Positions 1 to 64,000 of a stretch of 64,000 bases of DNA are shown here, piece after piece. The DNA lies in contig JAUWMQ010000003.1 in NCBI GenBank assembly GCA_030613065.1, positions 499 through 64,498 on the forward strand, in the 5' to 3' direction. Source of the stretch: Candidatus Aegiribacteria sp. Lineage in GTDB: Bacteria > Fermentibacterota > Fermentibacteria > Fermentibacterales > JCC-6. The position numbers and the translations under genes were made by a program. The notes beneath the pieces were generated by a model. The model saw nothing but the letters and a program-made list of their open reading frames with translations, made no database searches and was not told where the DNA came from. Positions within the stretch are counted from its first letter, which is position 1; every line of letters starts with the position of its first letter.

Positions 1-2309
1 TTCAGTGGTTCTCCGGGGATGACCTGCTTACAGTGAAGAGGATCATCGAGAGCACTTCCGGTGCGGCAAGGGCTTTCATCGTTACGGGAAGACCTGATGA
101 AAGTGGAAATGAACCTGATTTTCCGGACACAGCCTCTTACGTGAGAAAAGATACACTTCTCCTGGACGGTCTGCCTGAAGAGAGCATCAAATACTTCGTT
201 GAGGAACTTGGATCCGGATCGCCTGAAGATAGACTGGTTGAGTTTCTATGGGAGAGGGCAGGGGGCGTTCCTCTGTTCCTTGAGCAGGCGATTGATTACC
301 TGAGTGAAACTGGTTTCATCGAAAGCCGCGGCAGTGAACTGCTGCTGAAGGTTCCGACCGGTGATATACCTCTTTCAATAAGGGATATGTTCATTTCCCG
401 GATGCTTTCCATGCCCGATTCGGTAAGAAGGGTTGCCATCGCGGCATCCGTTCTGGGCAGCAGTTTCAGAAGATCGGATATAGAGGCAATTGTTGAGACA
501 GAATCGGTGGATTACGGTCTGATGACTGGAGCGGAAAAGCGCATATTTAATCTGGAAGGGTCTTCCGGCTCTTTCTCGCACATTCTGTTCCGTGACTGGA
601 TCAGCGAGCTCTCTCCCGCCGAGTTCCTTCGGGAGTTTCATCTGAAAGCCGGTTATTTAATTGAGAAGGAATCGGAATCGTACCCTTCGCCTTCCAGACT
701 GGAGAAGATTTCGGATCACTACCTGTTCGGAGGGGATGAAGGTAAGGCTGCCTCTTTCATGAGACAGGCGGCGGCCGCGTACGCTGACAATTTCGAGAAC
801 AGGGCTGCATCAAGGCTGTACACGAAACTAATATCCATGCTGGATGACCCGGAAAAAATCCGTACCGAACTGAAGCTGTCCGATGTATACAAGAATGGGG
901 GACTCCTCAACAGTGGAATTGAACTTCTCTCCGGTACGCTGGGGCGGATACGAGGCCTTTCGGCGGTTGACAGGCATTTAGAAGCGCTGGTAATGCTCAA
1001 GCTCGGCACATACCTGGGCTCATCCGGGAAGCTGAAAGAATCGGAGAAGATGCTTGAGAACTGCCTTATTGTTTTCGAGGAATTTGAAGATATTGAAAAC
1101 CAGGCTGTTGCCGTCAGGCAGCTGGGCCTGGCCGTGCGTTCAGCTGGAAGAATCGCTGAAGCATTAAATCTTGTTGAGCGGTCAATCGAACTTGCCAGAA
1201 GAACAGGTGATCCCGGGATGATTTGCGCGGCCCTTTACTGGTCTGCCATAACTTACAGACAGACAGGTGATTACCGGAAGATGAAGGAATGCACCGACGA
1301 AGAGGTGAAGCTTGCGGAAAGATCGGGCATCGTTAAAAGCATTCTTGCGGCATACGATAATCTCATGAGGGTACATATTTACAACGGAGATTACGAGGCC
1401 GCCGAGGAGGTTCATGAAAAACTCAGGAGTGCAGCGGAAAAAACCGCGAACTGGGCCGCCCTCAGTACGGCCACCAGCAAGCTGGGTATCATTCACCTGC
1501 GAAGATGTGAATGGGAATCCGCGATGGAATGTTTCAGAAAGTGCGTAAGCCTCACGGAGAAGACGGGGAATTTAAGGGCGAAATGTGCGGCGCTTGGAAA
1601 TCTTGCACACGTGGCAATTGAAATGGAAGAGATCGGATCAGCGCTTAAGTACTGCACGGAACTGATTGATACGGCGTCCGCAATCGGTTTTCAGACCGGA
1701 TTGATGTCCGGCTACGCGAGAATGGGATTCCTTTTCGCGCTCCGCGGGGATTACGAGTCTGCTCTTGACTGTATTCAAACGCAGATCGAACATGCGGAAT
1801 CCCTCCGCGATATCCGCAACCTTTCCAACGGCTGGGAAACCATTGCTGATATTCAGTTCAGGCTTAATGAAATACCAGAATCGATTGCGAGCATTGACAG
1901 AGCAATTGAGTATTCGTTGAAAGCGAGCGATATGCGTCAATACTCCGGTCAGCTCTCCCTCAAAGGCAGGATTCTTTTCTTGAGCGGCAGGAAGCGGGAG
2001 GCTGAGGGTATTCTTAAGGAAGCCCTTACCCATATTGAAGGAAGTAAGGGTAGTGAAAAACTGATTTTCCGCTGCGGGCTGTATCTGCAGGCAATTCAGG
2101 CTGAAACATGTCCGGAGATTTCCGATGAGATACTGCAGATACTTGAAGAGGCTCCTGACTCTTACAGCAGGGGTGAAGTGTATTACTGCCACTGGAAACT
2201 GACGCGTGACAGCCTGTCCGCCTCAAAAGCTATTGATCTTCTTACCGAATCCATAGGCTCCCTGCCTCAGCCTGTTCTCCAGAGACTGCTTGATGATCTG
2301 AAGAGATAA
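1..2309 (+). CDS. STAND/AAA_16-type NTPase C-terminal region with a long TPR-like repeat array (5'-partial, runs off the window start)
   Basis: The frame of ORF 33..2309 stays open back to position 3. The 'ERAGGVPLFLEQAIDYL' segment resembles the helical module that follows AAA_16 ATPase domains. The rest is periodic ~34-40 aa helical repeats with A/L/Y/G patterning. Confidence 0.6.
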   Translation, partial: QWFSGDDLLTVKRIIESTSGAARAFIVTGRPDESGNEPDFPDTASYVRKDTLLLDGLPEESIKYFVEELGSGSPEDRLVEFLWERAGGVPLFLEQAIDYLSETGFIESRGSELLLKVPTGDIPLSIRDMFISRMLSMPDSVRRVAIAASVLGSSFRRSDIEAIVETESVDYGLMTGAEKRIFNLEGSSGSFSHILFRDWISELSPAEFLREFHLKAGYLIEKESESYPSPSRLEKISDHYLFGGDEGKAASFMRQAAAAYADNFENRAASRLYTKLISMLDDPEKIRTELKLSDVYKNGGLLNSGIELLSGTLGRIRGLSAVDRHLEALVMLKLGTYLGSSGKLKESEKMLENCLIVFEEFEDIENQAVAVRQLGLAVRSAGRIAEALNLVERSIELARRTGDPGMICAALYWSAITYRQTGDYRKMKECTDEEVKLAERSGIVKSILAAYDNLMRVHIYNGDYEAAEEVHEKLRSAAEKTANWAALSTATSKLGIIHLRRCEWESAMECFRKCVSLTEKTGNLRAKCAALGNLAHVAIEMEEIGSALKYCTELIDTASAIGFQTGLMSGYARMGFLFALRGDYESALDCIQTQIEHAESLRDIRNLSNGWETIADIQFRLNEIPESIASIDRAIEYSLKASDMRQYSGQLSLKGRILFLSGRKREAEGILKEALTHIEGSKGSEKLIFRCGLYLQAIQAETCPEISDEILQILEEAPDSYSRGEVYYCHWKLTRDSLSASKAIDLLTESIGSLPQPVLQRLLDDLKR

Positions 2310-2367
2310 ATCCGCGGTCTTCCCGGAAGCCAGCATTCCGTCCGTCGGGAAAGAGGAAGCTCCAGGC

Positions 2368-3483
2368 CTACTCCTTGGTCTGTCGCCGGCTCTTTTCCAC
2401 AAGCTGCTCGATGCCGGTCAGGGTCTGTTTGTTTGCAGACCCTTCAATGGCCTTCACAGCAATGTCCTGTACTTTCCCGTATGCATTTTCCAACCGGGTG
2501 TTAATCCCGGCGAGTTGTTTGGTCTGTTCCGCAACAACGCTTTCGAGGGATTCAATTTTCGTCTGTAGTACGTTTACCTTTCCTTCAGCCTCTTTTTTAA
2601 GGAACGCTTCATTTCTCTTTGCTTCCTCATTCAGCCTATCCGCTGTCTCCTTGACGGTTTTGGTGATGTGGATTTCAAGTTCTTCTGGAAAAGCAGCCAC
2701 TTTTTTCTCAAGGTCTTCCATGTGTGTTTCCATTTCTGCAACCCTGGTTTCTCGATCCTGCAGTTCTTTCTCCTTTTCTTTAACGCTTTTCTCAAAGGTT
2801 TCCTTTTGAAGGGACATCTTTTTTTCCAGTTTCTCCATTTCATCCGTCAATTTGTTCTTGGTCAGCTCCTGCTCACGCTTTGAATTATAGTCAAACTCGT
2901 CCTTTTGTCGTTGTTGCAGCTTATTTTCCTCGGTGTCCCTATCCTTGACGGACTCCTGGTGAGTATGTTTTTCCTTGTCCCACAGGGTGCGAGTTAATTG
3001 AATCTCATCCTCCAAATGTTTCTTTTTGGTACTCATTTCATCATCATACTCGGCTATTTTCCGGGACATTTCAGTTTCGTACTCCAGCTTTTTCTGGTTA
3101 TGGGCTTCAATCAATGCCGCCAGGGCATGGGCGGACCGTTCGATTTCAAAGATCTCCTTCAGCTCATTATCTTTAATGACAATGGCCTCCTGTATCTTCT
3201 TGTACTTCTCCGTCTCTACCTCAAGTTTCTCGGAAATCCGGGTCAGTGATTTGCCCATCTCCATTTTTAAATCGCTGATTTTTGTCAGCACGCTCTCCTC
3301 CACGAGAGCATCGGCCACGCCCACAACTTCCGCCGCCTTTTTCTCCTCAAGTATTTTCTCCGGTTTTAGCTCGCTTTTGGCTTTATCCTCCAACTGCCTG
3401 ACCAGATCGTTATACGCTTCTATAATTTCTTTTTTAGTATTGGACATTGAAACATCTGATTCAGTCTCTTTTATGACAACCAT
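2368..3483 (-). CDS. E/K-rich coiled-coil protein, function unknown
   Basis: 371-aa ORF with a GAGAGG Shine-Dalgarno 6 nt upstream of ATG 3483. The whole length is heptad-like and E/K/L/T-rich. Convergent with the TPR gene. Confidence 0.6.
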   Translation of the reverse strand: MVVIKETESDVSMSNTKKEIIEAYNDLVRQLEDKAKSELKPEKILEEKKAAEVVGVADALVEESVLTKISDLKMEMGKSLTRISEKLEVETEKYKKIQEAIVIKDNELKEIFEIERSAHALAALIEAHNQKKLEYETEMSRKIAEYDDEMSTKKKHLEDEIQLTRTLWDKEKHTHQESVKDRDTEENKLQQRQKDEFDYNSKREQELTKNKLTDEMEKLEKKMSLQKETFEKSVKEKEKELQDRETRVAEMETHMEDLEKKVAAFPEELEIHITKTVKETADRLNEEAKRNEAFLKKEAEGKVNVLQTKIESLESVVAEQTKQLAGINTRLENAYGKVQDIAVKAIEGSANKQTLTGIEQLVEKSRRQTKE

Positions 3484-3806
3484 GATAAACCTCTCTGCTT
3501 TTTATGGTTAATACAACGAAATTTCGTGATTTCTACCAATTCAGACCACTGCATGACGGAATCCGGTGTCCACGGCTTCCCGCCCTTTTCCAAAACCGGC
3601 TGTTTCTTCAGTCATTTTTATCCTCTCATCTATTATCTTGTGAGTGACGAGTTTTCTCCCGCCTTATTCTAACAATCTACACTATGCATTTGAGCTTACA
3701 ATTGCAAGCTCGATTGAGGTTGGGCCTGTATCTTAAGGCGTTTCAGAAAAAATGATCTGCGTGAGCGTTGCCAAAGAGGCATTCAGACGCAGACTCGACC
3801 CTGGAA

Positions 3807-4349
3807 TTATGTGCGGATTGCCCTCGTAATGGTAACTGCGATAAAATACGAACACAGATTTGCCGAATATGATTCCGATATCGGGTTTAAGCGGAATGAA
3901 TCAGGCCCAGATGGCACAAAATAGGTTGCAATCTTTTTCCCTGATTTGGGCACTTTGATCCCATCACCGACGATTACCCTTCTCCCGTTGATCTGCAGAA
4001 TGCCGGGTTGTACGTTCTGAATTACTGTGACCCACAACTGCGTGAGCTTATCCAGATCCAGAGCTGTGGAATGGAAGAACCCAAGGATACGCTCATAGCA
4101 GGCCTTTTTAAGTCCCAGCGCACGAACGAGGCTGGTAATCCCAAACAGATCACCTCTGGCAGTCATGGCCGCCAGAGAAGCACTCATCCATAGAAAAGTC
4201 CTTGATCGGGAACAGGCCGGTCTCAGCTGCTGAACTACTCGCCACCACTGCAACCATAACTGCATGCTCGCCTCTATATTTTCACCTTGAGATATTTTCT
4301 CTTGTGCCCATTGGTAATATAGCATATATATGCTATACACACAATACAT
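3807..4349 (-). pseudogene. Truncated IS4/IS701-like DDE transposase (N-terminal ~135 aa, then out-of-family tail)
   Basis: The segment 'RTFLWMSASLAAMTARGDLFGITSLVRALGL...YERILGFFHSTALDLDKLTQLW...VIVGDGIKVPKSGKK' matches the N-terminal region of a transposase family I recognise. No DDE catalytic core follows, and at 180 aa it is far too short. Confidence 0.5.
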
Positions 4350-4361
4350 AAGGAGGCTCCT

Positions 4362-4685
4362 ATGAGCAATGCAAAAATCAGAGAGATTGAGAAGGAGATC
4401 GAGCGGATCAAGGAACAGCTTCAGGAAATCGGAGAGATGAGACCAGGGTCACTAACGCAGCAGTACCGGGTGCCGAGCGAAAAGCTCGGCGGTTACTACC
4501 AGCTCAGCTACATGCACAAGATGAAGAGTCGCACCGATTATGTGCGGCCCCAGTTCGTCGATCAGGTCAGTACGCAGGTTGCTACTTACAAACGCTTTAA
4601 AAAACTAGTCGACAGATGGATTGAGCTCGCTATATTACATTCCAAGCTCACAATGGATATCGCAAAAAAGAAAGGAGCAAAGTAG
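4362..4685 (+). CDS. Small basic helical protein inside the IS remnant (DUF6788-like from memory, unverified)
   Basis: 107-aa ORF with an AAGGAGG Shine-Dalgarno upstream. Its stop lies 2 nt before the right inverted repeat. Divergent from the transposase fragment, with the two start codons 12 nt apart. Confidence 0.5.
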   Translation: MSNAKIREIEKEIERIKEQLQEIGEMRPGSLTQQYRVPSEKLGGYYQLSYMHKMKSRTDYVRPQFVDQVSTQVATYKRFKKLVDRWIELAILHSKLTMDIAKKKGAK

Positions 4686-4873
4686 ACGAGAACTCGTCAC
4701 TCTCAAGTATTATGAATACCGGTATCTATGATAATACTCTTTCTTCATGATAAATGAAAAGCGGGAGAATCGGAGCCCTCCTAAGTGGTGTACGAAGTAT
4801 CTGACTGATTTAATGATTGACACGACATGACCGCTTACCCATCTTTACTTAACTTATCTGAAAGGTGGTTCTA

Positions 4874-5404
4874 ATGGAGAAGAAACGTAAATTCATACTC
4901 ATCATCGCGGTCGCGGGAATGATAGGTACATTCCTGCCCTGGGCAAGCATTTCCGGGTTTGTTACGGTAAGTGGTACTCAGGGTGACGGATGGATCACAC
5001 TCGCCCTGTTTGCAATCGGTGGTGCTATTGCTTTCTTCAGCGGGGAAAAGACAGAAGCTATCAAGAAGAAGATCTCGACTGCTGTCTGGGTTACTGCCGC
5101 AATAGCAGCCATAATTGCTTTAATCAATCTTTTCAAATTGTCTCATGGCTTTAGCGCCGGCTTCGGTCTATGGCTCGTAATTATCGCCGGTCTCGCGCAG
5201 GTGTTTGTTACACTGTTCTTCAAGGGCGAAGGCGGCTGGGACATTCCCAAATCGGTAGCTGACGTTAAAGCAGCTGCCAGAATTCCTTCAGCAAAAGAGG
5301 AAGCCGCTCCTGCCGCACCAGCTGCTCCTGCAGCACCTGAGGCTCCAGTTGCGCCAGAAACATCCGAAGCTCCTCCAGCAGAGGAAGAGGAAGTTAAGGA
5401 ATAA
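4874..5404 (+). CDS. Polytopic membrane protein with a Pro/Ala/Glu-rich C-terminal tail
   Basis: ATG 4874 is preceded by an AGGTGG Shine-Dalgarno (the ORF track starts at GTG 4865). About 4 hydrophobic helices, then a PAAPAAPAAPEAPVAPE low-complexity tail. Confidence 0.55.
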   Translation: MEKKRKFILIIAVAGMIGTFLPWASISGFVTVSGTQGDGWITLALFAIGGAIAFFSGEKTEAIKKKISTAVWVTAAIAAIIALINLFKLSHGFSAGFGLWLVIIAGLAQVFVTLFFKGEGGWDIPKSVADVKAAARIPSAKEEAAPAAPAAPAAPEAPVAPETSEAPPAEEEEVKE

Positions 5405-5455
5405 CTTCTTAATTATCAACCATATTGGTTGATATTCCTTCGTTCATTCAGTATC

Positions 5456-5482
5456 GGTGCCCCTGCGATCAGCAGGGGCACC
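5456..5482 (+). terminator. GC-rich hairpin downstream of the membrane-protein gene
   Basis: GGTGCCCCTGC-gatca-GCAGGGGCACC forms an 11-bp perfect stem. The downstream T tract is weak. Confidence 0.4.
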
Positions 5483-5577
5483 TTCAATTACACTTGTTCT
5501 ACGGTTCAGATATTAGCATAATCGCTCTTCTTTGTTTGTTGTATTGTCTATTACTGTACTCGGAAAACAGGTAGTTT

Positions 5578-6132
5578 ATGTTCGCTATAATTCCGCAAAG
5601 CTGGAAATGTGATCTTAAGGGTCTTGCTCAGGTTTTCAGGCGGAGTGATGATCCTCTGGAGAATCATGATATGATCCGTTCTAATCTGATGGATGGAGAA
5701 CATCTATTCCTTATTGGAACGGAAGGCGTATCCGATATTAACAGGTATATTGTTGCCACGGATCATATTGCGCTTTTCGGAAGCAGCCCTCTGGCAGGGC
5801 CGAACAGAGACGACCTGGGTCCTCGGTTCCCTTCACTTATGGGGATGTACATCGCGCCGGAAGGCGAATGGGACAGGGGTGTTATCGGAAGGGTCCCTGA
5901 ATGGAGGCTGGCAACACCTGCAGAGCTCAGACTGTTTGGTACCGAGACACTGGTTTCAGAAGGGATAGGCGAAGCAGAAATCGCAGGACACGGAGGGGCA
6001 AAAGTTGTGCTCCTTGTCAGGAGCCACGGCTGGGAATCGATGAATACTCAGCCCCCGCCAGTTCGGGAAGTGGCCGCCGCTGCAGTAGACATTTACAATT
6101 CTAAATTCACCGGGGGAGGTGAGGAGCAGTGA
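5578..6132 (+). CDS. Truncated/degenerate purine nucleoside phosphorylase (PNP/MTAP family)-like protein
   Basis: 'DHIALFGSSPLAGPNRDDLGPRFPSLMGMY' and 'LATPAELRLFG' match the central PNP signature (PL.GPN...GpRFp.m..aY ; ETPAE). The N-terminal phosphate-binding ~80 aa is absent. The stop overlaps the ileS GTG start (GTGA). Confidence 0.45.
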   Translation: MFAIIPQSWKCDLKGLAQVFRRSDDPLENHDMIRSNLMDGEHLFLIGTEGVSDINRYIVATDHIALFGSSPLAGPNRDDLGPRFPSLMGMYIAPEGEWDRGVIGRVPEWRLATPAELRLFGTETLVSEGIGEAEIAGHGGAKVVLLVRSHGWESMNTQPPPVREVAAAAVDIYNSKFTGGGEEQ

Positions 6133-8897
6133 ACTATAAAGATACAATACAATTACCCAGAACCGACTTCTCCATGAAAGGCAATCTCATTAAGAAGGAG
6201 CCTGAAACACTTGAGAAGTGGAATGTGGAGAACCTTTACGCGAAGATCAGGCAGGCCGGGAAGGATTCTCCGAAGTTCATTCTCCATGACGGGCCTCCCT
6301 ATGCGAACGGACACGTTCACCTTGGAACGGCGCTTAACAAGATACTGAAGGATTTCATAGTCAAATCCTTCACCATGATGGGATACGATTCCCCGTACGT
6401 TCCCGGATGGGATTGCCACGGCATGCCCATAGAACACAAGGTTATGGATCAACAGCCTGATAGCGGAAAACACCTTTCAAGGACTGAAATAAGAAGGAAG
6501 TGCCGGGAATACGCTTCGGAGTATGTTGAAATTCAAAGAGAGGAATTCAAAAGACTTGGCGTATTCGGAGACTGGGAAAGACCCTATCTTACGATGAGCA
6601 CAGATTACGAATCAGGAATTATACGAGCCTTTGGCGATCTTGTGGAAGGCGGCTACGTATATCAGGGCCTGCGGCCTATACACTGGTGCATGAAATGCGG
6701 TACCGCACTGGCCGAGGCGGAAGTGGAACACGGAGACCATACTTCGCCGTCGATATATGTGGCATTTAAGCAGGAAAATCCCGATGAATGGGAGAGTCGC
6801 GGTGTTCCCGTGGATACCGAAACAGTTATCTGGACGACTACACCATGGACTCTGCCTGCGAACCTGGCTGTGGCTCTGCACCCTTCAGAGAAATATGTGA
6901 TCATTGAATCCTGCGAACGGCGATTCCTCGTGGCCGAGAAAAGGGTGGAAGCCTTCATGAAGGATTCGGAGATCAGCGGCAGCGTACTTCGAGAGCCTGT
7001 CTTCAAGGGCAGTGAGCTTGAGGGCCTTCTTCTGAAGCATCCCATCTTCGGGGACAGAACTTCCCTTTTGATTGTGGCCGATCATGTAACCATGGAAGAT
7101 GGTACTGGATGTGTTCATACCGCACCCGGACACGGAGCTGAGGATTTCGTCGTGGGCCTGAAGTACGGCCTTGAGATATTCAGCCCTGTGAATGAAGATG
7201 GAACCTTCTCCGAGGCAGCCGGCAGATATTCAGGCATCCATGTATTCAAAGCCAACGCAGAAATAGTGGATGATCTGAAGAGCTCCGGGCAACTTCTTGC
7301 GGATAAGAATATGAAGCACAGTTATCCTCACTGCTGGAGATGCAAGAAGCCGCTGATATTCAGGGCAACAAGACAGTTTTTCCTCAGCCTTTCAAAGAAC
7401 GATCTGAAAAAGAGGGTTCTTGAGCGGGTCGATGAGGTGAAATGGCATCCCGGATGGGGCTACGAGCGTATGAAGAACATGATGGCGGTGCGCCCCGACT
7501 GGTGTCTCTCGAGGCAGAGGTCATGGGGGGTGGCACTTCCCGTTTTCACATGTCCGGATTGCTTTGAGCCTGTCCTGGACCACGAGGTCATACGCGCTGT
7601 TTCAGCAGAAGTAGCTGACAAAGGGTCGGATATATGGTTCGAAATGAATGCAGAAGAGCTTTTTGCTCTCGCGGGAAAGAATGCAGTCTGCCCTTCGTGC
7701 GGAGGCGAAAATATTCAGAGAGTGGATGATATACTTGATGTATGGTTCGACAGTTCACTGAGCCATTACAATGTACTTACCGAGAAACATGGTCTGTCAC
7801 GACCTGCCGCCGTATACCTTGAAGCAACCGACCAGCATCGCGGATGGTTCGGCGTAAGCCTGATCACAAGTGAAGCCCTCGGGATGGGCAGGCCGGCGGA
7901 CAACATAATAACCCACGGTCTGATCCAGGATAAGAGCGGAAGGAAGATGTCCAAGTCCCTGGGCAACGTCATGTCACCTCTGAAGATAACAGACCGCGAG
8001 GGAGCTGATATACTGAGGCTCTGGTTTGCCAGCGTGGATTACTCGGCGGATTTCCGGGCTGATCTGTCCCAGCTTGACGACGCCAGGGAGGCTTACAGAA
8101 AACTTCGCAATACGTTAAGGTTCATACTTGGCAATCTTGGTGAATTTAATGAATTCAATCTTGAACCGGACAGACTTGAGGGTTTTGACCGATACATCTA
8201 TCTCAGGTTCAGGAAGCTCTGCCGATTCTGCATAGATGAATACAGAAAGTTCCAGTTTCACCGGGTCTATCGTGAACTCAGGAACTTCGCGGTTATAAGT
8301 CTTTCCGGTCAGTTCCTTGACATGAGGAAAGACAGGCTTTACTGCAGTGACCCAAGTTCTGAATCCAGCAGGATGACCAGACAGGTTATGGCTTACATAC
8401 TGAAGAATCTTATTCAGCTTCTGGCACCCCTGATTCCCTTTACAGCTGAAGAGGCCTGGCTTGCGCTTCCTGAATGCCTGAGGGGGGAGGATGAAAGCGT
8501 TCACCTTTCAATTTATCCCGGTTCCGAAACTCTTCTGGATACCGAAGAGGATAGCGCAGTGCTTAAAGAGTGGGAACCCTATCTGGAGGTCAGGAAATCT
8601 GTTCTGAAGGAACTTGAGGAGAAGCGGGCTTCAGGAGATATTGGCGGCGGGCTGGATGCAATGGTTTCACTTACCGTTCCTTTGAACATGGTCGCGTCCG
8701 CCGGGGGTGAGGACTGGTCAGACTTTCTCATAGTCTCATATGCTGACGTAAAACCCGGCGATGAGTTATCTGTATCAGTCGAGAAGGCGAAGGGTTCGAA
8801 GTGCAACAGATGCTGGAAGATACTGCCCGAAGTTGGAACCCTCATTCCGGATGATGTATGCGCCAGATGCGCCGAAGTCCTTGATGGTAAATCTTGA
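6129..8897 (+). CDS. ileS: Isoleucine--tRNA ligase
   Basis: N-terminus MNYKDTIQLPRTDFSMKGNL. HIGH-type motif 'PYANGHVHLGTA', KMSKS motif 'KMSKSLGN', and a C-terminal Zn finger 'CNRCWK...CARC'. 922 aa. Confidence 0.97.
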   Translation: MNYKDTIQLPRTDFSMKGNLIKKEPETLEKWNVENLYAKIRQAGKDSPKFILHDGPPYANGHVHLGTALNKILKDFIVKSFTMMGYDSPYVPGWDCHGMPIEHKVMDQQPDSGKHLSRTEIRRKCREYASEYVEIQREEFKRLGVFGDWERPYLTMSTDYESGIIRAFGDLVEGGYVYQGLRPIHWCMKCGTALAEAEVEHGDHTSPSIYVAFKQENPDEWESRGVPVDTETVIWTTTPWTLPANLAVALHPSEKYVIIESCERRFLVAEKRVEAFMKDSEISGSVLREPVFKGSELEGLLLKHPIFGDRTSLLIVADHVTMEDGTGCVHTAPGHGAEDFVVGLKYGLEIFSPVNEDGTFSEAAGRYSGIHVFKANAEIVDDLKSSGQLLADKNMKHSYPHCWRCKKPLIFRATRQFFLSLSKNDLKKRVLERVDEVKWHPGWGYERMKNMMAVRPDWCLSRQRSWGVALPVFTCPDCFEPVLDHEVIRAVSAEVADKGSDIWFEMNAEELFALAGKNAVCPSCGGENIQRVDDILDVWFDSSLSHYNVLTEKHGLSRPAAVYLEATDQHRGWFGVSLITSEALGMGRPADNIITHGLIQDKSGRKMSKSLGNVMSPLKITDREGADILRLWFASVDYSADFRADLSQLDDAREAYRKLRNTLRFILGNLGEFNEFNLEPDRLEGFDRYIYLRFRKLCRFCIDEYRKFQFHRVYRELRNFAVISLSGQFLDMRKDRLYCSDPSSESSRMTRQVMAYILKNLIQLLAPLIPFTAEEAWLALPECLRGEDESVHLSIYPGSETLLDTEEDSAVLKEWEPYLEVRKSVLKELEEKRASGDIGGGLDAMVSLTVPLNMVASAGGEDWSDFLIVSYADVKPGDELSVSVEKAKGSKCNRCWKILPEVGTLIPDDVCARCAEVLDGKS

Positions 8898-9403
8898 AAA
8901 CCGAGCAGAGATCCAGGTCATACGGCTACGTCACCGCGCTTACGGTCCTTGCGATTGATCAGCTGACCAAGAGGCTTGCTCTTGGCGGACTGGAGCTGCA
9001 TCACCCTGAAGCGATACTCGGTAACATTCTGAGATTCACACTTGCCTGGAACCAGGGCGCCGCCTTCAGTATGCCCTGGGGGGGTCCACTGTTCCTGACC
9101 GTTGTTACAGCAGCGGCAGCCCTGATGGTTTCTATCTTCATATGGAAGTTAGGAAAGCATTCCCCGCTTTTTCTTGCGGGTATGGGAGCAATTCTTGGCG
9201 GAGCGCTTGGAAATCTTCTGGACAGGTTAATGTACGGCAAAGTAGTCGATTTCATTGACCTGGGTTTCACCGGATGGCGGTGGCCAACATTCAATGTCGC
9301 TGATATAGCTATTACAGGCGGCGGCATCATTCTTGTCATCCTGTACAAGAAGGAGGCTGCTGCTGAAGAGGAAGATATTAAGGAGGATACGAATGCAGGC
9401 TAA
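8894..9403 (+). CDS. lspA: Lipoprotein signal peptidase II
   Basis: Conserved ileS-lspA synteny with a 4-nt overlap (TTGA). Four TM segments and the 'FNVADIAI' catalytic-Asp motif. Confidence 0.9.
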   Translation: MKTEQRSRSYGYVTALTVLAIDQLTKRLALGGLELHHPEAILGNILRFTLAWNQGAAFSMPWGGPLFLTVVTAAAALMVSIFIWKLGKHSPLFLAGMGAILGGALGNLLDRLMYGKVVDFIDLGFTGWRWPTFNVADIAITGGGIILVILYKKEAAAEEEDIKEDTNAG

Positions 9404-10391
9404 ACTGACTTCCAGGACTGTTGTGGCTGTTGGAGGAAATTCACTGATCTCCTCCGGGGGAAGTAACGGTAATCTTGATACTCATAAGCTGGCCCGTATG
9501 GTCTGCGAGGAGCTGGCAACAATTGCCCAGTTCCGCGGGGGTGTCGTAATTACGCACGGCAACGGACCCCAGGTCGGGTTTGAACTTTTAAGAAATGCCA
9601 TGGCCGCATCCTGCGTGCCCCCGGACGGAATGGATGTAAACGTAGCAGCAACACAGGGGTATATCGGGTACCTTCTTCAGCAGGTACTTGGAGATGTTCT
9701 GGAAGAACGCGGTCTTGATATCCCGGTCACTGCTCTTGTCACGCAGGTCCTTGTGGCTCCTGACGATCCGGCTTTTGAGAACCCGTCAAAACCCGTTGGT
9801 CCTTTCTATAGTGAAGATGAAGCCCGCACAATCAATAATGAGTTCGGCTGGGTCATGAAAGAGGATGCCGGAAGGGGATGGAGACGAGTTGTGCCATCCC
9901 CGAAACCAAGGAGAATACTTGAGCTTGAGACCATCAGGACACTTGTCAACGCAGGCCAGATCGTTATCTGCGCGGGTGGTGGAGGAATCCCCGTAGTTCG
10001 AGAGGGTTACAAAGTCAGAGGTGTCCCGGCAGTTATCGATAAGGATCATGTCAGCGCGCTGCTTTCCACGCGCCTTGAAGCAGATACTTACGTGATATCC
10101 ACAGCGGTACCTGAAGTGTATGTGAATTTCGGAAAACCTGATCAGAGGTCTATCCGCAGTGCTACACTTGAGGAGATGGAGCGGTTCGTATACCAGGGGG
10201 AATTCGCAGAGGGTTCCATGCTCCCAAAGATCCGGGCATCCATCGGTTTTCTTAAGCACGGCGGTGAAAAGGTTATAATAACCTCGCCTGGTCACATTCT
10301 TTCGGCTCTTGATGGAGAAGCAGGGACAACGATCATTCATGGAGGCGGCAGTATTCAGAAATCCATACTTCTTTCCGGTTCTGAAGGTTAA
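9393..10391 (+). CDS. arcC: Carbamate kinase
   Basis: 'VVAVGGNSL' and 'THGNGPQVG' carbamate-kinase motifs. ATG 9393 has an AAGGAGG Shine-Dalgarno, so the ORF-track start at 9333 is probably an over-extension. Confidence 0.85.
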   Translation: MQAKLTSRTVVAVGGNSLISSGGSNGNLDTHKLARMVCEELATIAQFRGGVVITHGNGPQVGFELLRNAMAASCVPPDGMDVNVAATQGYIGYLLQQVLGDVLEERGLDIPVTALVTQVLVAPDDPAFENPSKPVGPFYSEDEARTINNEFGWVMKEDAGRGWRRVVPSPKPRRILELETIRTLVNAGQIVICAGGGGIPVVREGYKVRGVPAVIDKDHVSALLSTRLEADTYVISTAVPEVYVNFGKPDQRSIRSATLEEMERFVYQGEFAEGSMLPKIRASIGFLKHGGEKVIITSPGHILSALDGEAGTTIIHGGGSIQKSILLSGSEG

Positions 10392-10442
10392 GAATTTATC
10401 AAATTCCGTGTTCTATCTCACAGAAAAGAATGGGAGATTATC

Positions 10443-10718
10443 ATGCCTGTATTCTATAGAACGGATATCGAATCTGAAGCTGATCTTAAGGTATTCGTTA
10501 CGGATGTCCGGTCGGATGCCGACATTGTAGTTTTTGAAACTGCTAACAACTGGGATGCAATACTGCCCCAGATCTGGAGTTATACGAATATTCATAGCGA
10601 AGCGGATAAAGTGGTCTGTTTCATCGATACAAAATGCAACGCTGATGTAACTATCTTCTTCACTGATATTCAGTCCGATGCGGGCTGGGGCGACTCGGGA
10701 AAATCGGAACTCCTGTAA
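10443..10718 (+). CDS. Small protein built from 4-5 tandem '[SN][DE]AD + hydrophobic strand' units
   Basis: 91 aa. Repeated units are ESEADLKVFVTD / RSDADIVVFET / HSEADKVVCFIDT / KCNADVTIFFTD / QSDAGW. A GGGAG Shine-Dalgarno lies upstream. Confidence 0.5.
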   Translation: MPVFYRTDIESEADLKVFVTDVRSDADIVVFETANNWDAILPQIWSYTNIHSEADKVVCFIDTKCNADVTIFFTDIQSDAGWGDSGKSELL

Positions 10719-10722
10719 AATA

Positions 10723-10761
10723 GGGACGGAGGTAATTAAGAAATCTAATTACCTCCGTCCC
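10723..10761 (+). terminator. 16-bp perfect hairpin after the small repeat protein gene
   Basis: GGGACGGAGGTAATTA-agaaatc-TAATTACCTCCGTCCC. No clear U tract follows, so it may be a terminator or an RNA-stability element. Confidence 0.5.
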
Positions 10762-10780
10762 TGATTACAGGGGATGAACC

Positions 10781-10809
10781 TTGACGATTACGGCGTTTAT
10801 ATTTATCCT
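10781..10809 (+). promoter_or_regulatory. Candidate sigma70-type promoter for tRNA-Val/thrS
   Basis: TTGACG-N17-TATCCT, ending about 27 nt upstream of the mature tRNA-Val 5' end. Confidence 0.35.
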
Positions 10810-10835
10810 TCGAGCCACACAATGGATGGTGCGGT

Positions 10836-10912
10836 GGGCGATTAGCTCAGGTGGCTAGAGTGCTTGCTTGACATGCAAGAGGTCACTGGTTCAAGTCCAG
10901 TATCGCCCACCA
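10836..10912 (+). tRNA. tRNA-Val (anticodon GAC), CCA encoded
   Basis: Hand-folded cloverleaf: acceptor GGGCGAT/ATCGCCC, anticodon stem CTTGC/GCAAG with loop TTGACAT, T arm ACTGG-TTCAAGT-CCAGT, discriminator A, then CCA. Confidence 0.9.
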
Positions 10913-10954
10913 TTTTTTATCTTTATTCAAGACCGGAAGGAGGTCGTCTGGATT

Positions 10955-12880
10955 ATGCGTATTAATTTTCCTGATAGCAGTACAAAAGAGTATGATGCAG
11001 GCACTACCGGTCTTGAGATTGCAGGGGATATTTCCCCGGGACTTGCCAGGAACGCACTGATTGTACGGTTCAATGGTGAGCTTCTGGGCCTGAGCGAACC
11101 CCTGCACGAAGATGGAAGTATCGAGATTCTGACATTCAGGGACGAAGAAGGAAAAAAAGCTCTTCGACACAGCTGCTCTCACCTGATGGCATCAGCTGTA
11201 TTGAAACTCTATCCCGGCACAAGATTCGGTATAGGCCCCTCAATCGATGATGGCTTCTACTACGATTTTGACATACAAGATTTTCCAGGCATTTCAGTCT
11301 TCGGGGAAATTGCAGATGAAATGAAAAGACAGATTAAGGAGAATATCCCTTTCATACGCAAGGAAATGAGTTACGAAGAAGCGGTTGTGCTATTCGAAGA
11401 AAAGGGCGAAAAATACAAACTGGAACTCCTTAAGGAACTGCGGGACGCAGGAGAGAGCATCTCGGTATACAGCCTCGGGGGGTTTGTGGACCTCTGCCGG
11501 GGCCCCCATGTTCGCTCTACAGGATACATGAAAAATTTTGAACTTCTAAGCACAGCAGGTGCTTACTGGCGTGGCGACGAGAAAAACAAGATGCTTACAA
11601 GGATTTATGGAACGGTGTTCGATTCATCGAAAAACCTGAAGGAACACCTCTCAATGCTTGAAGAGGCAAAGAAGAGGGATCACAGAAAGCTGGGTCCTGA
11701 ACTGGGTCTTTTCAAAATTGGGGGTGACGGCGGCCCGGGGCTGGTATACTGGCTGCCCGCCGGCACCATAGTTCGCGAGGAACTTGAGAACCACTGGAAG
11801 AAAGCACATGTAAAAGCTGGCTATCAGCTTGTAAGTACTCCGCACATCGCCCCGGTTGAATTATGGAAAACCTCAGAGCATTACTACTACTATCGGGATA
11901 ACATGTACTTTCTGAATATGGATAAAGGCGAGTACGCCCTGAAACCGATGAATTGCCCCGGACATATCATCATTTACAGGAACAGCAAAAGATCCTACAG
12001 AGAGCTCCCGATGCGTCTTGCCGAGCTTGGTATGGTCTACAGGTACGAAAAGAGCGGTGTACTTCATGGCCTCATGCGTGTGCGCGGTTTCACCGTTGAT
12101 GACGGCCATATATTCTGCACAGAAGACCAGATAGTTGAAGAAATACAGAAGGTTGTAAGATTCGCCCTTTATTTCCTGAAAATCTTCAACTTCGGGTACA
12201 AGATCGAGCTCTCGCTGATGGATCCTGCAGATCCCGATCACTATGCGGGTAAGCCAGAGGAATGGATGAAGGTCGAACCCGCTCTGGCAAGAGCCCTTGA
12301 TGAAATGGGTGAGGATTACAGAACTGTTATCGGAGAGGCGGCTTTTTACGGCCCCAAGATTGATATCAAGATGAAGGACGCCCTCGGCAGATACTGGCAG
12401 GGACCCACAATCCAGTTCGACTTCAACATTCCACAGCGTTTTAACCTCACATATGTGGGTACTGACGGGCAGGAACACAGAGTATTTATGGTTCACAGAG
12501 CGCTTTACGGCTCTGTAGAACGGTTCATTGGCAACTTGATAGAACACTACGCTGGCAACCTTCCGTGTTGGCTTGCCCCCCATCAGGTTGTTATCTTACC
12601 TATTACGAAGTCTCAGCTTGGAAAAGCTGAAGAGGTTGAGAGTATTCTCACAAGTTCGGATATCCGTTGCAGTATAGACGGTAGAAGTGAGACAGTAGGT
12701 TACAGGATTAGAGAAGCGGAAACCAGCAAGATCCCGTTCATGCTCATTTTAGGTGAGCGTGAGGTTGAATCTGACACTGTATCTTTGCGTATACATGGCT
12801 CCGGTGACAGAGGCTCAATGAAACTGGATGAAGCGATTGAAATAGTCATGGCCGGATGTAGAAGGCCTGAATTACCCTAA
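10955..12880 (+). CDS. thrS: Threonine--tRNA ligase
   Basis: TGS-domain N-terminus 'MRINFPDSSTKEYDAGTTGLEIA', 'RDHRKLGPELGLF', and class II core motifs. ATG 10955 has a GGAAGGAGG Shine-Dalgarno. The ORF-track start at 10868 lies inside tRNA-Val. Confidence 0.97.
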   Translation: MRINFPDSSTKEYDAGTTGLEIAGDISPGLARNALIVRFNGELLGLSEPLHEDGSIEILTFRDEEGKKALRHSCSHLMASAVLKLYPGTRFGIGPSIDDGFYYDFDIQDFPGISVFGEIADEMKRQIKENIPFIRKEMSYEEAVVLFEEKGEKYKLELLKELRDAGESISVYSLGGFVDLCRGPHVRSTGYMKNFELLSTAGAYWRGDEKNKMLTRIYGTVFDSSKNLKEHLSMLEEAKKRDHRKLGPELGLFKIGGDGGPGLVYWLPAGTIVREELENHWKKAHVKAGYQLVSTPHIAPVELWKTSEHYYYYRDNMYFLNMDKGEYALKPMNCPGHIIIYRNSKRSYRELPMRLAELGMVYRYEKSGVLHGLMRVRGFTVDDGHIFCTEDQIVEEIQKVVRFALYFLKIFNFGYKIELSLMDPADPDHYAGKPEEWMKVEPALARALDEMGEDYRTVIGEAAFYGPKIDIKMKDALGRYWQGPTIQFDFNIPQRFNLTYVGTDGQEHRVFMVHRALYGSVERFIGNLIEHYAGNLPCWLAPHQVVILPITKSQLGKAEEVESILTSSDIRCSIDGRSETVGYRIREAETSKIPFMLILGEREVESDTVSLRIHGSGDRGSMKLDEAIEIVMAGCRRPELP

Positions 12881-12895
12881 ATAGGAGGTCAGTTC

Positions 12896-13420
12896 ATCAG
12901 CAAGAGGGAACAGAACAGGGTTAATGGGGATATTAGAAGCCCCCGCGTGAGATTACTTGATGAAGAAGGCGAGCATGTCGGAATATTTAGCTTACAGGAA
13001 GCGTTGGACAAGGCTGCGGAAGTAGGACTTGACCTCGTTGAAATCTCACCCGGAGCAAACCCTCCCGTTGTCAGTATAGTAGATTATGGGAAGTTCCGTT
13101 ATCGTCAGAAAAGAAAAGATAGACAAGCAAGGAAAAGCCAGAGTACCGGGGGGCTTAAGGAAGTAAAATTCAGACCAAATACCGAAGACCATGATTACAA
13201 TTTCAAGATGAAGCATGCTCAAGAATTTCTTGAATTGAGACATAAAGTAAAAGCAACTGTTGTATTTAGAGGTCGTCAGCTTTCCTATAAGGACCAGGGT
13301 TTTGATCTTCTCGAAAAACTGGCAGAGGATCTTAAGGAATACGGTCAGATTGAAAGAAAACCATGCATGGAAGGGCGTCAGATGACTATGATCATCTCGC
13401 CTTTGAGAGAGAGAAACTAG
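12896..13420 (+). CDS. infC: Translation initiation factor IF-3 (probable non-canonical AUC start)
   Basis: 'NRVNGDIRSPRVRLLDEEGE' (compare E. coli NRINGEIRAQEVRL) lies upstream of the first canonical start, GTG 12947. The only Shine-Dalgarno (AGGAGG, 12883-12888) sits 7 nt before in-frame ATC 12896. The rest is the conserved IF-3 N and C domains. Confidence 0.85.
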   Translation: MSKREQNRVNGDIRSPRVRLLDEEGEHVGIFSLQEALDKAAEVGLDLVEISPGANPPVVSIVDYGKFRYRQKRKDRQARKSQSTGGLKEVKFRPNTEDHDYNFKMKHAQEFLELRHKVKATVVFRGRQLSYKDQGFDLLEKLAEDLKEYGQIERKPCMEGRQMTMIISPLRERN

Positions 13421-13595
13421 TGTCATGTCAAGCATCAAATGATGTGTATTGCTTGTCCTTTGACGCTCCTGCGGCGTTACGGATTCAGTTACATAGCCCT
13501 GCTATGCGCCTTCATCCGCGCCTTGCAGGAATGCCAAATAACTTCGCAATTTCACAACATCTGACACTTGACACGACACTTAGCCGGAGGAACTA

Positions 13596-13787
13596 ATGCC
13601 CAAAATGAAAACTCATAAAGGAGCTGCCAGGCGGTTCCGTAAAACAGCAAAGGGGAAATTCAAATTGAATAAACCCTTCGCTGATCATATCAAGACAAAG
13701 AAAAACGCAAAACGAGTAAGAAAATTGCGTAAAGACGGCATAGCATCCAAGCCTGATACAAAAAGACTTAAAAAGCTGCTGCCCTAG
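13596..13787 (+). CDS. rpmI: 50S ribosomal protein L35
   Basis: '[14 protein letters not shown]' signature, 63 aa, in the infC-rpmI-rplT synteny. Confidence 0.95.
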
Positions 13788-13803
13788 CATTCGGAGTTGA
13801 AAA

Positions 13804-14157
13804 ATGAGTAAAGTTAATAGTGCTGTTATACGGAAACAGAAACACAAGAAGAGACTTAAGCAAGCCAAAGGGTTTGTTGGCGGAAGAAGGAAACTGTACA
13901 CGGTAGCCAACGAAGCCAGGAAGAAGGCTCTAGAGTACCAGTACCGTGATCGCAGGAACAGAAAAAGAGATTTCCGCTCACTGTGGATAACGCGGATTAA
14001 TGCCGCTGTCCGTGAGCACGGAATGAAATACTGTAACTTCATTGCCGGGATCAAAGTCGCGGGCATAGAGCTCGATAGAAAAACACTGGCTGAACTCGCC
14101 ATTAAGAACCCGGAAGCATTTGCGAAGGTTGTGGAAGCAGCCAAAGCCGCTCTCTGA
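13804..14157 (+). CDS. rplT: 50S ribosomal protein L20
   Basis: 'YRDRRNRKRDFRSLWITRINAA' signature, 117 aa. Confidence 0.95.
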   Translation: MSKVNSAVIRKQKHKKRLKQAKGFVGGRRKLYTVANEARKKALEYQYRDRRNRKRDFRSLWITRINAAVREHGMKYCNFIAGIKVAGIELDRKTLAELAIKNPEAFAKVVEAAKAAL

Positions 14158-14174
14158 GGGAGAGGGGATGATCC

Positions 14175-14447
14175 GTGTCCCAGTCGGAAGATCTTGAGAG
14201 GTTGACTGAGGCTATCAATAGACTGATAGTCAGGTTCAGGTCAATACATTTGCAACGTGATGAATTGACGACACGGGTAAAGGAACTTGAGTCCAGACTG
14301 GAGAACAGTGCGGACTCGATGGATTCTGAGGGTTACAATAAACTCAGGATTCACAGCGCCAGACTTCTGCGGGAAAGGCAGGATGTCAAGCGAAGATTAT
14401 CGGGAGTGCTGGATAAACTGGAAAGTATTAAAATTGAAGGCGAATAA
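14175..14447 (+). CDS. Small coiled-coil protein (ZapB-like position, upstream of zapA)
   Basis: 90-aa heptad-rich ORF with a GTG start and a GAGAGGGGA Shine-Dalgarno. Immediately precedes zapA. Confidence 0.45.
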   Translation: MSQSEDLERLTEAINRLIVRFRSIHLQRDELTTRVKELESRLENSADSMDSEGYNKLRIHSARLLRERQDVKRRLSGVLDKLESIKIEGE

Positions 14448-14460
14448 GTTAGAGGAATAA

Positions 14461-14856
14461 ATGAGCAACCCGACTGAAGTAACCCGCGTGAATATTTTCG
14501 GGCGGGAGTATACTATCCGTGGAGCAGGTTCACCTGCTTACATTGCGGAAATTGCTCATTACGTAGACATGAAAATGCGGCAGATGACAGATAATGCCAC
14601 TTTGGCTTCCACAACCAAGGTGGCCATTTTTGCCGCACTGAATATAGCAGATGAACTCTATCAGAAGAGAGATAAGTACGAGGAACTGGAAGAAACCCAG
14701 AACAGCGAACTGACAAGCCTCGCCGACCGGATCGAGCAGGTCCTCTCGGAAGTCTCCCATTCTACTCTCCCTTCATTTTCTAATGATTCCAATTCATCAG
14801 CTATGATCGAAGCCACTGCAATCCAGCAGAACAGCACATCCGATATTCCGCGATAA
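14461..14856 (+). CDS. zapA: Cell division protein ZapA
   Basis: 'VNIFGREYTIRG...YIAEIAHYVDMKMRQM...AIFAALNIADELY' matches the ZapA fold pattern. Confidence 0.8.
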   Translation: MSNPTEVTRVNIFGREYTIRGAGSPAYIAEIAHYVDMKMRQMTDNATLASTTKVAIFAALNIADELYQKRDKYEELEETQNSELTSLADRIEQVLSEVSHSTLPSFSNDSNSSAMIEATAIQQNSTSDIPR

Positions 14857-15000
14857 CAGAATTTCGCGGTAGCTCGAGAAAAGGACACGGCAGGGATGTG
14901 CCGGCATTGTGTGCAGGGGTGTTTCCGGTTCGGTCAGACAGACCACATCCTTATTCCGTTTTACATAGATGCTTACCTGCGCCTGACCAAGGAGTTCTAA

Positions 15001-16551
15001 ATGAACATTGTTATACCTGCTGTGGTAGCAGCTGTTACATTCGTTCTGGGGTTTATTCTTCACAAGATACTTGTAGCCAGGGAAATAAGAGGCGCGGAAG
15101 CTGAAGCTGAAAGGATAGTATCCGACGCGAATCGTGAGAGTGAAACCTTAAAGCGCGAAGCCCTTCTGGAGGGCAGGGACATCATTTCCAGAGAAAGGGT
15201 TGACAACCTGGAGAAGCTCCAGGAACGAAGAGTTAACCTGGACCGGAAGGAGAGCCAGGTTTCAAACGAATCCGAGCGTATCAGTATACTGAAAGAGAAA
15301 CTCCAGTATAAACAAGTGACAATTGATAAGCGCGAGATCGTTCTGACCGAAACGGAGAACTCACTTCAAGCTAAGCATAACAGGGTGAATAAGCTCATGG
15401 AGGAGCAGAACAGACTGCTTGAACAGATCGCGAATCTTTCCAGGGAGGAAGCCAAAAAACTCATGCTCGCAAACCTTGAAGAGGAGCTGCATCATGAGGC
15501 TGGAATGCTCACGCGGAAGATTCTAGAAGCCGCTGAGAACAAAGCTGAGGAAGAAGCTCAAAAGGTACTGTCTACTGCCATTCAGAGGTGTGCGGCAGAT
15601 CATGTGGTTGAAAACTGCGTATCTGTTGTGAGCCTGCCCAGTGATGATATGAAGGGAAGGATCATCGGAAGAGAGGGCAGGAATATCAGAGCTTTCGAGG
15701 CTGCCGCGAATGTTGATGTCATAATTGATGATACTCCGGAAGCGGTGGTTATCTCATGCTTCGATCCTGTTCGCAGGGAGATAGCAAGACAGGCTCTGGA
15801 AAAACTGCTGGAGGACGGGAGAATACATCCCGGCAGGATTGAATCCACCGTAGCCAAAGTGACATCTGAGATGGAGAAGAGAATAAGAAAGTTGGGTAAT
15901 CAGCTCGCCCTTGACGCCAATGTGTCAGGCCTGCATCAGCAGCTTATCAGGCATCTTGGAAGGCTGCGTTACAGAACAAGCTACGGTCAGAACATGTACC
16001 AGCATTCTCTGGAAACCGCCAACATCTGCGGATTACTCGCATCCGAACTGAAACTCGATGCTGCTCTTGCGAGAAGGGTCGGACTTCTTCACGATATCGG
16101 CAAAGCTACCGATCAGGATATAGAAGGTTCCCATGCGATAGTCGGGATGGAACTGGCGCAGAGGTATGAGGAATCGTCCTTAGTATGCAACGCCATAGGA
16201 GCTCACCATGAAGAGATAGAGTGTGAATCTCTTTACGGTATTATTATTCAGGCAGCCGATTCAGTCAGCTCCGCACGTCCGGGAGCCAGAAGAGAAACCC
16301 TGGAGTTGTACGTAAGAAGACTGCACAAACTGGAATCCATTGCCGATTCATTCGAAGGGGTTAAGAAATCCTACGCCATACAGGCAGGCAGGGAACTGAG
16401 GATAGCAGTCAGACCAGAAACTGTTGATGATGATGCGGCGGCAGAGCTTGCGAGAATGGTTGCCAGGAAGATCGAAAGTGATATGGACTATCCAGGTCAG
16501 ATAAAGGTTACAGTTATCCGCGAGACCCGAGCTTCTGAAACGGCTCACTGA
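15001..16551 (+). CDS. rny: Ribonuclease Y
   Basis: N-terminal TM helix, a long coiled coil, KH motif 'GRIIGREGRNIRAFE', and HD motif 'LLHDIGK'. 516 aa. Confidence 0.95.
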   Translation: MNIVIPAVVAAVTFVLGFILHKILVAREIRGAEAEAERIVSDANRESETLKREALLEGRDIISRERVDNLEKLQERRVNLDRKESQVSNESERISILKEKLQYKQVTIDKREIVLTETENSLQAKHNRVNKLMEEQNRLLEQIANLSREEAKKLMLANLEEELHHEAGMLTRKILEAAENKAEEEAQKVLSTAIQRCAADHVVENCVSVVSLPSDDMKGRIIGREGRNIRAFEAAANVDVIIDDTPEAVVISCFDPVRREIARQALEKLLEDGRIHPGRIESTVAKVTSEMEKRIRKLGNQLALDANVSGLHQQLIRHLGRLRYRTSYGQNMYQHSLETANICGLLASELKLDAALARRVGLLHDIGKATDQDIEGSHAIVGMELAQRYEESSLVCNAIGAHHEEIECESLYGIIIQAADSVSSARPGARRETLELYVRRLHKLESIADSFEGVKKSYAIQAGRELRIAVRPETVDDDAAAELARMVARKIESDMDYPGQIKVTVIRETRASETAH

Positions 16552-16552
16552 A

Positions 16553-17314
16553 ATGAAAATACTTCTTCTCGGTGATGTGGTTGGAAAGCCCGGACGCACT
16601 GCTGTTGTCTCGTATCTTAAGAATCGCGATTACGATTTTGCAATCGTCAACGCCGAGAATGCCGCAGGGGGGTTCGGACTGACCAGGAATACGGCTATCC
16701 AGCTTCTTGATGCCGGAGTTAATGTCATCACTTCCGGTAACCATATCTGGCATCATACGGACGTTCTTGAATATATTGACGAAGATAACTGTCCCGTACT
16801 GAGACCCGCCAATTATCCTCCCGGTAATCCCGGCAGTGGTTTCATTGTGATGAAGCATCAGGGGATAAGGATAATGGTTGTGAATCTTCAGGGAAGACTT
16901 TTCATACCCATGGCACTTGACTGCCCCTTCAGAGTAGTGGACAATATTATTAGAAATAATCCTGCAGATTTGATCATAGTCGACATGCATGCTGAAGCCA
17001 CCAGTGAGAAACAGGCACTTGCCCGGCATCTTGACGGAAGGGCTGCAATTGTTGCAGGTACTCATACGCATGTTCTGACTGCCGATGCAAGAGTGCTTCC
17101 AGGGGGAATGGCATACATTACCGACCTGGGAATGTGCGGCTCAATGTCCGGGGTTATCGGGATGGCTACGGAGGAAGCAAGAATCCGCTTCCTTACCGGC
17201 AGGAACGTACGCTTGCAGGTTGCCGAGGGAAACACGTATGTGAACGGTCTTGAAGTTGTTATGAACAGCGAGTTGAAGGTTGAGAGTTTGAGTCTTATCA
17301 ATGAGAAAGCCTGA
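16553..17314 (+). CDS. ymdB: YmdB-family metallophosphoesterase (2',3'-cyclic-nucleotide phosphodiesterase, TIGR00282 type)
   Basis: 'MKILLLGDVVGKPGR' and 'NAENAAGG' motifs, in the conserved rny-ymdB pair. Confidence 0.9.
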   Translation: MKILLLGDVVGKPGRTAVVSYLKNRDYDFAIVNAENAAGGFGLTRNTAIQLLDAGVNVITSGNHIWHHTDVLEYIDEDNCPVLRPANYPPGNPGSGFIVMKHQGIRIMVVNLQGRLFIPMALDCPFRVVDNIIRNNPADLIIVDMHAEATSEKQALARHLDGRAAIVAGTHTHVLTADARVLPGGMAYITDLGMCGSMSGVIGMATEEARIRFLTGRNVRLQVAEGNTYVNGLEVVMNSELKVESLSLINEKA

Positions 17315-18191
17315 TAGAGATAGAATAAGCGAGGATCTTTCAACGGCGGCATCCTGGGTAGAGAACGGCCTCTGTAGTATTTCCATGCGTCAGCAATCTA
17401 TCTCCCGCCTTCCATCCTTCGCACAGTATTCCCTTGAGTCCGGTGGAAAACGTGTAAGACCTTTCCTTGTCCGCTCAGCCTGCACAGCTGTTGGCGGACA
17501 TCCCGATTCAGCTTTGAAGGCAGCCTGCGCAGTTGAAATGATACATACGTATTCACTCATTCATGATGATCTGCCCTCGATGGATGACGATGATTTGAGG
17601 AGGGGAAAACCCGCCCTTCATACAAGATCAGGAGAAAAACAGGCTCTGCTTGCAGGCGATCTTCTTCTCATTGAAGCTTTTGGAGAACTCCTTGACACGC
17701 CTCTGGGGCCCGGCAGGGTAGCACTGATGGTTAAGCGGCTTGCAAGAGCAGCAGGTCCCGGATATCTTGTTGGAGGCCAGTATATGGATATGTATCACAG
17801 CTCCGATGCAGGAGCCGATTGGATACATACTATGATACTTGGGAAAACCGCCGCCATGATACGGGTATCACTTGAGCTGGGAGCCCTCGCAGGAGGAGCG
17901 GACGATGATGTACTTGAAGCAGTTTCTGCGGAAGGTGACAGACTGGGGTTTCTCTTTCAGCTGACTGATGATATTCTGGATCAATGCGGAAGTGCCGAAG
18001 AAATGGGCAAGGAAGTCTTAAAGGATACCGAACAGGGCAAGCGCAATTCAGTTTCCATGATAGGTCTTGATGAAGCCACATTAAAGGCCGAGGAAATGGC
18101 TTCCAGTATCGCCGCGAAACTGATGGATGTCAGGGGAGACTGGGGGAAGGTCGCAGACCTGGCCCTCTACCTTCCGCTCAGGAGGAAGTAG
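17301..18191 (+). CDS. ispA: Polyprenyl (farnesyl/geranylgeranyl) diphosphate synthase
   Basis: First Asp-rich motif 'LIHDDLPSMDDDDLRRGKP', second 'QLTDDILD', and 'GGKRVRP'. Located upstream of dxs. Confidence 0.85.
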   Translation: MRKPDRDRISEDLSTAASWVENGLCSISMRQQSISRLPSFAQYSLESGGKRVRPFLVRSACTAVGGHPDSALKAACAVEMIHTYSLIHDDLPSMDDDDLRRGKPALHTRSGEKQALLAGDLLLIEAFGELLDTPLGPGRVALMVKRLARAAGPGYLVGGQYMDMYHSSDAGADWIHTMILGKTAAMIRVSLELGALAGGADDDVLEAVSAEGDRLGFLFQLTDDILDQCGSAEEMGKEVLKDTEQGKRNSVSMIGLDEATLKAEEMASSIAAKLMDVRGDWGKVADLALYLPLRRK

Positions 18192-18193
18192 CG

Positions 18194-20059
18194 ATGTCCA
18201 TGCTGGAAAGAATTAACGTACCCGGTAACGTATTGGAGCTGACCCTTGAGGAAAGGCTTGCTCTTGTCGATGAGATAAGAAACAGAATCATAGATGTCAT
18301 TCACAGTACAGGAGGGCACCTGGCTTCCAGTCTTGGTGTTGTGGAACTCACCGTGGCACTGCTTTCCGTATATTCACCCCCGGAAGACAGGATCATATGG
18401 GATGTGGGCCATCAGTGTTATCCATGGAAGCTGCTTACGGGAAGAGCCGATCGCTTTCACACGATCCGCCAGTTCGGCGGTTTAAGCGGCTTTCCCAGAA
18501 GGGATGAAAGCCCCTTTGACGCCTTTGGCACCGGACACAGTTCTACCTCCATATCAGCGGCACTGGGTTACGCACTGGCCAGGGATATCAACGGGGAGGA
18601 TTATAAAGTTGTTGCTGTCATTGGTGATGGCGCTATAGGGGGCGGCATGGCTCTTGAAGGCTTGAACCACCTCGGTCATACGGGTGCGGATATGCTCATC
18701 ATCCTCAACGATAACGAAATGTCCATTTCTCCCAATGTCGGAGCCATTTCCCATCACCTGACTCGTCTCATCACAGATCCCAGATATAACAGGATAAAGA
18801 AGGATGTATGGAATGTTCTCGGCAGAATCCCTTCACTGGGTGACAGGGTGAGAAATGCTGCTCATGCAGTGACTTCCGGATTGAAAAAAACTCTTGTTAC
18901 ACCTGATACTCTGTTTGATGATTTTGGTGTACGATACATCGGTCCGATTCCCGGAAACGATCTTGCGGCTCTTACAGGCGTTCTGCAGAGGGTTTCTGAA
19001 ATTCCCGGTCCCGTGCTGCTTCATGTCATCACCAAAAAAGGCAAGGGATTTGAACCCGCTGAGCTTGATGCCACCGGATACCACGGAGTATCCCCACCGG
19101 ATACCATGGGGTATCCGGTGTTTAACGGCAAAAGCAGTAAGAGGGAGACTTTCACAGCCGCTTTCTCCAGAACCATGGTTGAAATGGGGAAGGAAGATGA
19201 CAGGATCGTGGCTATAACCGCTGCAATGCCCGACGGAACCGGGCTTGACAGATTTTCTGCCGAATTTCCCGACAGATTCTTCGATGTTGGAATTGCAGAA
19301 CAGCATGCTGTTACACTTTCCTGCGGGCTTGCCTTCAGCGGCATCAGACCGGTAACTGCCATATACAGCACGTTCCTGCAGAGAGCCCTTGATCAGGTAA
19401 TACACGATGCTGCGCTGCAGAAAGCTCCATTTGTTCTCGCCCTGGACAGGAGCGGAGTCGTAGGGGAAGACGGCCCCACGCATCACGGTGTTTTTGATAT
19501 TGCAATGCTCCTTCCCCTGCCGAATATCAGGATCACGGCACCCAGGAATTGCGCCATGCTTGAAATGCTGCTGAAGAAGGCTGTTAAGTTTGATGAGTCC
19601 CCAACCGCGATAAGATACCCCAGGGGGGAGGAACCGGCTGCCGAATCCGGAAATCCTGAGAGTGTTGAACCGGGAAGAGGTCAGCTTTTAAGGGAAGGTC
19701 ATGATGTCCTTATTATCGGTGTCGGAGTTATGGCACTTTTCGCGATTGAGGCTGCCTTGCTCCTCGCCGGACGAAACATTTCCGCAGCCGTGTACGATCC
19801 AATCTGGCTGAAACCGGCTCCGCTCGAGGAGATAAGATCACTTGCGGAAGTATGCGGCCGGGTGGTTACAGTTGAAGAAGGAAGCGTAGTCGGTGGATTC
19901 GGCTCCTTTATCAGTTCGCATCTGCCAGGCTATTCTATACTTGAAATAGGCATTCCCGATGAATTTCAGCCCCATGCATCAAGAGAGGAGCTCATGCGCC
20001 GCATGGGTCTTGATCCCGATTCACTCGCCGAAAGGATAGGTGATTTTGTTGGTTCATGA
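18194..20059 (+). CDS. dxs: 1-deoxy-D-xylulose-5-phosphate synthase
   Basis: ThDP motif 'GDGAIGGGMALEGLNH' and 'DVGIAEQHAV'. 621 aa. Confidence 0.97.
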   Translation: MSMLERINVPGNVLELTLEERLALVDEIRNRIIDVIHSTGGHLASSLGVVELTVALLSVYSPPEDRIIWDVGHQCYPWKLLTGRADRFHTIRQFGGLSGFPRRDESPFDAFGTGHSSTSISAALGYALARDINGEDYKVVAVIGDGAIGGGMALEGLNHLGHTGADMLIILNDNEMSISPNVGAISHHLTRLITDPRYNRIKKDVWNVLGRIPSLGDRVRNAAHAVTSGLKKTLVTPDTLFDDFGVRYIGPIPGNDLAALTGVLQRVSEIPGPVLLHVITKKGKGFEPAELDATGYHGVSPPDTMGYPVFNGKSSKRETFTAAFSRTMVEMGKEDDRIVAITAAMPDGTGLDRFSAEFPDRFFDVGIAEQHAVTLSCGLAFSGIRPVTAIYSTFLQRALDQVIHDAALQKAPFVLALDRSGVVGEDGPTHHGVFDIAMLLPLPNIRITAPRNCAMLEMLLKKAVKFDESPTAIRYPRGEEPAAESGNPESVEPGRGQLLREGHDVLIIGVGVMALFAIEAALLLAGRNISAAVYDPIWLKPAPLEEIRSLAEVCGRVVTVEEGSVVGGFGSFISSHLPGYSILEIGIPDEFQPHASREELMRRMGLDPDSLAERIGDFVGS

Positions 20060-20909
20060 ACCCGCGGTTGTCAGAAGACTCTGTCTTTACGTCGACAGGT
20101 TCAATCCGCCGTACGCCGGGCTGATAAAAAACCTCATATCACATTGCGTAAAGTACGGTATATCTCTCAGATCGGCAGTTCCATCCTTTGACCATCTGAA
20201 GGATTTCGATATCCCGGAAAGTGACATTTGCGACATGGCGATAGTACTGGGTGGTGATGGAACGATTCTTCGTGGAATGGGATACTTCAAGGAGTTGAAT
20301 ACTCCCGTGCTGGGCGTGAACGCCGGTCATCTCGGCTTTATTGCGAGTGCTGAACAGACCTGTATTGAGAGAACAATAGAACGGATAGCCGAAGGTGATT
20401 ATTACATAGATACAACCCCTGTACTCAGGGCTGAATTTCCCTCAGAGCAAGCCATTACAGCCATTAACGATTTCACCGTCAACCGCTCGATGATCGGCGG
20501 AATACTGCATTTCAATCTCTACATTGACAGCACTAATGTCGCTCATGTGGCCGGTGACGGGCTTGTTATCTCAACGCCATTCGGATCAACGGCGTACAGT
20601 CTTTCATGTGGAGGTCCGATACTTGATCCGGGACTTCCGGCTATCCTGGTTGTTCCAATATGCCCGCATTCACTATCTCTCAGGCCCCTTGTCGTATCCG
20701 ATAACAGTAATATTTCGGTTGAGATATGTGACCTAAGAGGCCCCGGTCCGGTTGTATCCGCGGACGGGTCGCCTTGCGTGACTCTGAAATCCGGCGAGAT
20801 ACTGAAGGTAACCAGGGGGCCGGGATCATGCATGAGCGTCAGATTTCTCGATGAACCCGAATTTTACACCAGGCTGGGCCTGAAGCTTGGATGGGGAGTA
20901 AGAGGTTAA
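20040..20909 (+). CDS. nadK: NAD+ kinase
   Basis: 'VLGGDGTILR' and 'GDGLVISTPFGSTAYSLSCGGPIL' motifs. The start codon is uncertain (GTG 20040 overlaps the end of dxs). Confidence 0.85.
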   Translation: MILLVHEPAVVRRLCLYVDRFNPPYAGLIKNLISHCVKYGISLRSAVPSFDHLKDFDIPESDICDMAIVLGGDGTILRGMGYFKELNTPVLGVNAGHLGFIASAEQTCIERTIERIAEGDYYIDTTPVLRAEFPSEQAITAINDFTVNRSMIGGILHFNLYIDSTNVAHVAGDGLVISTPFGSTAYSLSCGGPILDPGLPAILVVPICPHSLSLRPLVVSDNSNISVEICDLRGPGPVVSADGSPCVTLKSGEILKVTRGPGSCMSVRFLDEPEFYTRLGLKLGWGVRG

Positions 20910-20910
20910 T

Positions 20911-22569
20911 ATGCTGGCCAGCCTTACACTCAGAAATCTGGCAACAATAAGTGATACATCGATAGAATTTGAGCATGGACTGAACATACTTACAGGTGAA
21001 ACCGGCGCCGGTAAATCCATTCTGATCGACGGCATTCTGCTGGCCCTTGGAGAACGGGCTGATACAACACTGATCAGACCCGGATCGAATGCAGCCAGCG
21101 TCGAAGCAATGTTTGTTTCGGAAGAAGGGGCGGAGTTCCTTGTTAGAAGAGAGGTAAGGTCACAGGGCAGGAGCCGTTATTTCATTAACGATGAGCTGAC
21201 AACCCTGGAAGACGGCAGAAATCTTATAGCAGGTTTTGTTGACCTTCATTCGCAGAGTTCAACCCCTGCGTTACTGCGGCGCCATGTGCAGAGAGCCGCA
21301 ATCGATGAATTCAGCGGCAGCGCAGACCTGGCCTGCAAACTCAGCATCGGGTTTGGGGAATACAGTTCTCTCCTCACGCGATCGGATGAACTGCGTGCTC
21401 AGCTTTCGGCAGTTGCGGATAAGAGGGATATAGCTCAGCATGAACTTTCCCTGATTGATAAGCTCGACCCCTCATCAGAGGATTACAACAGCCTTATGTT
21501 CGAAAGGCGCGAGCTCGAAGCTGTCCGGAACGGTGCTGAGATCCTTGGGAAAATTTCAGAGGGTATTTCGGGGGATGACGGTATCCTTGATTCTCTTGGA
21601 GCATTCCGGCATTCCCTTGCCAATTCCGGAATAGAAACGAAGGATGCCCTTGAACTTATCGAGCAGGCGGAAATTGCTTTGACTGAAGCCTCATCAGAAT
21701 GTGAAAGCATGCTTTCCAGAATAGATAATGCCCCCTGGCGGATTCAGGAGATTGATGACAGACTTGATGCTTACTCTTCCGTAATGGGCAGGTGCGGCGG
21801 GACCATGGAGCATCTTCTCAGCAGGCGCTCCCAGCTTAACTCGGAGCTGCAGCGGTACGATCTTCTGGAGAGGGAGGATGAGCAACTGCAGAAAACCATC
21901 CCTTCGTTAGCCGATAGTCTGCATTACACCGCGGTTGCGCTATCCGAATCCAGAAAAAAGGGAGCTGAGGAGCTGGAGAGATCGGTCCAGAATGAGCTGA
22001 GACTGCTCGGTATGCCCGATGCGGCCTTCCTTGTCAGGATGAACAATCCTCCCGAGAATAGATCATTCATAATTGATGATTTAAGCATCTGTTCCGAAGG
22101 GTGTGAGATGCCGGAGTTCTTTTTCAGCGCGAACCCGGGGATGAAACCAGGTCCTTTATCATCAGTAGCCAGCGGCGGCGAGATGTCCAGAGTGAGCCTT
22201 GTTCTTAAACTGGCGCTGGCAAGTATAACCCAGGCGCCTACAATGGTATTTGATGAAATCGACAGCGGCATAGGAGGAGAGACGGCAAATCTTCTGGCCG
22301 ATTCCCTTGGTAGAGTTTCCCGGACAAGGCAGGTTATTGTAATCACGCATCTGCCGCAGATAGCCTCGAAGCCCTGCAGGCATCTTGCGGTATCAAAGGA
22401 GATCGTCAGCGGGCTGCCTGTCACTCGCGTGGATGTCCTGTCTGACAGGGGCAGGAGGATAGAGGAGCTTGCCAGGCTGTTAGGCGGGGGAGGAGCCGCC
22501 ATGGAGCATGCCGGGAAGATGATAGATACTGATAGTGTTCAGGATGAAAGCGGGGAAGAGCAGCCATGA
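20911..22569 (+). CDS. recN: DNA repair protein RecN
   Basis: Walker A 'GETGAGKSILIDGI', a central coiled coil, and C-terminal 'ASGGEMSRVSL...VFDEIDSGIGG'. Confidence 0.95.
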   Translation: MLASLTLRNLATISDTSIEFEHGLNILTGETGAGKSILIDGILLALGERADTTLIRPGSNAASVEAMFVSEEGAEFLVRREVRSQGRSRYFINDELTTLEDGRNLIAGFVDLHSQSSTPALLRRHVQRAAIDEFSGSADLACKLSIGFGEYSSLLTRSDELRAQLSAVADKRDIAQHELSLIDKLDPSSEDYNSLMFERRELEAVRNGAEILGKISEGISGDDGILDSLGAFRHSLANSGIETKDALELIEQAEIALTEASSECESMLSRIDNAPWRIQEIDDRLDAYSSVMGRCGGTMEHLLSRRSQLNSELQRYDLLEREDEQLQKTIPSLADSLHYTAVALSESRKKGAEELERSVQNELRLLGMPDAAFLVRMNNPPENRSFIIDDLSICSEGCEMPEFFFSANPGMKPGPLSSVASGGEMSRVSLVLKLALASITQAPTMVFDEIDSGIGGETANLLADSLGRVSRTRQVIVITHLPQIASKPCRHLAVSKEIVSGLPVTRVDVLSDRGRRIEELARLLGGGGAAMEHAGKMIDTDSVQDESGEEQP

Positions 22570-23135
22570 AGGGTCCTGTTATCAACATTCCTAACCTTAT
22601 AAGCCTGAGCAGGATCCCTCTTGCAATCATCGCCTGTGTACTCCTGGTTCAGAAAAGCATTATCCCGGTTGTTGTCGTGATACTAGTGGGCGTTTTTTCG
22701 GACGTTATTGACGGGGTTGTAGCAAGAAAAACCGATTCCATAAGTGACTGGGGTAAGATCTTAGATCCTCTCGCCGACAAGATAGCCATTGGTGTGTTCA
22801 TTATTACACTCGCCATTCTTGGAGCTGTTCCATTGTGGTTCGTCATCCTGTTTCTGACAAGAGATGCGATCATTGCCGCAGGAGGACTCTTTGTTACAAA
22901 GAGACTTGGCTCACCTCCATCTTCCAACAGATGGGGTAAATACTCATCCCTTATTATATCAGTTTATCTCACTTCCTCAGCAGTATCCTACATGCTGGAC
23001 ACGACCCTGTGGCCTTCGGGGCTGATTCTGGCAGGGCTCGATCCTCTGGGTCTTCTTTCCCTCGGGTTTGTCCTGGTGAGCCTTTTTGTCTATTTTTCTG
23101 AATCCGTAAAAAAGCTCCGAGTACTTCGGGGATAA
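22566..23135 (+). CDS. CDP-alcohol phosphatidyltransferase family protein (PgsA-like)
   Basis: Complete DG(x2)AR(x8)G(x3)D(x3)D motif: 'DVIDGVVARKTDSISDWGKILDPLAD'. Multi-TM. Confidence 0.8.
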   Translation: MKGPVINIPNLISLSRIPLAIIACVLLVQKSIIPVVVVILVGVFSDVIDGVVARKTDSISDWGKILDPLADKIAIGVFIITLAILGAVPLWFVILFLTRDAIIAAGGLFVTKRLGSPPSSNRWGKYSSLIISVYLTSSAVSYMLDTTLWPSGLILAGLDPLGLLSLGFVLVSLFVYFSESVKKLRVLRG

Positions 23136-23322
23136 CGTTAGGAGTGTGTCTGACAATGTACATTGAGCAGAAGATTCTCACAGCTGAGATAGAATGCTCG
23201 GAGATTTGAGGAGAATACTGGATGTATTTGACGATAAAGTGCGAGTATTATAGCCAGCTGTGTGGGTTTTATGCCAATGGTTCATTGTCGGACAGGCTCC
23301 TAGCTGACAGGAGCATCATCAC

Positions 23323-26300
23323 TTGTATCTGAAAAGGCTCGAAATAGTAGGTTTTAAGTCGTTTGCGGATGCCTTCGAAATGGAGTTTCAAGAAGGTATC
23401 TCATGCATTGTCGGACCCAACGGATGCGGTAAAAGCAATATCGCCGATGCCATCCGATGGGCGCTGGGCTCCCAGAGTCCCACGGAACTTCGCGCTGACC
23501 GCATGGAGGATGTAATCTTTTCCGGCACAGTTCAGAGAAAATCACAGGGAATGGCGGAAGTGGTTCTCACCTTTGATAACTCAGGAAGAGAACTGGATCT
23601 GGATTTTGATGAGGTGACCGTTACCAGAAGACTCTTCAGGTCCGGGGACAGCGAATACCTTCTGAACGGCAGCAGGTGCAGGCTGATGGATGTTACGGAT
23701 ATCATTGTTGACCTGGGTCTTGGCAGCAATGGATACTGGATTCTCGAGAAGAATATGACCAAGACTATGATCGAGAGCGGTCCCTCCGATAGAAGGTTCC
23801 TCTTTGACGAGGCTGCAGGAATAATCAAATACAAACTGCAGCGTCACCGTGCAGAGCTCAAGCTGAACGCGGCGGGAGCTGACCTAGAGAGACTGGACGA
23901 TATCATTTACGAAGTAGAGCGCAACGTCAGTTCCCTTAAGAGCCAGGTCTCCGCATTCAGAAGATGGGAAAAAGCTGAAAGGCAGGTCACCGAAATCCGC
24001 GGCCTGATGGAGCACAGAACGCTGCAGGAATCAGAGAAAAATCTCAAGAAGCTCGAAGAGAAGATGAAACTGTGCATGGGGCGTGAACAGAAAGCTACAG
24101 CAGCTGTTGCAGCAGCTGCCGCAAGGCAGAGTCAGGCCAGGGTCGCTCTCGATAAATCTCAGATCCGTCTTGATAGTGAACATGCCAGATGCGCTGTTCT
24201 GGACGGCGAGATGAGCAGTATTCATGAGCAGCTCGCGGTTACCGAAGAGCGGAGTCGGAATACTTCTTCACGGATAGAGAGTTCCCTGCGGGAATCAACC
24301 ATTGAGAAAAAGAGGGCGGAAGTCCTCAGGCAGGACGCTAATGAGCTGATCAATCGTGAGGTTTCACTTAATAAGCAGATAAGTAATGCGGAGAGGAACC
24401 TTAATAAGGCTTCATGCGGCACTGAACAGGCTGAAAAGCACTTCGCTGAATCAACCTCGGAACTTGAGAAAGTACGGGAAGAGTACCGAATAATATCGGA
24501 TTCGATGCAGTCTTTTCAGAAAGAGTATACCGATAACCTTCGCGGCAGGGAGAGGGCAAGACAGGAGATCGAGCATGCCCTTGATCGAAAGCAGGAGCTT
24601 GAATCGGCTGCTATGGAACTTGAAAACAACCTCAAAGAAGCGAAAACAAGACTCGAAGAGATCAGAACCGAGAAGAAAATGCTCGAGACAGGACTTGGAG
24701 AAACACGTGCAGCCCGTGAGGATATTTCCGGTGAGATATCCGAGGTTCAGTCGTTGATCCGTTCCATAGAAATGGCAGCAGGCCTGCTTCAGGCCAGGAT
24801 CAAAGGCCTGAGAGAGGCAAAACCTTCGTTGGATTCCGATCATCCGGTGATATCCTCCCGCATGACAGTCCGCGAAGGAATGGGTATAGCTGTGGGAGCA
24901 TGGCTTGATTCATTCCAGAACTCGATGATCTGGAGCAGTCCAGGAGTTCTTCCCGATGGAAACAATGGTGAGCGGTATTACCTGGACTTCAGGGAACCGG
25001 ACAGACCTGAACTTCCGGAGGGGGCCGTCTGGCTTCCTGACTGCCTTGAAGAGGATTCCCACAACAGTCTCAGAAATCTGTTTGCCGGAGCGATTGTAGC
25101 TCCGGACAGGGAAAAGGCTGCACAGTGGTTTTTCAGCGGCACTGATCTGGATATTGTTACGATAGAAGGTGATCTGTTCCGGCATGATGGTCTTGTAAGG
25201 CTGGGGGTCCCGGAATCCGGGGGGGGAGTGATCGAGAGGGAAGCGCTGGCTCTTGAAGCGGAAAAGAAAGCTCTTGACCGTATGCATGAATTGGAAACGT
25301 ATCGGAAACAGGAAACGGAACTTCTGGAGAAATTAAAAGTATACGAAGCCTCCTTTGAGAATTTGCGCGTGCAGATATCCATCAACGAGAAGGAAGAGGC
25401 ATCCCTGCAGGCCACCGCCACAGGCTACGGGATCAGACTGAGCGAACTGCATTCCGAATCGAAAGCTATTGAGGATAAGCTTCCAGTTCTCCTGAAGGCC
25501 TCACTTGAGCAGGATTCAGTGGAGGATACGGAAAAATTGCAGCTTTCCAGAGATGATATGAACCGGCTTTCAGTTTCTGTGCTGGAAATAGAGAAGCGGA
25601 GGGAGAACCTTGGCGTCGAACTCAACAGCCTGATCAGGGAGGAGAACAGTGCTAAACTTGAGCTCACTTCTCACGTGACATCATTGAAGCAGACAGAAAC
25701 CGATAAAAAGCGTCTCCTGGCTGGCTCATCAGAAGCATTGGAAAGAAGCTGTGAGATCGATGAGAGGATCGGGGAGCTGAGGGATGCCCTGACCGCCCTT
25801 AACGATTTAATTGCGGAGTTCAGAGTGAAGCTTGAGGATCTTACCGTCCGCAGGGAGGAAGCCGAGAACAGCAGGACCGAAGCAAGCAGAGAACGGGCTG
25901 ACTGGCTGGAGAGATCGAAACATGCTGATGAGGAATTGATTCTGCAGAGGGAGGAACTATCACTTTCCCGTGAAGAGAGAACTTCGGTATCAGGTGAGAT
26001 GGAAATCCTCAGAGTCCATTTCGAAGAACTCAACGAGAAGGAGCTGACGCTGCCCGGTGAGAACAGTCGATTCTGGGATCATTCCAATGAGAAGCTTACC
26101 GCAGAGCTTGAAAAGCAGATGGGATACAGAGAGAATCTGGGTCCGGTGAACATGCTGGCTGTGGCCGAATATGAGGAAGCCAGTAAGCGCGTTGAATTCC
26201 TTGACGCACAGAGAAAAGATCTAAAAGAAGCCATGGAATCCCTTCTGAGCGCCATCGGCGAAATCAACAGAACTGCTGTCAAAAAGTTCGATGAAACATT

Positions 26301-26754
26301 CGTTGAGGTCAGGAAGCATTTCAAGGATACGTTCACAAGTCTTTTCGGCGGTGGGGAGGCTGACATAATTGCACTGGCTTCGGAGGATCCTCTTGAGGGT
26401 GGAGTGCAGATCGTAGCCAGACCTCCGGGCAAAAAACTTGAGAATATCACGGCGCTTTCAAGCGGTGAACAGGCCATGACCGCAGCTGCACTTCTTTTCG
26501 CCCTTTACCTTGTGAAACCGTCTCCCTTCTGCATGCTTGATGAGCTGGATGCTCCGCTGGACGACACGAACGTGGATAATTACATCAAACTACTCAAAGG
26601 ATTTGTAGATAGAACCCAGTTCATCGTCGTCACCCATAACAAGAGAACGATGGAAGCCGCAGACCATCTTTTCGGAATAACCATGGCGGAAAAGGGTGTT
26701 TCATCCATGGCTTCAGTCAGCCTTACAAAAGCCCGTAAGATCAATGAAGGCTGA
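23323..26754 (+). CDS. smc: Chromosome segregation protein SMC
   Basis: TTG start. 'YLKRLEIVGFKSF', Walker A 'GPNGCGKSNIADAI', long coiled coils with a hinge, signature 'LSSGEQ', and Walker B 'FCMLDELDAPLD'. Confidence 0.95.
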   Translation: MYLKRLEIVGFKSFADAFEMEFQEGISCIVGPNGCGKSNIADAIRWALGSQSPTELRADRMEDVIFSGTVQRKSQGMAEVVLTFDNSGRELDLDFDEVTVTRRLFRSGDSEYLLNGSRCRLMDVTDIIVDLGLGSNGYWILEKNMTKTMIESGPSDRRFLFDEAAGIIKYKLQRHRAELKLNAAGADLERLDDIIYEVERNVSSLKSQVSAFRRWEKAERQVTEIRGLMEHRTLQESEKNLKKLEEKMKLCMGREQKATAAVAAAAARQSQARVALDKSQIRLDSEHARCAVLDGEMSSIHEQLAVTEERSRNTSSRIESSLRESTIEKKRAEVLRQDANELINREVSLNKQISNAERNLNKASCGTEQAEKHFAESTSELEKVREEYRIISDSMQSFQKEYTDNLRGRERARQEIEHALDRKQELESAAMELENNLKEAKTRLEEIRTEKKMLETGLGETRAAREDISGEISEVQSLIRSIEMAAGLLQARIKGLREAKPSLDSDHPVISSRMTVREGMGIAVGAWLDSFQNSMIWSSPGVLPDGNNGERYYLDFREPDRPELPEGAVWLPDCLEEDSHNSLRNLFAGAIVAPDREKAAQWFFSGTDLDIVTIEGDLFRHDGLVRLGVPESGGGVIEREALALEAEKKALDRMHELETYRKQETELLEKLKVYEASFENLRVQISINEKEEASLQATATGYGIRLSELHSESKAIEDKLPVLLKASLEQDSVEDTEKLQLSRDDMNRLSVSVLEIEKRRENLGVELNSLIREENSAKLELTSHVTSLKQTETDKKRLLAGSSEALERSCEIDERIGELRDALTALNDLIAEFRVKLEDLTVRREEAENSRTEASRERADWLERSKHADEELILQREELSLSREERTSVSGEMEILRVHFEELNEKELTLPGENSRFWDHSNEKLTAELEKQMGYRENLGPVNMLAVAEYEEASKRVEFLDAQRKDLKEAMESLLSAIGEINRTAVKKFDETFVEVRKHFKDTFTSLFGGGEADIIALASEDPLEGGVQIVARPPGKKLENITALSSGEQAMTAAALLFALYLVKPSPFCMLDELDAPLDDTNVDNYIKLLKGFVDRTQFIVVTHNKRTMEAADHLFGITMAEKGVSSMASVSLTKARKINEG

Positions 26755-26762
26755 GCGCTTCA

Positions 26763-27659
26763 GTGGCTTTTAGTCTGAAAGGAAAACTCAGGAGAAGCAG
26801 TGACGCTCTCAGCGGAAAACTTGGCAGGCTTTTCGGGGCTGCTGCTTTTGAAGATGCAGATCTGGTGAAGATGGAAGAGATTCTCCTTGGAAGTGACCTT
26901 GGATGGGAGCTTACCGAGAAAGTAATCGATGAACTCCCCAGGAAGGTCAGAAGATCAGGAATGCCCTGGAGGGAAGCTCTGGCTTTGATCCTGATCGAGA
27001 ACACGCTTCTTCCAGAATTCGAGACCGTCGCGGCCAAACCCTTTGTGACTGTTGTAGTAGGCGTGAACGGTGCTGGAAAGACTACAACAATTGCACGTCT
27101 TGCAGCAAGGCTCCAGAGGAGAAACGAAAAGGTACTTATTGCATGCGCTGATACATTCAGGGCTGCGGCTGCTGAACAACTCAAGATATGGGCTGAAAGA
27201 CTCGGGACAGCAGTGCTTACCCAGCTGCCCGGATCCGATGCGGCGGCAATAGCATTTGATGCCGTTAAACGAGGTCTCAGCAGAGACTACGATTCAGTGA
27301 TAATAGATACAGCGGGAAGACTTCCCAACAAGAAGGGGCTTCTCGACGAACTGGCTAAGATCCACAGAGTGTGCGGTAAAGCGATGGAGTCTGCACCACA
27401 CGAAGTACTGCTGGTCCTGGATGGAACTGTTGGTCAGAACGCCAGAGCCCAGACTGAGCAGTTTATGAAGGCTTTACCTGTTACAGGACTTGTGGTTACT
27501 AAGCTTGATGGAACAGCCAGGGGAGGATCCGTACTGGCAATGGCCAGCCAGCTGAGCATACCGGTCAGGTATATAGGTGTGGGTGAGGGAAGCGAAGATC
27601 TTCTTGATTTCAATCTGGAATCCTACGTACGTGCGCTGCTGGGTATGGCGGACGAATAA
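26763..27659 (+). CDS. ftsY: Signal recognition particle receptor FtsY (short form)
   Basis: 'GVNGAGKTTTIARLA', 'DTAGR', 'TKLDGTARGG'. GTG start. Confidence 0.93.
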   Translation: MAFSLKGKLRRSSDALSGKLGRLFGAAAFEDADLVKMEEILLGSDLGWELTEKVIDELPRKVRRSGMPWREALALILIENTLLPEFETVAAKPFVTVVVGVNGAGKTTTIARLAARLQRRNEKVLIACADTFRAAAAEQLKIWAERLGTAVLTQLPGSDAAAIAFDAVKRGLSRDYDSVIIDTAGRLPNKKGLLDELAKIHRVCGKAMESAPHEVLLVLDGTVGQNARAQTEQFMKALPVTGLVVTKLDGTARGGSVLAMASQLSIPVRYIGVGEGSEDLLDFNLESYVRALLGMADE

Positions 27660-28399
27660 TGCTGAAAATTGAGAACCTCTCCAAAGCTTACGGAGATAAG
27701 AAGGCTGTTATTGATCTTTCTCTGGACATACCTTCCGGCGAGGTATTCGGGCTCCTCGGGCCGAACGGTGCTGGTAAGACAACGACTCTGAAAATGATAC
27801 CAGGTCTTGTAGTACCTGACAGGGGCCGGATTGTAGTTAATTCCGTAGACGCATCAGAGGATCCCGATGGGGCACGGGCCATGATCGCCTATGTACCCGA
27901 TGAACCGACCATGTATCCCAGGCTGTCCGGCAGAGAATTTCTCAGGTTCACAGGCAGAATGAGAGATATTCCTCCGGATGAACTGGAGAGGAGAATAGCT
28001 TTCCATGAGGAGCTTTTCAATATGGGTGGTTGGCTTGACGGCAGGGCCGAGGGATATTCCCACGGCATGATCCAGAGAGTTGTTCTCTCCGTGGCTTTTA
28101 TAGCGCGTCCGGCCCTATACGTAATTGATGAACCCCATGTGGGACTTGATCCCGCGACCGCTGAAACTTTCAACAGGATGGGCAGGGCTGCCGCAGCTTC
28201 AGGGGCAGCGATTATACTTTCAACACATACACTTCCAGTGGCAAGGGCTTTTTGCGACAGGCTGGGTATTATACATGAAGGGCAGCTTATAGAGGTCTTC
28301 AGAACTGACCAGATCGGCGGAGAAGACCTGCAGGATATCTTCTTCAGAATTACCGGTACCGGACCCGCCGATGTATCAAACTTCTTCTCGGGGACGTAG
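27659..28399 (+). CDS. ABC transporter ATP-binding protein (ABC-2 type), with no cognate permease adjacent
   Basis: Walker A 'GPNGAGKTT', a degenerate signature 'YSHGMIQR', and Walker B 'LYVIDEP'. Confidence 0.9.
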   Translation: MLKIENLSKAYGDKKAVIDLSLDIPSGEVFGLLGPNGAGKTTTLKMIPGLVVPDRGRIVVNSVDASEDPDGARAMIAYVPDEPTMYPRLSGREFLRFTGRMRDIPPDELERRIAFHEELFNMGGWLDGRAEGYSHGMIQRVVLSVAFIARPALYVIDEPHVGLDPATAETFNRMGRAAAASGAAIILSTHTLPVARAFCDRLGIIHEGQLIEVFRTDQIGGEDLQDIFFRITGTGPADVSNFFSGT

Positions 28400-28527
28400 C
28401 ACACTTCTTCAACTTACTGGTGCAATTAATATAACAATTATAATTCAATCAACGAATATGCTGAATTTATAATAAATTATCTTATAAATGCAATTTCTTT
28501 ATCTGCTAAAAAAATGAATGCATTCAA

Positions 28528-28591
28528 TTGATAATATTAGCGGATATTGAATAGAATCAGGATTCATAAGCAAGATACCTGATATCGTTGA
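28528..28591 (+). repeat. Left copy of a ~60-bp diverged direct repeat flanking the secreted-protein gene
   Basis: A hand alignment to 29432-29492 gives about 45/55 identical positions: TTGATAATATTAGCGGATATTGAATAGAATCAGGATTCATAAGCAAGATACC... Confidence 0.6.
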
Positions 28592-28640
28592 GGAGAGGGA
28601 ATGAGGGGGGACCGGACGCTATGCCAGGCCCCATTTTGTG

Positions 28641-29294
28641 CTAGAATACAGTTTTGATAGAACCCCATGTTGAGTTTTCGAGAGCTAAAGCTGCTCCGAA
28701 CCGGGCATTTGCGAAAAGCTCACCAGTAGTTACGGGTTCTATGAATTCGATTCTGACGATTTCCTCATCAGAGTAAACTCCCCAGAACACGCCAGCAAGC
28801 GTACCGGCCGAGGAAGTAGTACCAAGAGAACCGCCAGTTCCGAACACTTCGATATAAACACTGCCGGTTGCCATAGGCATAACTATTTCAACTCCGAACG
28901 CATTGACGGGAACCGTAAACGAAAACTCACCATTGTCAGTAAGATTATTGGGACCCACTGTCACACTGGTCACTCCCAGATAGGGGGGAGTAAGAACCAC
29001 ATTGTTGTTACCTTCAAGATTATCAAAAGTTATACCATCTACAATAGCACCAGGGGTGAAACATGCATTATTGGTGAGGCTGTTGAAGGGACCAGGAGCG
29101 GGCTGTACACCGTCGGGAGGAACAATGGTACCTGAGTAGTCCTCGACTGTCAGGCCGGGATAGAGAGCATCGAACAGCGTTGCATCAGTATAGAAAGCAA
29201 CATCCGCCGAAGCCATGCAGGCTGCAAACAGAAGGACGAATATCAATAAAGTAAAATTCTTCAAACGAATCTTCCCTCGTTTTGTGCTTTCCAT
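28641..29294 (-). CDS. Secreted protein of unknown function (signal peptide; C-terminal 'NSTWGSIKTVF')
   Basis: 217 aa. The N-terminus 'KNFTLLIFVLLFAACMASA' looks like a signal peptide. The body is Gly/Thr/Val-rich and beta-like. Confidence 0.55.
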   Translation of the reverse strand: MESTKRGKIRLKNFTLLIFVLLFAACMASADVAFYTDATLFDALYPGLTVEDYSGTIVPPDGVQPAPGPFNSLTNNACFTPGAIVDGITFDNLEGNNNVVLTPPYLGVTSVTVGPNNLTDNGEFSFTVPVNAFGVEIVMPMATGSVYIEVFGTGGSLGTTSSAGTLAGVFWGVYSDEEIVRIEFIEPVTTGELFANARFGAALALENSTWGSIKTVF

Positions 29295-29431
29295 TGTGGA
29301 GAATCGCGCATGAGTAATAAGAAATATCTATCTTCGGATTACCTCCACATTACCTAATCGCAATCATAAGGCCTTCAGTCTGGACATGCAAAACCGGGTT
29401 GACAGGGCGAGGCGATCGAAGTAGTCAACGT

Positions 29432-29492
29432 TTGATTATATTCCCGAATATTGAACAGAATAACAATTCATCAGCAAGATACCCGAGGTTGA
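29432..29492 (+). repeat. Right copy of the ~60-bp diverged direct repeat
   Basis: TTGATTATATTCCCGAATATTGAACAGAATAACAATTCATCAGCAAGATACC..., aligned by hand to 28528-28591. Confidence 0.6.
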
Positions 29493-29595
29493 TATTTATG
29501 AATCATTCAGCAGCTCTCATTACGGTTATACTGATTTCCATGGTGGAGACCGTGGAAATGCTCTTTAATCCCCGGAAAAATGCGGGATTGCGATA

Positions 29596-30231
29596 ATGAA
29601 TCTAAAACCCATCATTTGCAGTATCCCCACCGGACCTCTTGATGTGAACTGCTACATTGTCGGATGTCCTTCAACGCGCGAGAGCGTGATCATCGATCCC
29701 GGAGGTCACGGGGAAAGAATCATTGAAACACTTGAAGGGCTTGATCTGAATCCGATTGCGCTGATAGATACACACGGACATTTTGATCATATCGGTGGAA
29801 ACGCTTATCTGATGGCTCATATGGATTCACTCCGGCTTTACCTTCATGCAGATGACCTTCATTACCTGAGGAATGCCAGGGAGCATGCTGATTACTGGGG
29901 TATGTCTTTTGAAGATTCACCCGAGCCCACCAACCTGATTCAGGATGGAGAACAGATCGATGCAGGAAAGCTTAAGCTGAAGATATTTCACACTCCGGGG
30001 CATTCTCCAGGCGGGATAAGTATCTTTATAACGGGTCACGTATTTACCGGAGATGCACTTTTTGAGGGATCAATTGGTAGAACTGACCTCCCCGGAGGGA
30101 ATTATGACCAGCTGATTTCCTCAATCAGGAAGAAACTCCTTGTTCTTCCCGATGATACCATCGTGCATCCTGGTCATGGCCCTGAAACAACTATAGGTAT
30201 AGAGAGAAGAATCAACCCCTTTCTTCAGTGA
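29596..30231 (+). CDS. MBL-fold metallo-hydrolase (hydroxyacylglutathione hydrolase-like)
   Basis: 'IDTHGHFDHIGG' (HxHxDH) motif and 'FHTPGHSPG'. 211 aa. Confidence 0.9.
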   Translation: MNLKPIICSIPTGPLDVNCYIVGCPSTRESVIIDPGGHGERIIETLEGLDLNPIALIDTHGHFDHIGGNAYLMAHMDSLRLYLHADDLHYLRNAREHADYWGMSFEDSPEPTNLIQDGEQIDAGKLKLKIFHTPGHSPGGISIFITGHVFTGDALFEGSIGRTDLPGGNYDQLISSIRKKLLVLPDDTIVHPGHGPETTIGIERRINPFLQ

Positions 30232-30974
30232 CTGATAACCCCGGTTACCATCCTGAACATACCATCGGGACCTTCAAAACCCGGTTCTGTTGCGTTCAGG
30301 ATAATGGCAACCAGGCTGTCCTCCAATACATAGACATCACTGATACGGTAGTTCGAAACGTACTGGTAACCGAATTTCGGTGATTCATCAAGAAGATGCA
30401 TTACTGTGTTACCGTTCGAATCTTTGAGCAGCACCTCAAGAAGAACAGGCGTCTCGAACATGGAAAGCCACTCTGGATGTGAGTCAGGCATATCCTTGTG
30501 GTTAATAACACGAAGGCTGTATTCCGGTCCGCTCCACATCAGTGAACCCACCCATGTAACGAATGAAACCATTTCAGGATCTACGCTTCTATCGGTCAGA
30601 GGATGGCAGATGCAGTGAACACCCTCGTTCTCCGGTGAAATACTCAGGCTGTCCAGAAAGGAATCGGCAGAATCGAGAACGATTTCTCCGGCCGGATTCA
30701 TGGAGTTTTCATAGCACATTTCAACACCCTCACTGTACATCATAGTTTCGGTCCATTGTACTTCAAATTTCCTGATTACACTGTTATCAGAGATTGACAT
30801 AACCACTATTTCAGCACCCGGGAATCCACTTCCGTCCTCGATCCAGTATTGTGAAAGCGCGGCGTATCTTCCATCATCGGAAAAGCCGAGGAACTCAACT
30901 GAAGCCAGAAAGGCGGCACCTGCCGCGGCGGTTGCGAGGAAAAGGAACAGAATAGTGAGTACGGAAGATTTCAT
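30225..30974 (-). CDS. Secreted protein (DUF2259-like from memory, unverified)
   Basis: Signal peptide 'VLTILFLFLATAAAGAA', then 'GFSDDGRYAALSQYWIEDGSGFPGAEI'. The first ~75 codons are duplicated at 32896-33119. Confidence 0.55.
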   Translation of the reverse strand: MKSSVLTILFLFLATAAAGAAFLASVEFLGFSDDGRYAALSQYWIEDGSGFPGAEIVVMSISDNSVIRKFEVQWTETMMYSEGVEMCYENSMNPAGEIVLDSADSFLDSLSISPENEGVHCICHPLTDRSVDPEMVSFVTWVGSLMWSGPEYSLRVINHKDMPDSHPEWLSMFETPVLLEVLLKDSNGNTVMHLLDESPKFGYQYVSNYRISDVYVLEDSLVAIILNATEPGFEGPDGMFRMVTGVISH

Positions 30975-31154
30975 ATTACTCCTTTATCGCAATGTTTGAT
31001 CAGAACTGTGAACATCCCTTTCATGAGTGTATAAATAGTATAGTTAATAGGCTGTGGAAGTGAAAATTCCAGGAATATTTCTCAGGGACGGTGCAAAGTG
31101 ATTAAATCGATGAATCCATTTACTGGTAAAACCATCCGATCATGGGCGGGAAAC
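30751..31154 (+). repeat. Copy A of a 404-bp direct repeat (5' end of the secreted-protein gene, divergent promoter region, first 19 codons of the ALDH gene)
   Basis: Aligned by hand to 32896-33300, with about 20 differences including 1 indel (~95% identity). Confidence 0.9.
31098..31154 (+). pseudogene. Orphan 5' fragment of the aldehyde dehydrogenase gene (19 codons) inside repeat copy A
   Basis: 'VIKSMNPFTGKTIRSWAGN' versus the intact 'MLKSINPFTGKTIRSWAGN' at 33244. The reading frame continues into unrelated sequence up to the stop at 31277. Confidence 0.75.
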
Positions 31155-31295
31155 AGGCGCTCATCTCGAAATGGTGATGTATCCGGAGCATCTCAATACT
31201 TCTGCGAGATACGCCGTTCAACACAGGGCTTCAGCATTCACTACCGGGCAGTCATCAAGACTGACGATGCACAGTGAATCTCATGAGCGTCTTTC

Positions 31296-31820
31296 TCACG
31301 GGAGTGCATGATCGTGAGCAGATGGAGTCGTGATATCCGATGGAAGGTTTTCGGGTAAACTGCCCGGTGGCTGATTTGGCCCGATGTCTGTTTCTACGAC
31401 GCTCTCTTCTAATACAAAGACTGTATCACCGAAAGAGTATTCAAGTGTGTATGAATGAGGTGCTGTGAGAGTGTAAGTTATGGCAGGATCATCATATCCC
31501 AGGAACTCCTGCTCTGTTGCAGGAAGTGCTCCAAACTGCAATTCGTAGTTTTTAGCCATTTGTGAGAGAGCGTCGAGCTGACCGTTGAACTGCTGGGTTA
31601 CCTCCTGAGGAATGATCGGTTCTGTGATCTCAGCTTCACCGGAAAACAGGAACTGCACAGCAAGTACAATAACAAGAACTACTGATGCTCCTGCAAGCAG
31701 GTATCCGGGAGGTACCTTTTTCTTCTCTTCCTTTTTCCTGTGTAATTGTTTTTCCTTCCTGCTCAGCGCTTTTTCAGCTTCATCAAAATACCCATTTTCA
31801 GTGGTGTCAGAATTGCTCAT
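31296..31820 (-). CDS. Single-pass membrane protein, function unknown (downstream of the pilin gene)
   Basis: ATG 31820 has an AGGAGG Shine-Dalgarno (the ORF-track start at 31868 lacks one). Lys-rich N-terminus, one TM helix 'LLAGASVVLVIVLAVQFLF', and an extracytoplasmic C-terminal domain. Confidence 0.45.
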   Translation of the reverse strand: MSNSDTTENGYFDEAEKALSRKEKQLHRKKEEKKKVPPGYLLAGASVVLVIVLAVQFLFSGEAEITEPIIPQEVTQQFNGQLDALSQMAKNYELQFGALPATEQEFLGYDDPAITYTLTAPHSYTLEYSFGDTVFVLEESVVETDIGPNQPPGSLPENLPSDITTPSAHDHALP

Positions 31821-31898
31821 TGGAGACCTCCTTTTACCCGTATTACACTGTCCGCAAGTGTTGATCAATGTCTTGAGAACCTCATTCCAGACAACGCT

Positions 31899-32318
31899 TT
31901 ATTCAGGTGTCCAGCCAAGCTCCCAGGTGGCACTGCCATCCCAGAAGTACCCGTGCTGGGGGAAAACATAGAAACAGACTGAGTAATAATAGGAATATGT
32001 AGTGCCGCCCACGGTGTATATATATCCATATACCCAGTACTTCCCAGCTGTTGAGGAACTCGAGCCGCTTGCAGTTGGGCAACGCATGCTAGATGCGTTT
32101 GCCATCACGCAGTCAAGGCTTTCGATGTCAGTCGGATATGTGTTTCTTTCCGCGAAGTATATGTTCATCCCTGATGCAAGGTTTCGCATGTTTGATCTGC
32201 ACGCGGATTTCTGGGAATCAGTCTTGATATCTCCGAATTTTGGAATGGCTATTGCGGATATTATTCCTATGATTACGACAACGATCATAAGTTCTATCAG
32301 AGTAAATCCACGTTTCAT
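31899..32318 (-). CDS. Type IV pilin / pseudopilin with prepilin N-terminal methylation motif and a very aromatic C-terminal region
   Basis: 'MKRGFTLIELMIVVVIIGIISAIAIPKF' (G|FTLIE cleavage/methylation site). GGGAGG Shine-Dalgarno upstream. The last ~48 aa contain about 10 Y, 4 W and 3 F. Confidence 0.8.
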   Translation of the reverse strand: MKRGFTLIELMIVVVIIGIISAIAIPKFGDIKTDSQKSACRSNMRNLASGMNIYFAERNTYPTDIESLDCVMANASSMRCPTASGSSSSTAGKYWVYGYIYTVGGTTYSYYYSVCFYVFPQHGYFWDGSATWELGWTPE

Positions 32319-32407
32319 GATCGAACACCTCCCTTAATAAACTATATCCCGTTAGTGTTTACCTGTAATCTACTGTAAGAACATACTACATTCACAGAAG
32401 TATCAAA

Positions 32408-32895
32408 TCAGACATCGAAGTTCCTGGCAAGGGTGAGGTGAAAGTGTTCACCTTTGTAGACCACACTCTTTGAGTACTGATTGAAGCTCATCCTCTCAAG
32501 GGAAAATGGAGCCCTTGAGATATATTCGCTGAGAGTCTTACGACCATCGGCATCACAGGCTTTTATGGGCTTGCCGCAGTGAACGCTGAAACCGCTGTGC
32601 TTCCAGGAGTTCATGTTCTCCACCAGTTTCTCTGAGATCATGTCCTCATCGAGAAGCATCTTGAAGACAAGACCGGCAAAGACTCTTTCAATACCATGTA
32701 TGTCAGCGGAATCAAGATCTGGCATACTATGAATATTGCCATCTCTGTCCCAGCAGACATCCGTTACAAGACAATGGACGTGAGGGTTCCAGCTGGCCAT
32801 GCCTCCGAAGGTCTGGACCAGTACACCACCAGGGAAAACATCATCCATATCAAGTGCTTCATGAACAAACACTGTCAATGAGTTCCATGTTTTCT
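32408..32895 (-). pseudogene. IS91-family (HUH/Y2 rolling-circle) transposase fragment, truncated at both ends
   Basis: 'VQTFGGMASWNPHVHCLVTD' (HUH-type HxH motif) and 'YISRAPFSLERMSF...VVYKGEH' (Y2_Tnp region). The N-terminal Zn-binding part and the C-terminal third are missing. Its 5' end abuts repeat copy B. Confidence 0.6.
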
Positions 32896-33119
32896 GTCCA
32901 TTGTACTTCAAATTTCCTGATTACACTGTTATCAGAGATTGACATAACCACTATTTCAGCGCCCGGGAATCCACTTCCGTCCTCGATCCAGTATTGTGAA
33001 AGCGCGGCGTATCTTCCATCATCGGAAAAGCCGAGGAACTCAACTGAAGCCAGAAAGGCGGCACCTGCCGCGGCGGTTGCGAGCAGAAGGAACAGAATAG
33101 TGAGTACGGAAGGTTTCAT
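32896..33119 (-). pseudogene. Orphan 5' fragment (~75 codons) of the 30225-30974 secreted-protein gene inside repeat copy B
   Basis: 'MKPSVLTILFLLLATAAAGAAFLASVEFLGFSDDGRYAALSQYWIEDGSGFPGAEIVVMSISDNSVIRKFEVQWTE' is near-identical to the N-terminus of the intact gene, then diverges at the repeat boundary. Confidence 0.8.
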
Positions 33120-33300
33120 AATACTCCTTAATCGCAATGCTTGATCAAAACCGTGAACATCCCTTTCATGAGTGTATAATATAGTATAGTTAATAGGCTG
33201 TGGAAGTGAAAATCCCAGGAATATTTCTCAGGGAAGGTGAAAAGTGCTTAAATCGATAAATCCATTTACGGGTAAAACCATCCGATCATGGGCTGGAAAC
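32896..33300 (+). repeat. Copy B of the 404-bp direct repeat
   Basis: See 30751-31154. 405 bp, ~95% identical. Confidence 0.9.
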
Positions 33301-34623
33301 ACTCCTGAAGAAGTCGAGAAAACCATTGAGAAGGCAGACAGAGCTTTCAGAATCTGGCGCGATACCAAGCTGGATAAACGCGCAGAGAAGCTGAGGAATC
33401 TTGCTTATCTGCTTGACTCAGGGAAGCACCAGCTTGCAGTGGAGATGGCTTCAGAGATGGGCAAACCTGTCACCCAGGGACAGTCCGAAATTGAAAAATG
33501 CGCGTGGGTCTGCAGGTACTACGCGCAATACGGCTCCCGATTAATTGCTAAGAAAAGCAGGAAAACAGACGCAGATAAGTGCTACGTCTGTTATCAGCCC
33601 CTCGGAGTCATATTCGCAGTGATGCCCTGGAATTTCCCGTTCTGGCAGTTTTTCAGATTTGCGGCACCTGCCGTGATGGCTGGAAATACCTTCGTTCTCA
33701 AGCATTCCCCGAACGTTACCGGGTGTGCCCTGAGCATCCCGGAGCTGTTCAGGGATGCTGGCTTTCTGGATGGTCTGGCCGGGCTTATTCTCGTTCCTGA
33801 GGAAAAGGTTCCCGAAGTGTCCAGCATAGTAATTGCCGATCACAGGATAAAGGCAGTTACGCTAACCGGGAGCGGAACAGCAGGCGGGGCAGTCGCATCG
33901 GGGGCGGGATCGGCTATAAAGAAGTGTGTGCTGGAACTAGGAGGGAGTGACCCTGCGATAATTCTGGAAGATGCGGATCTTAAACTTGCAGCCGCTGAAT
34001 CGGTGTTTTCCAGGCTGATCAATGCAGGGCAGAACTGCATTGCCTCCAAGAGGTTCATTGTGATTGAGAGTGTTTATAGCGAGTTTCTTGAACTGCTTGT
34101 GAAGGAGATGCAGATCACCAGGATGGGCGACCCTATGGATATGAAAGTAGACCTGGGACCAATGGCCAGGTACGATCTCCGTGATAACCTTCATCGACAG
34201 GTTATGCAGAGCGTTGATCTTGGAGCTGAGCTGATCATGGGAGGCAACATACCGGAGCATCATGGAGCTTTCTATCCGCCTACAGTACTCACGGGCTGCA
34301 GAAAGGGAATGCCTGTTTTTGATGAAGAAACCTTCGGTCCTGTAGCTGCAGTCTGTTCGGTAAGGAATGAGGGAGAAGCCGTTAAGCTTGCCAACGATAC
34401 GTCTTACGGCCTCGGAGCGTCAGTCTACACACGTGATGTTCGCCGGGGAGAGAAGATAGCTCTTGAGATGAATGCAGGAGCCTGCTTCGTGAACACATTT
34501 GTCCGGTCAGATCCCAGGCTGCCTTTCGGTGGAATCGGTCGTTCAGGTTTCGGCAGAGAGCTGTCTCGCAGCGGGATGCTTGAATTTACAAACTGTAAAA
34601 CCGTTTACATCATGAATGGATAA
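33244..34623 (+). CDS. NAD(P)+-dependent aldehyde dehydrogenase (succinate-semialdehyde dehydrogenase-like)
   Basis: 'LELGGSDP', catalytic Cys in 'GQNCIASKR', and 'EETFGPV'. 459 aa, GTG start. Confidence 0.9.
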   Translation: MLKSINPFTGKTIRSWAGNTPEEVEKTIEKADRAFRIWRDTKLDKRAEKLRNLAYLLDSGKHQLAVEMASEMGKPVTQGQSEIEKCAWVCRYYAQYGSRLIAKKSRKTDADKCYVCYQPLGVIFAVMPWNFPFWQFFRFAAPAVMAGNTFVLKHSPNVTGCALSIPELFRDAGFLDGLAGLILVPEEKVPEVSSIVIADHRIKAVTLTGSGTAGGAVASGAGSAIKKCVLELGGSDPAIILEDADLKLAAAESVFSRLINAGQNCIASKRFIVIESVYSEFLELLVKEMQITRMGDPMDMKVDLGPMARYDLRDNLHRQVMQSVDLGAELIMGGNIPEHHGAFYPPTVLTGCRKGMPVFDEETFGPVAAVCSVRNEGEAVKLANDTSYGLGASVYTRDVRRGEKIALEMNAGACFVNTFVRSDPRLPFGGIGRSGFGRELSRSGMLEFTNCKTVYIMNG

Positions 34624-35764
34624 TGGCTGTTGAAAGAGGATCGGAGATGAAGCGGTGGTAAACGCGAATTCTCCTGTGGAGACGTTTCTCATAGAGTTTC
34701 CACATTGCCTGGATCTTTTTATTGTCTTCCAGTTCATGGTTGCTCTCAGCGAATTCCATTCTCCTTTTAAAAGCGCTCTTTCCGATTTCGTAGGTCATAA
34801 GAGCATCCACGCCTTTTCCCTGGTATTCCGGAAGGATGCCGGCAAGGTAGAAATCAAGGATTTTGCTCTTTTTCATTGCCCTGAGAATATGGATGAAACC
34901 GAACGGGAAAAGCCTCCCCTTTGCCTTCTGGAAAGCCTTTGACAGATTGGGCATTGCAATTATGAATCCCACTAGCTTGTCTCCGTCAACAGCAAGTTTG
35001 ATGAACTCCGGATCCACCTGTCCAAGATAGGCTTTTATGTAGTAATTAATCTCTTCTTCATCAAGCAGAGTTGTGCCGTACAGCTCTTTGTAGGATTCAT
35101 TCAAAACGTCGAAAACCTGGTGTCCCCATTTTTTCGAGAGAGCTTTTGTAGAATTCTCATTGAATACCTTTACAGTGCTCCTTTTCTTTATCAGTGCTGT
35201 CAGGCGTTCCACCTTTTCGGGGAGAGCATCGGGTACGGTTATCTTGAATTCAACGTAGTCCACTTCTTTCACGTAACCTCTTGATGTTACCAGATCATTG
35301 TACCATGCAGGATTGTAACTGCCTGATATTGTAGGCAGCTCGTCGAACCCTTCAATGAGAAATCCCGTCATATCATTGTCTGTGAAACCCATAGGTCCTG
35401 AAACCTCGGTCATGCCATTTTCAGCGAGCCAGTTCTCCGCAGCGTCGAGGAGTGTGTTTGCAGTTTCCCGGTTATCCTCGCATTCGAACCATCCGAACCT
35501 TCCGCAGTTCCTGTCCGTTTTATCCAGATATCTTTTATTTATAATGGCTGCTATACGACCGATGGGTTTGCCATCTCGCCAGGCCAGAAAGAATTCGGTA
35601 TCACAGTATCTGTAAGCTGGATTCTTCCGGGGATCGAACTGATCCTTTTCCTGGGAGATAAGAGGAGGTATCCAGAGCGGGTCATCACTGTAAAGCCTGT
35701 AGGGAAGCATGATGAATTGTTTCAATTCGCTTTTTGTTTTTACGGGTTTAATAACAGCAGACAT
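34610..35764 (-). CDS. GNAT-family N-acetyltransferase-like protein (~380-aa family)
   Basis: N-terminus 'VKTKSELKQFIMLPYRLYSDDPLWIPPLISQEKDQFDPRKNP...GRIAAIIN' is typical of this widespread family. 14-nt convergent overlap with the ALDH gene. Confidence 0.65.
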   Translation of the reverse strand: MSAVIKPVKTKSELKQFIMLPYRLYSDDPLWIPPLISQEKDQFDPRKNPAYRYCDTEFFLAWRDGKPIGRIAAIINKRYLDKTDRNCGRFGWFECEDNRETANTLLDAAENWLAENGMTEVSGPMGFTDNDMTGFLIEGFDELPTISGSYNPAWYNDLVTSRGYVKEVDYVEFKITVPDALPEKVERLTALIKKRSTVKVFNENSTKALSKKWGHQVFDVLNESYKELYGTTLLDEEEINYYIKAYLGQVDPEFIKLAVDGDKLVGFIIAMPNLSKAFQKAKGRLFPFGFIHILRAMKKSKILDFYLAGILPEYQGKGVDALMTYEIGKSAFKRRMEFAESNHELEDNKKIQAMWKLYEKRLHRRIRVYHRFISDPLSTAIIHS

Positions 35765-35895
35765 AAAAGCTCCTTCTGGTTCTGGTATTGGAAGAATCTA
35801 ATCTTATGAAGTGCCGGGTCAAATACCCTGATATTCTGGAACTATCCACCATGTTCGAACTATCAACTAAATGAAGTTCAACAGAAGGGGGCCCT

Positions 35896-36771
35896 ATGAA
35901 AAACAATGGTAAATTCCAGAATGGATTGATTCCTCCGGCTCTCAGTATCCTGTTTACCGCGGGTTTTTTGCCGGTGGGAACGGTTTCGGCTTCGGATCAG
36001 CTCAGCAACCATATCGGTACAGTTGATGATAATGGCTCAAGTTCAGCTCTTTCAGTATCCCTCTTAACGAGAACTTCTGCTCTTTGGAGCAACCCCCAGT
36101 GGCAGGAATTCAAGAGGATCTGGAAGAAGCTGGACAGTATTGCCCCGGCTGACGGTGATTACAGCTCCAACCAGCTTGATTATGAAAAGCTAAACAAGAT
36201 CAGGATTGAGCTGGACAACAGTTACGTTGAATTAATGAGAATCGCTGACGAAATAACTATTGACTCTCTCGATATCGTACTCCTCCACAGGCTGGCATCC
36301 GACAGGCTTGATATTCTTGCCTACGGTTCGGCACTACCCATGACAAGGATGATGCTGCCACCCATTTCTGATCAGACTGATGATCTCCTTCCACAGATCG
36401 AAGCCAGGATTGACACAGTTGTTCGCCTGAGGGAGGATGGTCTGATCTCATCCGGGGAAATGATAACAACCTTCAGCAACCTGAGATCTTCCATCGACTT
36501 GTATTATCTTCTGGAAACTATCAACAGTGAAACCGGTTATTCAGGGGTGCTATGGACGGTTCGATGGCCAATGGAGGTTGATCGGATACAGCCGTACCTT
36601 GACAGTATTAAAACCTCTGTAATGGAAAGTCTCAGGAATGCAGGATCAGAGAATGAGGAAGGGTACAGCGTGATGCTTGAGGATCTGCGGAATATGGAGC
36701 AATCCATAAGCAATGTGCAGGACAGATTGCCTGCTCTGCACGATCTTCTCCTTGATCTTGAGCTTTTCTGA
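35896..36771 (+). CDS. Secreted all-helical protein, function unknown (no Cys)
   Basis: 291 aa with a signal-like N-terminus 'LIPPALSILFTAGFLPVGTVSA'. Its stop is 8 nt before the radical SAM start. Confidence 0.5.
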   Translation: MKNNGKFQNGLIPPALSILFTAGFLPVGTVSASDQLSNHIGTVDDNGSSSALSVSLLTRTSALWSNPQWQEFKRIWKKLDSIAPADGDYSSNQLDYEKLNKIRIELDNSYVELMRIADEITIDSLDIVLLHRLASDRLDILAYGSALPMTRMMLPPISDQTDDLLPQIEARIDTVVRLREDGLISSGEMITTFSNLRSSIDLYYLLETINSETGYSGVLWTVRWPMEVDRIQPYLDSIKTSVMESLRNAGSENEEGYSVMLEDLRNMEQSISNVQDRLPALHDLLLDLELF

Positions 36772-36778
36772 TAACTCG

Positions 36779-37747
36779 ATGAAAGGCCCCTTGTTCGTTT
36801 TCGAGATCACACCCCAATGTAACCTTGCCTGCACTTACTGCTACAATGTATGGAAGACTGATAGTGAACACTACCCCAGGGAACTCTCGCTGGACGAGAT
36901 TGAGAACCTCGCGGATTCAATTCAAGCTGCGCATCCGATTTCAGTTACCTTAACCGGCGGAGAACCTATTCTGAGAGATGATCTTCATGAGATCGTCAGT
37001 ATCCTTAGGAAGCGCGGAATTCTGGTTGGAATTGCAACCAATGGTATGCTTCTTGATCGGGATACAGCACATTCGCTGAAGGAAGCAGGTGCTTCATGGT
37101 TTGAAGTATCCGTCACTTCAGTTTCCGGAGAGAGATACACTGATCTGACGGGCACCGATGGGTTTGATGATGTAAAACGGGCTATGCTCGCTGTGAAATC
37201 CGCCGGTGCCAGGTTAACCATTTCACATATCATAACTTCACTGAATTACGGTGATGCAGGGCAGGTTGTTGACCTTGCTTACGCGTTCTCGGCGGATGCG
37301 ACAGCCCTCAACCGCTTCGTACCCGGCGGAACTGGCCTTGAGAACAGGCATCTTCTGCCCACCCTCGAACAGCTTGATTCCGCCCTGAAAAGCGCCGGTG
37401 AAAGATCACTCATGTCCCCCGGAATGACAGTATACGCCGCCATTCCAGTAGAGGATTGTCTGCTGCATCACAGTGATTACCCCGGTGTATCGTTCGGATC
37501 CTGCATATGCGGGGCGGGAAAATGGGCGATAAGCCCCTCAGGAGATCTGAGAGTATGCGAACAGAGTTCGCACATCATCGGAAGCCTCCTGGAAAGATCT
37601 TTTGAGGAACTGTCCCGTTCTGAATTCGTTGAGGAATTCCGGTGCAGCAACAGGAGCTCAGACTGTGAATCGTGCAGTTCCATGACCGTATGCGGAGGAG
37701 GGTGCAGATTTCTCAGGGAAATACCCACATGCGGAGTTATTCCCTGA
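36779..37747 (+). CDS. Radical SAM enzyme with a C-terminal SPASM domain
   Basis: 'CNLACTYCYN' (CxxxCxxC) near the N-terminus and 'CESCSSMTVCGGGC' (CX2CX5CX3C SPASM motif). ATG 36779; the ORF-track start at 36713 overlaps the upstream gene. Confidence 0.85.
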   Translation: MKGPLFVFEITPQCNLACTYCYNVWKTDSEHYPRELSLDEIENLADSIQAAHPISVTLTGGEPILRDDLHEIVSILRKRGILVGIATNGMLLDRDTAHSLKEAGASWFEVSVTSVSGERYTDLTGTDGFDDVKRAMLAVKSAGARLTISHIITSLNYGDAGQVVDLAYAFSADATALNRFVPGGTGLENRHLLPTLEQLDSALKSAGERSLMSPGMTVYAAIPVEDCLLHHSDYPGVSFGSCICGAGKWAISPSGDLRVCEQSSHIIGSLLERSFEELSRSEFVEEFRCSNRSSDCESCSSMTVCGGGCRFLREIPTCGVIP

Positions 37748-37799
37748 CATGTTCAAGCCCCTTTGAGACAAGGTCTTTCACATGGTCATCATCCAACCT
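37676..37799 (+). repeat. Copy 1 of a 124-bp direct repeat (3' end of the radical SAM gene plus 3' end of arsR)
   Basis: Identical to 41186-41309 except for one T/C difference (37751 vs 41261), which is synonymous in the arsR frame. Confidence 0.95.
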
Positions 37800-37853
37800 T
37801 GAGGCTTTCCTGAAATAGATGCATATTTAGAGTAAATACCATGAAATTCCAAC

Positions 37854-37881
37854 TTGACATGTTCGATTTTCATGGTATTAT
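37854..37881 (+). promoter_or_regulatory. Near-consensus sigma70 promoter positioned for a leaderless transcript of the ATPase gene
   Basis: TTGACA (37854-37859), N16, TATTAT (37876-37881). ATG 37888 lies 7 nt after the -10 and has no Shine-Dalgarno. The promoter sits inside the inverted repeat TACCATGAAA (37837-37846) / TTTCATGGTA (37869-37878). Confidence 0.6.
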
Positions 37882-37887
37882 CATCAC

Positions 37888-39036
37888 ATGGTACAGCGGG
37901 ATTGTCTTCTGTCTGAGTTGAATCGAGCCCTTGGAAGGAGCCGGATAGTACTTCTTTCCGGTCCCAGACAGAGCGGCAAGACCACTATAGCCAGAGAGCT
38001 TGTCTCACTGGAGTCGGTGAACTACTTTGACCTTGAGAACCCTCTTGATTTTAACAGATTATCAGAACCATTCACTGCTCTTAACGATCTGCGTGGCCTG
38101 GTTGTTATAGACGAGGTGCAAAGGTCACCTGATCTTTTCCCGGTACTTAGAGTGCTTGCCGACAGGCCTGACATTCCGGCGACTTTCCTTATTCTCGGCA
38201 GCGCATCCGGCCAGTTACTGAGGCAGAGCTCAGAGAGCCTTGCCGGAAGGCTTGAGATACAGAACATCACTGGATTCACTCTTGATGAGGTGGGAGCTGA
38301 AAAACATAAACAGCTCTGGCTGAGAGGTAGCTTCCCCAGATCTTTCCTGGCTGACAGTGAGGAGGACAGCTCAGCATGGAGGCGAAACTTCATGCAGACG
38401 CTGCTCGAGCGGGACTTCCCTCAATGGGGAGTGAGAGTACCTGCAACAGCACTTGGGCGTTTCTGGAGAATGCTGGCTCATTATCACGGGCAGTACTGGA
38501 ATGCCGCAGAGCCTGCCAGAGTTCTCGGAGTAAGTCAGACTACCGTGAGAAGACATCTCGACATAATGACTGATGCATTCATGATAAGGCAGTTGCAGCC
38601 CTGGCTTGCCAATCTGGCTAAAAGACAGGTAAAGTCACCTAAGATATACATCAGAGACAGCGGTCTTCTCCATCAGCTTCTTGGAATTGAGACGGAAAAA
38701 GGAGCTCTAACCAATCCGAAAACTGGAGCATCCTGGGAAGGCTTTGTGATAGAGCAGGTCATTGCATCCACCTGGCACGACAGCGTACACTTCTGGGCTT
38801 CACATCAGGGAGCTGAGATTGATCTGATACTGACAAGAGGAGATGATCTGTTCGGTGTTGAATGTAAACTCTCAGATGCACCGAAGCTGACTCTCTCCAT
38901 GAAAACCACCTTGGATCAACTGGGGCTCTCCAGGATTGCTGTCATCTACCCAGGCATGAAAAGATACCAGCTGTATCCTGGAATAGAGGCTGTTCCTGTC
39001 AGCTCTCTTGAAGAAAGAGAAAGTCTCTTCCGCTAA
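37888..39036 (+). CDS. AAA+ ATPase (AAA_14) with a DUF4143 C-terminal PD-(D/E)xK-like nuclease module
   Basis: Walker A 'GPRQSGKTT', Walker B 'VVIDEVQ', and a C-terminal 'GAEIDLIL...FGVECKLS' (D...ExK) pattern. Confidence 0.85.
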   Translation: MVQRDCLLSELNRALGRSRIVLLSGPRQSGKTTIARELVSLESVNYFDLENPLDFNRLSEPFTALNDLRGLVVIDEVQRSPDLFPVLRVLADRPDIPATFLILGSASGQLLRQSSESLAGRLEIQNITGFTLDEVGAEKHKQLWLRGSFPRSFLADSEEDSSAWRRNFMQTLLERDFPQWGVRVPATALGRFWRMLAHYHGQYWNAAEPARVLGVSQTTVRRHLDIMTDAFMIRQLQPWLANLAKRQVKSPKIYIRDSGLLHQLLGIETEKGALTNPKTGASWEGFVIEQVIASTWHDSVHFWASHQGAEIDLILTRGDDLFGVECKLSDAPKLTLSMKTTLDQLGLSRIAVIYPGMKRYQLYPGIEAVPVSSLEERESLFR

Positions 39037-39095
39037 CCGCTTCTCCCCAGTTTGGTCATATTCGGCAAAACAAGTTCTACTGAAAGGAATCCACC

Positions 39096-41135
39096 ATGAG
39101 AAACGAATACCCGATAACGAAAAAATGCGATGCTTCTGATGTGTTCTTCGGAGAGGTTATTGCCGATCCGTACAGGTGGCTGGAAGATGACACTTCACCT
39201 GAGGTCGCTTCATGGGTTAAGGCTCAGAATCAGGCTACTTTCTCTCATCTGGATTCCATTTCCCTGCGGCAGATCATCCGGGACCGGATGGCTCAACTCT
39301 GGAATCATGCCAGATACGGCGCTCCTTTCAGGCGCGGTGAATGGACATACTTCTTTCTGAATAGCGGGCTGCAGAGCCAGGCTGTCCTGTACAGGGAGAA
39401 GGATGGTGGGGAACCTGAAGTGTTTCTTGATCCCAACACCTTTTCATCTGACGGAACAACATCCCTTTCCGGCATAGGCTTTTCCCCTGATGGTTCCTTT
39501 GCCTGTTACAGCGTGTCCGAAGGTGGAGCGGACTGGCAGACCGTTAGAGTCATCGCCTGTGATGCTCCCGAAGAAGTATTGGAGACAGTTTCCGATGTGA
39601 AGTTTTCGGCACTGAGCTGGAGGGGTAGTGAGGGTTTCTACTACAGCAGCTATCGGAAACCGGAATTCGGCACGGTTCTTTCTGCGAAGACAACTGAACA
39701 CAGACTGATGTTCCACAGACTGGGGTCACACCAGGATTCCGATGTACTTGTCTTCGGAGGTTCAGAGACTCCACGCAGGTATGTGAACGGTGAAGTGACA
39801 GAGGACGGCAGATGGTTGTGGATAACCGCTTCTGTTTCCACAACAGGTGACGAGCTTTATGTGCGTGACCTTTCCACCGCTGATTCTTCTCTGGTGCAGC
39901 TCGCTTCGGGTTTCGAGAGAGAGTACAGGGTGGTAGACAGCCTTGGAGATAATCTCTTCGTGGAAACCAACCTGGATGCGCCCAACAACCGTCTGGTTCT
40001 GGTTGATATGTCCTCTCCCTCCTCTTCATGGAAAGATGTGATTCCCGAGAGGGGTGAAGTTCTCTCGGTTACCCATGGCGGAGGATACCTGTTCGCCACA
40101 TATCTGCAGGACGCGTTATCAGTTGTGGAGCAGGTTGACCATTCCGGGAACGTGGTACGGGTGGTTGAACTCCCGGGCACCGGTACCTCGCAGGTCTTCA
40201 CCGGACTCCGGGATGATACTGATGTCTACTACAGCTTCACAAGCTACACCCATCCCCGGGAGATATGGGCTCTGGATGTTGTTTCAGGAGAGTCCTCCAG
40301 GTTCAGGGCTTCAGGGGTGGAGTTCGATCCATCAATGTATGTGTCTGATCAGGTCTTTTTTCAATCGGCTGACGGAACCACCGTACCGATGATGATAACT
40401 CGCAGGAAGGATGTAGTCCCCGCCGGCAACAATCCGTGCCTGCTCTACGGCTACGGCGGATTCAATGCGAAGATCACCCCGGCCTTCAGTGTATCTGCGG
40501 TTGCGTGGATGGAACAGGGCGGAGTGTATGCTGTGCCCAACATTCGCGGTGGAGGTGAGTACGGAGAGGCATGGCATCTGGCCGGAACGAAAACTTCCAA
40601 ACAGAATGTCTTCAACGATTTCATTGCAGCGGCTGAATACCTGTGCACTTCAGGCTGGACAAACCCATCGAGACTTACTGTTTCAGGCGGCAGTAACGGC
40701 GGTCTTCTTGTGGGAGCGGTGATAACACAGAGACCGAAACTGTTCGGTGCAGCACTTCCTGCAGTAGGAGTGCTGGACATGCTCCGCTATCACCGGTTCA
40801 CAGCCGGTGCAGGCTGGGCATACGACTACGGTACAGCAGAGGACAGTGAAGAGATGTTCAGGTACCTGCTGGGATACTCACCGCTGCACAATGTGAAACA
40901 CGGCACATCCTACCCGGCGGTCATGGTGACCACCGGAGATCATGATGACCGGGTTGTGCCTGCTCACTCCTTCAAGTTCGCAGCGGCCCTGCAGGCAGCT
41001 CAGGAAGGGCAGGCTCCGGTTCTCATCCGGGTTGATGTGAACGCCGGACATGGAGCGGGAAAACCCATGGGCATGCTGATAGACTGCGAGGCGGACAGGC
41101 TCTCTTTCGCTCTGCACCATCTCAGACAGCTCTGA
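39096..41135 (+). CDS. Prolyl oligopeptidase (S9A family)
   Basis: N-terminus 'DPYRWLEDD', a beta-propeller region, catalytic Ser 'GGSNGGLLVGA', and Asp/His in 'GDHDDRV' and 'GHGAGKP'. 679 aa. Confidence 0.93.
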   Translation: MRNEYPITKKCDASDVFFGEVIADPYRWLEDDTSPEVASWVKAQNQATFSHLDSISLRQIIRDRMAQLWNHARYGAPFRRGEWTYFFLNSGLQSQAVLYREKDGGEPEVFLDPNTFSSDGTTSLSGIGFSPDGSFACYSVSEGGADWQTVRVIACDAPEEVLETVSDVKFSALSWRGSEGFYYSSYRKPEFGTVLSAKTTEHRLMFHRLGSHQDSDVLVFGGSETPRRYVNGEVTEDGRWLWITASVSTTGDELYVRDLSTADSSLVQLASGFEREYRVVDSLGDNLFVETNLDAPNNRLVLVDMSSPSSSWKDVIPERGEVLSVTHGGGYLFATYLQDALSVVEQVDHSGNVVRVVELPGTGTSQVFTGLRDDTDVYYSFTSYTHPREIWALDVVSGESSRFRASGVEFDPSMYVSDQVFFQSADGTTVPMMITRRKDVVPAGNNPCLLYGYGGFNAKITPAFSVSAVAWMEQGGVYAVPNIRGGGEYGEAWHLAGTKTSKQNVFNDFIAAAEYLCTSGWTNPSRLTVSGGSNGGLLVGAVITQRPKLFGAALPAVGVLDMLRYHRFTAGAGWAYDYGTAEDSEEMFRYLLGYSPLHNVKHGTSYPAVMVTTGDHDDRVVPAHSFKFAAALQAAQEGQAPVLIRVDVNAGHGAGKPMGMLIDCEADRLSFALHHLRQL

Positions 41136-41185
41136 AGGGAAGACATCTTTCCGATCAAGGGTTTCATGAAGATACATCGTGAGAG

Positions 41186-41309
41186 AGTTCCATGACCGTA
41201 TGCGGAGGAGGGTGCAGATTTCTCAGGGAAATACCCACATGCGGAGTTATTCCCTGACATGCTCAAGCCCCTTTGAGACAAGGTCTTTCACATGGTCATC
41301 ATCCAACCT
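41186..41309 (+). repeat. Copy 2 of the 124-bp direct repeat
   Basis: See 37676-37799. Here it carries the functional 3' end of arsR and an orphan 3' fragment of the radical SAM gene. Confidence 0.95.
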
Positions 41310-41555
41310 GTAAAATACGTGCCTTCCTTTTTTTCGGCTCCTGACAAGTCTGGCTGTGCGCAGGGATCTGAGCTGGTGGGAAACTGCAGAAACACTTACA
41401 TCCGTCTTCTCCGCCAGTTCACAAACGCATTTCTCACCGGAGAACATTGACATAAGAAGAAGCAGCCTGGTCGGATCAGCCATCTGATGAAATAGTTCAG
41501 CCAGAACTTCAACTTCTTCGGTGTGAACCTGCAGTTCTTCTCCTGTACCGGTCAT
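41247..41555 (-). CDS. ArsR/SmtB-family metalloregulator
   Basis: 'FSGEKCVCELAEKTDVSVSAVSHQLRSLRTARLVRSRKKGRHVFYRL' shows the CVC metal site plus a winged HTH. Immediately downstream of the efflux permease in the same operon. Confidence 0.9.
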   Translation of the reverse strand: MTGTGEELQVHTEEVEVLAELFHQMADPTRLLLLMSMFSGEKCVCELAEKTDVSVSAVSHQLRSLRTARLVRSRKKGRHVFYRLDDDHVKDLVSKGLEHVRE

Positions 41556-42782
41556 CTATTCCTCCTTTACATCGTAGCCAAGTTCCCTGATTGCCTTAAC
41601 AGCATCTATACTGCTAAATCCCGGGCTTCCATCCAGAGCTATCTCGACGGTACCCTTCCCGGACGAGGTGATTACACCAAGTATTCCCGGCGATTCCTTA
41701 AGAGCCCTGCTGACTTTCGTCTCGCAATTCGAGCACTTCATACCGTCAACATTGAACTTCATTGTCTTACCTCTTCTAGAGGATTTCAGCTTGAGATCAA
41801 GAAAACCTTTGAATGCGAACCATACCGTCCCAGCGATCAGGAGTACTCCGGCAGCAATACTGAGTAAACCTGTAATCGAATCCATACCGTGTCCGGCATG
41901 GTAAGCCCGGGATACTGAAACATTGAGCGAGTTAAGGATTCCTCCGGCAGCAAGACTGATAATTATAACGGTCAGTATGTAAACCAGGAAAACACTCGTT
42001 CCAAGGGTTTTGCGAACCGCGCCCATTGTCGCGGCGTTCGTAGCCGGACCGGCCATGAGAAATACCAGAGCGCTGCCCACGGGGAATCCGGCGTATATGA
42101 GACCGGCCGCGATAGGTACCGATGCGACAGAGCAGACATAGAGAGGAATTCCGATTGCAAGCGCCGCCAGCAGTCCCAGCGGACCTTCGAGAATCGTATA
42201 TTGTGACAGCTGCCCGGGTTCAAGGAAAGTGGTGATCAGCGCGGATAACACTATTCCGAAGACAAGCCATCCGTAGATATCCCTGAAAAGGCCATTGAAA
42301 GAGTAGTTCCATATCCTCAGGGGCAGCGGACCGGTTTCAATATCTGTGCACACCGGAGAGGTTCCCTGATCGTTCTTACCGTTGCCTATTTTATCGACAA
42401 TTGTTCCTCCAAGTAGACCCGCAACGAAGGCCGCGATTACCTTTGCAAGTGCAACCGGCCATCCTAGAATCGCCCATGTTACTGATATGGAATCGACTCC
42501 CGTCTGGGGAGTGCTTATGAGGAACGATGTGACAGCTCCCCTGGATGCTCCGTCCCTTCGAAGGCCCAGTGCCGCAGGCAGTACTCCGCAGGAGCAGAGC
42601 GGAAGGGGAACACCCACCAGAGCTGCCTTTGCGCTGCTTTTGAATCCCGGTTTCCCCAGGTGGGATAAAATCCTGTCTTTCTTTACGAAAACATGCAGGA
42701 GTCCGGCCAGAAGAAGTCCCAGAATGAGCGATGGCGCAAGAGCTGTAATTGTACTCCATAACGCATTAATAAATTCAATCAT
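41556..42782 (-). CDS. Metal efflux permease (DUF318/ArsP-like, SO_0444-type) with a C-terminal HMA domain
   Basis: Multi-TM with 'LPLCSCGV', and a C-terminal 'MKFNVDGMKCSNCETKV' (GMxCxxC heavy-metal-associated domain). Confidence 0.8.
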   Translation of the reverse strand: MIEFINALWSTITALAPSLILGLLLAGLLHVFVKKDRILSHLGKPGFKSSAKAALVGVPLPLCSCGVLPAALGLRRDGASRGAVTSFLISTPQTGVDSISVTWAILGWPVALAKVIAAFVAGLLGGTIVDKIGNGKNDQGTSPVCTDIETGPLPLRIWNYSFNGLFRDIYGWLVFGIVLSALITTFLEPGQLSQYTILEGPLGLLAALAIGIPLYVCSVASVPIAAGLIYAGFPVGSALVFLMAGPATNAATMGAVRKTLGTSVFLVYILTVIIISLAAGGILNSLNVSVSRAYHAGHGMDSITGLLSIAAGVLLIAGTVWFAFKGFLDLKLKSSRRGKTMKFNVDGMKCSNCETKVSRALKESPGILGVITSSGKGTVEIALDGSPGFSSIDAVKAIRELGYDVKEE

Positions 42783-42807
42783 TGAAAATACCTCATTATA
42801 TTATTGT

Positions 42808-42831
42808 ATATTTGAACAATTGCTCAAATAT
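42808..42831. promoter_or_regulatory. 24-bp imperfect palindrome, candidate ArsR/SmtB operator
   Basis: ATATTTGAACAATTGCTCAAATAT is palindromic except for one base pair. It contains the TGAACA/TTCAAATA-type half sites seen in SmtB/CzrA/CadC operators, and it overlaps the -10 element and the start-site region. Confidence 0.65.
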
Positions 42832-42857
42832 TATAATAATGAAATACTCCTTGTCAA
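42830..42857 (-). promoter_or_regulatory. Consensus sigma70 promoter of the permease-arsR operon
   Basis: On the minus strand: TTGACA (42857-42852), N16, TATAAT (42835-42830), about 48 nt upstream of ATG 42782. Confidence 0.7.
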
Positions 42858-43169
42858 CAACTGAACAGATATCCCCCTGAATAACAATGATATCAAGCTT
42901 ATACTCAGAAGTTCTTGATTCCCCTTGGTTGATGCAATCCCAAAGGGAAGAAGTGAAATTTTCACTCTGCTTATTCTTATTATATCCTGTATTTTTATGA
43001 ATTGAAACAATGAAGGGATACCTCATGAGATTGTCTGCTGTTGCAGTTCTGCTGCTTGTTGCGATAAATATCGTCTCTGGAAGTACTCCTGCCACCGCTG
43101 ATGTACGATCATATCTCGAATTGAAAACATGCTGGTCTTGATTGAGGTTGTACTTCCGTGACTGGGGAA

Positions 43170-43688
43170 TCACCCGTCAGCTATAAGAACTTGCTCTATC
43201 GCGCCTATGTACATACGATGGTAACCCTTTTTGGGATAGAGACCGTCGATTCCGTCGTCAAGAAACCTTTCCGGTTGAATATCCTGGTAGTAGAGTTTCC
43301 TGCAGGCCAGGATCAGGTTGGCCTCCTCAAAGGCGACTCTTCCTGCTGATGGTTCGAAATGGGTAAGGTCTGTTTCATCGGCCTTGTCGAAATCCCTGCC
43401 TGAGTGGGAACCGCAGTATTTAAGGGCTTCCCTGTGATCTTCGCGGAAGAAACTCATTGTGAAGAACTCGTTATTCTCCATGAACTTTCGTGTATGTCTC
43501 TGAGGCCGTACAAATACAAAGGCGACTCTCTTATTCCAGAGCTGTCCCAACCCGCCCCAGCTTGCAGTCATGGTGTTGTATCCGCTGGTGAGGGTACCTG
43601 CCGTCAGCAGGAACCAACCCTCAGCTATAAGTTTAAAAACGTTCTTAGAAATATCGTCTGGCTTGATCTCTCTGAAGAGTGAATTCAT
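43170..43688 (-). CDS. Flavin reductase-like (FMN-binding split-barrel) protein
   Basis: 'FLLTAGTLTSGYNTMTASWGGLGQLWNKRVAFVFVRPQRHT' is typical of the flavin reductase domain. 172 aa. Confidence 0.75.
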   Translation of the reverse strand: MNSLFREIKPDDISKNVFKLIAEGWFLLTAGTLTSGYNTMTASWGGLGQLWNKRVAFVFVRPQRHTRKFMENNEFFTMSFFREDHREALKYCGSHSGRDFDKADETDLTHFEPSAGRVAFEEANLILACRKLYYQDIQPERFLDDGIDGLYPKKGYHRMYIGAIEQVLIADG

Positions 43689-43706
43689 TGAAGCTCCGCC
43701 TGCTTT

Positions 43707-44240
43707 CTAAATTGTTATCGACGTATTCGTAATGATTGTGTAATCCGATGTAAAATTGTCAGCACCGGCTGCGCTGCAGGCGAAGACGATATTGTAGCTC
43801 TGTCCCTCTGAAAGGGCGTTGTCGTAAAGATCTCCTGAATTCAGGGGGATAGTGAAGAAGATAGTTGTTGTTCCCGAAGCCTCACTGCCGGACTTACCTG
43901 ATACGTTCTGTTCACCGCCCTGCAGGTCGGTGTCGGAAACATGGGTATTACTGTCCACTCCGAAATCATCCCTGATATTGACGGAAGATCCGCTTACGTA
44001 CCCGATAATTATGTTGGAATCATGCATCAAATAGGATCCTGCGAATCCTACTGCGACCCATCCCGTTGAGGGGCCCGTAAGTTCAACTTCCAGGTTACTA
44101 TCCTGAACTCTCCATTTCAACATGAAGCCATCATGTGATTTGGTGTTCCACCCGTCAGGATCGAATGGGCCTTCTTCGCATGCAGTGGAAAGCATCAACA
44201 GAGAAACAAGAACTGCGGAGATCATACAGTATTTCTTCAT
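43707..44240 (-). CDS. DOMON-domain lipoprotein
   Basis: ATG 44240 has an AGGAGG Shine-Dalgarno. Lipobox 'LLMLSTAC'. 'LKWRVQDSNLEVELTGPSTGWVAVGF...MHDSNIIIGYV' is DOMON-like. Confidence 0.65.
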   Translation of the reverse strand: MKKYCMISAVLVSLLMLSTACEEGPFDPDGWNTKSHDGFMLKWRVQDSNLEVELTGPSTGWVAVGFAGSYLMHDSNIIIGYVSGSSVNIRDDFGVDSNTHVSDTDLQGGEQNVSGKSGSEASGTTTIFFTIPLNSGDLYDNALSEGQSYNIVFACSAAGADNFTSDYTIITNTSITI

Positions 44241-44320
44241 TATATATCCTCCTGACAGAATTGATGATCGTTCTGTGAACAAATATGGCAGGTTAACGTT
44301 CCCCGGTAAACAGCTGCCAC

Positions 44321-44349
44321 TTGAATTATTCTTACATTTTCCACAGAAT
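44321..44349 (+). promoter_or_regulatory. Candidate promoter for hisS
   Basis: TTGAAT-N17-CAGAAT, 37 nt upstream of ATG 44386. Confidence 0.3.
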
Positions 44350-44385
44350 AGTCGTGTTCAAAGCGAAATTTCACAGAGGAGTTTT

Positions 44386-45705
44386 ATGACACTCAGCAGA
44401 CAACCTCTTAAAGGCATGAGGCAGCTTGCACCCGGCAAAAAGAGGATTGAGGACTACATTATCAAACGATTGCGAGAAGCGGGGGTTGCATACGGCTTCG
44501 AGGAATACGAGACTCCCGTTCTTGAGCCTCTTGAGCTGTTCCTGGCAAAATCCGGTAACGAACTCGCTGTTGATCAGAGTTACAATTTTACTGACAAGGG
44601 CGGCAGGCAGCTTATTATGAGGCCGGAACTCACACCTTCACTTGCAAGGATGGTAGCTTCTTCAGGGGAGCTTATTTACCCTGTGAAGTGGATGTCATTT
44701 CCTGTCTGCTACAGGTACGAGAGACCGCAGCGAGGAAGGGTCCGGGAATTCATGCAGTTCAACCTGGATATTCTGGGAGTTGATGGGCTTGAAGCCGAAC
44801 TTGAAGTGTTTCTTGTGCTTAGAAGAATAGTGAACAGCTTTAATGCCAGCCCCGGTCAGTACATTATCAGATACTCCAGTAGAAGACTCGCTTCAGAAAT
44901 CCTGGAGAATTGCGGTATGACGGAAGAGGAAATGACTCAAGCCTTTGCTGTGATTGACAAGAAGGATAAGATAGAGCCTGATGAATGGGTCGAATTGGTC
45001 AGGAAAACGATTTGGGATAAACATAACGCGGATAAGATCATCAGCTTCGCATCGTGCAGCGATCTGGATGCGCCATGGCTTGCGGAAGTTGCTGGAGACA
45101 GCAAAGCCTATAGCGAGATACTAAGATTCAGCGAAATGCTGAAGGATGCCGGTATTTCGGAAGCACAATTCGAGGCATCTGTTGTGCGGGGTCTTGATTA
45201 CTACACTGGAATAGTCTTCGAGGTTATGGACACCGGAGGTAAAAACCGGAGGGCTATCTGCGGAGGAGGAAGGTACGATAATCTGGTAAGTATGTTTGGC
45301 GGACAGAGGGTATCCGGAGTCGGGTTCGGACTTGGGCTGCTTACGCTGCAACTGTTCCTGGAAACCTACGAACTGATACCTTTCGGCATTTCCGGGAAAC
45401 ATCCTGCAGATATCTTTCTCGCTGTATACTCCGATGAAGAGAGACTCTTCGCAGTAAACCTTGCGGAAAAGCTGCGTGACTTCGGTGTCGCTGTTGAAAT
45501 TGATATCACCGGTAAAAACCTTTCAAAGCAGGTCAGGATCGCTGATAAAAAATCAATCGGATACATTGCAGTTATCGGTCCTGAGGAAGTCGCTTCAGGA
45601 AGAATCACGCTCAAGAACATGACATCGGGCACTGAAACTGAATGTGAAGTATCAGAGATTCCGCTGATCCTGGAAGACAGGACGCTGAGCGGGGAGGCGA
45701 ATTGA
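44386..45705 (+). CDS. hisS: Histidine--tRNA ligase
   Basis: 'LKGMRQLAPG', 'MRPELTPSLARM', 'RGLDYYTG', 'GGGRYDNL'. ATG 44386 has an AGAGGAG Shine-Dalgarno. The ORF-track start at 44122 overlaps the DOMON gene on the opposite strand. Confidence 0.95.
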   Translation: MTLSRQPLKGMRQLAPGKKRIEDYIIKRLREAGVAYGFEEYETPVLEPLELFLAKSGNELAVDQSYNFTDKGGRQLIMRPELTPSLARMVASSGELIYPVKWMSFPVCYRYERPQRGRVREFMQFNLDILGVDGLEAELEVFLVLRRIVNSFNASPGQYIIRYSSRRLASEILENCGMTEEEMTQAFAVIDKKDKIEPDEWVELVRKTIWDKHNADKIISFASCSDLDAPWLAEVAGDSKAYSEILRFSEMLKDAGISEAQFEASVVRGLDYYTGIVFEVMDTGGKNRRAICGGGRYDNLVSMFGGQRVSGVGFGLGLLTLQLFLETYELIPFGISGKHPADIFLAVYSDEERLFAVNLAEKLRDFGVAVEIDITGKNLSKQVRIADKKSIGYIAVIGPEEVASGRITLKNMTSGTETECEVSEIPLILEDRTLSGEAN

Positions 45706-48038
45706 CCGGATTTAGAAGGCGATTTCCTGGCAGGATACTCTTCGTTATTGTTACATTACTCCTGTTTGTCCCACTGTTTTTTCTGCGTGGTTCTCACGGA
45801 AGGCTGAGCATTCCGGAAGTATCCGCCTGCCTGGGTGCAGTATTCCTCTATCTGATATTCGTCCGACTTATATCCAGGCTTCATCTTACAAGCGTACTCA
45901 TATCGCTCGTCATATTCTCACTGATAGTCTTCAGCCTTGCGGTTTTTCTGCAGCCTTCAGCCAGCGAAGAACAGACCGCGCCACATGAAGTCATTCAACC
46001 GGATGGCTATTTAGCGAAGAAATTACTCTCACATTCTGGTGACACTTTGGAAGCTTCAGGTTTGAGTGGTATTCAGAATGAAATTAACAGCCTTGCCTCT
46101 TCGGGGGGCGATGCTATCAGGAATATTGCTCTTTTCGACGGTTCCGGAACTGTGGGAATGACCCTCGGAGCGTTGGGAGAGGTAACTTCAGCTACTGCTG
46201 AAATATTTATCAGAGCCGTTTACGCAGGTTCGAATGTTGCGCAGGAGGATTCCATCATCCTGTCTGAAGGAACGCTGAGAGAGTCGGAGCATCCGCTTAA
46301 GATACTTGCCCTTATCGCTGCAGTTGTTTTTTCGATAGCTATAGTTGCTTCTTTAAGATATCTGGTTCTTGTCGAACGAAGAAAAGGAACACTGCTTCTT
46401 TTCCAACTGCTTGTGATTACCCTTGTCCTCAGGATACTGTACGTTTCGCTGGGTCTGGAAGATCTTTTTCGAACGGCCATATCAGGGATCAGCAATTCCG
46501 AAACTATACTCTCTATAAGTCCTTTCTACGTTCTGCTTTTTATCTTCGCGTTCATTAACTCGTTCAAAACAGACTGGGCACACTACCTTAACAGGTGGAG
46601 GAAGTACATTGCCCTTGCCGGAGCCCTGGGAATTCTCGTACTCTCACAGTCCATTCTCAGATTCTACTTCAGGGGCGGCCTGACAATATCATCCCTTGGG
46701 CTGGGAACCCTTTTAGGCTGTGTATTCACAGTCCTGCTGATCTTCAGTTCAGTGACTTTTCTTAAGATCCTCTTCCTTCTGCCATCCGCAAGACTTGTGG
46801 ACAGGAAACTCAATCAGCTTAGAATAATGGATGGACTCGGGCAGTCCATCTACTCAACCTTTGATGAAGGCAAGATCGTACACTCATCCGTAGCTCTCGG
46901 CAGAAGAATTTCCGGAGCCGACAGATGCTGGGCCGTAAAACTGGATCAGAACGGTTTCGGCTTCTGGAAAGCCATGAGGAGAGATTCTTCTGAAGCCGCA
47001 TTTCCCTACGAATGGCACCGGGAGATTCTGAATCGACTGGAAAAGGCCGGCGGAACAGTCCTTTACAACCGATACCCGAACACTCCCCTGACAGCATTTG
47101 CGGGAAAGGACTCTCCAGTGCCGGGTTCTTTAATTGCTTCAACGCTCAAGATCAGGAAGCGGACATTCGGCATACTTTACGCTTCCACGAATCGTCAGTT
47201 CGGGTTCATGAACGAATCACAAGGCCTTGTGGAAACCTTCGCAAGACAGGTAGCCGCTGCTATAGATAATGCGAGGCTGATGGAAACGGAGCTGGAAAGA
47301 GAAAGGTACCGTGAAGAGCTGGCAATAGCCAGGTCAATCCAGGAAAGCCTGCTTCCCGGAGAGCTTCCCGAGATCGAGAATATTGATATTGCCGGGATTT
47401 CAGTGCCAAGTATGCAGGTGGGAGGGGACTATTACGATGTATTTCCAATTCCCGGCGGGTTCTACGGTATAGCAATTGCCGACGTTGCCGGAAAGGGCAC
47501 CGCGGCCGCTCTACTGATGGCTGCTCTGCAATCCGCGCTTCATGCCATAGCTCCGGGAATGAGTAATAAGGCCGGTGATACTGTGCAGAGGCTGAACAGC
47601 ATTATGAGCAGGAGAATGCCGGATGATAAATTTATAACTTTCTTCTACGGCGTTCTGGATCCCGCCAATAGAACTCTCAGCTACTGCTGCGCAGGTCATG
47701 ACCCACCTATTCTTGCCGGAAGCCATGGCATGGTAAGCAGTTTATCCGAAGGCGGTCTTGTGCTTGGCGTAAACGGCGATGCCGAATACAGGACGACCAC
47801 CATGAATTTGAATCCTGACGATCGGCTGCTGCTGTACACCGATGGTATTACCGAGAGCATGGATAAGGAGACTGGAGAGGAATTCGGCCTGGACAGGCTA
47901 ACGGACTTTCTTACAGGTCATGACAGTCTTCAGTCGCAGTCCATCCTTGAGAATCTTCTTGACAGGCTGGAGTCGTACCGGGGAGAAGTCGCCGCATTTG
48001 ATGATATGACTCTCCTTATGATAACATGTACTGGTTAG
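45702..48038 (+). CDS. Membrane-anchored GAF + PP2C (SpoIIE/RsbU-type) serine phosphatase
   Basis: About 8 N-terminal TM helices, a central GAF-like region, and a C-terminal 'GGDYYDVF...IADVAGKGTAAALLMA...LLLYTDGITE' PP2C/SpoIIE domain. Confidence 0.9.
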   Translation: MTGFRRRFPGRILFVIVTLLLFVPLFFLRGSHGRLSIPEVSACLGAVFLYLIFVRLISRLHLTSVLISLVIFSLIVFSLAVFLQPSASEEQTAPHEVIQPDGYLAKKLLSHSGDTLEASGLSGIQNEINSLASSGGDAIRNIALFDGSGTVGMTLGALGEVTSATAEIFIRAVYAGSNVAQEDSIILSEGTLRESEHPLKILALIAAVVFSIAIVASLRYLVLVERRKGTLLLFQLLVITLVLRILYVSLGLEDLFRTAISGISNSETILSISPFYVLLFIFAFINSFKTDWAHYLNRWRKYIALAGALGILVLSQSILRFYFRGGLTISSLGLGTLLGCVFTVLLIFSSVTFLKILFLLPSARLVDRKLNQLRIMDGLGQSIYSTFDEGKIVHSSVALGRRISGADRCWAVKLDQNGFGFWKAMRRDSSEAAFPYEWHREILNRLEKAGGTVLYNRYPNTPLTAFAGKDSPVPGSLIASTLKIRKRTFGILYASTNRQFGFMNESQGLVETFARQVAAAIDNARLMETELERERYREELAIARSIQESLLPGELPEIENIDIAGISVPSMQVGGDYYDVFPIPGGFYGIAIADVAGKGTAAALLMAALQSALHAIAPGMSNKAGDTVQRLNSIMSRRMPDDKFITFFYGVLDPANRTLSYCCAGHDPPILAGSHGMVSSLSEGGLVLGVNGDAEYRTTTMNLNPDDRLLLYTDGITESMDKETGEEFGLDRLTDFLTGHDSLQSQSILENLLDRLESYRGEVAAFDDMTLLMITCTG

Positions 48039-48081
48039 GACTGAAACCTTATTGAATAACAGTACTTCAGAGTGAACCAAT

Positions 48082-48785
48082 TTGAACAACGGTTCCGCAT
48101 TGCGTGGCGGAATCTCCCGTATTCTGGAATCAAAAGGTGATCCTGAATTAAAGCTTCAGCAGGTATGCGATTACCTTCATAATAATATGGAGAACTGCGA
48201 CTGGGCCGGTTATTACCTTGTGGATCCCTCCAGGTTGAGTGATGACGATAAGCTTTCCAGATTAATCCTTATCTCCCTCATTTTTATCGGTGTTGTATTC
48301 ATTGCTTCCATTGTAACCGGGCATCTTCTGATAGGTGTTCTTCTGCTTGCGGTGCCAGGAATTCTGTTTCTTATCACAGGATCACCCGTACGAGTTCTTA
48401 TGATATTATTTGCTATACAGATAGTGTTGACGCTATCGCAACTCAGTACTTTTGCGGTTGGGATAGGTATCCTCGGTCTCCGAGCAGACGATCTGCTTAC
48501 GATCCTGTTTGTATGGTTCTGGATACTTTCACTCCCCGACGGCTCTACAAAGGGAATCAGGATCGGTCTTCAGGAATATTTATAATTCTTTTTCTCCTGA
48601 TATTCGGCTTTTCAGCGTATCGTGGATTCGCTGCGGGCCATGATACCTTTTTCATAAGTTTTCAGCTGAAGACTTACGGAGCGTATTTCCTGTACTTCCT
48701 GCTTCTCTGGGTCTTCCTTCCGGCACTGCTTCAGACGGAGATAATGAGAGACGGGAGAGAGACTGTTCTTATCCCTCCTGCATAA
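48082..48785 (+). pseudogene. Chimeric remnant: ~55-aa GAF (free Met-R-sulfoxide reductase-like) N-terminal fragment fused to a frameshifted polytopic membrane-protein fragment
   Basis: 'LQQVCDYLHNNMENCDWAGYYLVDPS' matches the start of an fRMsr-type GAF domain and then switches abruptly to TM helices. The hydrophobic reading frame continues in a second frame (48513-48785). Confidence 0.4.
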
Positions 48786-48909
48786 TGAAGCGGATAACCC
48801 TTGATTCTGAACCTGTTTTTCAGTAGTTTACAACCTACCTTTTTTTGATATTCCAATGGTAACCACACCCGGGGAAAACCACCCCATATTCATCTGCATG
48901 GAGGCCTGA

Positions 48910-50106
48910 ATGAAGATACTTGTCATTAACAGCGGAAGTTCTTCCATCAAGTTCAAACTTATCGATATGCTGAACGAAACGCTGCTTGCCGAAGGATTGA
49001 TCGAGAGAATCGGCCTTTCTGAAGGACGGATCAAGTACAAATCCTGCGATAAGACAATCATTCATGAGGATCCTGTTCCCGACCACAGAAGGGGTATTAA
49101 TTTCGTTCTGGATGTCCTTACCAACTCTGAATACGGCCCTATTAGAAGCTACAATGAAATAGGGGCTGTAGGCCACAGAGTTGTACACGGTGGAGAAAAA
49201 TTCACTTCCTCGGTAGTCATAGACGAAGAAGTTATTCAGGGTATTGAGGACTGCAGTTTCATGGCGCCTCTTCACAATCCTCCCAACCTGGAGGGGATAA
49301 GGGCAGCCATGGACTTGCTGCCGGGCATTCCGAACGTGGCTGTCTTCGATACAGCGTTTCATCAGACAATGCCTCCTGTATCTTACATCTATCCACTTCC
49401 TTACAACATATTTGAAGAAAAGCGTATAAGAAGGTTCGGATTCCACGGCACCAGCCACCAGTTCGTTTCCCAGCAGGCGGCAATAATGATGGACAAGCCC
49501 ATCGAAGAGCTGTGTATCATTACATGCCATCTTGGTAATGGAAGCAGCCTGACCGCTGTCAAACACGGAAAAAGCATGGATACCAGCCTGGGCTACGGAA
49601 CAGCCTGCGGCGTAATGATGGGAACCCGCAGCGGTGACGTAGATTCAGCCGTCCTGATAGACCTTGTTCAGAACTTTGGTTACTCGATTTCTGATATAAA
49701 GGAAATGGTTTACAAGAAAAGCGGAATACTGGGTATTTCAGAAATATCCAGTGATCAGCGGGATATTGAGGATGCCGCTGAAGAAGGCAACGAGAGAGCG
49801 AAGCTTGCCCTTGACATGTTCGCTTCCAGTGTACGGAAGTACATAGGAGCCTACGCGGTCACAATGGGTGCGCTTGATGCAATTGTCTTCACCGCAGGTG
49901 TCGGTGAAAACGGCCCCCAGATGCGGGAGCGCATCTGCAGGGGTCTTGAAGTCCTGGGCGTATCTATCGATTTGGAAGCCAACGATATCAAGGGTAAACA
50001 ACGGGATATATCATCACCTGAAAGCAGGGTTAAGGTGCTTGTAATCCCCACGAACGAAGAGCTCATGATAGCAAGAGAAACCAACAGATTATCCGAAGGG
50101 AAATAG
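48910..50106 (+). CDS. ackA: Acetate kinase
   Basis: 'MKILVINSGSSSIKF', 'HRVVHGG', 'FHGTSH'. 398 aa. Confidence 0.97.
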   Translation: MKILVINSGSSSIKFKLIDMLNETLLAEGLIERIGLSEGRIKYKSCDKTIIHEDPVPDHRRGINFVLDVLTNSEYGPIRSYNEIGAVGHRVVHGGEKFTSSVVIDEEVIQGIEDCSFMAPLHNPPNLEGIRAAMDLLPGIPNVAVFDTAFHQTMPPVSYIYPLPYNIFEEKRIRRFGFHGTSHQFVSQQAAIMMDKPIEELCIITCHLGNGSSLTAVKHGKSMDTSLGYGTACGVMMGTRSGDVDSAVLIDLVQNFGYSISDIKEMVYKKSGILGISEISSDQRDIEDAAEEGNERAKLALDMFASSVRKYIGAYAVTMGALDAIVFTAGVGENGPQMRERICRGLEVLGVSIDLEANDIKGKQRDISSPESRVKVLVIPTNEELMIARETNRLSEGK

Positions 50107-50109
50107 TAT

Positions 50110-50889
50110 ATGTCATTCAATAAGCTGGCTCTATTCTTAACAATTCTGATCGTAAGTGTCTCCGCGTGTGGTGATGAAACCGCTAACACGGATGCAGATG
50201 CCGTTTCCGATGAAACTGACCTGACAATGGGAGATACAGAAACTCTTGAAACGCCTGAAATGGTTTTTGCCAGTCACATTCTTATTCCTTACCAGGGATG
50301 CCAGCAGGCTCCAGTGGAAGCCTCGTCAATGCAAGAAGCAGAGATACTTCTCACCGCAATCGCTGACAGTATTTCAAGCGGCCTGGTTACGTTCGAGGAA
50401 GCCGCCGCCAGGCATTCCTTCTGTCCTTCTTCGGCTCGTGGAGGCTCTCTTGGTGGTTTTGTCAGAGGTCAAATGGTTCCTGAATTTGATCAAGTTGCAT
50501 TCAATCTTGAACCCGGGGAAGTTTCTGACGTTTTTACGACTTCCTACGGATTCCACATCGTTCTCAGACAGGAAACGATTCAGGCCAGTCATATCCTTAT
50601 CGCATATCAGGGGGCCGAAAGAAGTGCTGCAACAAGGACCCAGGAAGAAGCGCTTGAACTTATTGAGAGCATTCAGGAAAGCATTGCGGACGGTTCTCTT
50701 ACTTTCGCCGATGCAGCGGCAGAGAATTCCGACTGTCCTTCTTCCAGCGATGGCGGAGACCTCGGACCCTTCCCCCGCAACGTAATGGCGATAGCTTTCG
50801 AGGAAGCGGCATTCGCGCTTGAACCTGGTGATATCTCGGGGATAGTTGAAACCCCATTCGGTTATCATCTTATAATGAGAACGGAATAG
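50110..50889 (+). CDS. Parvulin-type peptidyl-prolyl isomerase lipoprotein (two rotamase repeats)
   Basis: Lipobox 'IVSVSAC'. Duplicated pattern 'ASHILI.YQG...DCPSS..GG.LG.F......FE.AAF.LEPG..S..V.T..G.H.I'. Confidence 0.85.
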   Translation: MSFNKLALFLTILIVSVSACGDETANTDADAVSDETDLTMGDTETLETPEMVFASHILIPYQGCQQAPVEASSMQEAEILLTAIADSISSGLVTFEEAAARHSFCPSSARGGSLGGFVRGQMVPEFDQVAFNLEPGEVSDVFTTSYGFHIVLRQETIQASHILIAYQGAERSAATRTQEEALELIESIQESIADGSLTFADAAAENSDCPSSSDGGDLGPFPRNVMAIAFEEAAFALEPGDISGIVETPFGYHLIMRTE

Positions 50890-51010
50890 AAGCAATTCCG
50901 GTTGAAAGGGTGGCGGTATTCAGGCCGTCACCCGATCATCCCAAAGCAGCATAGCTGACAGAATACCTTCATCGCACAGGTACTCTTTTTGATCTTGATA
51001 TTTTCTGTTC

Positions 51011-52858
51011 CTAATTGCTTCTTCTTCTGTCAGCCAGGAGGAGGAGGTTCTTTAGATCGTCTTTACTGCCCGCTGCAAGCCAATTCTTGTCAAATCCAGG
51101 ATTCTGCATAATTTCAGCAATAGCTGCCAGAATCTTCAAATGCAGGATTCGCTCTCCGGATGAACCTATAAGAACAAAAAGAATATGTACAACTTCATCC
51201 TGAGGAAAAACTATTCCTGGTTTAGATCTTACTATCAGAGCTTTAACGTCTTTTACACCCTTCATGCAAATATGGGGGATTGCCATTCCTTTTCGCAGAA
51301 CAGTGCTGAATTCCTTTTCCCTCTCTACGAATTTTGTATAAATATCATGCGGCTTTGAATGAAGCTCTTCGGCCAGGAGATTCGAAATATCTTTGAAGAA
51401 ATCATCCATTTCTTCAACCTTTTCGATATCCAGGACCATGGATTCTTCAATGAGTTTATGAAATCTGTCTTTCGTAAGGTCATCTCTCTTAATAACGATA
51501 TCCCGCAGTTCTGTCAGAAGGTTATCTGAAGTAAGCTCTTTATCCCTGGAAACAAGCCTCTCCAAAACATAGATCAGGGCAGAATCATGAGTTGTTCTTT
51601 TCTGAGCATAGAACCTGTACCATAAGAATCCTGAAAAAAGAAAAATCATGGTAAGAAAAACAATGAATGTGCCCATTTCAATTAATAGAAAAAGCCCTCC
51701 TATTATCCCTAGAATCTGCATATATGGATAAAAAGGAGAATGGAATTTAGGCTTATAACTTAGAATTTTACTCTCTCTGAATAAAACCAATGTTAAATTC
51801 GCGAAAATGTAAAGTAAGATCAGGATACTTGAAGCGACCTTAACCAGTAGCTCCAGCCTTAGAAACACAATAACCGTAACCATGAACAAACCGGTTAAGA
51901 GAATGGAAACGTAAGGGGTCTGGAACTTCAGGCTTAATCTCTGAAATTTAGAAGGTAAAAGTTTATCTCTGCTCATTCCCAGTGGATATCTTGAAGCTGT
52001 CATGATCCCCGAATTGGCTGTAGAAATAAATGCCAGAAATGCCCCGATGCTTATTACTATTTTCAGGGCGTTTCCAGCAAAAACTCCTGCTCCGTCTGAT
52101 ATTGGAGTAAGACTGTTTCCTAGAATTTCAGGATTCAAGACACCTATGGTTACGAAAATAACCAGAGCATAGAAAATTGAGGTGACAATCAGGGACAGGA
52201 ACATGCCTAATGGAAGGTTTTTCCCCGGGTTCTTTGTCTCCTCAGCTAATGCAGCAACCTTTGTCAATCCACCGTAAGAGATAAATACAAAACTTGCTGT
52301 AGCGAATACAGGTCCTAATCCCCTCGAAAAAAATGGAGTGAAGTTCTGAAGATTGACTGTTCTGGAGCCCCAGAGGACATAGATCAAAAGTATTCCAAGC
52401 AGCCCAATGACTAGAAATACTTGAAATCTTCCAGCTTCCTTTACGCCCAGCAGATTCAAAGTAACAAAAAAAATGCAGCAGACAAGAGCAATGATTTCTA
52501 TCGGGATAGGGGTTATGATGCTTAAATAAGCACCCATTCCTATCAGCGCAAATGCTCCTTTCAGGCTTAATGAAAACCAGGTTGAAAACCCTGCGATGGT
52601 TCCCAGAAGAGGACCGAATCCTCTCATGATATAGAAATAATCACCACCGGCTTTTGGCATTGCGGTTGTTAATTCTGCCATGCTGAGCAGAGTTGGAATA
52701 CAGAATATCCCTGCGATCATGTAAGAGATGATTACTGCCGGACCCGCCTGAGCAAAAGCTAATCCGGGAAGAATGAACAGCCCCGAACTGATCATTGCTC
52801 CTGTTGCAACACAAAATACATCCAGGAGAGTGAGTCTTTTCTTCAGCTCGCTTTCCAT
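51011..52858 (-). CDS. APC-family amino acid permease fused to a C-terminal PTS EIIA(Ntr/Fru, type 2) domain
   Basis: 'LTLLDVFCVATGAMISSGLF' is a typical APC start, followed by 12+ TM helices. The C-terminal 'VLRKGMAIPHICMKG...ILFVLIG' has the EIIA-2 phospho-His motif. ATG 52858 has a GGAG Shine-Dalgarno. The ORF track extends to GTG 53098, which has none. Confidence 0.8.
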   Translation of the reverse strand: MESELKKRLTLLDVFCVATGAMISSGLFILPGLAFAQAGPAVIISYMIAGIFCIPTLLSMAELTTAMPKAGGDYFYIMRGFGPLLGTIAGFSTWFSLSLKGAFALIGMGAYLSIITPIPIEIIALVCCIFFVTLNLLGVKEAGRFQVFLVIGLLGILLIYVLWGSRTVNLQNFTPFFSRGLGPVFATASFVFISYGGLTKVAALAEETKNPGKNLPLGMFLSLIVTSIFYALVIFVTIGVLNPEILGNSLTPISDGAGVFAGNALKIVISIGAFLAFISTANSGIMTASRYPLGMSRDKLLPSKFQRLSLKFQTPYVSILLTGLFMVTVIVFLRLELLVKVASSILILLYIFANLTLVLFRESKILSYKPKFHSPFYPYMQILGIIGGLFLLIEMGTFIVFLTMIFLFSGFLWYRFYAQKRTTHDSALIYVLERLVSRDKELTSDNLLTELRDIVIKRDDLTKDRFHKLIEESMVLDIEKVEEMDDFFKDISNLLAEELHSKPHDIYTKFVEREKEFSTVLRKGMAIPHICMKGVKDVKALIVRSKPGIVFPQDEVVHILFVLIGSSGERILHLKILAAIAEIMQNPGFDKNWLAAGSKDDLKNLLLLADRRRSN

Positions 52859-53171
52859 CGGAATGGCTCCATTCGTTAAATTGTTATGCTGAATGTAACG
52901 AATACAGGATCGGTTAACACATTCTTTCAGATCAGGCTGATTTTCCGGTAACTCCAGTCTCAGAATAATCTGCAATAAGCTTATCTGCAATCCCTCATAA
53001 TCTTCCAGTGCTGACTCAATTTCAGCTCTTTCTAGTTTACTGAGAAGCTGGAGTATATATTTCGTAAATAAATACGCGTCTGGAGCTGTTGGGAACACAC
53101 CGGTTCAGGCACTCACACAATAGTGAAAAGAGTTGACATGACAAGATTATTTGCAATAGCAGAGGAACTCC

Positions 53172-53405
53172 GTGAGCTTCGGGGATTTCCTGGTCTCGGT
53201 TTCGCTGGATGTAACAGTCTCTGATAACCGGATTACTGATATTGTCATAGTCGAACAGAACGGCGGACCCGGCTACGAAGCTTTGGAGACGCTGGATCGT
53301 ATACTCGAAGCGCAGTCCCCCGTTGTCGATGCTGTTTCAGGGGCAACCGGCAGCAGCAGATGCATCATGATTGCCGTTTATAAAGCATTATCTGCTGAGA
53401 ACTGA
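53172..53405 (+). CDS. FMN-binding (FMN_bind) domain protein, probably 5'-truncated
   Basis: 'VDAVSGATGSSRCIMIAVYKAL' is the FMN_bind signature (the Ser/Thr in S-G-A-T is the flavinylation site). Only 77 aa, with no signal peptide or TM segment. Confidence 0.5.
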   Translation: MSFGDFLVSVSLDVTVSDNRITDIVIVEQNGGPGYEALETLDRILEAQSPVVDAVSGATGSSRCIMIAVYKALSAEN

Positions 53406-53482
53406 AAGGATCATAAAACTCGGTGTCTTGTTTGTGTTTCACCGTGGATCACTGAAATCCATTATCGAAAGCAGGAAGATAA

Positions 53483-53857
53483 ATGAGCGCAGAATACGAA
53501 AGCATGACTGAAGGCAGCCTGCTTTTCCAGGAGCAGTACGCAATGGCGCAGTCACAGAAGAACGGCTGGACGAAATCGGTCAATACCTGGAAATGCATAA
53601 CTGTAAGTCTTTCGGCCACCCACCTTCAGGTGAAACTCCACGGTCTTTTTGGCTTGATAGTCAAACCATTCAATGCTGACCTTGATCATGTGATACCTAT
53701 TACAGATATCAGATCGGCTGTGAAGAATAGAAACTTATTCGGATACAATGAAATCTCAGTCGTCTTCAGTCTTCGATCGGGAGGTGAGCGGGAACTGCTC
53801 CTCTACCTCAAGAGGGGAGATGAACTCCTCAATCTTCTTAACAGCATGATGCATTGA
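53483..53857 (+). CDS. Hypothetical protein
   Basis: 124-aa ORF with an AGGAAG Shine-Dalgarno-like sequence. No recognisable motif. Confidence 0.4.
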   Translation: MSAEYESMTEGSLLFQEQYAMAQSQKNGWTKSVNTWKCITVSLSATHLQVKLHGLFGLIVKPFNADLDHVIPITDIRSAVKNRNLFGYNEISVVFSLRSGGERELLLYLKRGDELLNLLNSMMH

Positions 53858-54952
53858 TTATGCCGAAGGATGTTTTCTGAGGGACGAACCGGCTTCTTTA
53901 AAGACTACGATGGCTCCAAGTATCACAGGTATGTAGAGGATGAAGAAACGCTGAAGAAGAGTGAAGATGCCAAGTTTATCCGCGCTCATCACCGAAGCCA
54001 TAAGAGCTGCAATACTCAGTTCGGCCACACCACTCGCTCCGGGACTCGGAGAAAAAAAGCAGATAAAGAGAACCAGCGCCTGAATGCAGAGAACCTGAAC
54101 GAGATGTCCGGATGCCCCCAGTCCAAGCATTATGAAATAAGCAAGGAAGATTTTGTTCAGATAAAGCACGCAGGTGAGGAAGATTGCCAGGAGCAGGATG
54201 AACGGATGCTCATTGACGAAGAGTTTGCATGAGTCTTTGTACGTCGTAACTTCAGTGATGAGTTTATCAGTTATTCTGTTGATCCTGTTCTCGAACCTGG
54301 GCATCCAGGAACAGAGTTTCTTCGCAAGCCCTGTCGCAATCTTCAAGGCAAGGTCCGGTTTCAGTACTATCAGTATGAGAATGACAAGCTGAACAGCAAA
54401 TACGGTGAAACAGAAAACTATAAGATGATGCATCGTTTTACTGAATGAGTCGCTGAGTACACTGAGTGAGAGGCCTGCCGCTCCCATGAAAAAGACTAGT
54501 GTAGCAAGGTAGTTCAGAACGCCTACCGAAATCGATACTCCTACAGAAACCCCCGCTCTGTAGTAGATGTACAGCTGGGCTGGCCCTCCTCCGCTCTGAG
54601 ATGGGGTGACCGCTCCCATGAAGATGTTTGCCAGGTTAGCCCGGAAACTCACCATGAATCTAATTCCTGGAACAAGTTTCATGAAGTAGATATGATTCCG
54701 GATAGCACCCATGCACATATCGATTGAAGAGAGAACAAGGACTATTGCAAGATAACCGAGATTGAAGTTCTTGAGCGCTTCCATTGTATCGCCGGTATGC
54801 GTTCTCAGAAATATCACAGTGAGTGCGCCGACACTCAGAAGAATGAAGATGATAAACCCTTGACGGATTTTAGCTTTGTCGAATGTCTTTACGTCAGATG
54901 GCTGAGCAGTTGTCAGGTTTTCATGTTCATCAGACAAGTGAAACCCCGTCAA
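53858..54952 (-). CDS. Flippase-like / lysylphosphatidylglycerol-synthase TM-region (UPF0104) family membrane protein
   Basis: About 8 TM helices. The N-terminal pattern (a charged stretch, then 'FIIFILLSVGALTVIFL...LGYLAIVLVLSS') is typical of LPG_synthase_TM proteins. TTG start overlapping the upstream gene by 23 nt. Confidence 0.65.
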   Translation of the reverse strand: MTGFHLSDEHENLTTAQPSDVKTFDKAKIRQGFIIFILLSVGALTVIFLRTHTGDTMEALKNFNLGYLAIVLVLSSIDMCMGAIRNHIYFMKLVPGIRFMVSFRANLANIFMGAVTPSQSGGGPAQLYIYYRAGVSVGVSISVGVLNYLATLVFFMGAAGLSLSVLSDSFSKTMHHLIVFCFTVFAVQLVILILIVLKPDLALKIATGLAKKLCSWMPRFENRINRITDKLITEVTTYKDSCKLFVNEHPFILLLAIFLTCVLYLNKIFLAYFIMLGLGASGHLVQVLCIQALVLFICFFSPSPGASGVAELSIAALMASVMSADKLGIFTLLQRFFILYIPVILGAIVVFKEAGSSLRKHPSA

Positions 54953-56342
54953 TGTTATTCGGTACTTTCCGGCCGGCCCATTTCAGTATGGATGGGAAGA
55001 AATCTGCAGTTCTCGTTGCTCTGTTCATCCAGTCATTTCTGTTCATAATGAATGGAACGATCATATGTTCGCGGGAGAGTGAACCATGAGTTCCGTGATG
55101 TTCAGGCCATTCCCAGCTGTCTCTCAGATCGTATCCGTTTTTTGAAGTAACCAGAATATCGCCTGTACGTGAAGACAGAAATATCTGCGCGATCTGAACG
55201 AGAGCGTCAGGGTATTCGGAATCAATTGTTGCTTCAAGCGATTCCATCTGACTTAATGATTGTGACGTCTCTCCAAGTCCCAATGGGTCTCCGGTCTCGG
55301 GAAGGTATGTGAAGTCGTTCGCTGTTCTGATCACCAGTGCTCTGCCGCATGATCCTTCAACAGAGAATATCCTGTCCGATTCCCTCCATGCGAGAAAATC
55401 AATTTCCGGCATCTCGACAAGCTCGCGAAGAAGGGAACCCATTGAATCGTATACTTCACTGCCGTATAAAGGCCTGTCTGGAATGATATCATGCAGGTAT
55501 ACATGTCCCATGGCGTTGCCTGAGATCATTACAGAAACATTCGGCTTGTTTTTAAATATCAGCGGATACCTGAGAGTACTCAGTCCCCGTTGACTGAAGA
55601 AACCGGCAAGGTCGAGATGTGTATGCGTTGAAGTAAGCCCGTGGTCTGAAGAGATAATGAGAAGAGTGTTCTGCCATCTGTCCTGCCTCTTCAGTTTTGC
55701 CACCGCTTCTCCGATATATCCGTCAGCATTGATGTAAGCCTGAATAGTATCATCATCAAACGGGTCATGGATGTGTGAGAAGCTGTCAACAGCGGGAAAT
55801 ACGGCAAATATAAAATCGGGCCTGTCATCGAGACTCATCATTAACTTCTCATGGCCGGCGGCATCGACCTCGTGCCATTCGTCATTCAGGTGAGCCGTCA
55901 GGTAACTGAAAAGCTTGGTGTTCTTTGTGAGATTTCTGTCAGCGCCAAGGCTTCTGGTTATCATGGAGTAGATATTGCGTGAATTGTCGAAAAGCTCGTG
56001 AAGTGTGCTTCTGTCGGTTGGAAGATCACTGTTGAACCATGGTCCTTCAATACCATTGTAGCTTCGAAGGCGGTTCTTTCCAAACCTTTTACCTGCAAAC
56101 TCCTTCTTATCAAGCCATCTGATACCAGGGATGCCGACCGTACCGGGGAAGCAGCCCAGAAGGAATGGAAGGTATGCAGGGCCGGTCGTGGATGTGAAGC
56201 AGGAGGATGCCGTCCTGAAAACACCTGGCTCCACAACCTCTCTGCTGATGTTGGGCAGCCGCCCCTCATCCATCAGACGCTTCATAACATCCGGCCGGGC
56301 ACCATCTATCAGATAGAAAAGTACAAGAGAATCATTATTCAT
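54930..56342 (-). CDS. Alkaline-phosphatase-superfamily enzyme (nucleotide pyrophosphatase/phosphodiesterase-like)
   Basis: 'LFYLIDGARPD' (metal-binding Asp region), 'ISSDHGL', and 'HGTHG' near the C-terminus. Confidence 0.8.
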   Translation of the reverse strand: MNNDSLVLFYLIDGARPDVMKRLMDEGRLPNISREVVEPGVFRTASSCFTSTTGPAYLPFLLGCFPGTVGIPGIRWLDKKEFAGKRFGKNRLRSYNGIEGPWFNSDLPTDRSTLHELFDNSRNIYSMITRSLGADRNLTKNTKLFSYLTAHLNDEWHEVDAAGHEKLMMSLDDRPDFIFAVFPAVDSFSHIHDPFDDDTIQAYINADGYIGEAVAKLKRQDRWQNTLLIISSDHGLTSTHTHLDLAGFFSQRGLSTLRYPLIFKNKPNVSVMISGNAMGHVYLHDIIPDRPLYGSEVYDSMGSLLRELVEMPEIDFLAWRESDRIFSVEGSCGRALVIRTANDFTYLPETGDPLGLGETSQSLSQMESLEATIDSEYPDALVQIAQIFLSSRTGDILVTSKNGYDLRDSWEWPEHHGTHGSLSREHMIVPFIMNRNDWMNRATRTADFFPSILKWAGRKVPNNIDGVSLV

Positions 56343-56398
56343 CAGAATTTACCTGGTTTCCTCAATCTGAGTTCCGCCTTCATCTTCAGTAATCCAGG

Positions 56399-57601
56399 TC
56401 AGATGTTTTCTCGGACAACACCGGCCAGGCGTCTTACCCCTTCAGCGATCTGCTCCTCGCTGGCGAAACTGAAGTTCAGGCGCATACTCTGAAAATCGTC
56501 GTTATCAGGGAAGAAGGCGCTGCCTGGAACGTAGGCGACATTCTCATCGACGGCCTTCTGGAAAAGATCGTCTGTGCTCATTCCTTCCAGCAGCGTAAGC
56601 CAGAGGAATAACCCGCCTTCAGGTTTTGTCCATTTAACATCAGGCATGTCAGCGAATTCCTTCGCAAGGCATTCCAGCATGATATCTTTCTTGTTGCTGT
56701 AAAGCTCGATTGTCTTCTCAAGCCCCTTCTCAAGGGCTCCATTCACAAGCATAGCATGCGTAATAGCCTGGTTGAAAGGTGGGGTGCAGAGGTCAACTGC
56801 CTGCTTGGCCATCACCATCTTATCGACAATCCAGTCCGGCCCGCACGCCCATCCAAGACGGAAGCCGGGCAGCAGTATCTTCGAGAATGTATACAGGGAG
56901 ATAACCATATCCGGGGCAATGGACTGGAATGTGGGCTGGTCTTCACCACTGTATCTCAGCTGCCTGTAGGGAGTATCTTCAACTATCAGATATTCGCCCT
57001 TCCGGGCAATTTCAAGAATTTTCCGCCTTCTTGATTCAGGAATTGTGACACCTGCAGGGTTCTGGAAATCCGGAATTATGTATATGAACCTCGGCCTGCG
57101 GTCTTCACGTTCAAGCTTTTCAATAGTCTCCTGAAGTTTCTCAGGTATCATTCCGTGATCATCCAGCTCAACACCTACAGGTACTCCCTGGTAACTCTTG
57201 AAAGCCTGTAGACCGCCCAGGTAAGTAGGAGAACCGGTTATACAGGTATCACCAGGATTTAAGAAGATTTTTGCAATGAGATCAAGCCCCTGCTGCGAGG
57301 CAGTTGTAATAAGAATGTGGTCAGCAGAAGTCTTGATTCCGTCTGCTCGCATGATTATTGCAAGATCCTCGCGGAGTCTTGCATCTCCTTCCGTGGGACC
57401 GTACTGAAGTGCTGTGGTGTGTTCATTCTCGATTACACTGTCAACAGCAGCTTCAACATATTTTACAGGAAAAGTAGCAGGTGCAGGCAATCCTCCGGCA
57501 AATGAAATTATCCCCGGTTTTGCAGTCAATTTGAGCAGTTCTCTGATAACTGACCTCTTCATTCCCACGGCGCGGTCTGAAAAGTAATCCTGTCTGTTCA
57601 C
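56399..57601 (-). CDS. PLP-dependent aminotransferase, class I/II (2-aminoadipate/aromatic type)
   Basis: 'ISFAGGLPAP' and PLP-Lys motif 'TFSKILLPGFRLGWA'. GTG 57601 is preceded by a GGAAGGAG Shine-Dalgarno; the ORF-track TTG 57643 has none. Confidence 0.88.
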   Translation of the reverse strand: MNRQDYFSDRAVGMKRSVIRELLKLTAKPGIISFAGGLPAPATFPVKYVEAAVDSVIENEHTTALQYGPTEGDARLREDLAIIMRADGIKTSADHILITTASQQGLDLIAKIFLNPGDTCITGSPTYLGGLQAFKSYQGVPVGVELDDHGMIPEKLQETIEKLEREDRRPRFIYIIPDFQNPAGVTIPESRRRKILEIARKGEYLIVEDTPYRQLRYSGEDQPTFQSIAPDMVISLYTFSKILLPGFRLGWACGPDWIVDKMVMAKQAVDLCTPPFNQAITHAMLVNGALEKGLEKTIELYSNKKDIMLECLAKEFADMPDVKWTKPEGGLFLWLTLLEGMSTDDLFQKAVDENVAYVPGSAFFPDNDDFQSMRLNFSFASEEQIAEGVRRLAGVVRENI

Positions 57602-57760
57602 TTGTTGACTCCTTCCACTAACCTTAACAATGTGTTCATACAATATCGTATTATATACACTGTATGAATATGACCAAATCTGTGTATCTCAATAAACATT
57701 AAGCAGTAATACAAATAACTACATAAAAACATGGTACGTATGACTATATGGAGGTTCTTG

Positions 57761-58240
57761 ATGATTCGCATTCCGATCGGGATTATCATCGGTTTCTGTC
57801 TGGTGCCATTGCTGGTGGTTTCCTGCGGTTCTTCTCACGATACAGGTTCAAGCGCACCGGCTGATCCTGATGAGATAATGGTTCCCGATAGCTTACCTGA
57901 TCCAACGACAGCCTCTGGTGTCGAATTCCTCAAGGCCTCGCATATTCTGATAACCTGGTCCCCAATCGAAGACAACTTGTCTCAAACAGAGGAGGACGCT
58001 CTGAATCAAATCCAGAATATTCAGGATGAAATACTTACCGGGCAGGCAACTTTCGAGGAAATGGCCTTCAATTATTCCCACTGCACTTCAGCGGCTGACA
58101 GCGGAAGATTGCCCGATTTCACTAGTGGAGCCATTACAGAGGAATTGGACAGCACTCTCTTCGCACTGGAACCTGGAGAAATATCCGGGATTATCAGAAC
58201 TCGTTTCGGCTTCCACCTTGTGAAAAGGCTGGAAAGTTAA
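57761..58240 (+). CDS. Parvulin-type peptidyl-prolyl isomerase lipoprotein (single rotamase domain)
   Basis: ATG 57761 with a GGAGG Shine-Dalgarno. Lipobox 'LLVVSCG'. 'ASHILI...HCTSAADSGRLPDF...LEPGEISGIIRTRFGFHLV'. Confidence 0.8.
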   Translation: MIRIPIGIIIGFCLVPLLVVSCGSSHDTGSSAPADPDEIMVPDSLPDPTTASGVEFLKASHILITWSPIEDNLSQTEEDALNQIQNIQDEILTGQATFEEMAFNYSHCTSAADSGRLPDFTSGAITEELDSTLFALEPGEISGIIRTRFGFHLVKRLES

Positions 58241-58242
58241 TC

Positions 58243-59220
58243 TTGGAGTGTTTCAGAAGTAGAGTTGAAGAGGGGGAGAACGGGTTTCGTCTTGATACAT
58301 ATCTTGTTATGCAGGATGACATCGAAGAGAGCCGGAGCTACATAAGTACACTTATCTCCAATGGTCATGTGTCTATAGATAATGTTCCAGTTACAAAACC
58401 CTCATACAGCGTTCAATTTAACCAGGAGATACTGCTGGAAATTCCCGATGCGATTCCAGTCGATCTCTCTCCTGAGAATATCGAACTGGATATTGTCTAC
58501 GAAGACGAGCACCTGATTGTGTTGAACAAGCAGGCAGGTCTTGTGATTCATCCTTCAGGAACCTGCAAGAGCGGAACCCTCGTTAATGCGCTGCTTGCCC
58601 ACTGTGATAACCTTTCCGGTATCTCAGGTGAACTGCGCCCCGGAATCGTACACAGGCTTGATAAGGATACCACAGGCTTGATGATGGCAGCCAAGGACAA
58701 TATTACACACCGTGGCCTGTCAGCTCAGCTATCCTCAAGAACTGTTACTCGTCGTTACATCGCGCTTGTCTGGCATTCACCTGTACCGGATACTGATAGA
58801 ATCGATGCGCCGATAGGACGCGATCTGAATAACAGACAGAGGATGACTGTGCTCCAATCCGGGAAACGTGCTGTCACCAATTACCGTGTCCTGCGCAGGT
58901 TCAGGCATACAAGCATGATCGAGTGCAGGCTCGAGACAGGCAGGACCCATCAGATCAGGGTTCACCTCTCGGTCAGAAAGGGCTGCCCGATAATTGCTGA
59001 TGAGAAGTACGGGGGGGTCAATCCAACGGGAATACCCTCAACAGTCCGTAACAGAGAACTGCTGAACGATGTGCTCCGAATTGCCACACATCAGATGCTC
59101 CACGCGGAGACGCTTGGCTTCATTCACCCGGTTACAGGCATCGAAATGGAATTCAACGAAGCCCCGCCCCTGGAGTTCAGGCTGGTGATGAGACGTCTTG
59201 AAAAGGACATGAATGACTGA
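58243..59220 (+). CDS. rluD: 23S rRNA pseudouridine synthase, RluD/RluA family
   Basis: S4 domain 'RLDTYL...SRSYISTLISNGHVSIDN' and catalytic 'HRLDKDTTGLMM'. Confidence 0.92.
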   Translation: MECFRSRVEEGENGFRLDTYLVMQDDIEESRSYISTLISNGHVSIDNVPVTKPSYSVQFNQEILLEIPDAIPVDLSPENIELDIVYEDEHLIVLNKQAGLVIHPSGTCKSGTLVNALLAHCDNLSGISGELRPGIVHRLDKDTTGLMMAAKDNITHRGLSAQLSSRTVTRRYIALVWHSPVPDTDRIDAPIGRDLNNRQRMTVLQSGKRAVTNYRVLRRFRHTSMIECRLETGRTHQIRVHLSVRKGCPIIADEKYGGVNPTGIPSTVRNRELLNDVLRIATHQMLHAETLGFIHPVTGIEMEFNEAPPLEFRLVMRRLEKDMND

Positions 59221-59794
59221 TACGGCCTATTCAAGCCTTCTATTTGCAGGGCTCATCGCAGGTCCCGCTTCAGCATTCATTGTCGACATCCGGATACTTC
59301 CCTTCTATCTGATATTTCCCGTATTAGGTCTCTGCGGTAAGAAAGGTACATTGAAAATACTCATCCTGGTCACAGCCCCGGTTTTAATACTGCTGTGGGG
59401 AGCAGCTTCCGGCAACAGTATTCTGATTGAAAGATCACTCAGGTGGATAGCCGCCGTTGCCACGGGAGCATCCATGTCCGGGGCACTGGGAGCTTCAAGA
59501 ACATCAGAACTCCTGTTCTCAGTCTCAAGAAGGGTGAGCCTTGGAGGATTACCGGAGAGCCTCGCCATGGCAGTATCCCTTGCAGGTCCTTTTTCAGAGA
59601 AGATAAAAGCAGTATTTATTGATAGCAGGAAGAACGGCAGAAATTACAGTGATTCTCTTACCACTGCACTCTCTTCGGTAAGCGAGATCGATATGATGAA
59701 GAAAGGCAGCATGAGCAGGCAGAACATGCTTTCAGCAATGACGGCAACTCTGGCCTGGCTGGTTTTTCTGGCCGGAATCATGCAGGTACTGTAG
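59213..59794 (+). CDS. Small polytopic membrane protein (weak EcfT/CbiQ-like features)
   Basis: Overlaps the rluD stop (ATGACTGA). Four to five TM helices. Its position directly upstream of truA mirrors the ecfT-truA synteny. Confidence 0.4.
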   Translation: MTDTAYSSLLFAGLIAGPASAFIVDIRILPFYLIFPVLGLCGKKGTLKILILVTAPVLILLWGAASGNSILIERSLRWIAAVATGASMSGALGASRTSELLFSVSRRVSLGGLPESLAMAVSLAGPFSEKIKAVFIDSRKNGRNYSDSLTTALSSVSEIDMMKKGSMSRQNMLSAMTATLAWLVFLAGIMQVL

Positions 59795-59797
59795 ATC

Positions 59798-60538
59798 ATG
59801 AATGTTATCAGGATAAAAATGCAGATTGAATATGATGGAACCGATTTCTCCGGATGGCAGTTTCAGCCGGAGGCAAGAACCGTACAGGGAGATATTGAAA
59901 CCGTTCTCGAGAAACTCTGCAATAGAAGGATTGCCATATCCGGGTCAGGCAGAACCGATGCGGGAGTGCATGCTCTGGGGCAGGTTGCCCATGCTGATAT
60001 CAGAATTGATGAACTGGAGAGGGTAAAAACAGGTTTGCCCGCGATGCTTCCCGATGATATCGCAGTGACCGAAGTGCAGGAAGTTGACAGTTCCTTTCAT
60101 GCAAGATTCCAGGCGGTATCAAGGCTTTACAGGTACCGAATTGAAAAATTCAAGCACCCTCTCATGAACCGTTACTGCCATACATTCGCACTCGAACGGG
60201 AACTTCATACGGCTGATATGCAGAGAGCCGCGTCACTTTCCTTGGGTAAAAACGACTGGATGTCGATGGCAAAGGAAGGAAGCGGTAATTCCGACTGGAT
60301 TGTCAATGTGATCAGCGCGGATGTAATGGAGGATAAGTCGGGCTGGACATTCCTTATCCGGGCAAACAGGTTCCTTAGAGGGATGGTCAGGATCTGGGCC
60401 GGAACACTTGTCAGTATCGGTTCCGGATCGGCCCCGCCCGGGATCATAACTGAGCTTCTTGAAACTAAGAACCGTGAGAAGGCCGGTGTATCACTCCCTG
60501 GCAAGGGGCTGACACTTATGGAGGTGAAGTACAATTGA
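59798..60538 (+). CDS. truA: tRNA pseudouridine(38-40) synthase
   Basis: 'IEYDGTDFSGWQFQ' and 'GSGRTDAGVHALGQVAH'. Confidence 0.95.
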   Translation: MNVIRIKMQIEYDGTDFSGWQFQPEARTVQGDIETVLEKLCNRRIAISGSGRTDAGVHALGQVAHADIRIDELERVKTGLPAMLPDDIAVTEVQEVDSSFHARFQAVSRLYRYRIEKFKHPLMNRYCHTFALERELHTADMQRAASLSLGKNDWMSMAKEGSGNSDWIVNVISADVMEDKSGWTFLIRANRFLRGMVRIWAGTLVSIGSGSAPPGIITELLETKNREKAGVSLPGKGLTLMEVKYN

Positions 60539-61479
60539 GTACTGATTTCAATAGAGAGAAGCTAATACTGAAACCCCTGTCTGAGCGAGCCAGCAGGGTT
60601 GATTCCAGCCTTCTGCTGCGGAATCCAAAAAATAAGGATAGTGTTGAATTCGTCAGATCATTGCCGGACATGCTTGCAGTAAGAGACATGAGGAAACTTG
60701 CCAGGGCCATAATTAAAGCAAAGAGTACAGGAGCTGCAAGGATTTTCATGTACGGTGGTCATGTGATAAAATGCGGACTCGGCCCTCTTCTGGTGAAGTG
60801 GATTAAGAACGGCACGATAAACTGCCTTGCTACTAACGGGGCCGGCACCATCCATGATATGGAGATGGCTCTCTTCGGCGAGACTTCAGAGGACGTGGAA
60901 GCGGGAATTAAAGATGGCAGTTTCGGCATGTGGCAGGAAATCGGAGAAGTCTATTCGAAAGCGATCAACACAGCTTACAGCAATAACCTTGGACTTGGTG
61001 AAGCCCTGGGCAACGAGATTCTACAAAGAAAAGGTAATACCGCGATAAGCCCCCTTGCCGCAGCATGTGAAGCGGGTATTCCGGTAACCGTTCACCCGGC
61101 ACTGGGTGGAGATATTATCCATCCCTATCCAGATGTAAGCTGGGAAAAACTCGCCAGGGCCGCAGAGAAAGATTTTGACCTGCTGGGGGAGAGGATCACA
61201 CAACTGACATCGGGGGTTGTCATTAACGCAGGCTCCGCTGTCATCATGCCCGAAGTATTCCTGAAACTCCTGACATCAGCGATCAATCTTGGTCACGACA
61301 TCAGTGATATTGCAGCCGCAAGCTTTGACATGATAAGGCAGTACAGATCTTTGAACAATGTAGTCTTCAGGCCAACGAAGGCACTGGGAGGAGAACAGAT
61401 GGTTCTTACCGGTCATCATGAATTGATGCTGCCGCTTCTGGATGTTTTTCTGGAAGCAGAGGAGGGTGGTAATGAATAA
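60535..61479 (+). CDS. Deoxyhypusine synthase-like family protein (tentative)
   Basis: 'MYGGHVIKCGLGPLLVKWIKNGTINCLATNGAGTIHDME' resembles the DHS-like Rossmann core. TTG start overlapping the truA stop. Confidence 0.4.
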   Translation: MSTDFNREKLILKPLSERASRVDSSLLLRNPKNKDSVEFVRSLPDMLAVRDMRKLARAIIKAKSTGAARIFMYGGHVIKCGLGPLLVKWIKNGTINCLATNGAGTIHDMEMALFGETSEDVEAGIKDGSFGMWQEIGEVYSKAINTAYSNNLGLGEALGNEILQRKGNTAISPLAAACEAGIPVTVHPALGGDIIHPYPDVSWEKLARAAEKDFDLLGERITQLTSGVVINAGSAVIMPEVFLKLLTSAINLGHDISDIAAASFDMIRQYRSLNNVVFRPTKALGGEQMVLTGHHELMLPLLDVFLEAEEGGNE

Positions 61480-61930
61480 ATTAGTATTGATGTTCCTGAT
61501 TCCTGTTCTGATTCTTTCAGCATGTGGCGATACCACTGTAACACCGGATACTACTGATCAGACCGCTGCAACTGGCCCCATCGATCCCTACGGCGACCCC
61601 CCCGGTTACACGGGAGATCCCTTTGAGAGTTTTCCAGAAGTAATTGCCGTAAGTATCCCTGGTGACGTACCTGAGGAATACGAGGAAGAGATTCTATCAG
61701 GAACCCATTTTACAGTGCAGATTTCAGCGGCAACATCAGAAGAAACCGCATTGCGCCTGGCGGAATCGGTTTCCGCGGAAATCAATCATCCCGTATTTAT
61801 AGATCATCAGAGTGGATACTGGAAAGTCAGAGTCGGCGCCTTCCCCGCAAGGGATGATGCCGTTGATTACGCTCAGGTTCTTGTGAACATGGGTTTCACG
61901 GACGCCTGGGTCACAACAAGAGAACCCTGA
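61472..61930 (+). CDS. SPOR-domain lipoprotein
   Basis: ATG 61472 with a GGAGGG Shine-Dalgarno. Lipobox 'LILSACG'. C-terminal 'FTVQISAATSEETALRLAE...YWKVRVGAFPARDDAVDYAQVL' is a SPOR domain. Confidence 0.8.
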   Translation: MNKLVLMFLIPVLILSACGDTTVTPDTTDQTAATGPIDPYGDPPGYTGDPFESFPEVIAVSIPGDVPEEYEEEILSGTHFTVQISAATSEETALRLAESVSAEINHPVFIDHQSGYWKVRVGAFPARDDAVDYAQVLVNMGFTDAWVTTREP

Positions 61931-62153
61931 CCTTGACAGAAGAGCCTTATATTGCGATATAACCAACCGCTCCGGCAGCGGAGTCTGAGTAGAAATTAAG
62001 CGAAATCAATCGCTTGTCAGGATATAAATAAACTTTTCGCGGGCAACCGAGCATTTGTGAGGTTCCCCGCTCTTAATAGAGCGCTGAGAATTGCGAAGTG
62101 GGAAACTGACTCGTTCAGTTCCCCGCTCGTAACAGAGCGAAGAACATTACCGA

Positions 62154-62228
62154 GCGGGAATAGCTCAGTGGTAGAGCCCTACCTTGCCAAGGTAGCTGTC
62201 GCGGGTTCAAGTCCCGTTTCCCGCTCCA
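62154..62228 (+). tRNA. tRNA-Gly (anticodon GCC), CCA encoded
   Basis: Hand-folded: acceptor GCGGGAA/TTCCCGC, anticodon stem CTACC/GGTAG with loop TTGCCAA, and T arm GCGGG-TTCAAGT-CCCGT. Confidence 0.92.
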
Positions 62229-62235
62229 GGTGTAA

Positions 62236-62274
62236 AAGAGAGCAACCATTACAACCGGTTGCTCTCTTTTGTTT
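62236..62274 (+). terminator. Rho-independent terminator after tRNA-Gly
   Basis: AGAGAGCAACC-attacaacc-GGTTGCTCTCT followed by TTTTGTTT. Confidence 0.75.
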
Positions 62275-62371
62275 GGCTGACGCGGGGACGTCGACTGGTT
62301 AATTCACATGTTTCTCGTATCCCGCTCTGCAACTGCAAACATACCGAATGTTGACTTAGTTGAGATGAAGA

Positions 62372-62795
62372 ATGAATGACGATAATCACAAATGGGAGCC
62401 GCTGTCGGTTGAAGAAGTAGTCGATCTGATGTCGGGTCTGCAAGTCCCCTGGTGGATAGCCGGAGGTTGGGCAATCGACCTTTTCCTGGGCCGCCAGACG
62501 AGAGCACACGGAGATACGGATGTGCTTATTCGAAGGGATGACCAACTGCGAAGTCCAGAGGCATCTCATCATCTGGGATCTGTACAAGGCAAAGGCGCAA
62601 ACACTGGCCAGGGACCAGTCGGACTTCGATCTCGCCTTGCCACGCATGACCCTCGAAGCACGGGCATGGCTTCTACGCCATCTTGAGAAAAGGTTCCCTG
62701 AAGGGCATGCCTGGATTACCATCCTGAGAGGAATAATAGTACAGCAACCGGGTAGAGGCGACGCGGCAGACAGCGCACCTCACCCTGAGCGTTAG
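62372..62795 (+). pseudogene. Decayed ANT(2'')-like nucleotidyltransferase (frameshift plus internal deletion)
   Basis: 'VPWWIAGGWAIDLFLGRQTRAHGDTDVLIRRDDQL' matches the N-terminus of the aminoglycoside-2''-adenylyltransferase-like family. The continuation 'EVQRHL..WDLYKAKA...DFDLALPRMTLEARAWL...HAW' is in another frame (62520-62795), and the middle ~90 aa of typical members is missing. Confidence 0.55.
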
Positions 62796-62830
62796 CTGGC
62801 GATAAAATCTCGGAATGTTAAACGGAGGTT

Positions 62831-63439
62831 ATGATGAATGTACTAGCTATTATGGGAAGCCCGCGAAAAGGTAAAGCAACTGATCTTCTGGTCGATAAGG
62901 CAATAGAGGGTGTAAAATCGAAGGCTCCGAACTGCAATGTGAAGAAATTGAACCTGATCGATTATGATATTCAACACTGCACTAACTGCCTTATTTGCAG
63001 GGAAAGCAAAACGAGTGAACCTGTTACGAGGTGTTCTATCCGGGACGATATGGATCAGATAAGTGTAGATGTCCTCAATTCTGATGCTATGATCTTTGGT
63101 ACACCGGTACATATGGGATATGCCACAGGTTTAATGATGTCCTTCCTGGAGAGAATCTGCTGGACTTTCGCCAAACCCGAAAAAAGCTATTTTATCATAC
63201 GAGGATGTCCTCTTCCAAGATCAGATAAGAAACGTAAGTCTATTACAATCGTCACGTCAGGAATTGTACCGCCAATGTACAGAAAATTCTGTAATCAAGC
63301 TGCTCCTCTGATTAAAGGGGTTATTGAAGATTCGCTGAATGCAAAAACAGCAGGAGAAATGTACGCGGGAGATATTGAGCACAAGGGTGTTGAACTCTAT
63401 TTTGACAAAGCCTTCAAACTGGGCAGTAAACTTGTATAG
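62831..63439 (+). CDS. Flavodoxin-fold NAD(P)H-dependent FMN reductase / iron-sulfur flavoprotein-like
   Basis: 'VLAIMGSPRKGKATDLL', a Cys cluster 'HCTNCLICRE', and 'MIFGTPVHMGY'. Confidence 0.78.
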   Translation: MMNVLAIMGSPRKGKATDLLVDKAIEGVKSKAPNCNVKKLNLIDYDIQHCTNCLICRESKTSEPVTRCSIRDDMDQISVDVLNSDAMIFGTPVHMGYATGLMMSFLERICWTFAKPEKSYFIIRGCPLPRSDKKRKSITIVTSGIVPPMYRKFCNQAAPLIKGVIEDSLNAKTAGEMYAGDIEHKGVELYFDKAFKLGSKLV

Positions 63440-63740
63440 ACCTTATTGACCATTCAACCATTGCAACGCGAAAGAGCCGGTTAACGACCGAATGGAGGTG
63501 GCTTCGATTGCGCCAAACTACAACCAGTCAGGCTGGCGTGCATAGTCTTGTAGACCACCTGGCCAAGAATCCGGATGACGAATGGGTACTGTTTGATAGG
63601 ATGACACTCACTGCTGGTCACAAAAGGAAGTCTCAATGAAAGCCCGGTATCCTGGTACACAAATAGGATGATCGAACCAAAGCTTCTACTCGACTCTAAT
63701 ACCTCGCACCGGTGAAGCTCATATTCGGCCTGGAGATGAA

Positions 63741-64000
63741 ATGACAAATCTATATGACGAACGCTATGAACTCCCGGGTTATTACTGGGGCAAGACCCCA
63801 TCCCATTCATGCTACCGGGTTCTACAGATGCTGCCTCCTGATCGGCAGCTGAGGCTTCTTGACATCGGCTGTGGTGAAGGCAGGAACGCTATCTTCTTTG
63901 CCCGCAACGGCTATCAGGTGACGGCTTTTGACACTTCACCCATGGGTATTGAGAAGACAAAGCAGCTTGCTGCCGACGCTGGTGTTCATATTGAGGCGTT
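63741..64000 (+). CDS. Class I SAM-dependent methyltransferase (TehB-like), 3'-partial at the window end
   Basis: 'MTNLYDERYELPGYYWGKTPS...RLLDIGCGEGRNAIFFARNGYQVTAFD' (motif I DxGCGxG). The ORF is open to the window end. Confidence 0.75.
   Translation, partial: MTNLYDERYELPGYYWGKTPSHSCYRVLQMLPPDRQLRLLDIGCGEGRNAIFFARNGYQVTAFDTSPMGIEKTKQLAADAGVHIEA

Follow-up and report, generated by a model that had tools for sequence, protein, structure and literature searches.

Small gene cassettes bracketed by long duplications of host junction sequence, two with IS91-family transposase remnants, in an uncultured Aegiribacteria genome

In a 64-kb stretch (hereafter, the window) of a contig from a metagenome-assembled genome (MAG) of Candidatus Aegiribacteria sp., which belongs to an uncultured phylum of the FCB group, three small cassettes each lie between long direct duplications of host junction sequence. 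Relatives hold the same sites empty, a different cassette occupies one of these junctions in an independent MAG, and two of the three inserts end in remnants of an IS91-family transposase that were cut at the same GTTC. We propose that the cassettes may have entered as circular DNA that also carried the junction sequence, was likely made through IS91 activity and integrated by a single homologous crossover; we assign this reading a probability of about 0.4.

Results

The cassettes are situated in a chromosomal housekeeping region with a compact gene layout. Self-BLASTN of the window, a check proposed in a first-pass annotation of this DNA, and a repeat search returned exactly three repeat pairs at E<1e-3, all of them where that annotation had placed them (Table 1). 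By self-BLASTN the pairs measured 55 nt at 82% identity (i), 410/411 nt at 95.6% (ii) and 124 nt at 99.2% (iii); the three repeats showed no sequence similarity to one another within the window, and no second copy of any insert was found in the 64 kb. Pair (ii) was real; its start had been placed at 30751/32896, which is 5 nt inside the repeat, and the insert that the pair encloses measured 1735 nt, a few bases off the 1741 bp given before. Every repeat copy was continuous with its own flank, both flanking genes were intact, and each pair enclosed DNA missing from relatives (inserts of 0.85-3.4 kb).

Table 1. Coordinates of the duplicated segments, inserts and transposase remnants in the window
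Feature	Position	Strand	Description
Repeat (i), left copy	28528..28582	+	55 nt, 82%, E=9e-8 vs right copy
Insert (i)	28583..29431	-	Secreted 217-aa protein gene (sec217) and its upstream region
Repeat (i), right copy	29432..29486	+	Native sequence upstream of the MBL gene
Repeat (ii), left copy	30746..31155	.	Intact DUF2259 5' end; pseudo ALDH codons 1-19
Insert (ii)	31156-32890		1735 nt, between repeat (ii) copies
Cargo (ii)	31156..32407	-	190-aa ORF, 31296-31868; prepilin-type 139-aa gene, 31899-32318
IS91-family transposase fragment (ii)	32408..32890	-	5'- and 3'-truncated, HUH/Y2
Repeat (ii), right copy	32891..33301	.	Non-functional DUF2259 codons 1-76; intact ALDH start, 33244
Repeat (iii), left copy	37676..37799	.	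Intact radical-SAM 3' end, stop at 37747
Insert (iii)	37800-41185		3386 nt, between repeat (iii) copies
Cargo (iii)	37800..41135	+	AAA_14/DUF4143 ATPase, 37888-39036; S9A prolyl oligopeptidase, 39096-41135
IS91-family remnant (iii)	41136..41194	-	Consensus residues 146-168
Repeat (iii), right copy	41186..41309	.	Non-functional radical-SAM 3' end; intact arsR 3' end

DDE transposons make target-site duplications of a fixed length, about 2-14 bp, and have terminal inverted repeats. As the first-pass annotation had argued, the duplications measured here (55, 410 and 124 nt) far exceed that length; moreover, the repeat search found no inverted repeats at the insert ends. Pfam scans of 56 ORFs detected no integrase or other tyrosine or serine recombinase gene in the inserts or the 64-kb window, which sets the cassettes apart from integrase-mediated islands and prophages, and no intact transposase gene in the window. 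Replicon or phage genes were not present in the inserts, and Rfam matched two tRNAs only, with no known RNA family in the repeats. The earlier statement that the window contains no recombinase gene holds for integrases and intact transposases and fails for a truncated IS91-family gene at the right end of (ii) and a remnant at the right end of (iii); by leaving the machinery unnamed, it had missed these remnants at the insert ends.

Comparison with relatives supports a true gain of the inserts by a conserved, compact locus. In related Aegiribacteria MAGs the ALDH and DUF2259 genes are adjacent at 12 loci, while two loci represent the empty ABC/MBL site and one the empty ArsR/radical SAM site; all the empty sites that had been predicted were found, each with the repeat sequence present once. 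Removal of insert (ii) and one repeat copy restores the locus as anticipated, with a spacing of 123 nt compared to 115-125 nt in relatives. Relatives that carry the same cassette without a duplication, named beforehand as evidence against the duplication reading, exist for (i) (four relatives); the cargoes of (ii) and (iii) are absent at the relatives' sites.

At cassette (i), the repeat is a promoter-like region upstream of the MBL gene (TTGATA-N18-TAGAAT). The insert carries sec217 (28641-29294, minus strand), encoding a protein with a signal-peptide-like N-terminus and without a Pfam or NCBIfam match. Conserved sequence matching the right copy precedes the MBL gene of L003 (87% over 70 nt), L004 and L001. 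The left copy is its diverged duplicate; it is situated between the end of the ABC ATPase gene and the 3' end of sec217 and was not found in relatives. sec217 is absent in L003 and L085 and present in L001, L004, L006 and L019 (63-69% amino-acid identity); since these four carriers lack a second copy of repeat (i), case (i) is an older and weaker example. No IS91 debris was found in insert (i).

Repeats (ii) and (iii) had been described as pieces of the flanking host genes, and the codon-level coordinates agree. Repeat (ii) spans DUF2259 codons 1-76, a 123-nt divergent intergenic region and ALDH codons 1-19; the DUF2259 gene, on the minus strand, starts at 30974, inside the left copy. The product of the 139-aa prepilin gene matches N_methyl and pilin/pseudopilin models, and other contigs contribute 8 further members at ≥90% identity. 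The cargo is missing from every relative's locus. A viral origin of this pilin cargo was rejected, the matches in viral contigs being to its N-terminal motif only. The two copies (410/411 nt) are separated by 17 mismatches and 1 indel inside the repeat. These differences form a mosaic: 122 nt without any change stand between stretches that diverge by 3-8% (P about 0.03; split test, P=0.002). Alleles of both copies were found among relatives, and about half of the coding differences in the non-functional copies are synonymous or conservative. A diversity-generating retroelement was ruled out, as the differences (10 transitions, 10 transversions) are not adenine-specific.

Repeat (iii) consists of the last 24 radical-SAM codons, overlapping the last 20 codons of arsR (41247-41555, minus strand). 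The left copy, which also carries the non-functional last 20 arsR codons, starts with AGTTCCATG and thus has a host GTTC at its boundary. The 1 mismatch in 124 nt is synonymous in arsR. The cargo is absent at the same site in relatives, and the closest peptidase homologues (76% and 72%) are found in unrelated contexts. A conserved linkage of cargo and IS91 was rejected, there being no IS91 or ATPase near the nearest peptidase homologues, as was a viral origin of the ATPase, for which a viral search gave zero matches.

We then compared the transposase remnants at the two insert ends. Fragment (ii) covers residues 146-306 of about 452 in a reconstructed transposase consensus (tblastn, 78%, 3e-83) and matches Pfam Y2_Tnp (1.4e-9) and positions 140-255 of 356 of the NCBIfam IS91 model; the consensus itself scores above the NCBIfam IS91 cut-off and also matches the ISCR clade Ia model. 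Remnant (iii), found by the repeat search and by tblastn (8e-6; 3e-5), comprises 23 codons with 76% DNA identity to the matching part of fragment (ii), and its last 9 nt, AGTTCCATG, are common to the host repeat. Although the two fragments differ by 24% at the DNA level, both begin at consensus residue 146, directly after GTTC, a break position inside the transposase coding sequence. In (ii) the break abuts repeat copy 2 (plus strand, ...GAGTTC and, past the break, CATG), and GAGTTC, read antisense to tnpA, forms the end of both inserts. GTTC on the same strand has been given as the terIS cleavage site of IS801/IS1294 and as a target of IS91 (PMC13181058).

None of the 71 homologues in the database was intact; all were fragments. 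A search of the window for an oriIS-like end, using nhmmer with a profile built from eight copies in L161, L163 and L164 (...CCACTTTCCTATTACC) and a pattern search, found none (best E 0.9), and the true terIS region of this transposase family, seen in L164 and L169, is absent from the window. No significant hairpin was detected beside the GTTC break (z 0.5-1.1), and structure at the cassette ends was not above shuffled controls. Internal deletions of the microhomology type are numerous in the IS91 fragments of these genomes, and one of them, in L164, lies at the same codon. The residue-146 break does not recur in L167, where the fragment begins near residue 164. The host boundary of (ii) has neither GTTC nor CTTG; neither was found at the junctions of pair (i), L014 or L162, except for a CTTG one base off in L162. 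Only GAAAT was common to the far (left) insert ends, and it was not significant. Positions 31227-31346 (plus strand), at the left end of insert (ii), were considered as another IS91 fragment and rejected as not significant: tblastn gave E=0.14 and a profile search E=1.6, and the consensus search did not recover them.

Two further loci carry cassettes of this kind. In the independent MAG locus L014, a different 7-kb insert occupies the ALDH/DUF2259 junction within its own 147-nt duplication, the boundaries of which differ from those of the window at the same junction. The process has therefore recurred, and a single assembly error does not account for it. Moreover, identical runs between the L014 copies are no longer than about 32 nt, so that assembly at k=127 could not have made this duplication by repeat collapse. 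The 12 differences between the L014 copies all run from G:C to A:T and affect one copy only, and the IS91 debris is an internal oriIS piece only, away from the junctions. In L162, a 123-nt duplication of the uvrA end flanks an IS91 fragment and 7 kb of cargo, with 143 nt of unrelated sequence between repeat and fragment; the pseudo uvrA tail is still in frame and ends in a stop codon of its own, and nhmmer found no oriIS at the far end of the insert. Altogether, IS91 debris was present in 3/4 duplication-flanked inserts that had been found independently of IS91 and in 0/6 inserts without duplications (Fisher P about 0.03), our statistics being based on few events and some tests having been picked after the data were seen.

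The graded divergence of the three pairs had been taken to reflect one process operating repeatedly over time. L014 and L162 bear out the recurrence, but the gradient is not necessarily a clock, because Campbell integration would make it the divergence between donor and recipient.

As side observations, a locus from a related sample, L169, holds a cassette array in which the separators are copies of the tRNA-Glu 3' end and its downstream sequence, and L163 and L168 have tyrosine-recombinase genes or fragments near IS91 debris.

Discussion

The route that we tentatively prefer would start from a circular molecule made of the cassette and a copy of the host junction, probably generated by an IS91-family rolling-circle transposase. 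One homologous crossover between this circle and the chromosome (Campbell type), as the first-pass annotation had suggested, would then duplicate the junction around the cassette. The anatomy fits: as with suicide plasmids and prophages integrated in this way, an imperfect direct duplication brackets the insert and its copies continue into the flanks, and relatives have the empty site with one copy of the sequence. The mosaic of pair (ii) and the synonymous or conservative differences lend this route slight further support, since the 122-nt identical block would be expected if the crossover had used the longest identical stretch between a diverged donor and recipient. Unlike usual Campbell integrants, the inserts are small and contain no replicon, integrase or phage genes. 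Insertions of this type would be tolerated in a compact housekeeping region because the neighboring genes and their promoters or ends stay intact.

The transposase probably made the circles, since (ii) and (iii) end in transposase remnants cut at the same GTTC and since the order of parts matches that of ISCR1 complex class 1 integrons. In the model of Toleman, aberrant rolling-circle replication reportedly takes up flanking DNA, and homologous recombination rescues the product. The architecture of the ISCR1 integrons has been described, and circle formation with rescue via homologous recombination has been proposed for them (PMC6834847, PMC3575428). Their sequence of a backbone copy, an IS missing its 5' (terIS) side, captured non-cassette genes and a second backbone copy is found in window cassettes (ii) and (iii), in mirror orientation, and in L162. 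The present cases differ in that the duplicated segment consists of chromosomal gene ends or promoters, specific to each site, and not of the integron 3'-conserved segment; the transposase is a short fragment without oriIS, the cargo is not made of resistance genes and the host is from an uncultured FCB-group phylum. This points to gene gain by capture and recombination, a pathway known in outline, with unusual details here.

Several observations run against this explanation. No oriIS, intact transposase or hairpin at the break was found, and GTTC and CTTG are both missing from the host boundary of (ii). Cassette (i) has no IS91 debris, the debris of L014 is internal, and L162 has its 143-nt gap. 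The one-way changes in L014 look like in-place mutation of an identical duplicate and not like a diverged donor allele. Circle capture followed by a crossover also gives no account of where the first junction-bearing circle came from.

The duplications could instead have a replicative origin without a homologous crossover, which we consider somewhat unlikely. A nick or collapsed fork would be extended, 55-411 nt of the target would be copied again, and synthesis would switch to the cassette template; the growing strand would then return or be joined upstream, leaving in effect a very long and variable target-site duplication. The switch could be mediated by microhomology, or synthesis could be primed from an IS91-transposase nick at the target GTTC. 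The right junction lies within 9 nt of microhomology in (iii) (AGTTCCATG) and within 3-4 nt in (ii), and the IS91 fragments of these genomes have the microhomology-type deletions noted above, including the one at the same codon. The GTTC at the donor end of (ii) and (iii) and at the host end of (iii) matches the cleavage chemistry of the family, whereas the host boundary of (ii) shows none. An imprecise second join would leave left junctions without a common motif, as we observed. In L014, G:C to A:T changes in one copy only are compatible with initially identical copies of which one was for a time damaged or single-stranded; in pair (ii), however, the uneven differences and mixed spectrum fit diverged alleles better than decay. 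The window holds no second insert copy, and IS91 transposition has been reported to occur without target duplication (PMC13181058).

A more specific and clearly improbable form of this idea is that an IS91-family HUH transposase acting in trans performs a target-primed, rolling-circle-like insertion of terIS-less derivatives that end at the internal GTTC. The target would be nicked at GTTC, its 3' end extended by tens to hundreds of bases, and the cassette strand then joined. If such insertion did occur, HUH transposition would have an outcome not described before, namely variable and very long target-site duplications that spare both neighbors, and compact genomes would possess a route dedicated to adding genes without disruption.

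Like IS91, IS801 and IS1294, the remnants belong to the HUH/Y2 family, the break follows GTTC antisense to tnpA on the terIS side, a GTTC stands at the host boundary of (iii) and adjacent DNA is mobilized. In contrast to those elements, the GTTC lies within coding sequence, and oriIS, a subterminal hairpin and an intact tnpA are lacking; members of the family make no target duplication (PMC13181058), compared to 55-411 nt here. A unit of the IS91/ISCR family has an intact transposase gene, encoding a zinc-binding N-terminal domain and the Y2_Tnp domain, an oriIS end downstream of tnpA, and a terIS end where a subterminal palindrome adjoins the cleavage tetranucleotide (GTTC or CTCG), and it inserts at GTTC/CTTG without duplicating the target. 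The cassettes have neither the intact transposase nor the oriIS nor the duplication-free GTTC/CTTG insertion.

Also improbable is site-specific integration by a recombinase in trans. Each cassette would then be a small parasitic island that attaches through a long, imperfect copy of host gene ends, by which the interrupted genes are restored. Some prophages bring a substitute 3' end of their target gene, and here both flanking genes are restored by the duplications. The same junction was used twice independently (window and L014), as for a preferred attachment site, but the duplication boundaries differ between the two. The tRNA-Glu 3'-end array of L169 and the tyrosine-recombinase genes or fragments of L163 and L168 would suit this reading; the window has no integrase, the repeats are unrelated to one another and would require three specificities, and at up to 411 nt they are far longer than known core sites. 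The microcin H47 island of E. coli is similarly small and recombinase-less, with extensive imperfect direct repeats that recombine in blocks of identity (PMC3191183). In H47 a dedicated attachment sequence, widespread in E. coli, serves as the repeat, in contrast to the pieces of neighboring genes, varying by site, that we observed. Integron cassettes carry an attC hairpin at their end and are served by an intI/attI platform; here no structured ends above shuffled controls and no integrase were found in the window.

Least probable of all is mis-threading, by the assembler, of an empty-site chromosome and a separate circular or otherwise linked cassette molecule with a near-identical junction copy: the contig is from a MAG, exact runs of 122 nt in (ii) and 78 nt in (iii) exceed many assembly k-mers, and an integrated form has the same junction sequences as an empty site plus a circle, which sequence alone does not separate; yet shared runs of sufficient length for graph merging are lacking in pair (i) and in the pair from L014, the same architecture occurs in assemblies of different projects and assemblers, and even then a junction-carrying circle, the proposed intermediate, would exist.

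If acquisition by circle capture and crossover is correct, the cassettes would be natural, non-clinical cases of the ISCR capture-and-rescue pathway at ordinary junctions of the chromosome, and filled and empty sites of an uncultured phylum could be compared side by side. The common GTTC break offers a concrete way, open to testing, of linking long target duplications to an HUH transposase. The direct repeats would also allow a cassette to loop out and move onward by ordinary recombination. A compact genome would in this way gain genes between packed or overlapping genes, which would remain undamaged because the junction is duplicated.

Direct repeats flank three inserts

Comparison of the whole 64-kb window with itself (BLASTN, E<1e-3) returned exactly three repeat pairs, all of them direct, and these are the pairs that the first-pass annotation had described. 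Repeat edges were sharp in alignments including the flanks of all three pairs, and the inserts between the copies measure 849 nt (i), 1735 nt (ii) and 3386 nt (iii). Repeat (i) corresponds to a promoter-like stretch upstream of MBL. Repeat (ii) spans the first 76 codons of DUF2259, the 123 nt between the two divergent genes and the first 19 codons of ALDH, DUF2259 being served by the left copy and ALDH by the right copy. Repeat (iii) consists of the final 24 radical-SAM codons overlapping the final 20 arsR codons. Genes were assigned by translation and family searches; the remaining window is housekeeping (IleRS, LspA, ThrRS, IF3, RNase Y, DXS, RecN, HisRS, acetate kinase and others).

Features of the window and of comparison loci (L numbers); window positions unless a locus is named
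Feature	Position or locus	Orientation	Details
Repeat (i)	28528-28582 / 29432-29486	direct	55 nt, 82% identical
Repeat (ii)	30746-31155 / 32891-33301	direct	410/411 nt, 95.6% identical
Repeat (iii)	37676-37799 / 41186-41309	direct	124 nt, 1 mismatch
Left part, in order			SMC, FtsY, ABC ATPase, then sec217 (minus), which is insert (i)
Next, before insert (ii)			MBL hydrolase, DUF2259 (minus)
Insert (ii) genes		all minus	orf190, prepilin-type gene, IS91 fragment
Between inserts (ii) and (iii)			ALDH, 384-aa acetyltransferase-like gene (minus), orf291, radical SAM
Insert (iii) genes			AAA_14/DUF4143 ATPase, S9A prolyl oligopeptidase
After insert (iii)			ArsR (minus), permease (minus)
Prepilin-type gene	31899-32318
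Prolyl oligopeptidase gene	39096-41135
384-aa gene/ALDH stop overlap	34610-34623
ABC-downstream motif, window	28400-28433		17-34 nt
ABC-downstream motif, relatives	L006:4401-4427, 8706-8732; L085:3050-3075, 6722-6747	inverted downstream of the 384-aa gene
ALDH/DUF2259 empty sites	L001, L003, L004, L006, L009, L010, L011, L019, L082, L084, L085, L086	divergent	115-125 nt gap
Clean IS91-like deletions	243 to 381; 116 to 219; 263 to 420; 41 to 148; 37 to 204		consensus residues
IS91-like 3'-end copies	L163:5107-5417; 10598-10994; 12863-13261; 14082-14255; 17695-17753
L014 duplication	L014:12952-13098 / 20117-20263		147 nt, 92% identical
L167 repeat region	L167:1000-7600; e.g. 2900-4225 vs 5729-7043	direct	~2.8-kb repeats; example 92% identical
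L169 tRNA array	L169:4300-15900	direct

Relatives carry empty sites

Relatives were compared by synteny mapping of loci that encode relatives of the central 384-aa protein. These loci assign the window to Candidatus Aegiribacteria, within the Fermentibacteria lineage. The predicted empty sites were found for all three inserts, with the repeat sequence present once per site, and the inserts are thus additions. The ALDH/DUF2259 junction is empty at 12 loci. At L006, ArsR lies ~50 nt from the radical-SAM gene and each half of repeat (iii) occurs once, and at L003 and L085 the ABC gene lies ~200 nt from MBL without sec217, the secreted-protein gene of insert (i), the right copy of repeat (i) being conserved. 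Four relatives (L001, L004, L006 and L019) carry sec217 at site (i) without a second repeat copy, so that either event (i) is old or the left copy was lost elsewhere.

The 384-aa protein has a C-terminus longer by 13 residues in L002 and the window, where its gene overlaps the stop of ALDH; a gap of 130-640 nt separates the two genes in most relatives, and a 2.5-kb insert in L003, which makes this another variable junction. Directly downstream of the ABC ATPase gene lies a short motif that relatives also carry, in opposite orientation, after their 384-aa gene; it may be a shared terminator or small repeat element. The prepilin-type gene is widespread, with eight further members at least 90% identical on contigs of several sources, and close homologues of the peptidase, sec217 and arsR genes likewise occur on other contigs. 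The prolyl oligopeptidase has a few homologues, presumably from Aegiribacteria, at 66-76% identity; beyond these the closest are Bacteroidota proteins (~58-62%), whereas the copy adjoining the MBL gene in Aegiribacteria MLS_C is only 43% identical, which suggests from these identities that the window gene was gained from outside the lineage.

IS91-family remnants lie at the right ends of two inserts

Family searches identified the right-end 167-aa ORF of insert (ii) as a fragment of an HUH/Y2 transposase of the IS91 family. The earlier statement that the window lacks a recombinase gene holds for integrases and intact transposases, none of which was found across the 64 kb, but it had overlooked the IS91-family fragments. 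All 71 database homologues of the fragment are themselves fragments (at most 280 aa), in nearly every case from Aegiribacteria or Fermentibacteria. A 452-aa consensus built from them scores above the cut-off of the NCBIfam IS91 model and matches an ISCR clade model as well. The insert (ii) fragment corresponds to consensus residues 146-306, and 59 nt at the right-hand end of insert (iii), with 76% DNA identity to it, correspond to residues 146-168. Both are on the minus strand, with truncated 5' ends abutting the right repeat copy. Their plus-strand junctions both read ...GAGTTC/CATG... (slash, junction), and the host boundary of (iii) reads CAGTTC/CATGACC, giving 9 nt of microhomology. By rough estimate, the chance of two independent breaks at one nucleotide of a 1.36-kb gene is ~0.4%; a third transposase break, in L164, falls within two codons of the window's break.

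In IS91-type elements, terIS is located upstream of tnpA, with GTTC as its cleavage site in both IS801 and IS1294; GTTC or CTTG serve as targets, it is the bottom strand that transposes, and one-ended transposition carrying flanking DNA is frequent (PMC13181058). At the level of sequence, the breakpoints of (ii) and (iii) match the IS91-family tetranucleotide, strand and side. We defined the oriIS end of this family from eight copies and the terIS region from two; profile and pattern searches found neither in the window. There is no hairpin at the common breakpoint, no GTTC or CTTG at the host boundary of (ii), and no IS91 debris in insert (i).

IS91-like copies at L161, L162, L163, L164 and L169 are likewise fragments of at most 280 aa, with no intact copy seen; several contig-internal copies show clean internal deletions, and the fragment starts cluster. 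L163 holds five copies of the element's 3' end within 18 kb, most without the transposase body, each consisting of the tnpA tail plus ~250 nt and ending in ...CCACTTTCCTATTACC. A mostly non-coding part of L167, adjoining IS91 fragments, is made up of direct repeats.

Duplication-flanked inserts recur elsewhere

At L014, from a different MAG, a different 7-kb insert occupies the ALDH/DUF2259 junction, encoding a secreted protein, a TPR-PAS-GGDEF protein, an FG-GAP/T9SS protein and a lipoprotein and bracketed by a duplication with boundaries unlike those of the window. At L162, from another assembly, the 3' end of uvrA is duplicated over 123 nt around an IS91 fragment and ~7 kb of cargo, with 143 nt between fragment and repeat. 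Other inserts at the window's sites (L012, L003, L086, and L007/L014 at the arsR site) lack duplications. IS91 debris nevertheless goes with duplication-flanked inserts: it was present in 3 of the 4 whose detection did not rely on IS91, versus 0 of 6 inserts without duplication; the debris counted for L014 is an oriIS piece inside the insert.

At L169, junction duplications form an array at a tRNA site. Four cassettes lie there between gltX and the gene of an alcohol dehydrogenase, one with an IS91 fragment and another with a PhdYeFM/ParE pair. They are separated by two complete tRNA-Glu(CTC) genes and by partial copies, at least three in number, of the tRNA 3' end with ~270 nt of downstream sequence.

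Origin of the duplications

The reading that we rank first, tentatively and with a probability of about 0.4, is Campbell-type integration of IS91-generated, junction-bearing circles. IS91 activity would yield a circle bearing the cassette and a copy of the chromosomal junction, and the circle would join the chromosome by a single homologous crossover at that copy; a single crossover would leave each copy continuous with its flank and both neighbor genes intact. Differences within pair (ii) are unevenly spread, with a 122-nt identical block flanked on both sides by 3-8% divergence (P=0.03, few events lying behind the statistics of this analysis and some tests having been picked post hoc), and transitions and transversions are equally frequent among them, at 10 each. 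Of the changes within coding sequence of the non-functional copies, about half are synonymous or conservative and none is a frameshift; the pseudo uvrA tail in L162 retains its own stop codon. From this uneven spread, mixed spectrum and mild coding change we lean towards crossover with a diverged donor copy. At L014, all 12 of 12 differences are G:C to A:T in the copy adjoining DUF2259 (6 C to T and 6 G to A), a one-directional, deamination-like signature that the window pairs do not show. This suggests copies that were identical at first and then underwent a deamination-like process, which leans against a diverged donor. Comparison with relatives did not tell the ancestral copy apart.

Duplication of replicative or target-primed origin ranks second and seems unlikely. 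Site-specific recombination acting in trans is improbable. Assembly mis-threading has slightly poorer odds still, and for L014 a k=127 assembly collapse is ruled out, since the longest identical runs of that pair are only ~32 nt. The rest of the probability is given to no explanation.

Relation to known systems

The window system does not belong to the DDE elements, the integrase islands or the integron cassettes. In the accepted model for ISCR1 complex class 1 integrons, aberrant rolling-circle replication produces a circle with flanking backbone, which is then rescued through homologous recombination (PMC3575428, PMC6834847). These integrons show the same order of repeat, tnpA 5' side, cargo and repeat, and in its working the window system resembles both ISCR1 capture and Campbell integration. 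The system nevertheless falls outside the IS91/ISCR transposable unit as defined, since an intact tnpA, oriIS and a duplication-free target are all lacking. What sets the system apart is that duplications specific to each chromosomal junction surround small cassettes in an uncultured phylum, and that the transposase remnants of cassettes (ii) and (iii) have a GTTC break in common.

Follow-up and report, generated by a model that had tools for sequence, protein, structure and literature searches.

Repeat-flanked insertion of a pilin module bordered by an IS91-family transposase relic in an uncultured Aegiribacteria lineage

The start regions of two divergently oriented genes occur twice in the window, the 64-kb stretch of DNA analysed here, and between the two occurrences lie genes for a pilin and for a membrane protein, along with the remnant of a transposase. 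How could such a segment enter a promoter region, leave several hundred base pairs of target on both of its sides and spare both neighbours? A repeat finder, MAFFT and local alignment placed the direct repeats at 30746-31155 (copy A) and 32891-33301 (copy B). Self-BLAST of the whole window returned this pair as one of only two direct repeats. The precise alignment that the initial annotation had called for gave 17 mismatches and one 1-nt indel over 410 aligned bases (95.6% identity), so the duplication is real and slightly longer than the 404 bp first reported. The starts given there, 30751 and 32896, mark the beginning of strict identity, whereas the aligned repeats already begin at 30746 and 32891. 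The insert between the copies (31156-32890) measures 1735 bp rather than 1741 bp, and its three genes indeed all lie on the minus strand.

Each copy combines one functional and one orphan gene start, as had been described. Copy A holds codons 1-76 of the intact and functional DUF2259 secreted-protein gene (30225..30974, minus strand, 249 aa; PF10016, E 4.9e-12), the 123-bp intergenic region and an orphan start of the aldehyde dehydrogenase (ALDH) gene of 19 codons (31098-31155, plus strand). Copy B holds an orphan DUF2259 start (33119->32892, minus strand), which runs for 76 codons and then for 10 more codons to a stop, followed by the intergenic region and the functional start of the intact ALDH gene (33244..34623, plus strand, 459 aa; PF00171, E 1.2e-130). 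In relatives the orthologues of DUF2259 (54-75% identity) and of ALDH (68-88% identity) adjoin each other, and 12 of 14 related genomes show the empty site, with both genes directly adjacent and separated by a gap of about 123 bp. The pilin cassette without a duplication, an arrangement that the initial annotation had named as speaking against its reading, was found at this site in no relative. The genome and metagenome collections yielded no genome of the same species, the best relative reaching 73-74% protein identity. The ALDH and DUF2259 genes share a divergent promoter region, and a foreign segment of 1735 bp has been inserted there. With about 410 bp of target on both sides of the insert, neither flanking gene has lost its 5' end or its promoter. 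The duplicated DUF2259 promoter of copy B would now face the relic, pilin and membrane-protein genes.

The cargo is a module of two genes. The first encodes a type IV pilin or pseudopilin-like protein of 139 aa (31899..32318, minus strand), recognised as a type IV pilin by a prepilin-type N-terminal cleavage and N-methylation motif followed by a hydrophobic helix (PF07963, E 2.4e-8, 33.6 bits against a cut-off of 21.2; TIGR02532, 37.7 bits against 16.3; partial PilA/GspG matches). Among the NCBIfam models no specific pilin equivalog cut-off was reached. The protein is 80-86% identical to pilins of the genomes L054, L059 and L062. The second gene encodes a bitopic membrane protein (31296..31868, minus strand; 174 aa from the ATG at 31820 or 190 aa from a TTG), which is conserved in Aegiribacteria (homologues at 59-74% identity) and always follows the pilin gene. 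It has no Pfam or NCBIfam match, and the AF2 core of one helix and three strands (pLDDT of about 90) matched no PDB entry. The module as a whole is conserved in Aegiribacteria, sits at a different location in every genome and, in its varied contexts in relatives, never adjoins the transposase. At the left end of the insert (31156..31295, minus strand) an outer stretch of about 105 bp is followed by about 45 bp that align with the native sequence 3' of the membrane-protein gene in L062, L061 and L054 and are homologous to it; no similarity to IS91 ends was found in this segment. The 92-bp spacer between relic and pilin gene (32319..32410, minus strand), aligned with L062, L061 and L059, retains about 60 bp of the native pilin upstream region including the RBS, and likewise shows no similarity to IS ends.

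The third gene is a dead, internal fragment of an IS91-family transposase (32411..32890, minus strand; residues ~156-316 of ~450). It matches PF04986 (Y2_Tnp) with E 1.4e-9 and 38.6 bits against a cut-off of 20.9 over profile positions 5-135 of 183, and NF033538 with 33.1 bits over positions 140-255 of 356, as expected for a fragment. Tblastn searches with longer relatives let the transposase homology begin at 32890, one base from the edge of copy B, in agreement with the initial placement of the broken 5' end at this junction. The HUH motif NPHVHCLV is retained. Both ends are truncated: homology starts at residue ~156, leaving the relic without the N-terminal zinc-binding domain PF14319, and the 3' break at ...ARNFDV* lies before the tyrosine region (QVIYYGAYSQA in relatives, with the tyrosines of YYGAYS). 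Since the zinc finger and the catalytic tyrosines are missing and both ends are cut, the relic itself was most probably unable to act. Neither an oriIS nor a terIS sequence was present at either junction or in the whole window, and the window contains no intact IS91-family element.

Full-length relatives of the element were found together with both of their ends. They are 1.73 kb long and combine Zn_Tnp_IS91 (PF14319, 60.8 bits) with Y2_Tnp; one of them, L016, reaches 53.4 bits for PF04986 and 134.7 bits for the equivalog model NF033538 (transpos_IS91; cut-off 125). L016 does not belong to the ISCR elements: the NCBIfam model of ISCR clade Ia (NF052416) requires 925 bits, and L016 reaches 145.7 bits. 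The left end of the relatives begins with CTTGAC and the right end reads ...TTCCTATTG, followed by CTTG, CTTA or CTCA. These CTTG-type tetranucleotides fit the rules of the IS91 family, whose members follow a CTTG/GTTC rule at their ends and make no target duplication (PMC13181058). Most copies in the lineage are degraded: 70 of 71 database relatives of the transposase have at most 283 aa, and internal segments have been deleted at short repeats in many IS copies. Among named elements identity is only about 28% (ISPps1), and the best plasmid match reaches 39%. The source of the relic is a lineage-specific IS91-family element, and its profile matches indicate that the relic descends from a member of this family without being a functional member. 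The initial assignment to IS91, for which a miss of the IS91 models would have been the adverse outcome, holds in this form; of the two domain profiles suggested for checking, PF04986 was found in the fragment and PF14319 only in the full-length relatives.

The two copies differ by 4.4%, and the position of these differences bears on the age of the event. In comparison with relatives, the derived substitutions of copy A fall in the orphan ALDH part and those of copy B in the orphan DUF2259 part; of 9 informative sites, 8-9 have the derived allele in an orphan half (sign test, p ~0.004-0.008). This placement marks the divergence as old decay in place. A divergence of about 5% had initially been taken to mean either an old event or a donor from a related strain; the former is borne out, and the latter is disfavoured by the derived bases in the non-functional halves. 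The mismatches are unevenly distributed (1 in 188 versus 16 in 222, Fisher p 0.0007), and the near-identical stretch of 188 bp suggests later homogenisation by gene conversion.

A second repeat-insert-repeat structure is located 4.4 kb away (37676-41309). Its repeats of 124 bp (37676..37799 and 41186..41309, 1 mismatch) enclose an insert of 3386 bp on the plus strand (37800..41185) with genes for an AAA_14/DUF4143 ATPase (37888-39036) and a prolyl oligopeptidase (39096-41135). Copy 1 contains the 3' end of a radical SAM/SPASM gene and, overlapping with it, an orphan ArsR 3' end; copy 2 overlaps with the functional ArsR 3' end. In L007 the radical SAM and ArsR genes are adjacent with no insert. 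A relic of 69 bp (41127..41195, minus strand), corresponding to residues ~156-178 of the IS91-family transposase, lies at the inner edge of copy 2. Both relics of the window start at the same transposase nucleotide, at the same end and in the same orientation, with the breakpoint ...GAGTTCCATG|; for two independent breaks such a coincidence has a chance of about 0.5%, and the relics are only about 76% identical to each other. The breakpoint lies at a CTTG-like CATG beside a GTTC and forms no stable hairpin. At the relic/repeat junction of the second structure nine bases (AGTTCCATG) are identical in the transposase and the native radical SAM gene, and the corresponding junction of the first structure shows 3-4 nt of microhomology (CAT/CATG). 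The other junction has no microhomology in either structure, and at the insert/copy-A junction we found no motif either.

Comparable arrangements occur in other MAGs. L047, L040 and L032 each contain a repeat-insert-repeat structure with an IS91 relic at most 50 bp from an inner repeat edge, and such edges are enriched in IS91 relics. Orientation and breakpoint of these three relics differ from the cases in the window; breakpoints near the common one of the window were detected in L079 and L063. L005, which is another species, carries a repeat-insert-repeat structure at the same DUF2259/ALDH intergenic site, with boundaries different from those in the window and no IS91 trace.

The initial annotation had proposed capture of the cargo by rolling-circle replication followed by homologous rescue. 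For this locus we regard that reading as plausible, if still somewhat short of probable. An active IS91-family element would supply the transposase in trans, and a resident IS copy beside the cargo would be cut at an internal CTTG-like site (CATG). Aberrant rolling-circle replication would then yield a circle of cargo, part of the IS and flanking chromosome, which would recombine once, through its homologous flank, with an intact chromosome and thereby create repeat, insert and repeat, in line with the ISCR1 proposal for complex class 1 integrons. Later deletions would account for the loss of the remaining IS. The ISCR1-like order and the two relics of the window with the same breakpoint, end and orientation support this sequence of events, and nine identical bases at the second junction are to be expected if transposase site and target were both cut as look-alike sites. 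Set against it are the absence from the window of oriIS, terIS, the catalytic tyrosines and an intact element, the insert/copy-A side without motif or microhomology, the breakpoint without a hairpin, the varying orientation and breakpoints in other MAGs, and the L005 case at the same site. One-ended transposition, moreover, mobilises DNA beyond terIS, and the cargo is found on the opposite, oriIS side. A deletion across the junction of IS and flank would by itself make the break in the IS coincide with the repeat edge. Three steps are needed, and among the genomes searched no intermediate was found.

A more far-reaching version would be a so far undescribed mode of gene acquisition in Fermentibacteria/Aegiribacteria, in which an IS91-family HUH transposase cuts internal look-alike sites (...GAGTTCCATG|) as well as matching chromosomal sites and delivers neighbouring cargo with a target duplication of 100-400 bp, leaving the genes on either side and their promoters unharmed. 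We think this unlikely; if true, it would amount to duplicative rolling-circle transposition, distinct both from canonical IS91 insertion, which makes no duplication, and from ISCR1 rescue via a conserved segment.

The strongest competitor to capture and rescue needs a single event only. During replication or repair a cargo-bearing DNA end or single strand, ending in the IS relic, may have been joined to a nascent strand, whose 3' end re-annealed by microhomology a few hundred bases back so that the interval was copied again (MMBIR/FoSTeS); repeats of variable length between 100 and 410 bp are expected from such a process, and the relic would be a passenger or a fragile site and not the agent. 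The L005 case without a relic and the microhomology at the relic/repeat junctions mean that a replication-based mechanism explains the layout about as well. The variable breakpoints and orientations in L047, L040 and L032 point the same way, as do the internal deletions at short repeats, which imply that slippage or switching is frequent in IS copies of the lineage. We rate this explanation as a serious rival, though less likely than not. Against it stand the use of the same transposase nucleotide twice in one window by relics of only ~76% identity (p ~0.005), the nearby breakpoints in L079 and L063, which suggest a site-specific cut, the enrichment of IS91 relics at inner edges of the repeats, and the other junction, which is without microhomology in both cases.

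The transposase could also be a bystander in a different sense, a complete IS91-family element or a composite with cargo having landed by ordinary means, with a separate duplication, for example by fill-in at a double-strand break with widely staggered ends or by end joining, and later deletions that trimmed the IS. A one-sided divergence of ~7% leaves time enough for secondary deletions, any deletion spanning the junction of IS and flank would automatically set the inner repeat edge, and fragments make up most of the IS copies in the lineage. This account leaves unexplained the same end nucleotide of the two relics as well as the common layout at four or five unrelated loci, and it needs a further process because IS91-family elements do not duplicate their target (PMC13181058); we judge it improbable.

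Very improbable is an artefact in which the assembler joined two strain variants of the locus in series. The window does stem from a metagenome assembly, and a copy difference of 4.4% might be found between co-existing strains. The Logan contig L001, an independent assembly of run SRR12623517 which matches 32593->31038 at 100%, ends at 31038 within a stretch of 33 nt common to both copies, so both sequence types were present in the sample. The same contig, however, spans the insert/copy-A junction with copy-A-specific bases and so reproduces one junction with another assembler; a path through a strain bubble cannot give repeat, insert and repeat with two novel junctions, derived bases placed in the orphan halves are not expected of strain variants of functional genes, and MAGs from other studies and assemblers show the same layout. 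An integrase-driven islet whose attachment site supplied replacement copies of the target gene ends deserves next to no credence, since neither insert has a recombinase gene, the repeats far exceed att cores in length and the boundaries at the same site differ between the window and L005, even though direct repeats restoring flanking genes are typical of integrative elements.

IS91 and ISCR elements are known mainly as devices for the capture of resistance and virulence genes in Proteobacteria, and the evidence on how they capture genes comes mostly by inference from completed structures, complex class 1 integrons among them. With a causal link to the transposase, the loci described here would be independent natural examples of capture and rescue and would point to a specific internal cleavage site; they would also account for the way in which small modules come to lie between conserved genes of these genomes while the neighbours stay undamaged. 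If the link is not causal, they are still clean bacterial templated insertions with long flanking duplications. In practice, looking for polarised decay between repeat copies is a simple means of distinguishing a duplication that arose in place long ago from a donor of foreign origin.

Compared with known systems, the element shares with IS91, IS801 and IS1294 the transposase family (Zn_Tnp_IS91 and Y2_Tnp) and, in full-length relatives, asymmetric ends, of which the left carries a CTTG-type tetranucleotide and the right has one beside it; unlike in that family, 124-410 bp of target are duplicated. One-ended transposition keeps a constant oriIS end and mobilises DNA beyond terIS, whereas here the end that stays constant lies inside the element, on the terIS side. 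Campbell-type integration of a circle by single crossover, the route also taken by IS26 translocatable units and suicide plasmids, gives the same homologous segment on both sides of an insert and restores both flanking genes; the source of a circle with foreign cargo and the local 410-bp segment needs explaining, and the polarised substitutions indicate that both copies began as one sequence and not as a divergent donor. MMBIR/FoSTeS shares the flanking duplication of variable length and the junction microhomology, but here microhomology is found at one of two junctions only, the same donor nucleotide was used twice and a relic of an HUH transposase is present. For ISCR1, rescue by homologous recombination of circles from aberrant rolling-circle replication is the accepted model (PMC6834847, PMC3575428). 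As in its complex class 1 integrons, both structures of the window show a duplicated segment, an IS91-like transposase that lacks its terIS side and abuts the first copy, the cargo and a second copy of the segment. In contrast to ISCR1, there is no intact transposase with oriIS at the boundary of the captured DNA but a dead internal fragment ending at residue ~316. What is duplicated is ordinary chromosomal DNA, comprising the starts of two genes with the promoter region that they share, and no conserved part of a mobile element; a pilin module takes the place of the resistance gene as cargo; and the host belongs to an uncultured Fermentibacteria/Aegiribacteria lineage. An ISCR1-like layout is present in this distant lineage twice within 11 kb and again in other MAGs.

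Two direct repeats, copy A at 30746-31155 and copy B at 32891-33301, enclose an insert of 1735 bp (31156-32890) whose genes all lie on the minus strand. A repeat finder, MAFFT and local alignment agree on both copies, and the repeat-insert-repeat layout described in the initial annotation proved correct to about five bases. Over 410 aligned bases the copies differ by 17 mismatches and one 1-nt indel, corresponding to 95.6% identity. The pair does not belong to a repetitive background because self-BLAST of the whole window detects just two direct repeats, this being one of them. Copy A comprises codons 1–76 of the DUF2259 secreted-protein gene (30225-30974, minus strand), an intergenic region of 123 bp and an orphan 19-codon start of the ALDH gene. 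In copy B the first 76 DUF2259 codons are the orphan, and the start of the ALDH gene (33244-34623, plus strand) is the real one. The insert itself encodes an IS91 transposase relic with an open frame of 160 codons (32890->32411), a prepilin-type pilin of 139 aa (32318->31899; PF07963, TIGR02532) and a bitopic membrane protein of 174/190 aa (31868->31296). Using longer relatives in tblastn, transposase homology begins at 32890, one base off copy B, which places the broken 5’ end of the relic at the copy B junction, as had been noted from the sequence. Transcription from the duplicated DUF2259 promoter in copy B would probably enter the relic and the genes for the pilin and the membrane protein. 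The insert is not anomalous in base composition, and Rfam detected no RNA family over window 28000-43000. Elsewhere, an imperfect palindrome of about 60 bp (10712-10771, 84% self-complementary) is located about 100 bp upstream of the ORF at 10868-12880.

A Logan contig from run SRR12623517 (L001) encodes exactly the same pilin protein. It matches window 32593->31038 at 100% identity, spans the insert/copy-A junction with the bases specific to copy A, and ends within a 33-nt stretch common to copies A and B, at which branching is unavoidable in a k=31 graph. An assembly artefact, in which a strain bubble would have been unrolled in series, is very improbable, since such a bubble cannot unroll to a repeat-insert-repeat with two novel junctions and since the substitution pattern between copies A and B is unlike that of co-assembled strains.

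Relatives of the flanking proteins all derive from Candidatus Aegiribacteria / Fermentibacteria MAGs, with identities to the best relative of 73–75% for DUF2259 and 85–88% for ALDH. In 12 of 14 related loci the two genes lie next to each other in divergent orientation with a gap of about 123 bp, equal to the spacing within each repeat copy of the window. This shared arrangement indicates that the insert was gained in the lineage of the window and that the repeat is its duplicated target. None of the relatives carries the pilin cassette at the ALDH/DUF2259 site and the relic does match IS91 models; neither of the two outcomes that would have refuted the initial annotation was thus obtained. Exact-protein look-ups with DUF2259 and ALDH gave no match to the same species or strain. 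Scans of genome and metagenome contigs for a same-species intermediate or empty allele reached just 73–74% protein identity, and the membrane protein gave no match in the genome contigs or in the metagenome contigs.

We polarised the differences between the copies by aligning both with the orthologous region of seven relatives. In the ALDH part (31094-31148) the derived base is found at every site in copy A, which carries the orphan ALDH start; in the DUF2259 part (30750, 30816, 30939, 30941) it is found in copy B with the orphan DUF2259 start, and in the intergenic region derived bases are mixed between the copies. At the coding ends the derived base thus lies in the orphan half at 8–9 of 9 informative sites (sign test p ~0.004–0.008), which is the pattern expected if a single sequence was duplicated in place and its redundant halves decayed afterwards, and not if a functional copy had been imported from a diverged strain. 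The divergence of about 5% had originally been taken to imply either an old event or a donor from a related strain. Since the derived bases fall in the orphan halves, the old event is supported and the related-strain donor is not; a divergent donor as source of the 4.4% divergence was rejected on the basis of the outgroup polarisation. Mismatches are unevenly distributed, with 1 in the 188 bp beside the relic and 16 in the remaining 222 bp (Fisher p 0.0007). The 188-bp tract (30751-30938 versus 32896-33083), with its single difference, was probably made by gene conversion from the functional DUF2259 start to the orphan copy; the remaining repeat differs by about 7%.

Membership of the fragment in the IS91 family, proposed initially, was borne out: it scores above the cut-off for Pfam Y2_Tnp and matches the NCBIfam IS91 model across positions 140–255, and its full-length relatives combine Zn_Tnp_IS91 with Y2_Tnp and pass the NCBIfam IS91 equivalog cut-off. 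Its 71 database relatives are confined to the Aegiribacteria/Fermentibacteria lineage, and all except the window’s own are fragments of at most 283 aa. Complete element copies of about 1.73 kb, encoding a protein of about 450 aa, were found in the genome contigs L014, L016, L019 and L023. The full-length element begins with CTTGAC at its left end and terminates at its right end with ...AAATTCCTATTG, followed by CTTG, CTTA or CTCA. IS91 elements have terIS and oriIS ends that differ from each other, carry a CTTG/GTTC-type tetranucleotide and do not duplicate their target, and the ends of the full-length relatives fit this rule (PMC13181058). The nearest named element, ISPps1, is just about 28% identical. 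The family represents a divergent, lineage-specific branch and does not belong to the ISCRs. Of the transposase, the window relic retains residues ~156–316 with the HUH motif; the zinc finger, the YYGAYS tyrosines and both IS ends are missing. It is therefore dead and cannot itself have moved anything. It descends from an IS91-family element without qualifying as a functional member. The oriIS/terIS ends were found neither at the junctions nor elsewhere in the window: when five full elements were compared with the window by BLAST at word size 7, the two internal relics were the only matches, and comparison of the insert left ends and spacer with the IS ends gave nothing at p <= 0.03 (shuffled Smith-Waterman). 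An oriIS-like 11-mer, TTCCTATTATT, lies within the pilin coding sequence on the strand of the relic (31985-31995, minus). Since chance alone predicts about 0.1 such 11-mers in the window, it is probably a coincidence and was set aside. Internal deletions occur in many element copies (L063 7143-8066, L079 3192-3770, and those encoding proteins P0013, P0030, P0058 and P0062).

The pilin and membrane-protein genes form a two-gene module kept at 59–86% identity in Aegiribacteria, with a different neighbourhood in each genome and never beside a transposase in the loci of relatives. In the related loci L059–L061 it adjoins T9SS-type secreted proteins, and in L062 it comes after TrmB and a BNR protein. 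In L054 (1-3871) its neighbours are hybrid sensor kinases and a PilB-like (PilB/T2SSE) ATPase that has a receiver domain fused to it, a context that hints at a regulated pilus system; both assemblies of this genome break inside the pilin gene. The module brought along native flank of about 60 bp upstream and 45 bp downstream, and for the final ~105 bp on the left of the insert no similarity was found. The AF2 model of the membrane protein has a confident helix-plus-three-strand core, for which no fold match was found in the PDB.

The same layout recurs 4.4 kb away. The second repeat detected by self-BLAST (37676-37799 and 41186-41309; 124 bp, 1 mismatch) encloses an insert of 3386 bp encoding an AAA_14/DUF4143 ATPase and a prolyl oligopeptidase, flanked by radical SAM and ArsR genes which are side by side in the related locus L007. 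This repeat consists of the overlapping 3’ ends of the convergent radical SAM and ArsR genes, so that both stay intact. A second IS91 relic of 69 bp (41195->41127, minus strand) at the right end of the insert adjoins the right-hand repeat copy. In a MAG (GLR63, L029 6543-6863) the 3’ break of a transposase relic adjoins a truncated AAA_14/DUF4143-type ATPase gene, whose product is 47% identical to the ATPase of the second insert.

Both window relics start at the identical nucleotide of the transposase gene, which adds to the IS91 association proposed for the first locus. The 5’-truncated relics begin with CATGGAAC, and on the plus strand both read ...GAGTTCCATG followed directly by the repeat; the corresponding internal site of the transposase gene carries ...AATGAGTTCCATGC... 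The two relics are just about 76% identical and no closer to each other than to the copies of other species. In a 1.7-kb element, two independent breaks would fall within ±4 nt of each other with a chance of about 0.5%. At the second junction nine bases (AGTTCCATG) of the transposase gene also occur in the native radical SAM gene, and at the first the overlap of transposase and target comprises 3–4 bases (CAT/CATG). The left junctions of both inserts show no microhomology, and the left ends share no common terminus or sequence. A terIS-like hairpin at the shared breakpoint was rejected, as shuffled sequences fold at least as well (z +1.0 to +1.7). Cutting after GAAC on the sense strand, as at a pseudo-origin, would fit the second junction but was rejected because the first junction does not fit, having 7 more transposase bases. 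A pattern scan of genome contigs just past the shared breakpoint yielded 13 copies, 12 of which continue upstream. The thirteenth, L079, has an internal deletion that ends at the tryptophan codon of the shared breakpoint (~156), and one in L063 ends about 8 nt away; the region may therefore be a breakpoint hot spot, the survey being suggestive only.

Comparable structures were found in other genomes. Three of them have an IS91 relic within 50 bp of an inner edge and came from loci fetched with the transposase as query: L047 (4604-6402; 100-bp repeat, 95%, 1.6-kb insert in a divergent intergenic region), L040 (4743-7077; 218-bp repeat, 91%, 1.9-kb insert between convergent genes) and L032 (4852-6672; 154-bp repeat, 82%, 1.5-kb insert). 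Orientation and breakpoint of their relics differ from those in the window. In L005, from another species, the structure sits at the window’s ALDH/DUF2259 site: a 147-bp repeat (673-819 and 7838-7984, 92%) encloses an unrelated 7-kb insert with no detectable IS91 relic, encoding a 277-aa secreted protein, a GGDEF/PAS protein, an FG-GAP T9SS protein and a lipoprotein. A 4.8-kb insert without detectable repeats occupies the same site in L008. L005 (826-1718) and L047 (4926-5818), which come from MAGs of Ca. Fermentibacteria and Ca. Sabulitectum, share an 893-bp module at 86.6% identity. The module encodes a secreted protein of 270–277 aa that lacks Pfam domains, and in both loci it lies inside a repeat-insert-repeat. 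This identity suggests that small cargo modules move horizontally between these genomes and have done so recently.

The observation of repeat-insert-repeat structures is thus solid and recurrent, and its mechanism is testable, with two serious explanations. The one we tentatively favour is an adjusted form of that proposed initially, IS91-type capture as a circle rescued by homologous crossover. An active family member would supply transposase in trans, and a cut at an internal CTTG-like site (CATG, beside GTTC) in a resident element copy, plus read-through, would produce a circle of IS part, cargo and flank. A single homologous crossover with the intact chromosome would then yield the repeat-insert-repeat, the rest of the IS being lost afterwards. 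Rescue of circles by homologous recombination has been proposed for ISCR1 (PMC6834847). This route is supported by the layout itself, by the use of one breakpoint twice, by the nine bases that the two cut partners have in common and by the enrichment of relics at inner repeat edges. Against it stand the missing oriIS and terIS, the uninformative second junction, the structure in L005 without IS91 and the need for three steps; moreover, the cargo lies on the oriIS side, which is “wrong” for one-ended transposition, and a later deletion across the IS/flank junction alone would align the IS break with the repeat edge.

The second explanation, which we regard as possible and less probable than capture and rescue, is a one-step replicative insertion, where the 3’ end of the incoming strand would find microhomology behind its departure point, anneal there again and copy the interval a second time. 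It accounts for repeats of differing length, for microhomology at the junctions and for L005, but leaves the repeated use of one transposase nucleotide unexplained. An incidental association with IS91 followed by later trimming is distinctly improbable, and an integrase islet is scarcely credible. In every model survivors keep both neighbours intact, which explains why the repeats hold gene starts with a shared promoter or overlapping gene ends.

A new duplicative variant of rolling-circle transposition seems rather improbable. Among known systems, the layout is identical to that of ISCR1-linked complex class 1 integrons, whose defining active parts, the intact transposase and the oriIS bordering the cargo, are both absent here. 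The locus is best viewed as a captured segment associated with IS91 and lying between duplicated flanks, found in a new phylum and carrying cargo other than resistance genes.

Follow-up and report, generated by a model that had tools for sequence, protein, structure and literature searches.

Insertion of an ATPase–prolyl oligopeptidase gene pair between 124-nt copies of overlapping gene ends in an Aegiribacteria-like cold-seep bacterium

The window, the whole 64-kb stretch of DNA analysed here, contains a 3,386-bp insert between two convergent genes, with one copy of a near-identical direct repeat on each side (Table 1). The left neighbour encodes a radical SAM/SPASM protein (rSAM), the true start of which is likely to be at 36779, and the right neighbour encodes an ArsR/SmtB metalloregulator (arsR; HTH_metalloreg match at 91.8 bits, cut-off 55). 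The arsR gene shares one operon with the gene for a Cu/Zn efflux permease (CuZnOut_SO0444 match at 302 bits, cut-off 300). The insert carries two genes only, one for an AAA_14/DUF4143 ATPase-nuclease and one for an S9A prolyl oligopeptidase (POP).

Table 1 Features in and around the insert, in window coordinates
Feature	Position	Strand	Evidence or content
Radical SAM/SPASM gene, left neighbour	36713..37747	+	Pfam Radical_SAM, Fer4_12, SPASM
Repeat copy 1 (R1)	37676..37799	.	Working rSAM 3′ end and orphan arsR tail
Orphan arsR 3′ fragment	37737..37799	-	Translation RLDDDHVKDLVSKGLEHVRE, then stop; identical to arsR C terminus
Insert, 3,386 bp	37800..41185	+	Absent in empty-site strain; X7 contig skips insert and one repeat copy
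Palindromic operator around promoter	37837..37881	+	TACCATGAAA ... TTTCATGGTA; inverted repeat at 37835-37879
AAA_14/DUF4143 ATPase with PD-(D/E)XK nuclease-type C-terminal domain	37888..39036	+	Pfam, PADLOC
Prolyl oligopeptidase (S9A), POP	39096..41135	+	Pfam Peptidase_S9_N 8.8e-116, Peptidase_S9 9.5e-62
Repeat copy 2 (R2)	41186..41309	.	Orphan rSAM tail and working arsR 3′ end
ArsR/SmtB metalloregulator gene, right neighbour	41247..41555	-	Pfam HTH_5; NCBIfam HTH_metalloreg
SO_0444-type Cu/Zn efflux permease with HMA domain	41556..42782	-	Pfam ArsP_1 and HMA; NCBIfam CuZnOut_SO0444

The two repeat copies lie 3,510 nt apart and are 99% identical over 124 nt, with a single mismatch and with both borders sharp in the alignment, which bears out the near-identical duplication described in a sequence-only reading of this locus. 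Elsewhere the window holds only one further region of long direct repeats, so the match is not a chance one. As that reading had it, the repeat includes the final 72 nt of the rSAM gene, beginning after the second Cys of its CX2CX5CX3C motif; the arsR share, put there at about 55 nt, measures 63 nt (20 codons and a stop). Where only one copy is present, the converging coding sequences overlap as had been proposed, by 11 nt (37737–37747), but the stop codons, thought to overlap as well, are 5 nt apart. Copy 1 completes rSAM and leaves an orphan arsR tail, whereas copy 2 completes arsR and leaves an orphan rSAM tail (translation SSMTVCGGGCRFLREIPTCGVIP, then stop) with an in-frame stop ahead of it. 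The sole difference, T at 37752 versus C at 41262, turns GAA into GAG in the arsR frame and is synonymous (both Glu); the assignment of the tails and the silent nature of the mismatch had both been read correctly. The rSAM protein ends in ...REIPTCGVIP, 5 aa beyond its relatives (...IPVR, ...IPFR and ...IPTR), and this longer C terminus marks a lineage-specific fusion of the rSAM and arsR gene ends. Fused gene ends confined to the lineage, together with 99% identity between the copies, indicate that the repeat arose within this lineage.

The site without the insert is present in X7, a run from another study of an unrelated sediment metagenome, which contains a strain 94–99.6% identical on the flanks. 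A contig of this run joins 37626–37752 to 41263–41406 and omits 3,510 nt, the insert plus one repeat copy, so that rSAM, a single repeat copy and arsR follow each other; depth across the insert is zero. Such an empty site, with overlapping 3′ ends and a target that is duplicated on insertion, is what the earlier reading had reconstructed and proposed to seek in related genomes. A distant relative, L001, likewise has rSAM beside arsR, separated by a 39-nt spacer, and two others, L003 and L004, carry a PMT_2 glycosyltransferase gene between rSAM and arsR, without repeats; the ATPase–POP pair is absent in all three. An empty site in a close strain, together with the absence of the pair in distant relatives, shows a recent insertion that is polymorphic between strains, and the divergence of one mismatch in 124 nt also supports a recent date.

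The tetranucleotide distance of the insert to the rest of the window is 0.265 (mean 0.174, s.d. 0.024, z ~3.8), the most extreme profile among 108 windows, and by this measure the insert reads as foreign chromosomal DNA. The closest relatives of its POP gene (92% nucleotide identity, L015–L017) still have the final 26 codons of this ATPase gene ahead of POP, so the two genes were adjacent already in the donor lineage. Compared with run X2, POP is 92% identical, whereas the genes that flank the insert are only about 81–82% identical to their counterparts there. The insert is a piece of donor chromosome on which the ATPase gene already preceded POP, and POP is a passenger, carried in as the donor neighbour of the ATPase. 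The POP protein matches the prolyl endopeptidase of PDB entry 3iuj over its full length (830 bits) and has the motifs GGSNGG, GDHDDRV and AGHGAG; an N-terminal beta-propeller and an alpha/beta-hydrolase domain with a Ser-Asp-His triad are predicted, as in family S9A, and the enzyme is probably cytosolic. The idea that the ATPase and POP form a recurrent mobile unit is not supported, since no POP adjoins the ATPase homologue at any of 87 loci and POP homologues (72–76% identity) occur in unrelated contexts.

The ATPase scores above the gathering thresholds for AAA_14 (5.5e-23) and DUF4143 (6.2e-43) and matches the PADLOC candidate defence family PDC-S01 (PDLC04790) at 1.3e-82. Its Walker A and B motifs (GPRQSGKT and VIDEVQ) and its PD-(D/E)XK catalytic motif are intact, and residues G30-K31-T32-T33, D75-E76 and D312...E325-C326-K327 are invariant in 30 homologues. 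The predicted promoter (TTGACA-16-TATTAT, upstream TG) agrees with the consensus at 11 of 12 positions, which supports the earlier suggestion that the insert brings its own strong promoter, and the same palindrome-flanked promoter lies upstream of the ATPase homologue at 65 of 76 loci. Promoter and operator are 91–93% conserved upstream of homologues whose proteins are merely 69–70% identical. Downstream of the ATPase gene, the palindrome motif is absent in the window and occurs at only 4 of 67 homologue loci, without enrichment. The -10 box ends 6 nt ahead of the ATG, so the ATPase mRNA is probably leaderless. The gene is self-contained and probably autoregulated. PDC-S01-type AAA_14/DUF4143 genes have been named the fourth most common candidate defence gene in prokaryotes. 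When a cold-seep representative was tried in E. coli B, it did not protect against T4, T5 or T7 (10.1101/2024.09.26.614923). In the literature searched, we found no account of long flanking repeats or of a conserved palindromic operator for PDC-S01.

Support for the junctions comes from Logan contigs at k=31, and the deposited assembly provides the phasing of the SNP relative to both junctions. In the independent Logan assembly of run X1, the probable source, each of the four junctions has a contig break exactly 30 nt inside the repeat, and the repeat forms a separate 124-nt contig at depth 10.7, with flanks at 5.3–7.9. The window derives from a metagenome-assembled genome and occurs in full only in this run, and at k=31 the repeat node has two entries and two exits; an empty-site chromosome and a separate 3.5-kb circle, or two strains, threaded into one contig would be compatible with this as well. 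However, the insert is as deep (7.25 and 5.28) as its flanks (7.91, 5.48 and 7.64), which indicates a single-copy, integrated insert, and the depth of the repeat is that expected of two copies per genome when the words covering the SNP are divided between the variants. As 47 nt separate the SNP from the right border, any assembly finished at a k of more than about 48 phases it through real words; in the deposited contig, T is joined to the insert and C to arsR. Run X5, moreover, has ATPase and POP pieces 95–98.6% identical to those of the window at a depth like that of the flanks. We regard an assembly artefact as very improbable.

Profile searches (Pfam, PADLOC and NCBIfam) found no transposase in the insert and no recombinase domain in either of its genes, and with Pfam there was no tyrosine or serine recombinase within 33244–43688 and no Y2_Tnp within 37800–41185. 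The insert has no terminal inverted repeats, the promoter palindrome being the only inverted repeat inside it, and its flanking duplication of 124 bp contrasts with the fixed-length target duplications of 2–15 bp made by insertion sequences and transposons. An integrase acting in trans on an integrase-less, CIME-like islet could be envisaged, with the 124-nt repeats as attL and attR. Integrase-borne islands typically have direct repeats that take in the 3′ end of the gene targeted, att identity segments of more than 100 bp exist, for example in SLP1 of Streptomyces, and one other ATPase locus, L026, adjoins a tRNA gene. That the repeat occurs once in the empty site, as attL and attR would, is a trait common to all the explanations considered here. 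Yet no integrase gene was found within the insert or next to it, the repeat is a recent fusion confined to this lineage and not a conserved att site, the PMT_2 gene of L003 and L004 sits here without repeats and thus without reuse of an att site, and the repeats differ at every other ATPase locus. Integration by an enzyme supplied in trans is, in our estimate, exceedingly unlikely.

The explanation that we favour, at roughly even confidence, is a target-duplicating insertion that general repair or replication of DNA made de novo in this lineage, and in which no site-specific or transpositional enzyme would have taken part. In a recent ancestor of this Fermentibacteria/Aegiribacteria-like cold-seep strain, 3,386 bp of foreign chromosome would have entered the site of the 11-nt overlap of rSAM/SPASM and arsR, and the same event would have doubled 124 bp of the target, giving a tandem duplication with foreign DNA at the join point. 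A linear fragment may have been captured at a staggered break that was then filled in, or replication may have switched template into foreign DNA and then returned 124 nt upstream of where it had left. Each neighbour would thereby have retained its full 3′ end, with two orphan gene tails beside the insert; the layout may have been retained because one gene would lose its end if DNA were simply inserted where the two overlap. A second insert of like design in the window, described below, also speaks for this reading. As to junction microhomology, a hexamer, ATCGTG, stands to the left of both repeat copies but is not significant (p about 0.14).

The cassette may instead have been imported with the help of homology, joined on arrival to a copy of the 124-nt segment, either as an excised circle of cassette plus one repeat or as a fragment from a relative that was homologous at one end. 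Integration by a single RecA-type crossover, or by one-ended repair with end joining, would then leave the two repeat copies as donor and recipient versions of one segment. Two other ATPase loci speak for such a course. At L062, an NtrC-like gene has its 3′ end duplicated, with 103-nt copies on either side of a PIN toxin-antitoxin pair and the ATPase gene. One of these copies is an orphan, yet all 10 differences between them fall at third positions and are synonymous; at L077, 23 of 34 differences are at third codon positions. Both fit alleles that each evolved in a functional gene. In the window, the mismatch is likewise synonymous, the orphan copy has the base of the empty-site strain, and identity to X7 is 87–97% near the insert versus 99.6% at 28.5–29.8 kb. 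Against this, import requires a genome in which the cassette already abuts the repeat, so that the origin of the first junction is shifted rather than explained; the rSAM–arsR fusion is young and lineage-specific and the copies are 99% identical, which calls for a nearly identical donor strain; and searches for a circle junction or a donor context found none. We judge homology-assisted import unlikely. The synonymous differences at L062 and L077 count against the general-repair reading, as an imported homologous flank from a diverged donor fits them better.

Flanking repeats are not confined to this locus. Among 53 non-redundant metagenomic loci of ATPase homologues, 6 have unique, locus-specific direct repeats of 45–196 nt on both sides, counted within 600 nt on each side of the gene, compared with 11 of 1,476 control windows, which come from three loci (Fisher p = 1.2e-5) and represent mostly core genes rather than other recently acquired ones. 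The repeats of different loci have no sequence in common and so derive from their targets. A further case, L026, lies beside a tRNA terminator. In one apparent case, L084, the repeat is multi-copy. This enrichment hints at a process specific to the family, which the general-repair reading does not need.

The ATPase-nuclease gene might itself be mobile and bring about its insertion, perhaps through a staggered cut in the target, carrying POP along and leaving behind long target duplications of variable length. Besides the enrichment, the target-derived repeats and the cases of L026 and L062, the latter with toxin-antitoxin passengers, this possibility is favoured by the thousands of homologues found at a flat 66–70% identity across several phyla, by the operator and promoter that always accompany the gene, and by the combination of an ATPase with a PD-(D/E)XK nuclease domain with invariant catalytic residues. 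It is weakened by the lack of conserved element ends, the distance from repeat to gene ranging from 12 to about 500 nt, by a palindrome that lies upstream of the gene only, by the nature of the controls and the loss of L084, and by the fact that nothing ensures copying of the gene itself; we know of no mechanism for a self-inserting ATPase-nuclease enzyme of this kind. The window also holds a repeat-flanked insert without the ATPase. This second insert, 5 kb away, is of like design (1.7 kb, 31156–32867, with a repeat of ~405–433 nt that is single-copy in L001), and it alone contains a Y2_Tnp fragment (32408–32911). Self-insertion of the ATPase gene at the present site is, on balance, improbable. 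As a general proposal, which we hold to be doubtful, PDC-S01-type genes may be self-contained mobile genes, the insertion of which leaves variable long target duplications (~45–200 bp). If so, the cassette in the window would be a fresh example with a passenger, and each such gene would come with a conserved palindromic operator and a leaderless promoter.

The locus offers a natural case of gene gain where simple insertion would do harm, with filled and empty sites in close wild strains. A long target duplication admits foreign DNA between overlapping genes with neither damaged, and a like arrangement is met again 5 kb away and, in other organisms, around relatives of the ATPase. Should the association of PDC-S01 with repeats hold in complete genomes, it would be the first mechanistic clue to the spread of a ‘defence’ gene that is among the most abundant of those uncharacterised, and one would then have to ask whether the family serves defence, is selfish or does both. 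Regulation of the ATPase gene can be tested directly through its conserved operator.

The ATPase gene resembles the PDC-S01 candidate defence genes in its AAA_14 plus DUF4143 two-domain build and in being solitary. The layout around it can be compared with several known systems. As in integrase-borne islets and CIMEs, the direct repeats hold the 3′ end of a target gene, which is restored after insertion, but here there is no integrase and no conserved att site, and the length and sequence of the repeat vary from locus to locus. Complex class 1 integrons (3′-CS, ISCR1, captured gene, second 3′-CS) similarly bracket a cassette with a long duplicate of host or backbone DNA, a layout thought to come from homologous re-integration of a circle; unlike them, the present insert has neither an IS91/ISCR transposase nor an oriIS. 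Campbell-type single crossovers and homology-facilitated illegitimate recombination also place foreign DNA between direct target copies of ~100 nt or more, without a dedicated recombinase in the insert and in such a way that interrupted genes can remain intact. In both routes, however, the incoming DNA must carry the target segment, whereas no such donor was found here and what has been duplicated is a recent fusion that only this lineage has. Tandem duplications with an insert at the join point (template-switch models such as FoSTeS/MMBIR) share the repeat-insert-repeat order, the sharp borders and the absence of element ends; these cases come mainly from eukaryotes and from amplification studies in E. 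coli and involve short inserts templated in the same genome, whereas the insert described here is 3.4 kb of foreign DNA.

A search for direct repeats in the window returned a 124-nt pair, 99% identical and spaced 3,510 nt apart, whose borders are sharp on both the left and the right in the alignment of the two copies; the 64 kb holds only one other long direct-repeat region. As the sequence-only reading proposed, the pair brackets an ATPase gene and a prolyl oligopeptidase (POP) gene between a radical SAM/SPASM gene (rSAM) and the regulator gene arsR, and the gene identities given there agree with domain annotation. Translation bears out that copy 1 holds the full 3′ end of rSAM and an orphan arsR tail, and that copy 2 holds the full 3′ end of arsR and an orphan rSAM tail, with an in-frame stop ahead of this orphan. 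The sole mismatch (37752 T versus 41262 C) is indeed synonymous in arsR. Two details need revision: the repeat is built from the rSAM and arsR ends as described, but the arsR share is 63 nt rather than ~55 nt, and the coding sequences of the single-copy ancestor do overlap, by 11 nt, although no nucleotide is common to the two stop codons. Exact-protein database look-ups gave no record for the arsR product or for either of the two rSAM versions, and no Rfam family was found in 37400–41700.

Features of the repeat-flanked inserts in the window and repeats around ATPase homologues at metagenome loci (L numbers, own coordinates)
Feature	Position	Strand	Remarks
Second repeat, both copies	30723–31155, 32868–33301
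Second insert	31156–32867		1.7 kb; unknown 190-aa gene, N_methyl pilin-like gene, Y2_Tnp (IS91-type) fragment
rSAM, radical SAM/SPASM gene	36713–37747	+
124-nt repeat, copy 1	37676–37799
Insert	37800–41185		3,386 bp
Palindrome with promoter	37837–37881
AAA_14/DUF4143 ATPase	37888–39036	+
S9A prolyl oligopeptidase (POP)	39096–41135	+
124-nt repeat, copy 2	41186–41309
arsR	41247–41555	−
ArsP-type permease with HMA domain	41556–42782	−	NCBIfam: SO_0444-family Cu/Zn efflux transporter
L062 repeat	630–732, 2981–3083		103 nt; 3′ end of NtrC-like gene; unit: PIN toxin–antitoxin pair and ATPase
L077 repeat			start of downstream gene
L042 repeat			histidine-kinase fragment
L026 repeat	43–91, 1501–1549		49 nt, 92%; terminator hairpin of tRNA

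The empty site that the sequence-only reading suggested looking for in related genomes is found in X7, a sediment metagenome from a separate study with a strain 94–99.6% identical on the flanks. An X7 contig joins 37626–37752 straight to 41263–41406, skipping exactly 3,510 nt, and the run has no depth over 37770–40550. This contig is an rSAM–repeat–arsR empty site with one repeat copy, and at the mismatch position it carries T, matching copy 1. The ATPase–POP pair is also absent from more distant relatives (78–86% nucleotide identity), across which the rSAM/arsR interval varies: it measures 39 nt at locus L001 and ~1.6 kb at L005 and holds a PMT_2 glycosyltransferase gene without flanking repeats at L003 and L004. 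The rSAM C terminus reads ...IPTCGVIP* in the window and ...IPVR*, ...IPFR* or ...IPTR* in relatives, making the tail 5 amino acids longer in the window lineage (TCGVIP versus TR, VR or FR; 37720–37747 compared with L001 11000–11065). Judged from this comparison, a deletion took out the rSAM stop, along with the spacer (or PMT_2), and fused rSAM onto the arsR tail. Since the rSAM end differs from that of relatives, the overlap is a young, lineage-specific fusion, formed once the spacer or PMT_2 had been lost, and, with copies that are 99% identical, the duplication must have arisen within the window’s own lineage.

The DNA comes from an uncultured, Fermentibacteria/Aegiribacteria-like cold-seep bacterium, and the metagenome run X1 is probably the source sample. 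In Logan, an independent k=31 assembly in which the contig with the ATPase comes from run SRR12623517, X1 contigs end exactly 30 nt into the repeat at 4/4 junctions, and the repeat forms its own 124-nt contig at a depth of 10.7, compared with 5.3–7.9 for flanks and insert. Such a depth fits two copies, provided that the words covering the mismatch are split between the variants, and the equal depth of insert and flanks fits one integrated copy. The run data consist of k=31 contigs, so that the phasing of the mismatch with the junctions is taken from the deposited assembly; we consider an assembly artefact very improbable.

In tetranucleotide composition the insert is the most deviant of 108 same-size windows (distance 0.265; mean 0.174, s.d. 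0.024). Its ATPase matches the PADLOC candidate family PDC-S01 (1.3e-82), keeps the Walker A and B motifs and has an invariant D...ExK nuclease motif; the PD-(D/E)XK superfamily includes DUF4143 (PMC3424549). By profile and architecture, we assign the ATPase to PDC-S01, reportedly the fourth most common defence candidate of prokaryotes (PMC12988326), a cold-seep representative of which gave E. coli B no protection against T4, T5 and T7 (10.1101/2024.09.26.614923). No sequence-related solved structure was found for the ATPase, and its structure prediction (pLDDT 65.8) was too poor for a meaningful fold search. Homologues are very numerous, in several phyla and at a flat 66–70% identity; others occur on some plasmids at 47% identity or less, and viral contigs yielded only two relatives, both distant.

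The POP is related over its full length to the Aeromonas prolyl endopeptidase 3iuj, carries the triad motifs and is an ordinary S9A enzyme. Its closest relatives (loci L015–L017; 92% nucleotide identity over 38950–41131) retain the last 26 ATPase codons ahead of POP, with HEPN/nucleotidyltransferase pairs upstream, and this remnant indicates that ATPase and POP were already adjacent in the donor lineage. The X2 metagenome has a POP copy 92% identical, whereas in the resident relative the flanking genes reach only ~81–82%, a contrast that argues for horizontal movement. The insert is a lifted piece of chromosome as opposed to a designed cassette. POP adjoins an ATPase homologue in 0/87 loci, so that neither a recurrent mobile ATPase–POP unit, as the sequence-only reading implied, nor a functional pair is upheld; POP homologues at 72–76% identity lie in unrelated gene contexts, and POP is a passenger. 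Its closest relatives sit within a fast-changing defence/toxin–antitoxin patch, where two HEPN/nucleotidyltransferase pairs replace most of the ATPase gene (L015 228–2152 and 2398–2483; L016 3383–4726) and a second, distantly related DUF4143 ATPase of 448 amino acids lies downstream of POP. Truncation of POP by the insertion was rejected, as homologue C termini vary naturally past ...HHL and some are also 679 amino acids long. So was a diverged rSAM fragment in the 50–54 nt 3′ of POP, the in-frame translation of which is unrelated and for which BLAST finds no source.

The insert does bring its own strong promoter, TTGACA-16-TATTAT with an upstream TG, which matches 11/12 consensus positions and sits within the palindrome TACCATGAAA...TTTCATGGTA. 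The −10 box ends 6 nt ahead of the ATG of the ATPase gene, implying a leaderless mRNA, as predicted from this spacing. The palindromic operator has the form ACCATGAAAA-N17-20-TTTTCATGGTA and overlaps the extended −10 box; allowing two mismatches per arm, it ends ~6–12 nt ahead of the start codon in 65/76 PDC-S01-type ATPase genes from diverse metagenomes (L018, L021, L023 and 62 further loci). Ahead of homologues in unrelated contexts, with no more than 69–70% protein identity, operator and promoter still show 91–93% conservation, and the operator is not enriched downstream of the ATPase gene. This is the behaviour of an operator, probably one used for autoregulation, rather than of a transposon end.

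Flanking duplications recur at ATPase homologues elsewhere, though without POP. From 80 metagenome loci with such homologues, we counted the 53 that were non-redundant with at least 300 nt on each side; unique direct repeats of 45–196 nt, 77–93% identical, lie within 600 nt on both sides in 6/53, compared with 11/1,476 control windows, mostly core genes, with all 11 from three loci (Fisher p = 1.2e-5). A flanking-repeat footprint is thus frequent at recently gained ATPase genes; the enrichment is no proof that the ATPase is the cause. The repeats have sharp borders and nothing in common from locus to locus, and at L062, L077, L042 and L026 they are neighbouring host sequence. At L026, an ATPase-only 1.4-kb unit lies directly 3′ of a tRNA gene, with no integrase in the 1,668-nt contig. 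The signals from sequence data aligned to L062 are noisy; they hint that some variants lack either the ATPase or the entire unit, but are too weak to be called empty sites. Locus L084 was excluded from the count, its repeat being multi-copy (depth 300–435 versus ~40). That repeat (861–1032, 2409–2580, 1–344 and 4989–5144) is a high-copy dispersed element at ~8–10 times the depth of its surroundings and takes in the start of a small gene (MDRREMTKENKNSLQPMGIVQVRNIRN...).

Built like the ATPase–POP insert, a second insert 5 kb from it lies between repeats with a core of ~405 nt and ~96% identity. The repeat spans a divergent promoter region together with the starts of the two genes, leaving the neighbouring DUF2259 and aldehyde dehydrogenase genes intact, and L001 has one copy of it. 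As this insert has no ATPase, a cis-encoded ATPase is unnecessary. Of the eight coding differences between the copies, five are at third positions, not a significant excess. Contig depth over 31984–32700, the pilin/IS91-fragment region, is 50–200 in the metagenomes X2, X3 and X7 compared with ~5–15 elsewhere, a jump in three unrelated metagenomes that marks the stretch as common to many organisms or many-copy. A weak direct repeat (55 nt, 82%; 28528–28582 and 29432–29486) around a 217-amino-acid gene without a Pfam match may record a third and older insertion of this type.

Repeat, Pfam, PADLOC and NCBIfam searches of the insert found no transposase, integrase, IS91-type gene or terminal repeats, and 124 bp is far beyond the range of transposase target duplications. 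We favour a target duplication formed on the spot. Plausibly, a linear fragment would have been captured at a staggered break whose ends were then filled in, or replication would have switched template to foreign DNA and then returned 124 nt upstream of where it left; either way, 124 bp would end up duplicated in tandem, with the insert at the join. The duplicated form would be the one seen owing to selection, since plain insertion into the overlapping gene ends destroys one gene. Alternatively, a circle already carrying the 124-nt segment could have entered by a single crossover through RecA or an integrase. Its source genome must then already have had the cassette abutting that segment, a young local fusion, so that the first junction, at least, needs a de novo event. 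The differences between repeat copies elsewhere fit donor and recipient alleles better than decay after duplication on the spot: all 10 at L062 are synonymous third positions despite one copy being an orphan, and 23/34 at L077 fall at third positions. On this pattern we still give homology-assisted import some weight, as an unlikely route. Duplication first and insertion later is also unlikely, as both copies are complete and the hit was needed at 1 exact position of ~113 dispensable ones. As signs of junction microhomology, judged from the window alone, the ATCGTG hexamer left of both copies and the weak similarity on the right do not exceed shuffled controls (p 0.14–0.15).

As a natural case of insertion, the locus is well documented: it combines a long target duplication, in our favoured reading formed on the spot, with the lack of a recombinase, and wild strains have both the filled and the empty allele. 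The locus also offers a new lead on PDC-S01, a very abundant, uncharacterised gene family. The insert fails the defining tests of an IS or transposon, of an integrase-borne islet and of ISCR capture. The layout in the window works like insertion-duplication (Campbell-type integration; homology-facilitated illegitimate recombination), its bracketed insert is reminiscent of the duplicated 3′-CS of complex class 1 integrons, and it resembles template-switch tandem duplications with insertions at the join point.
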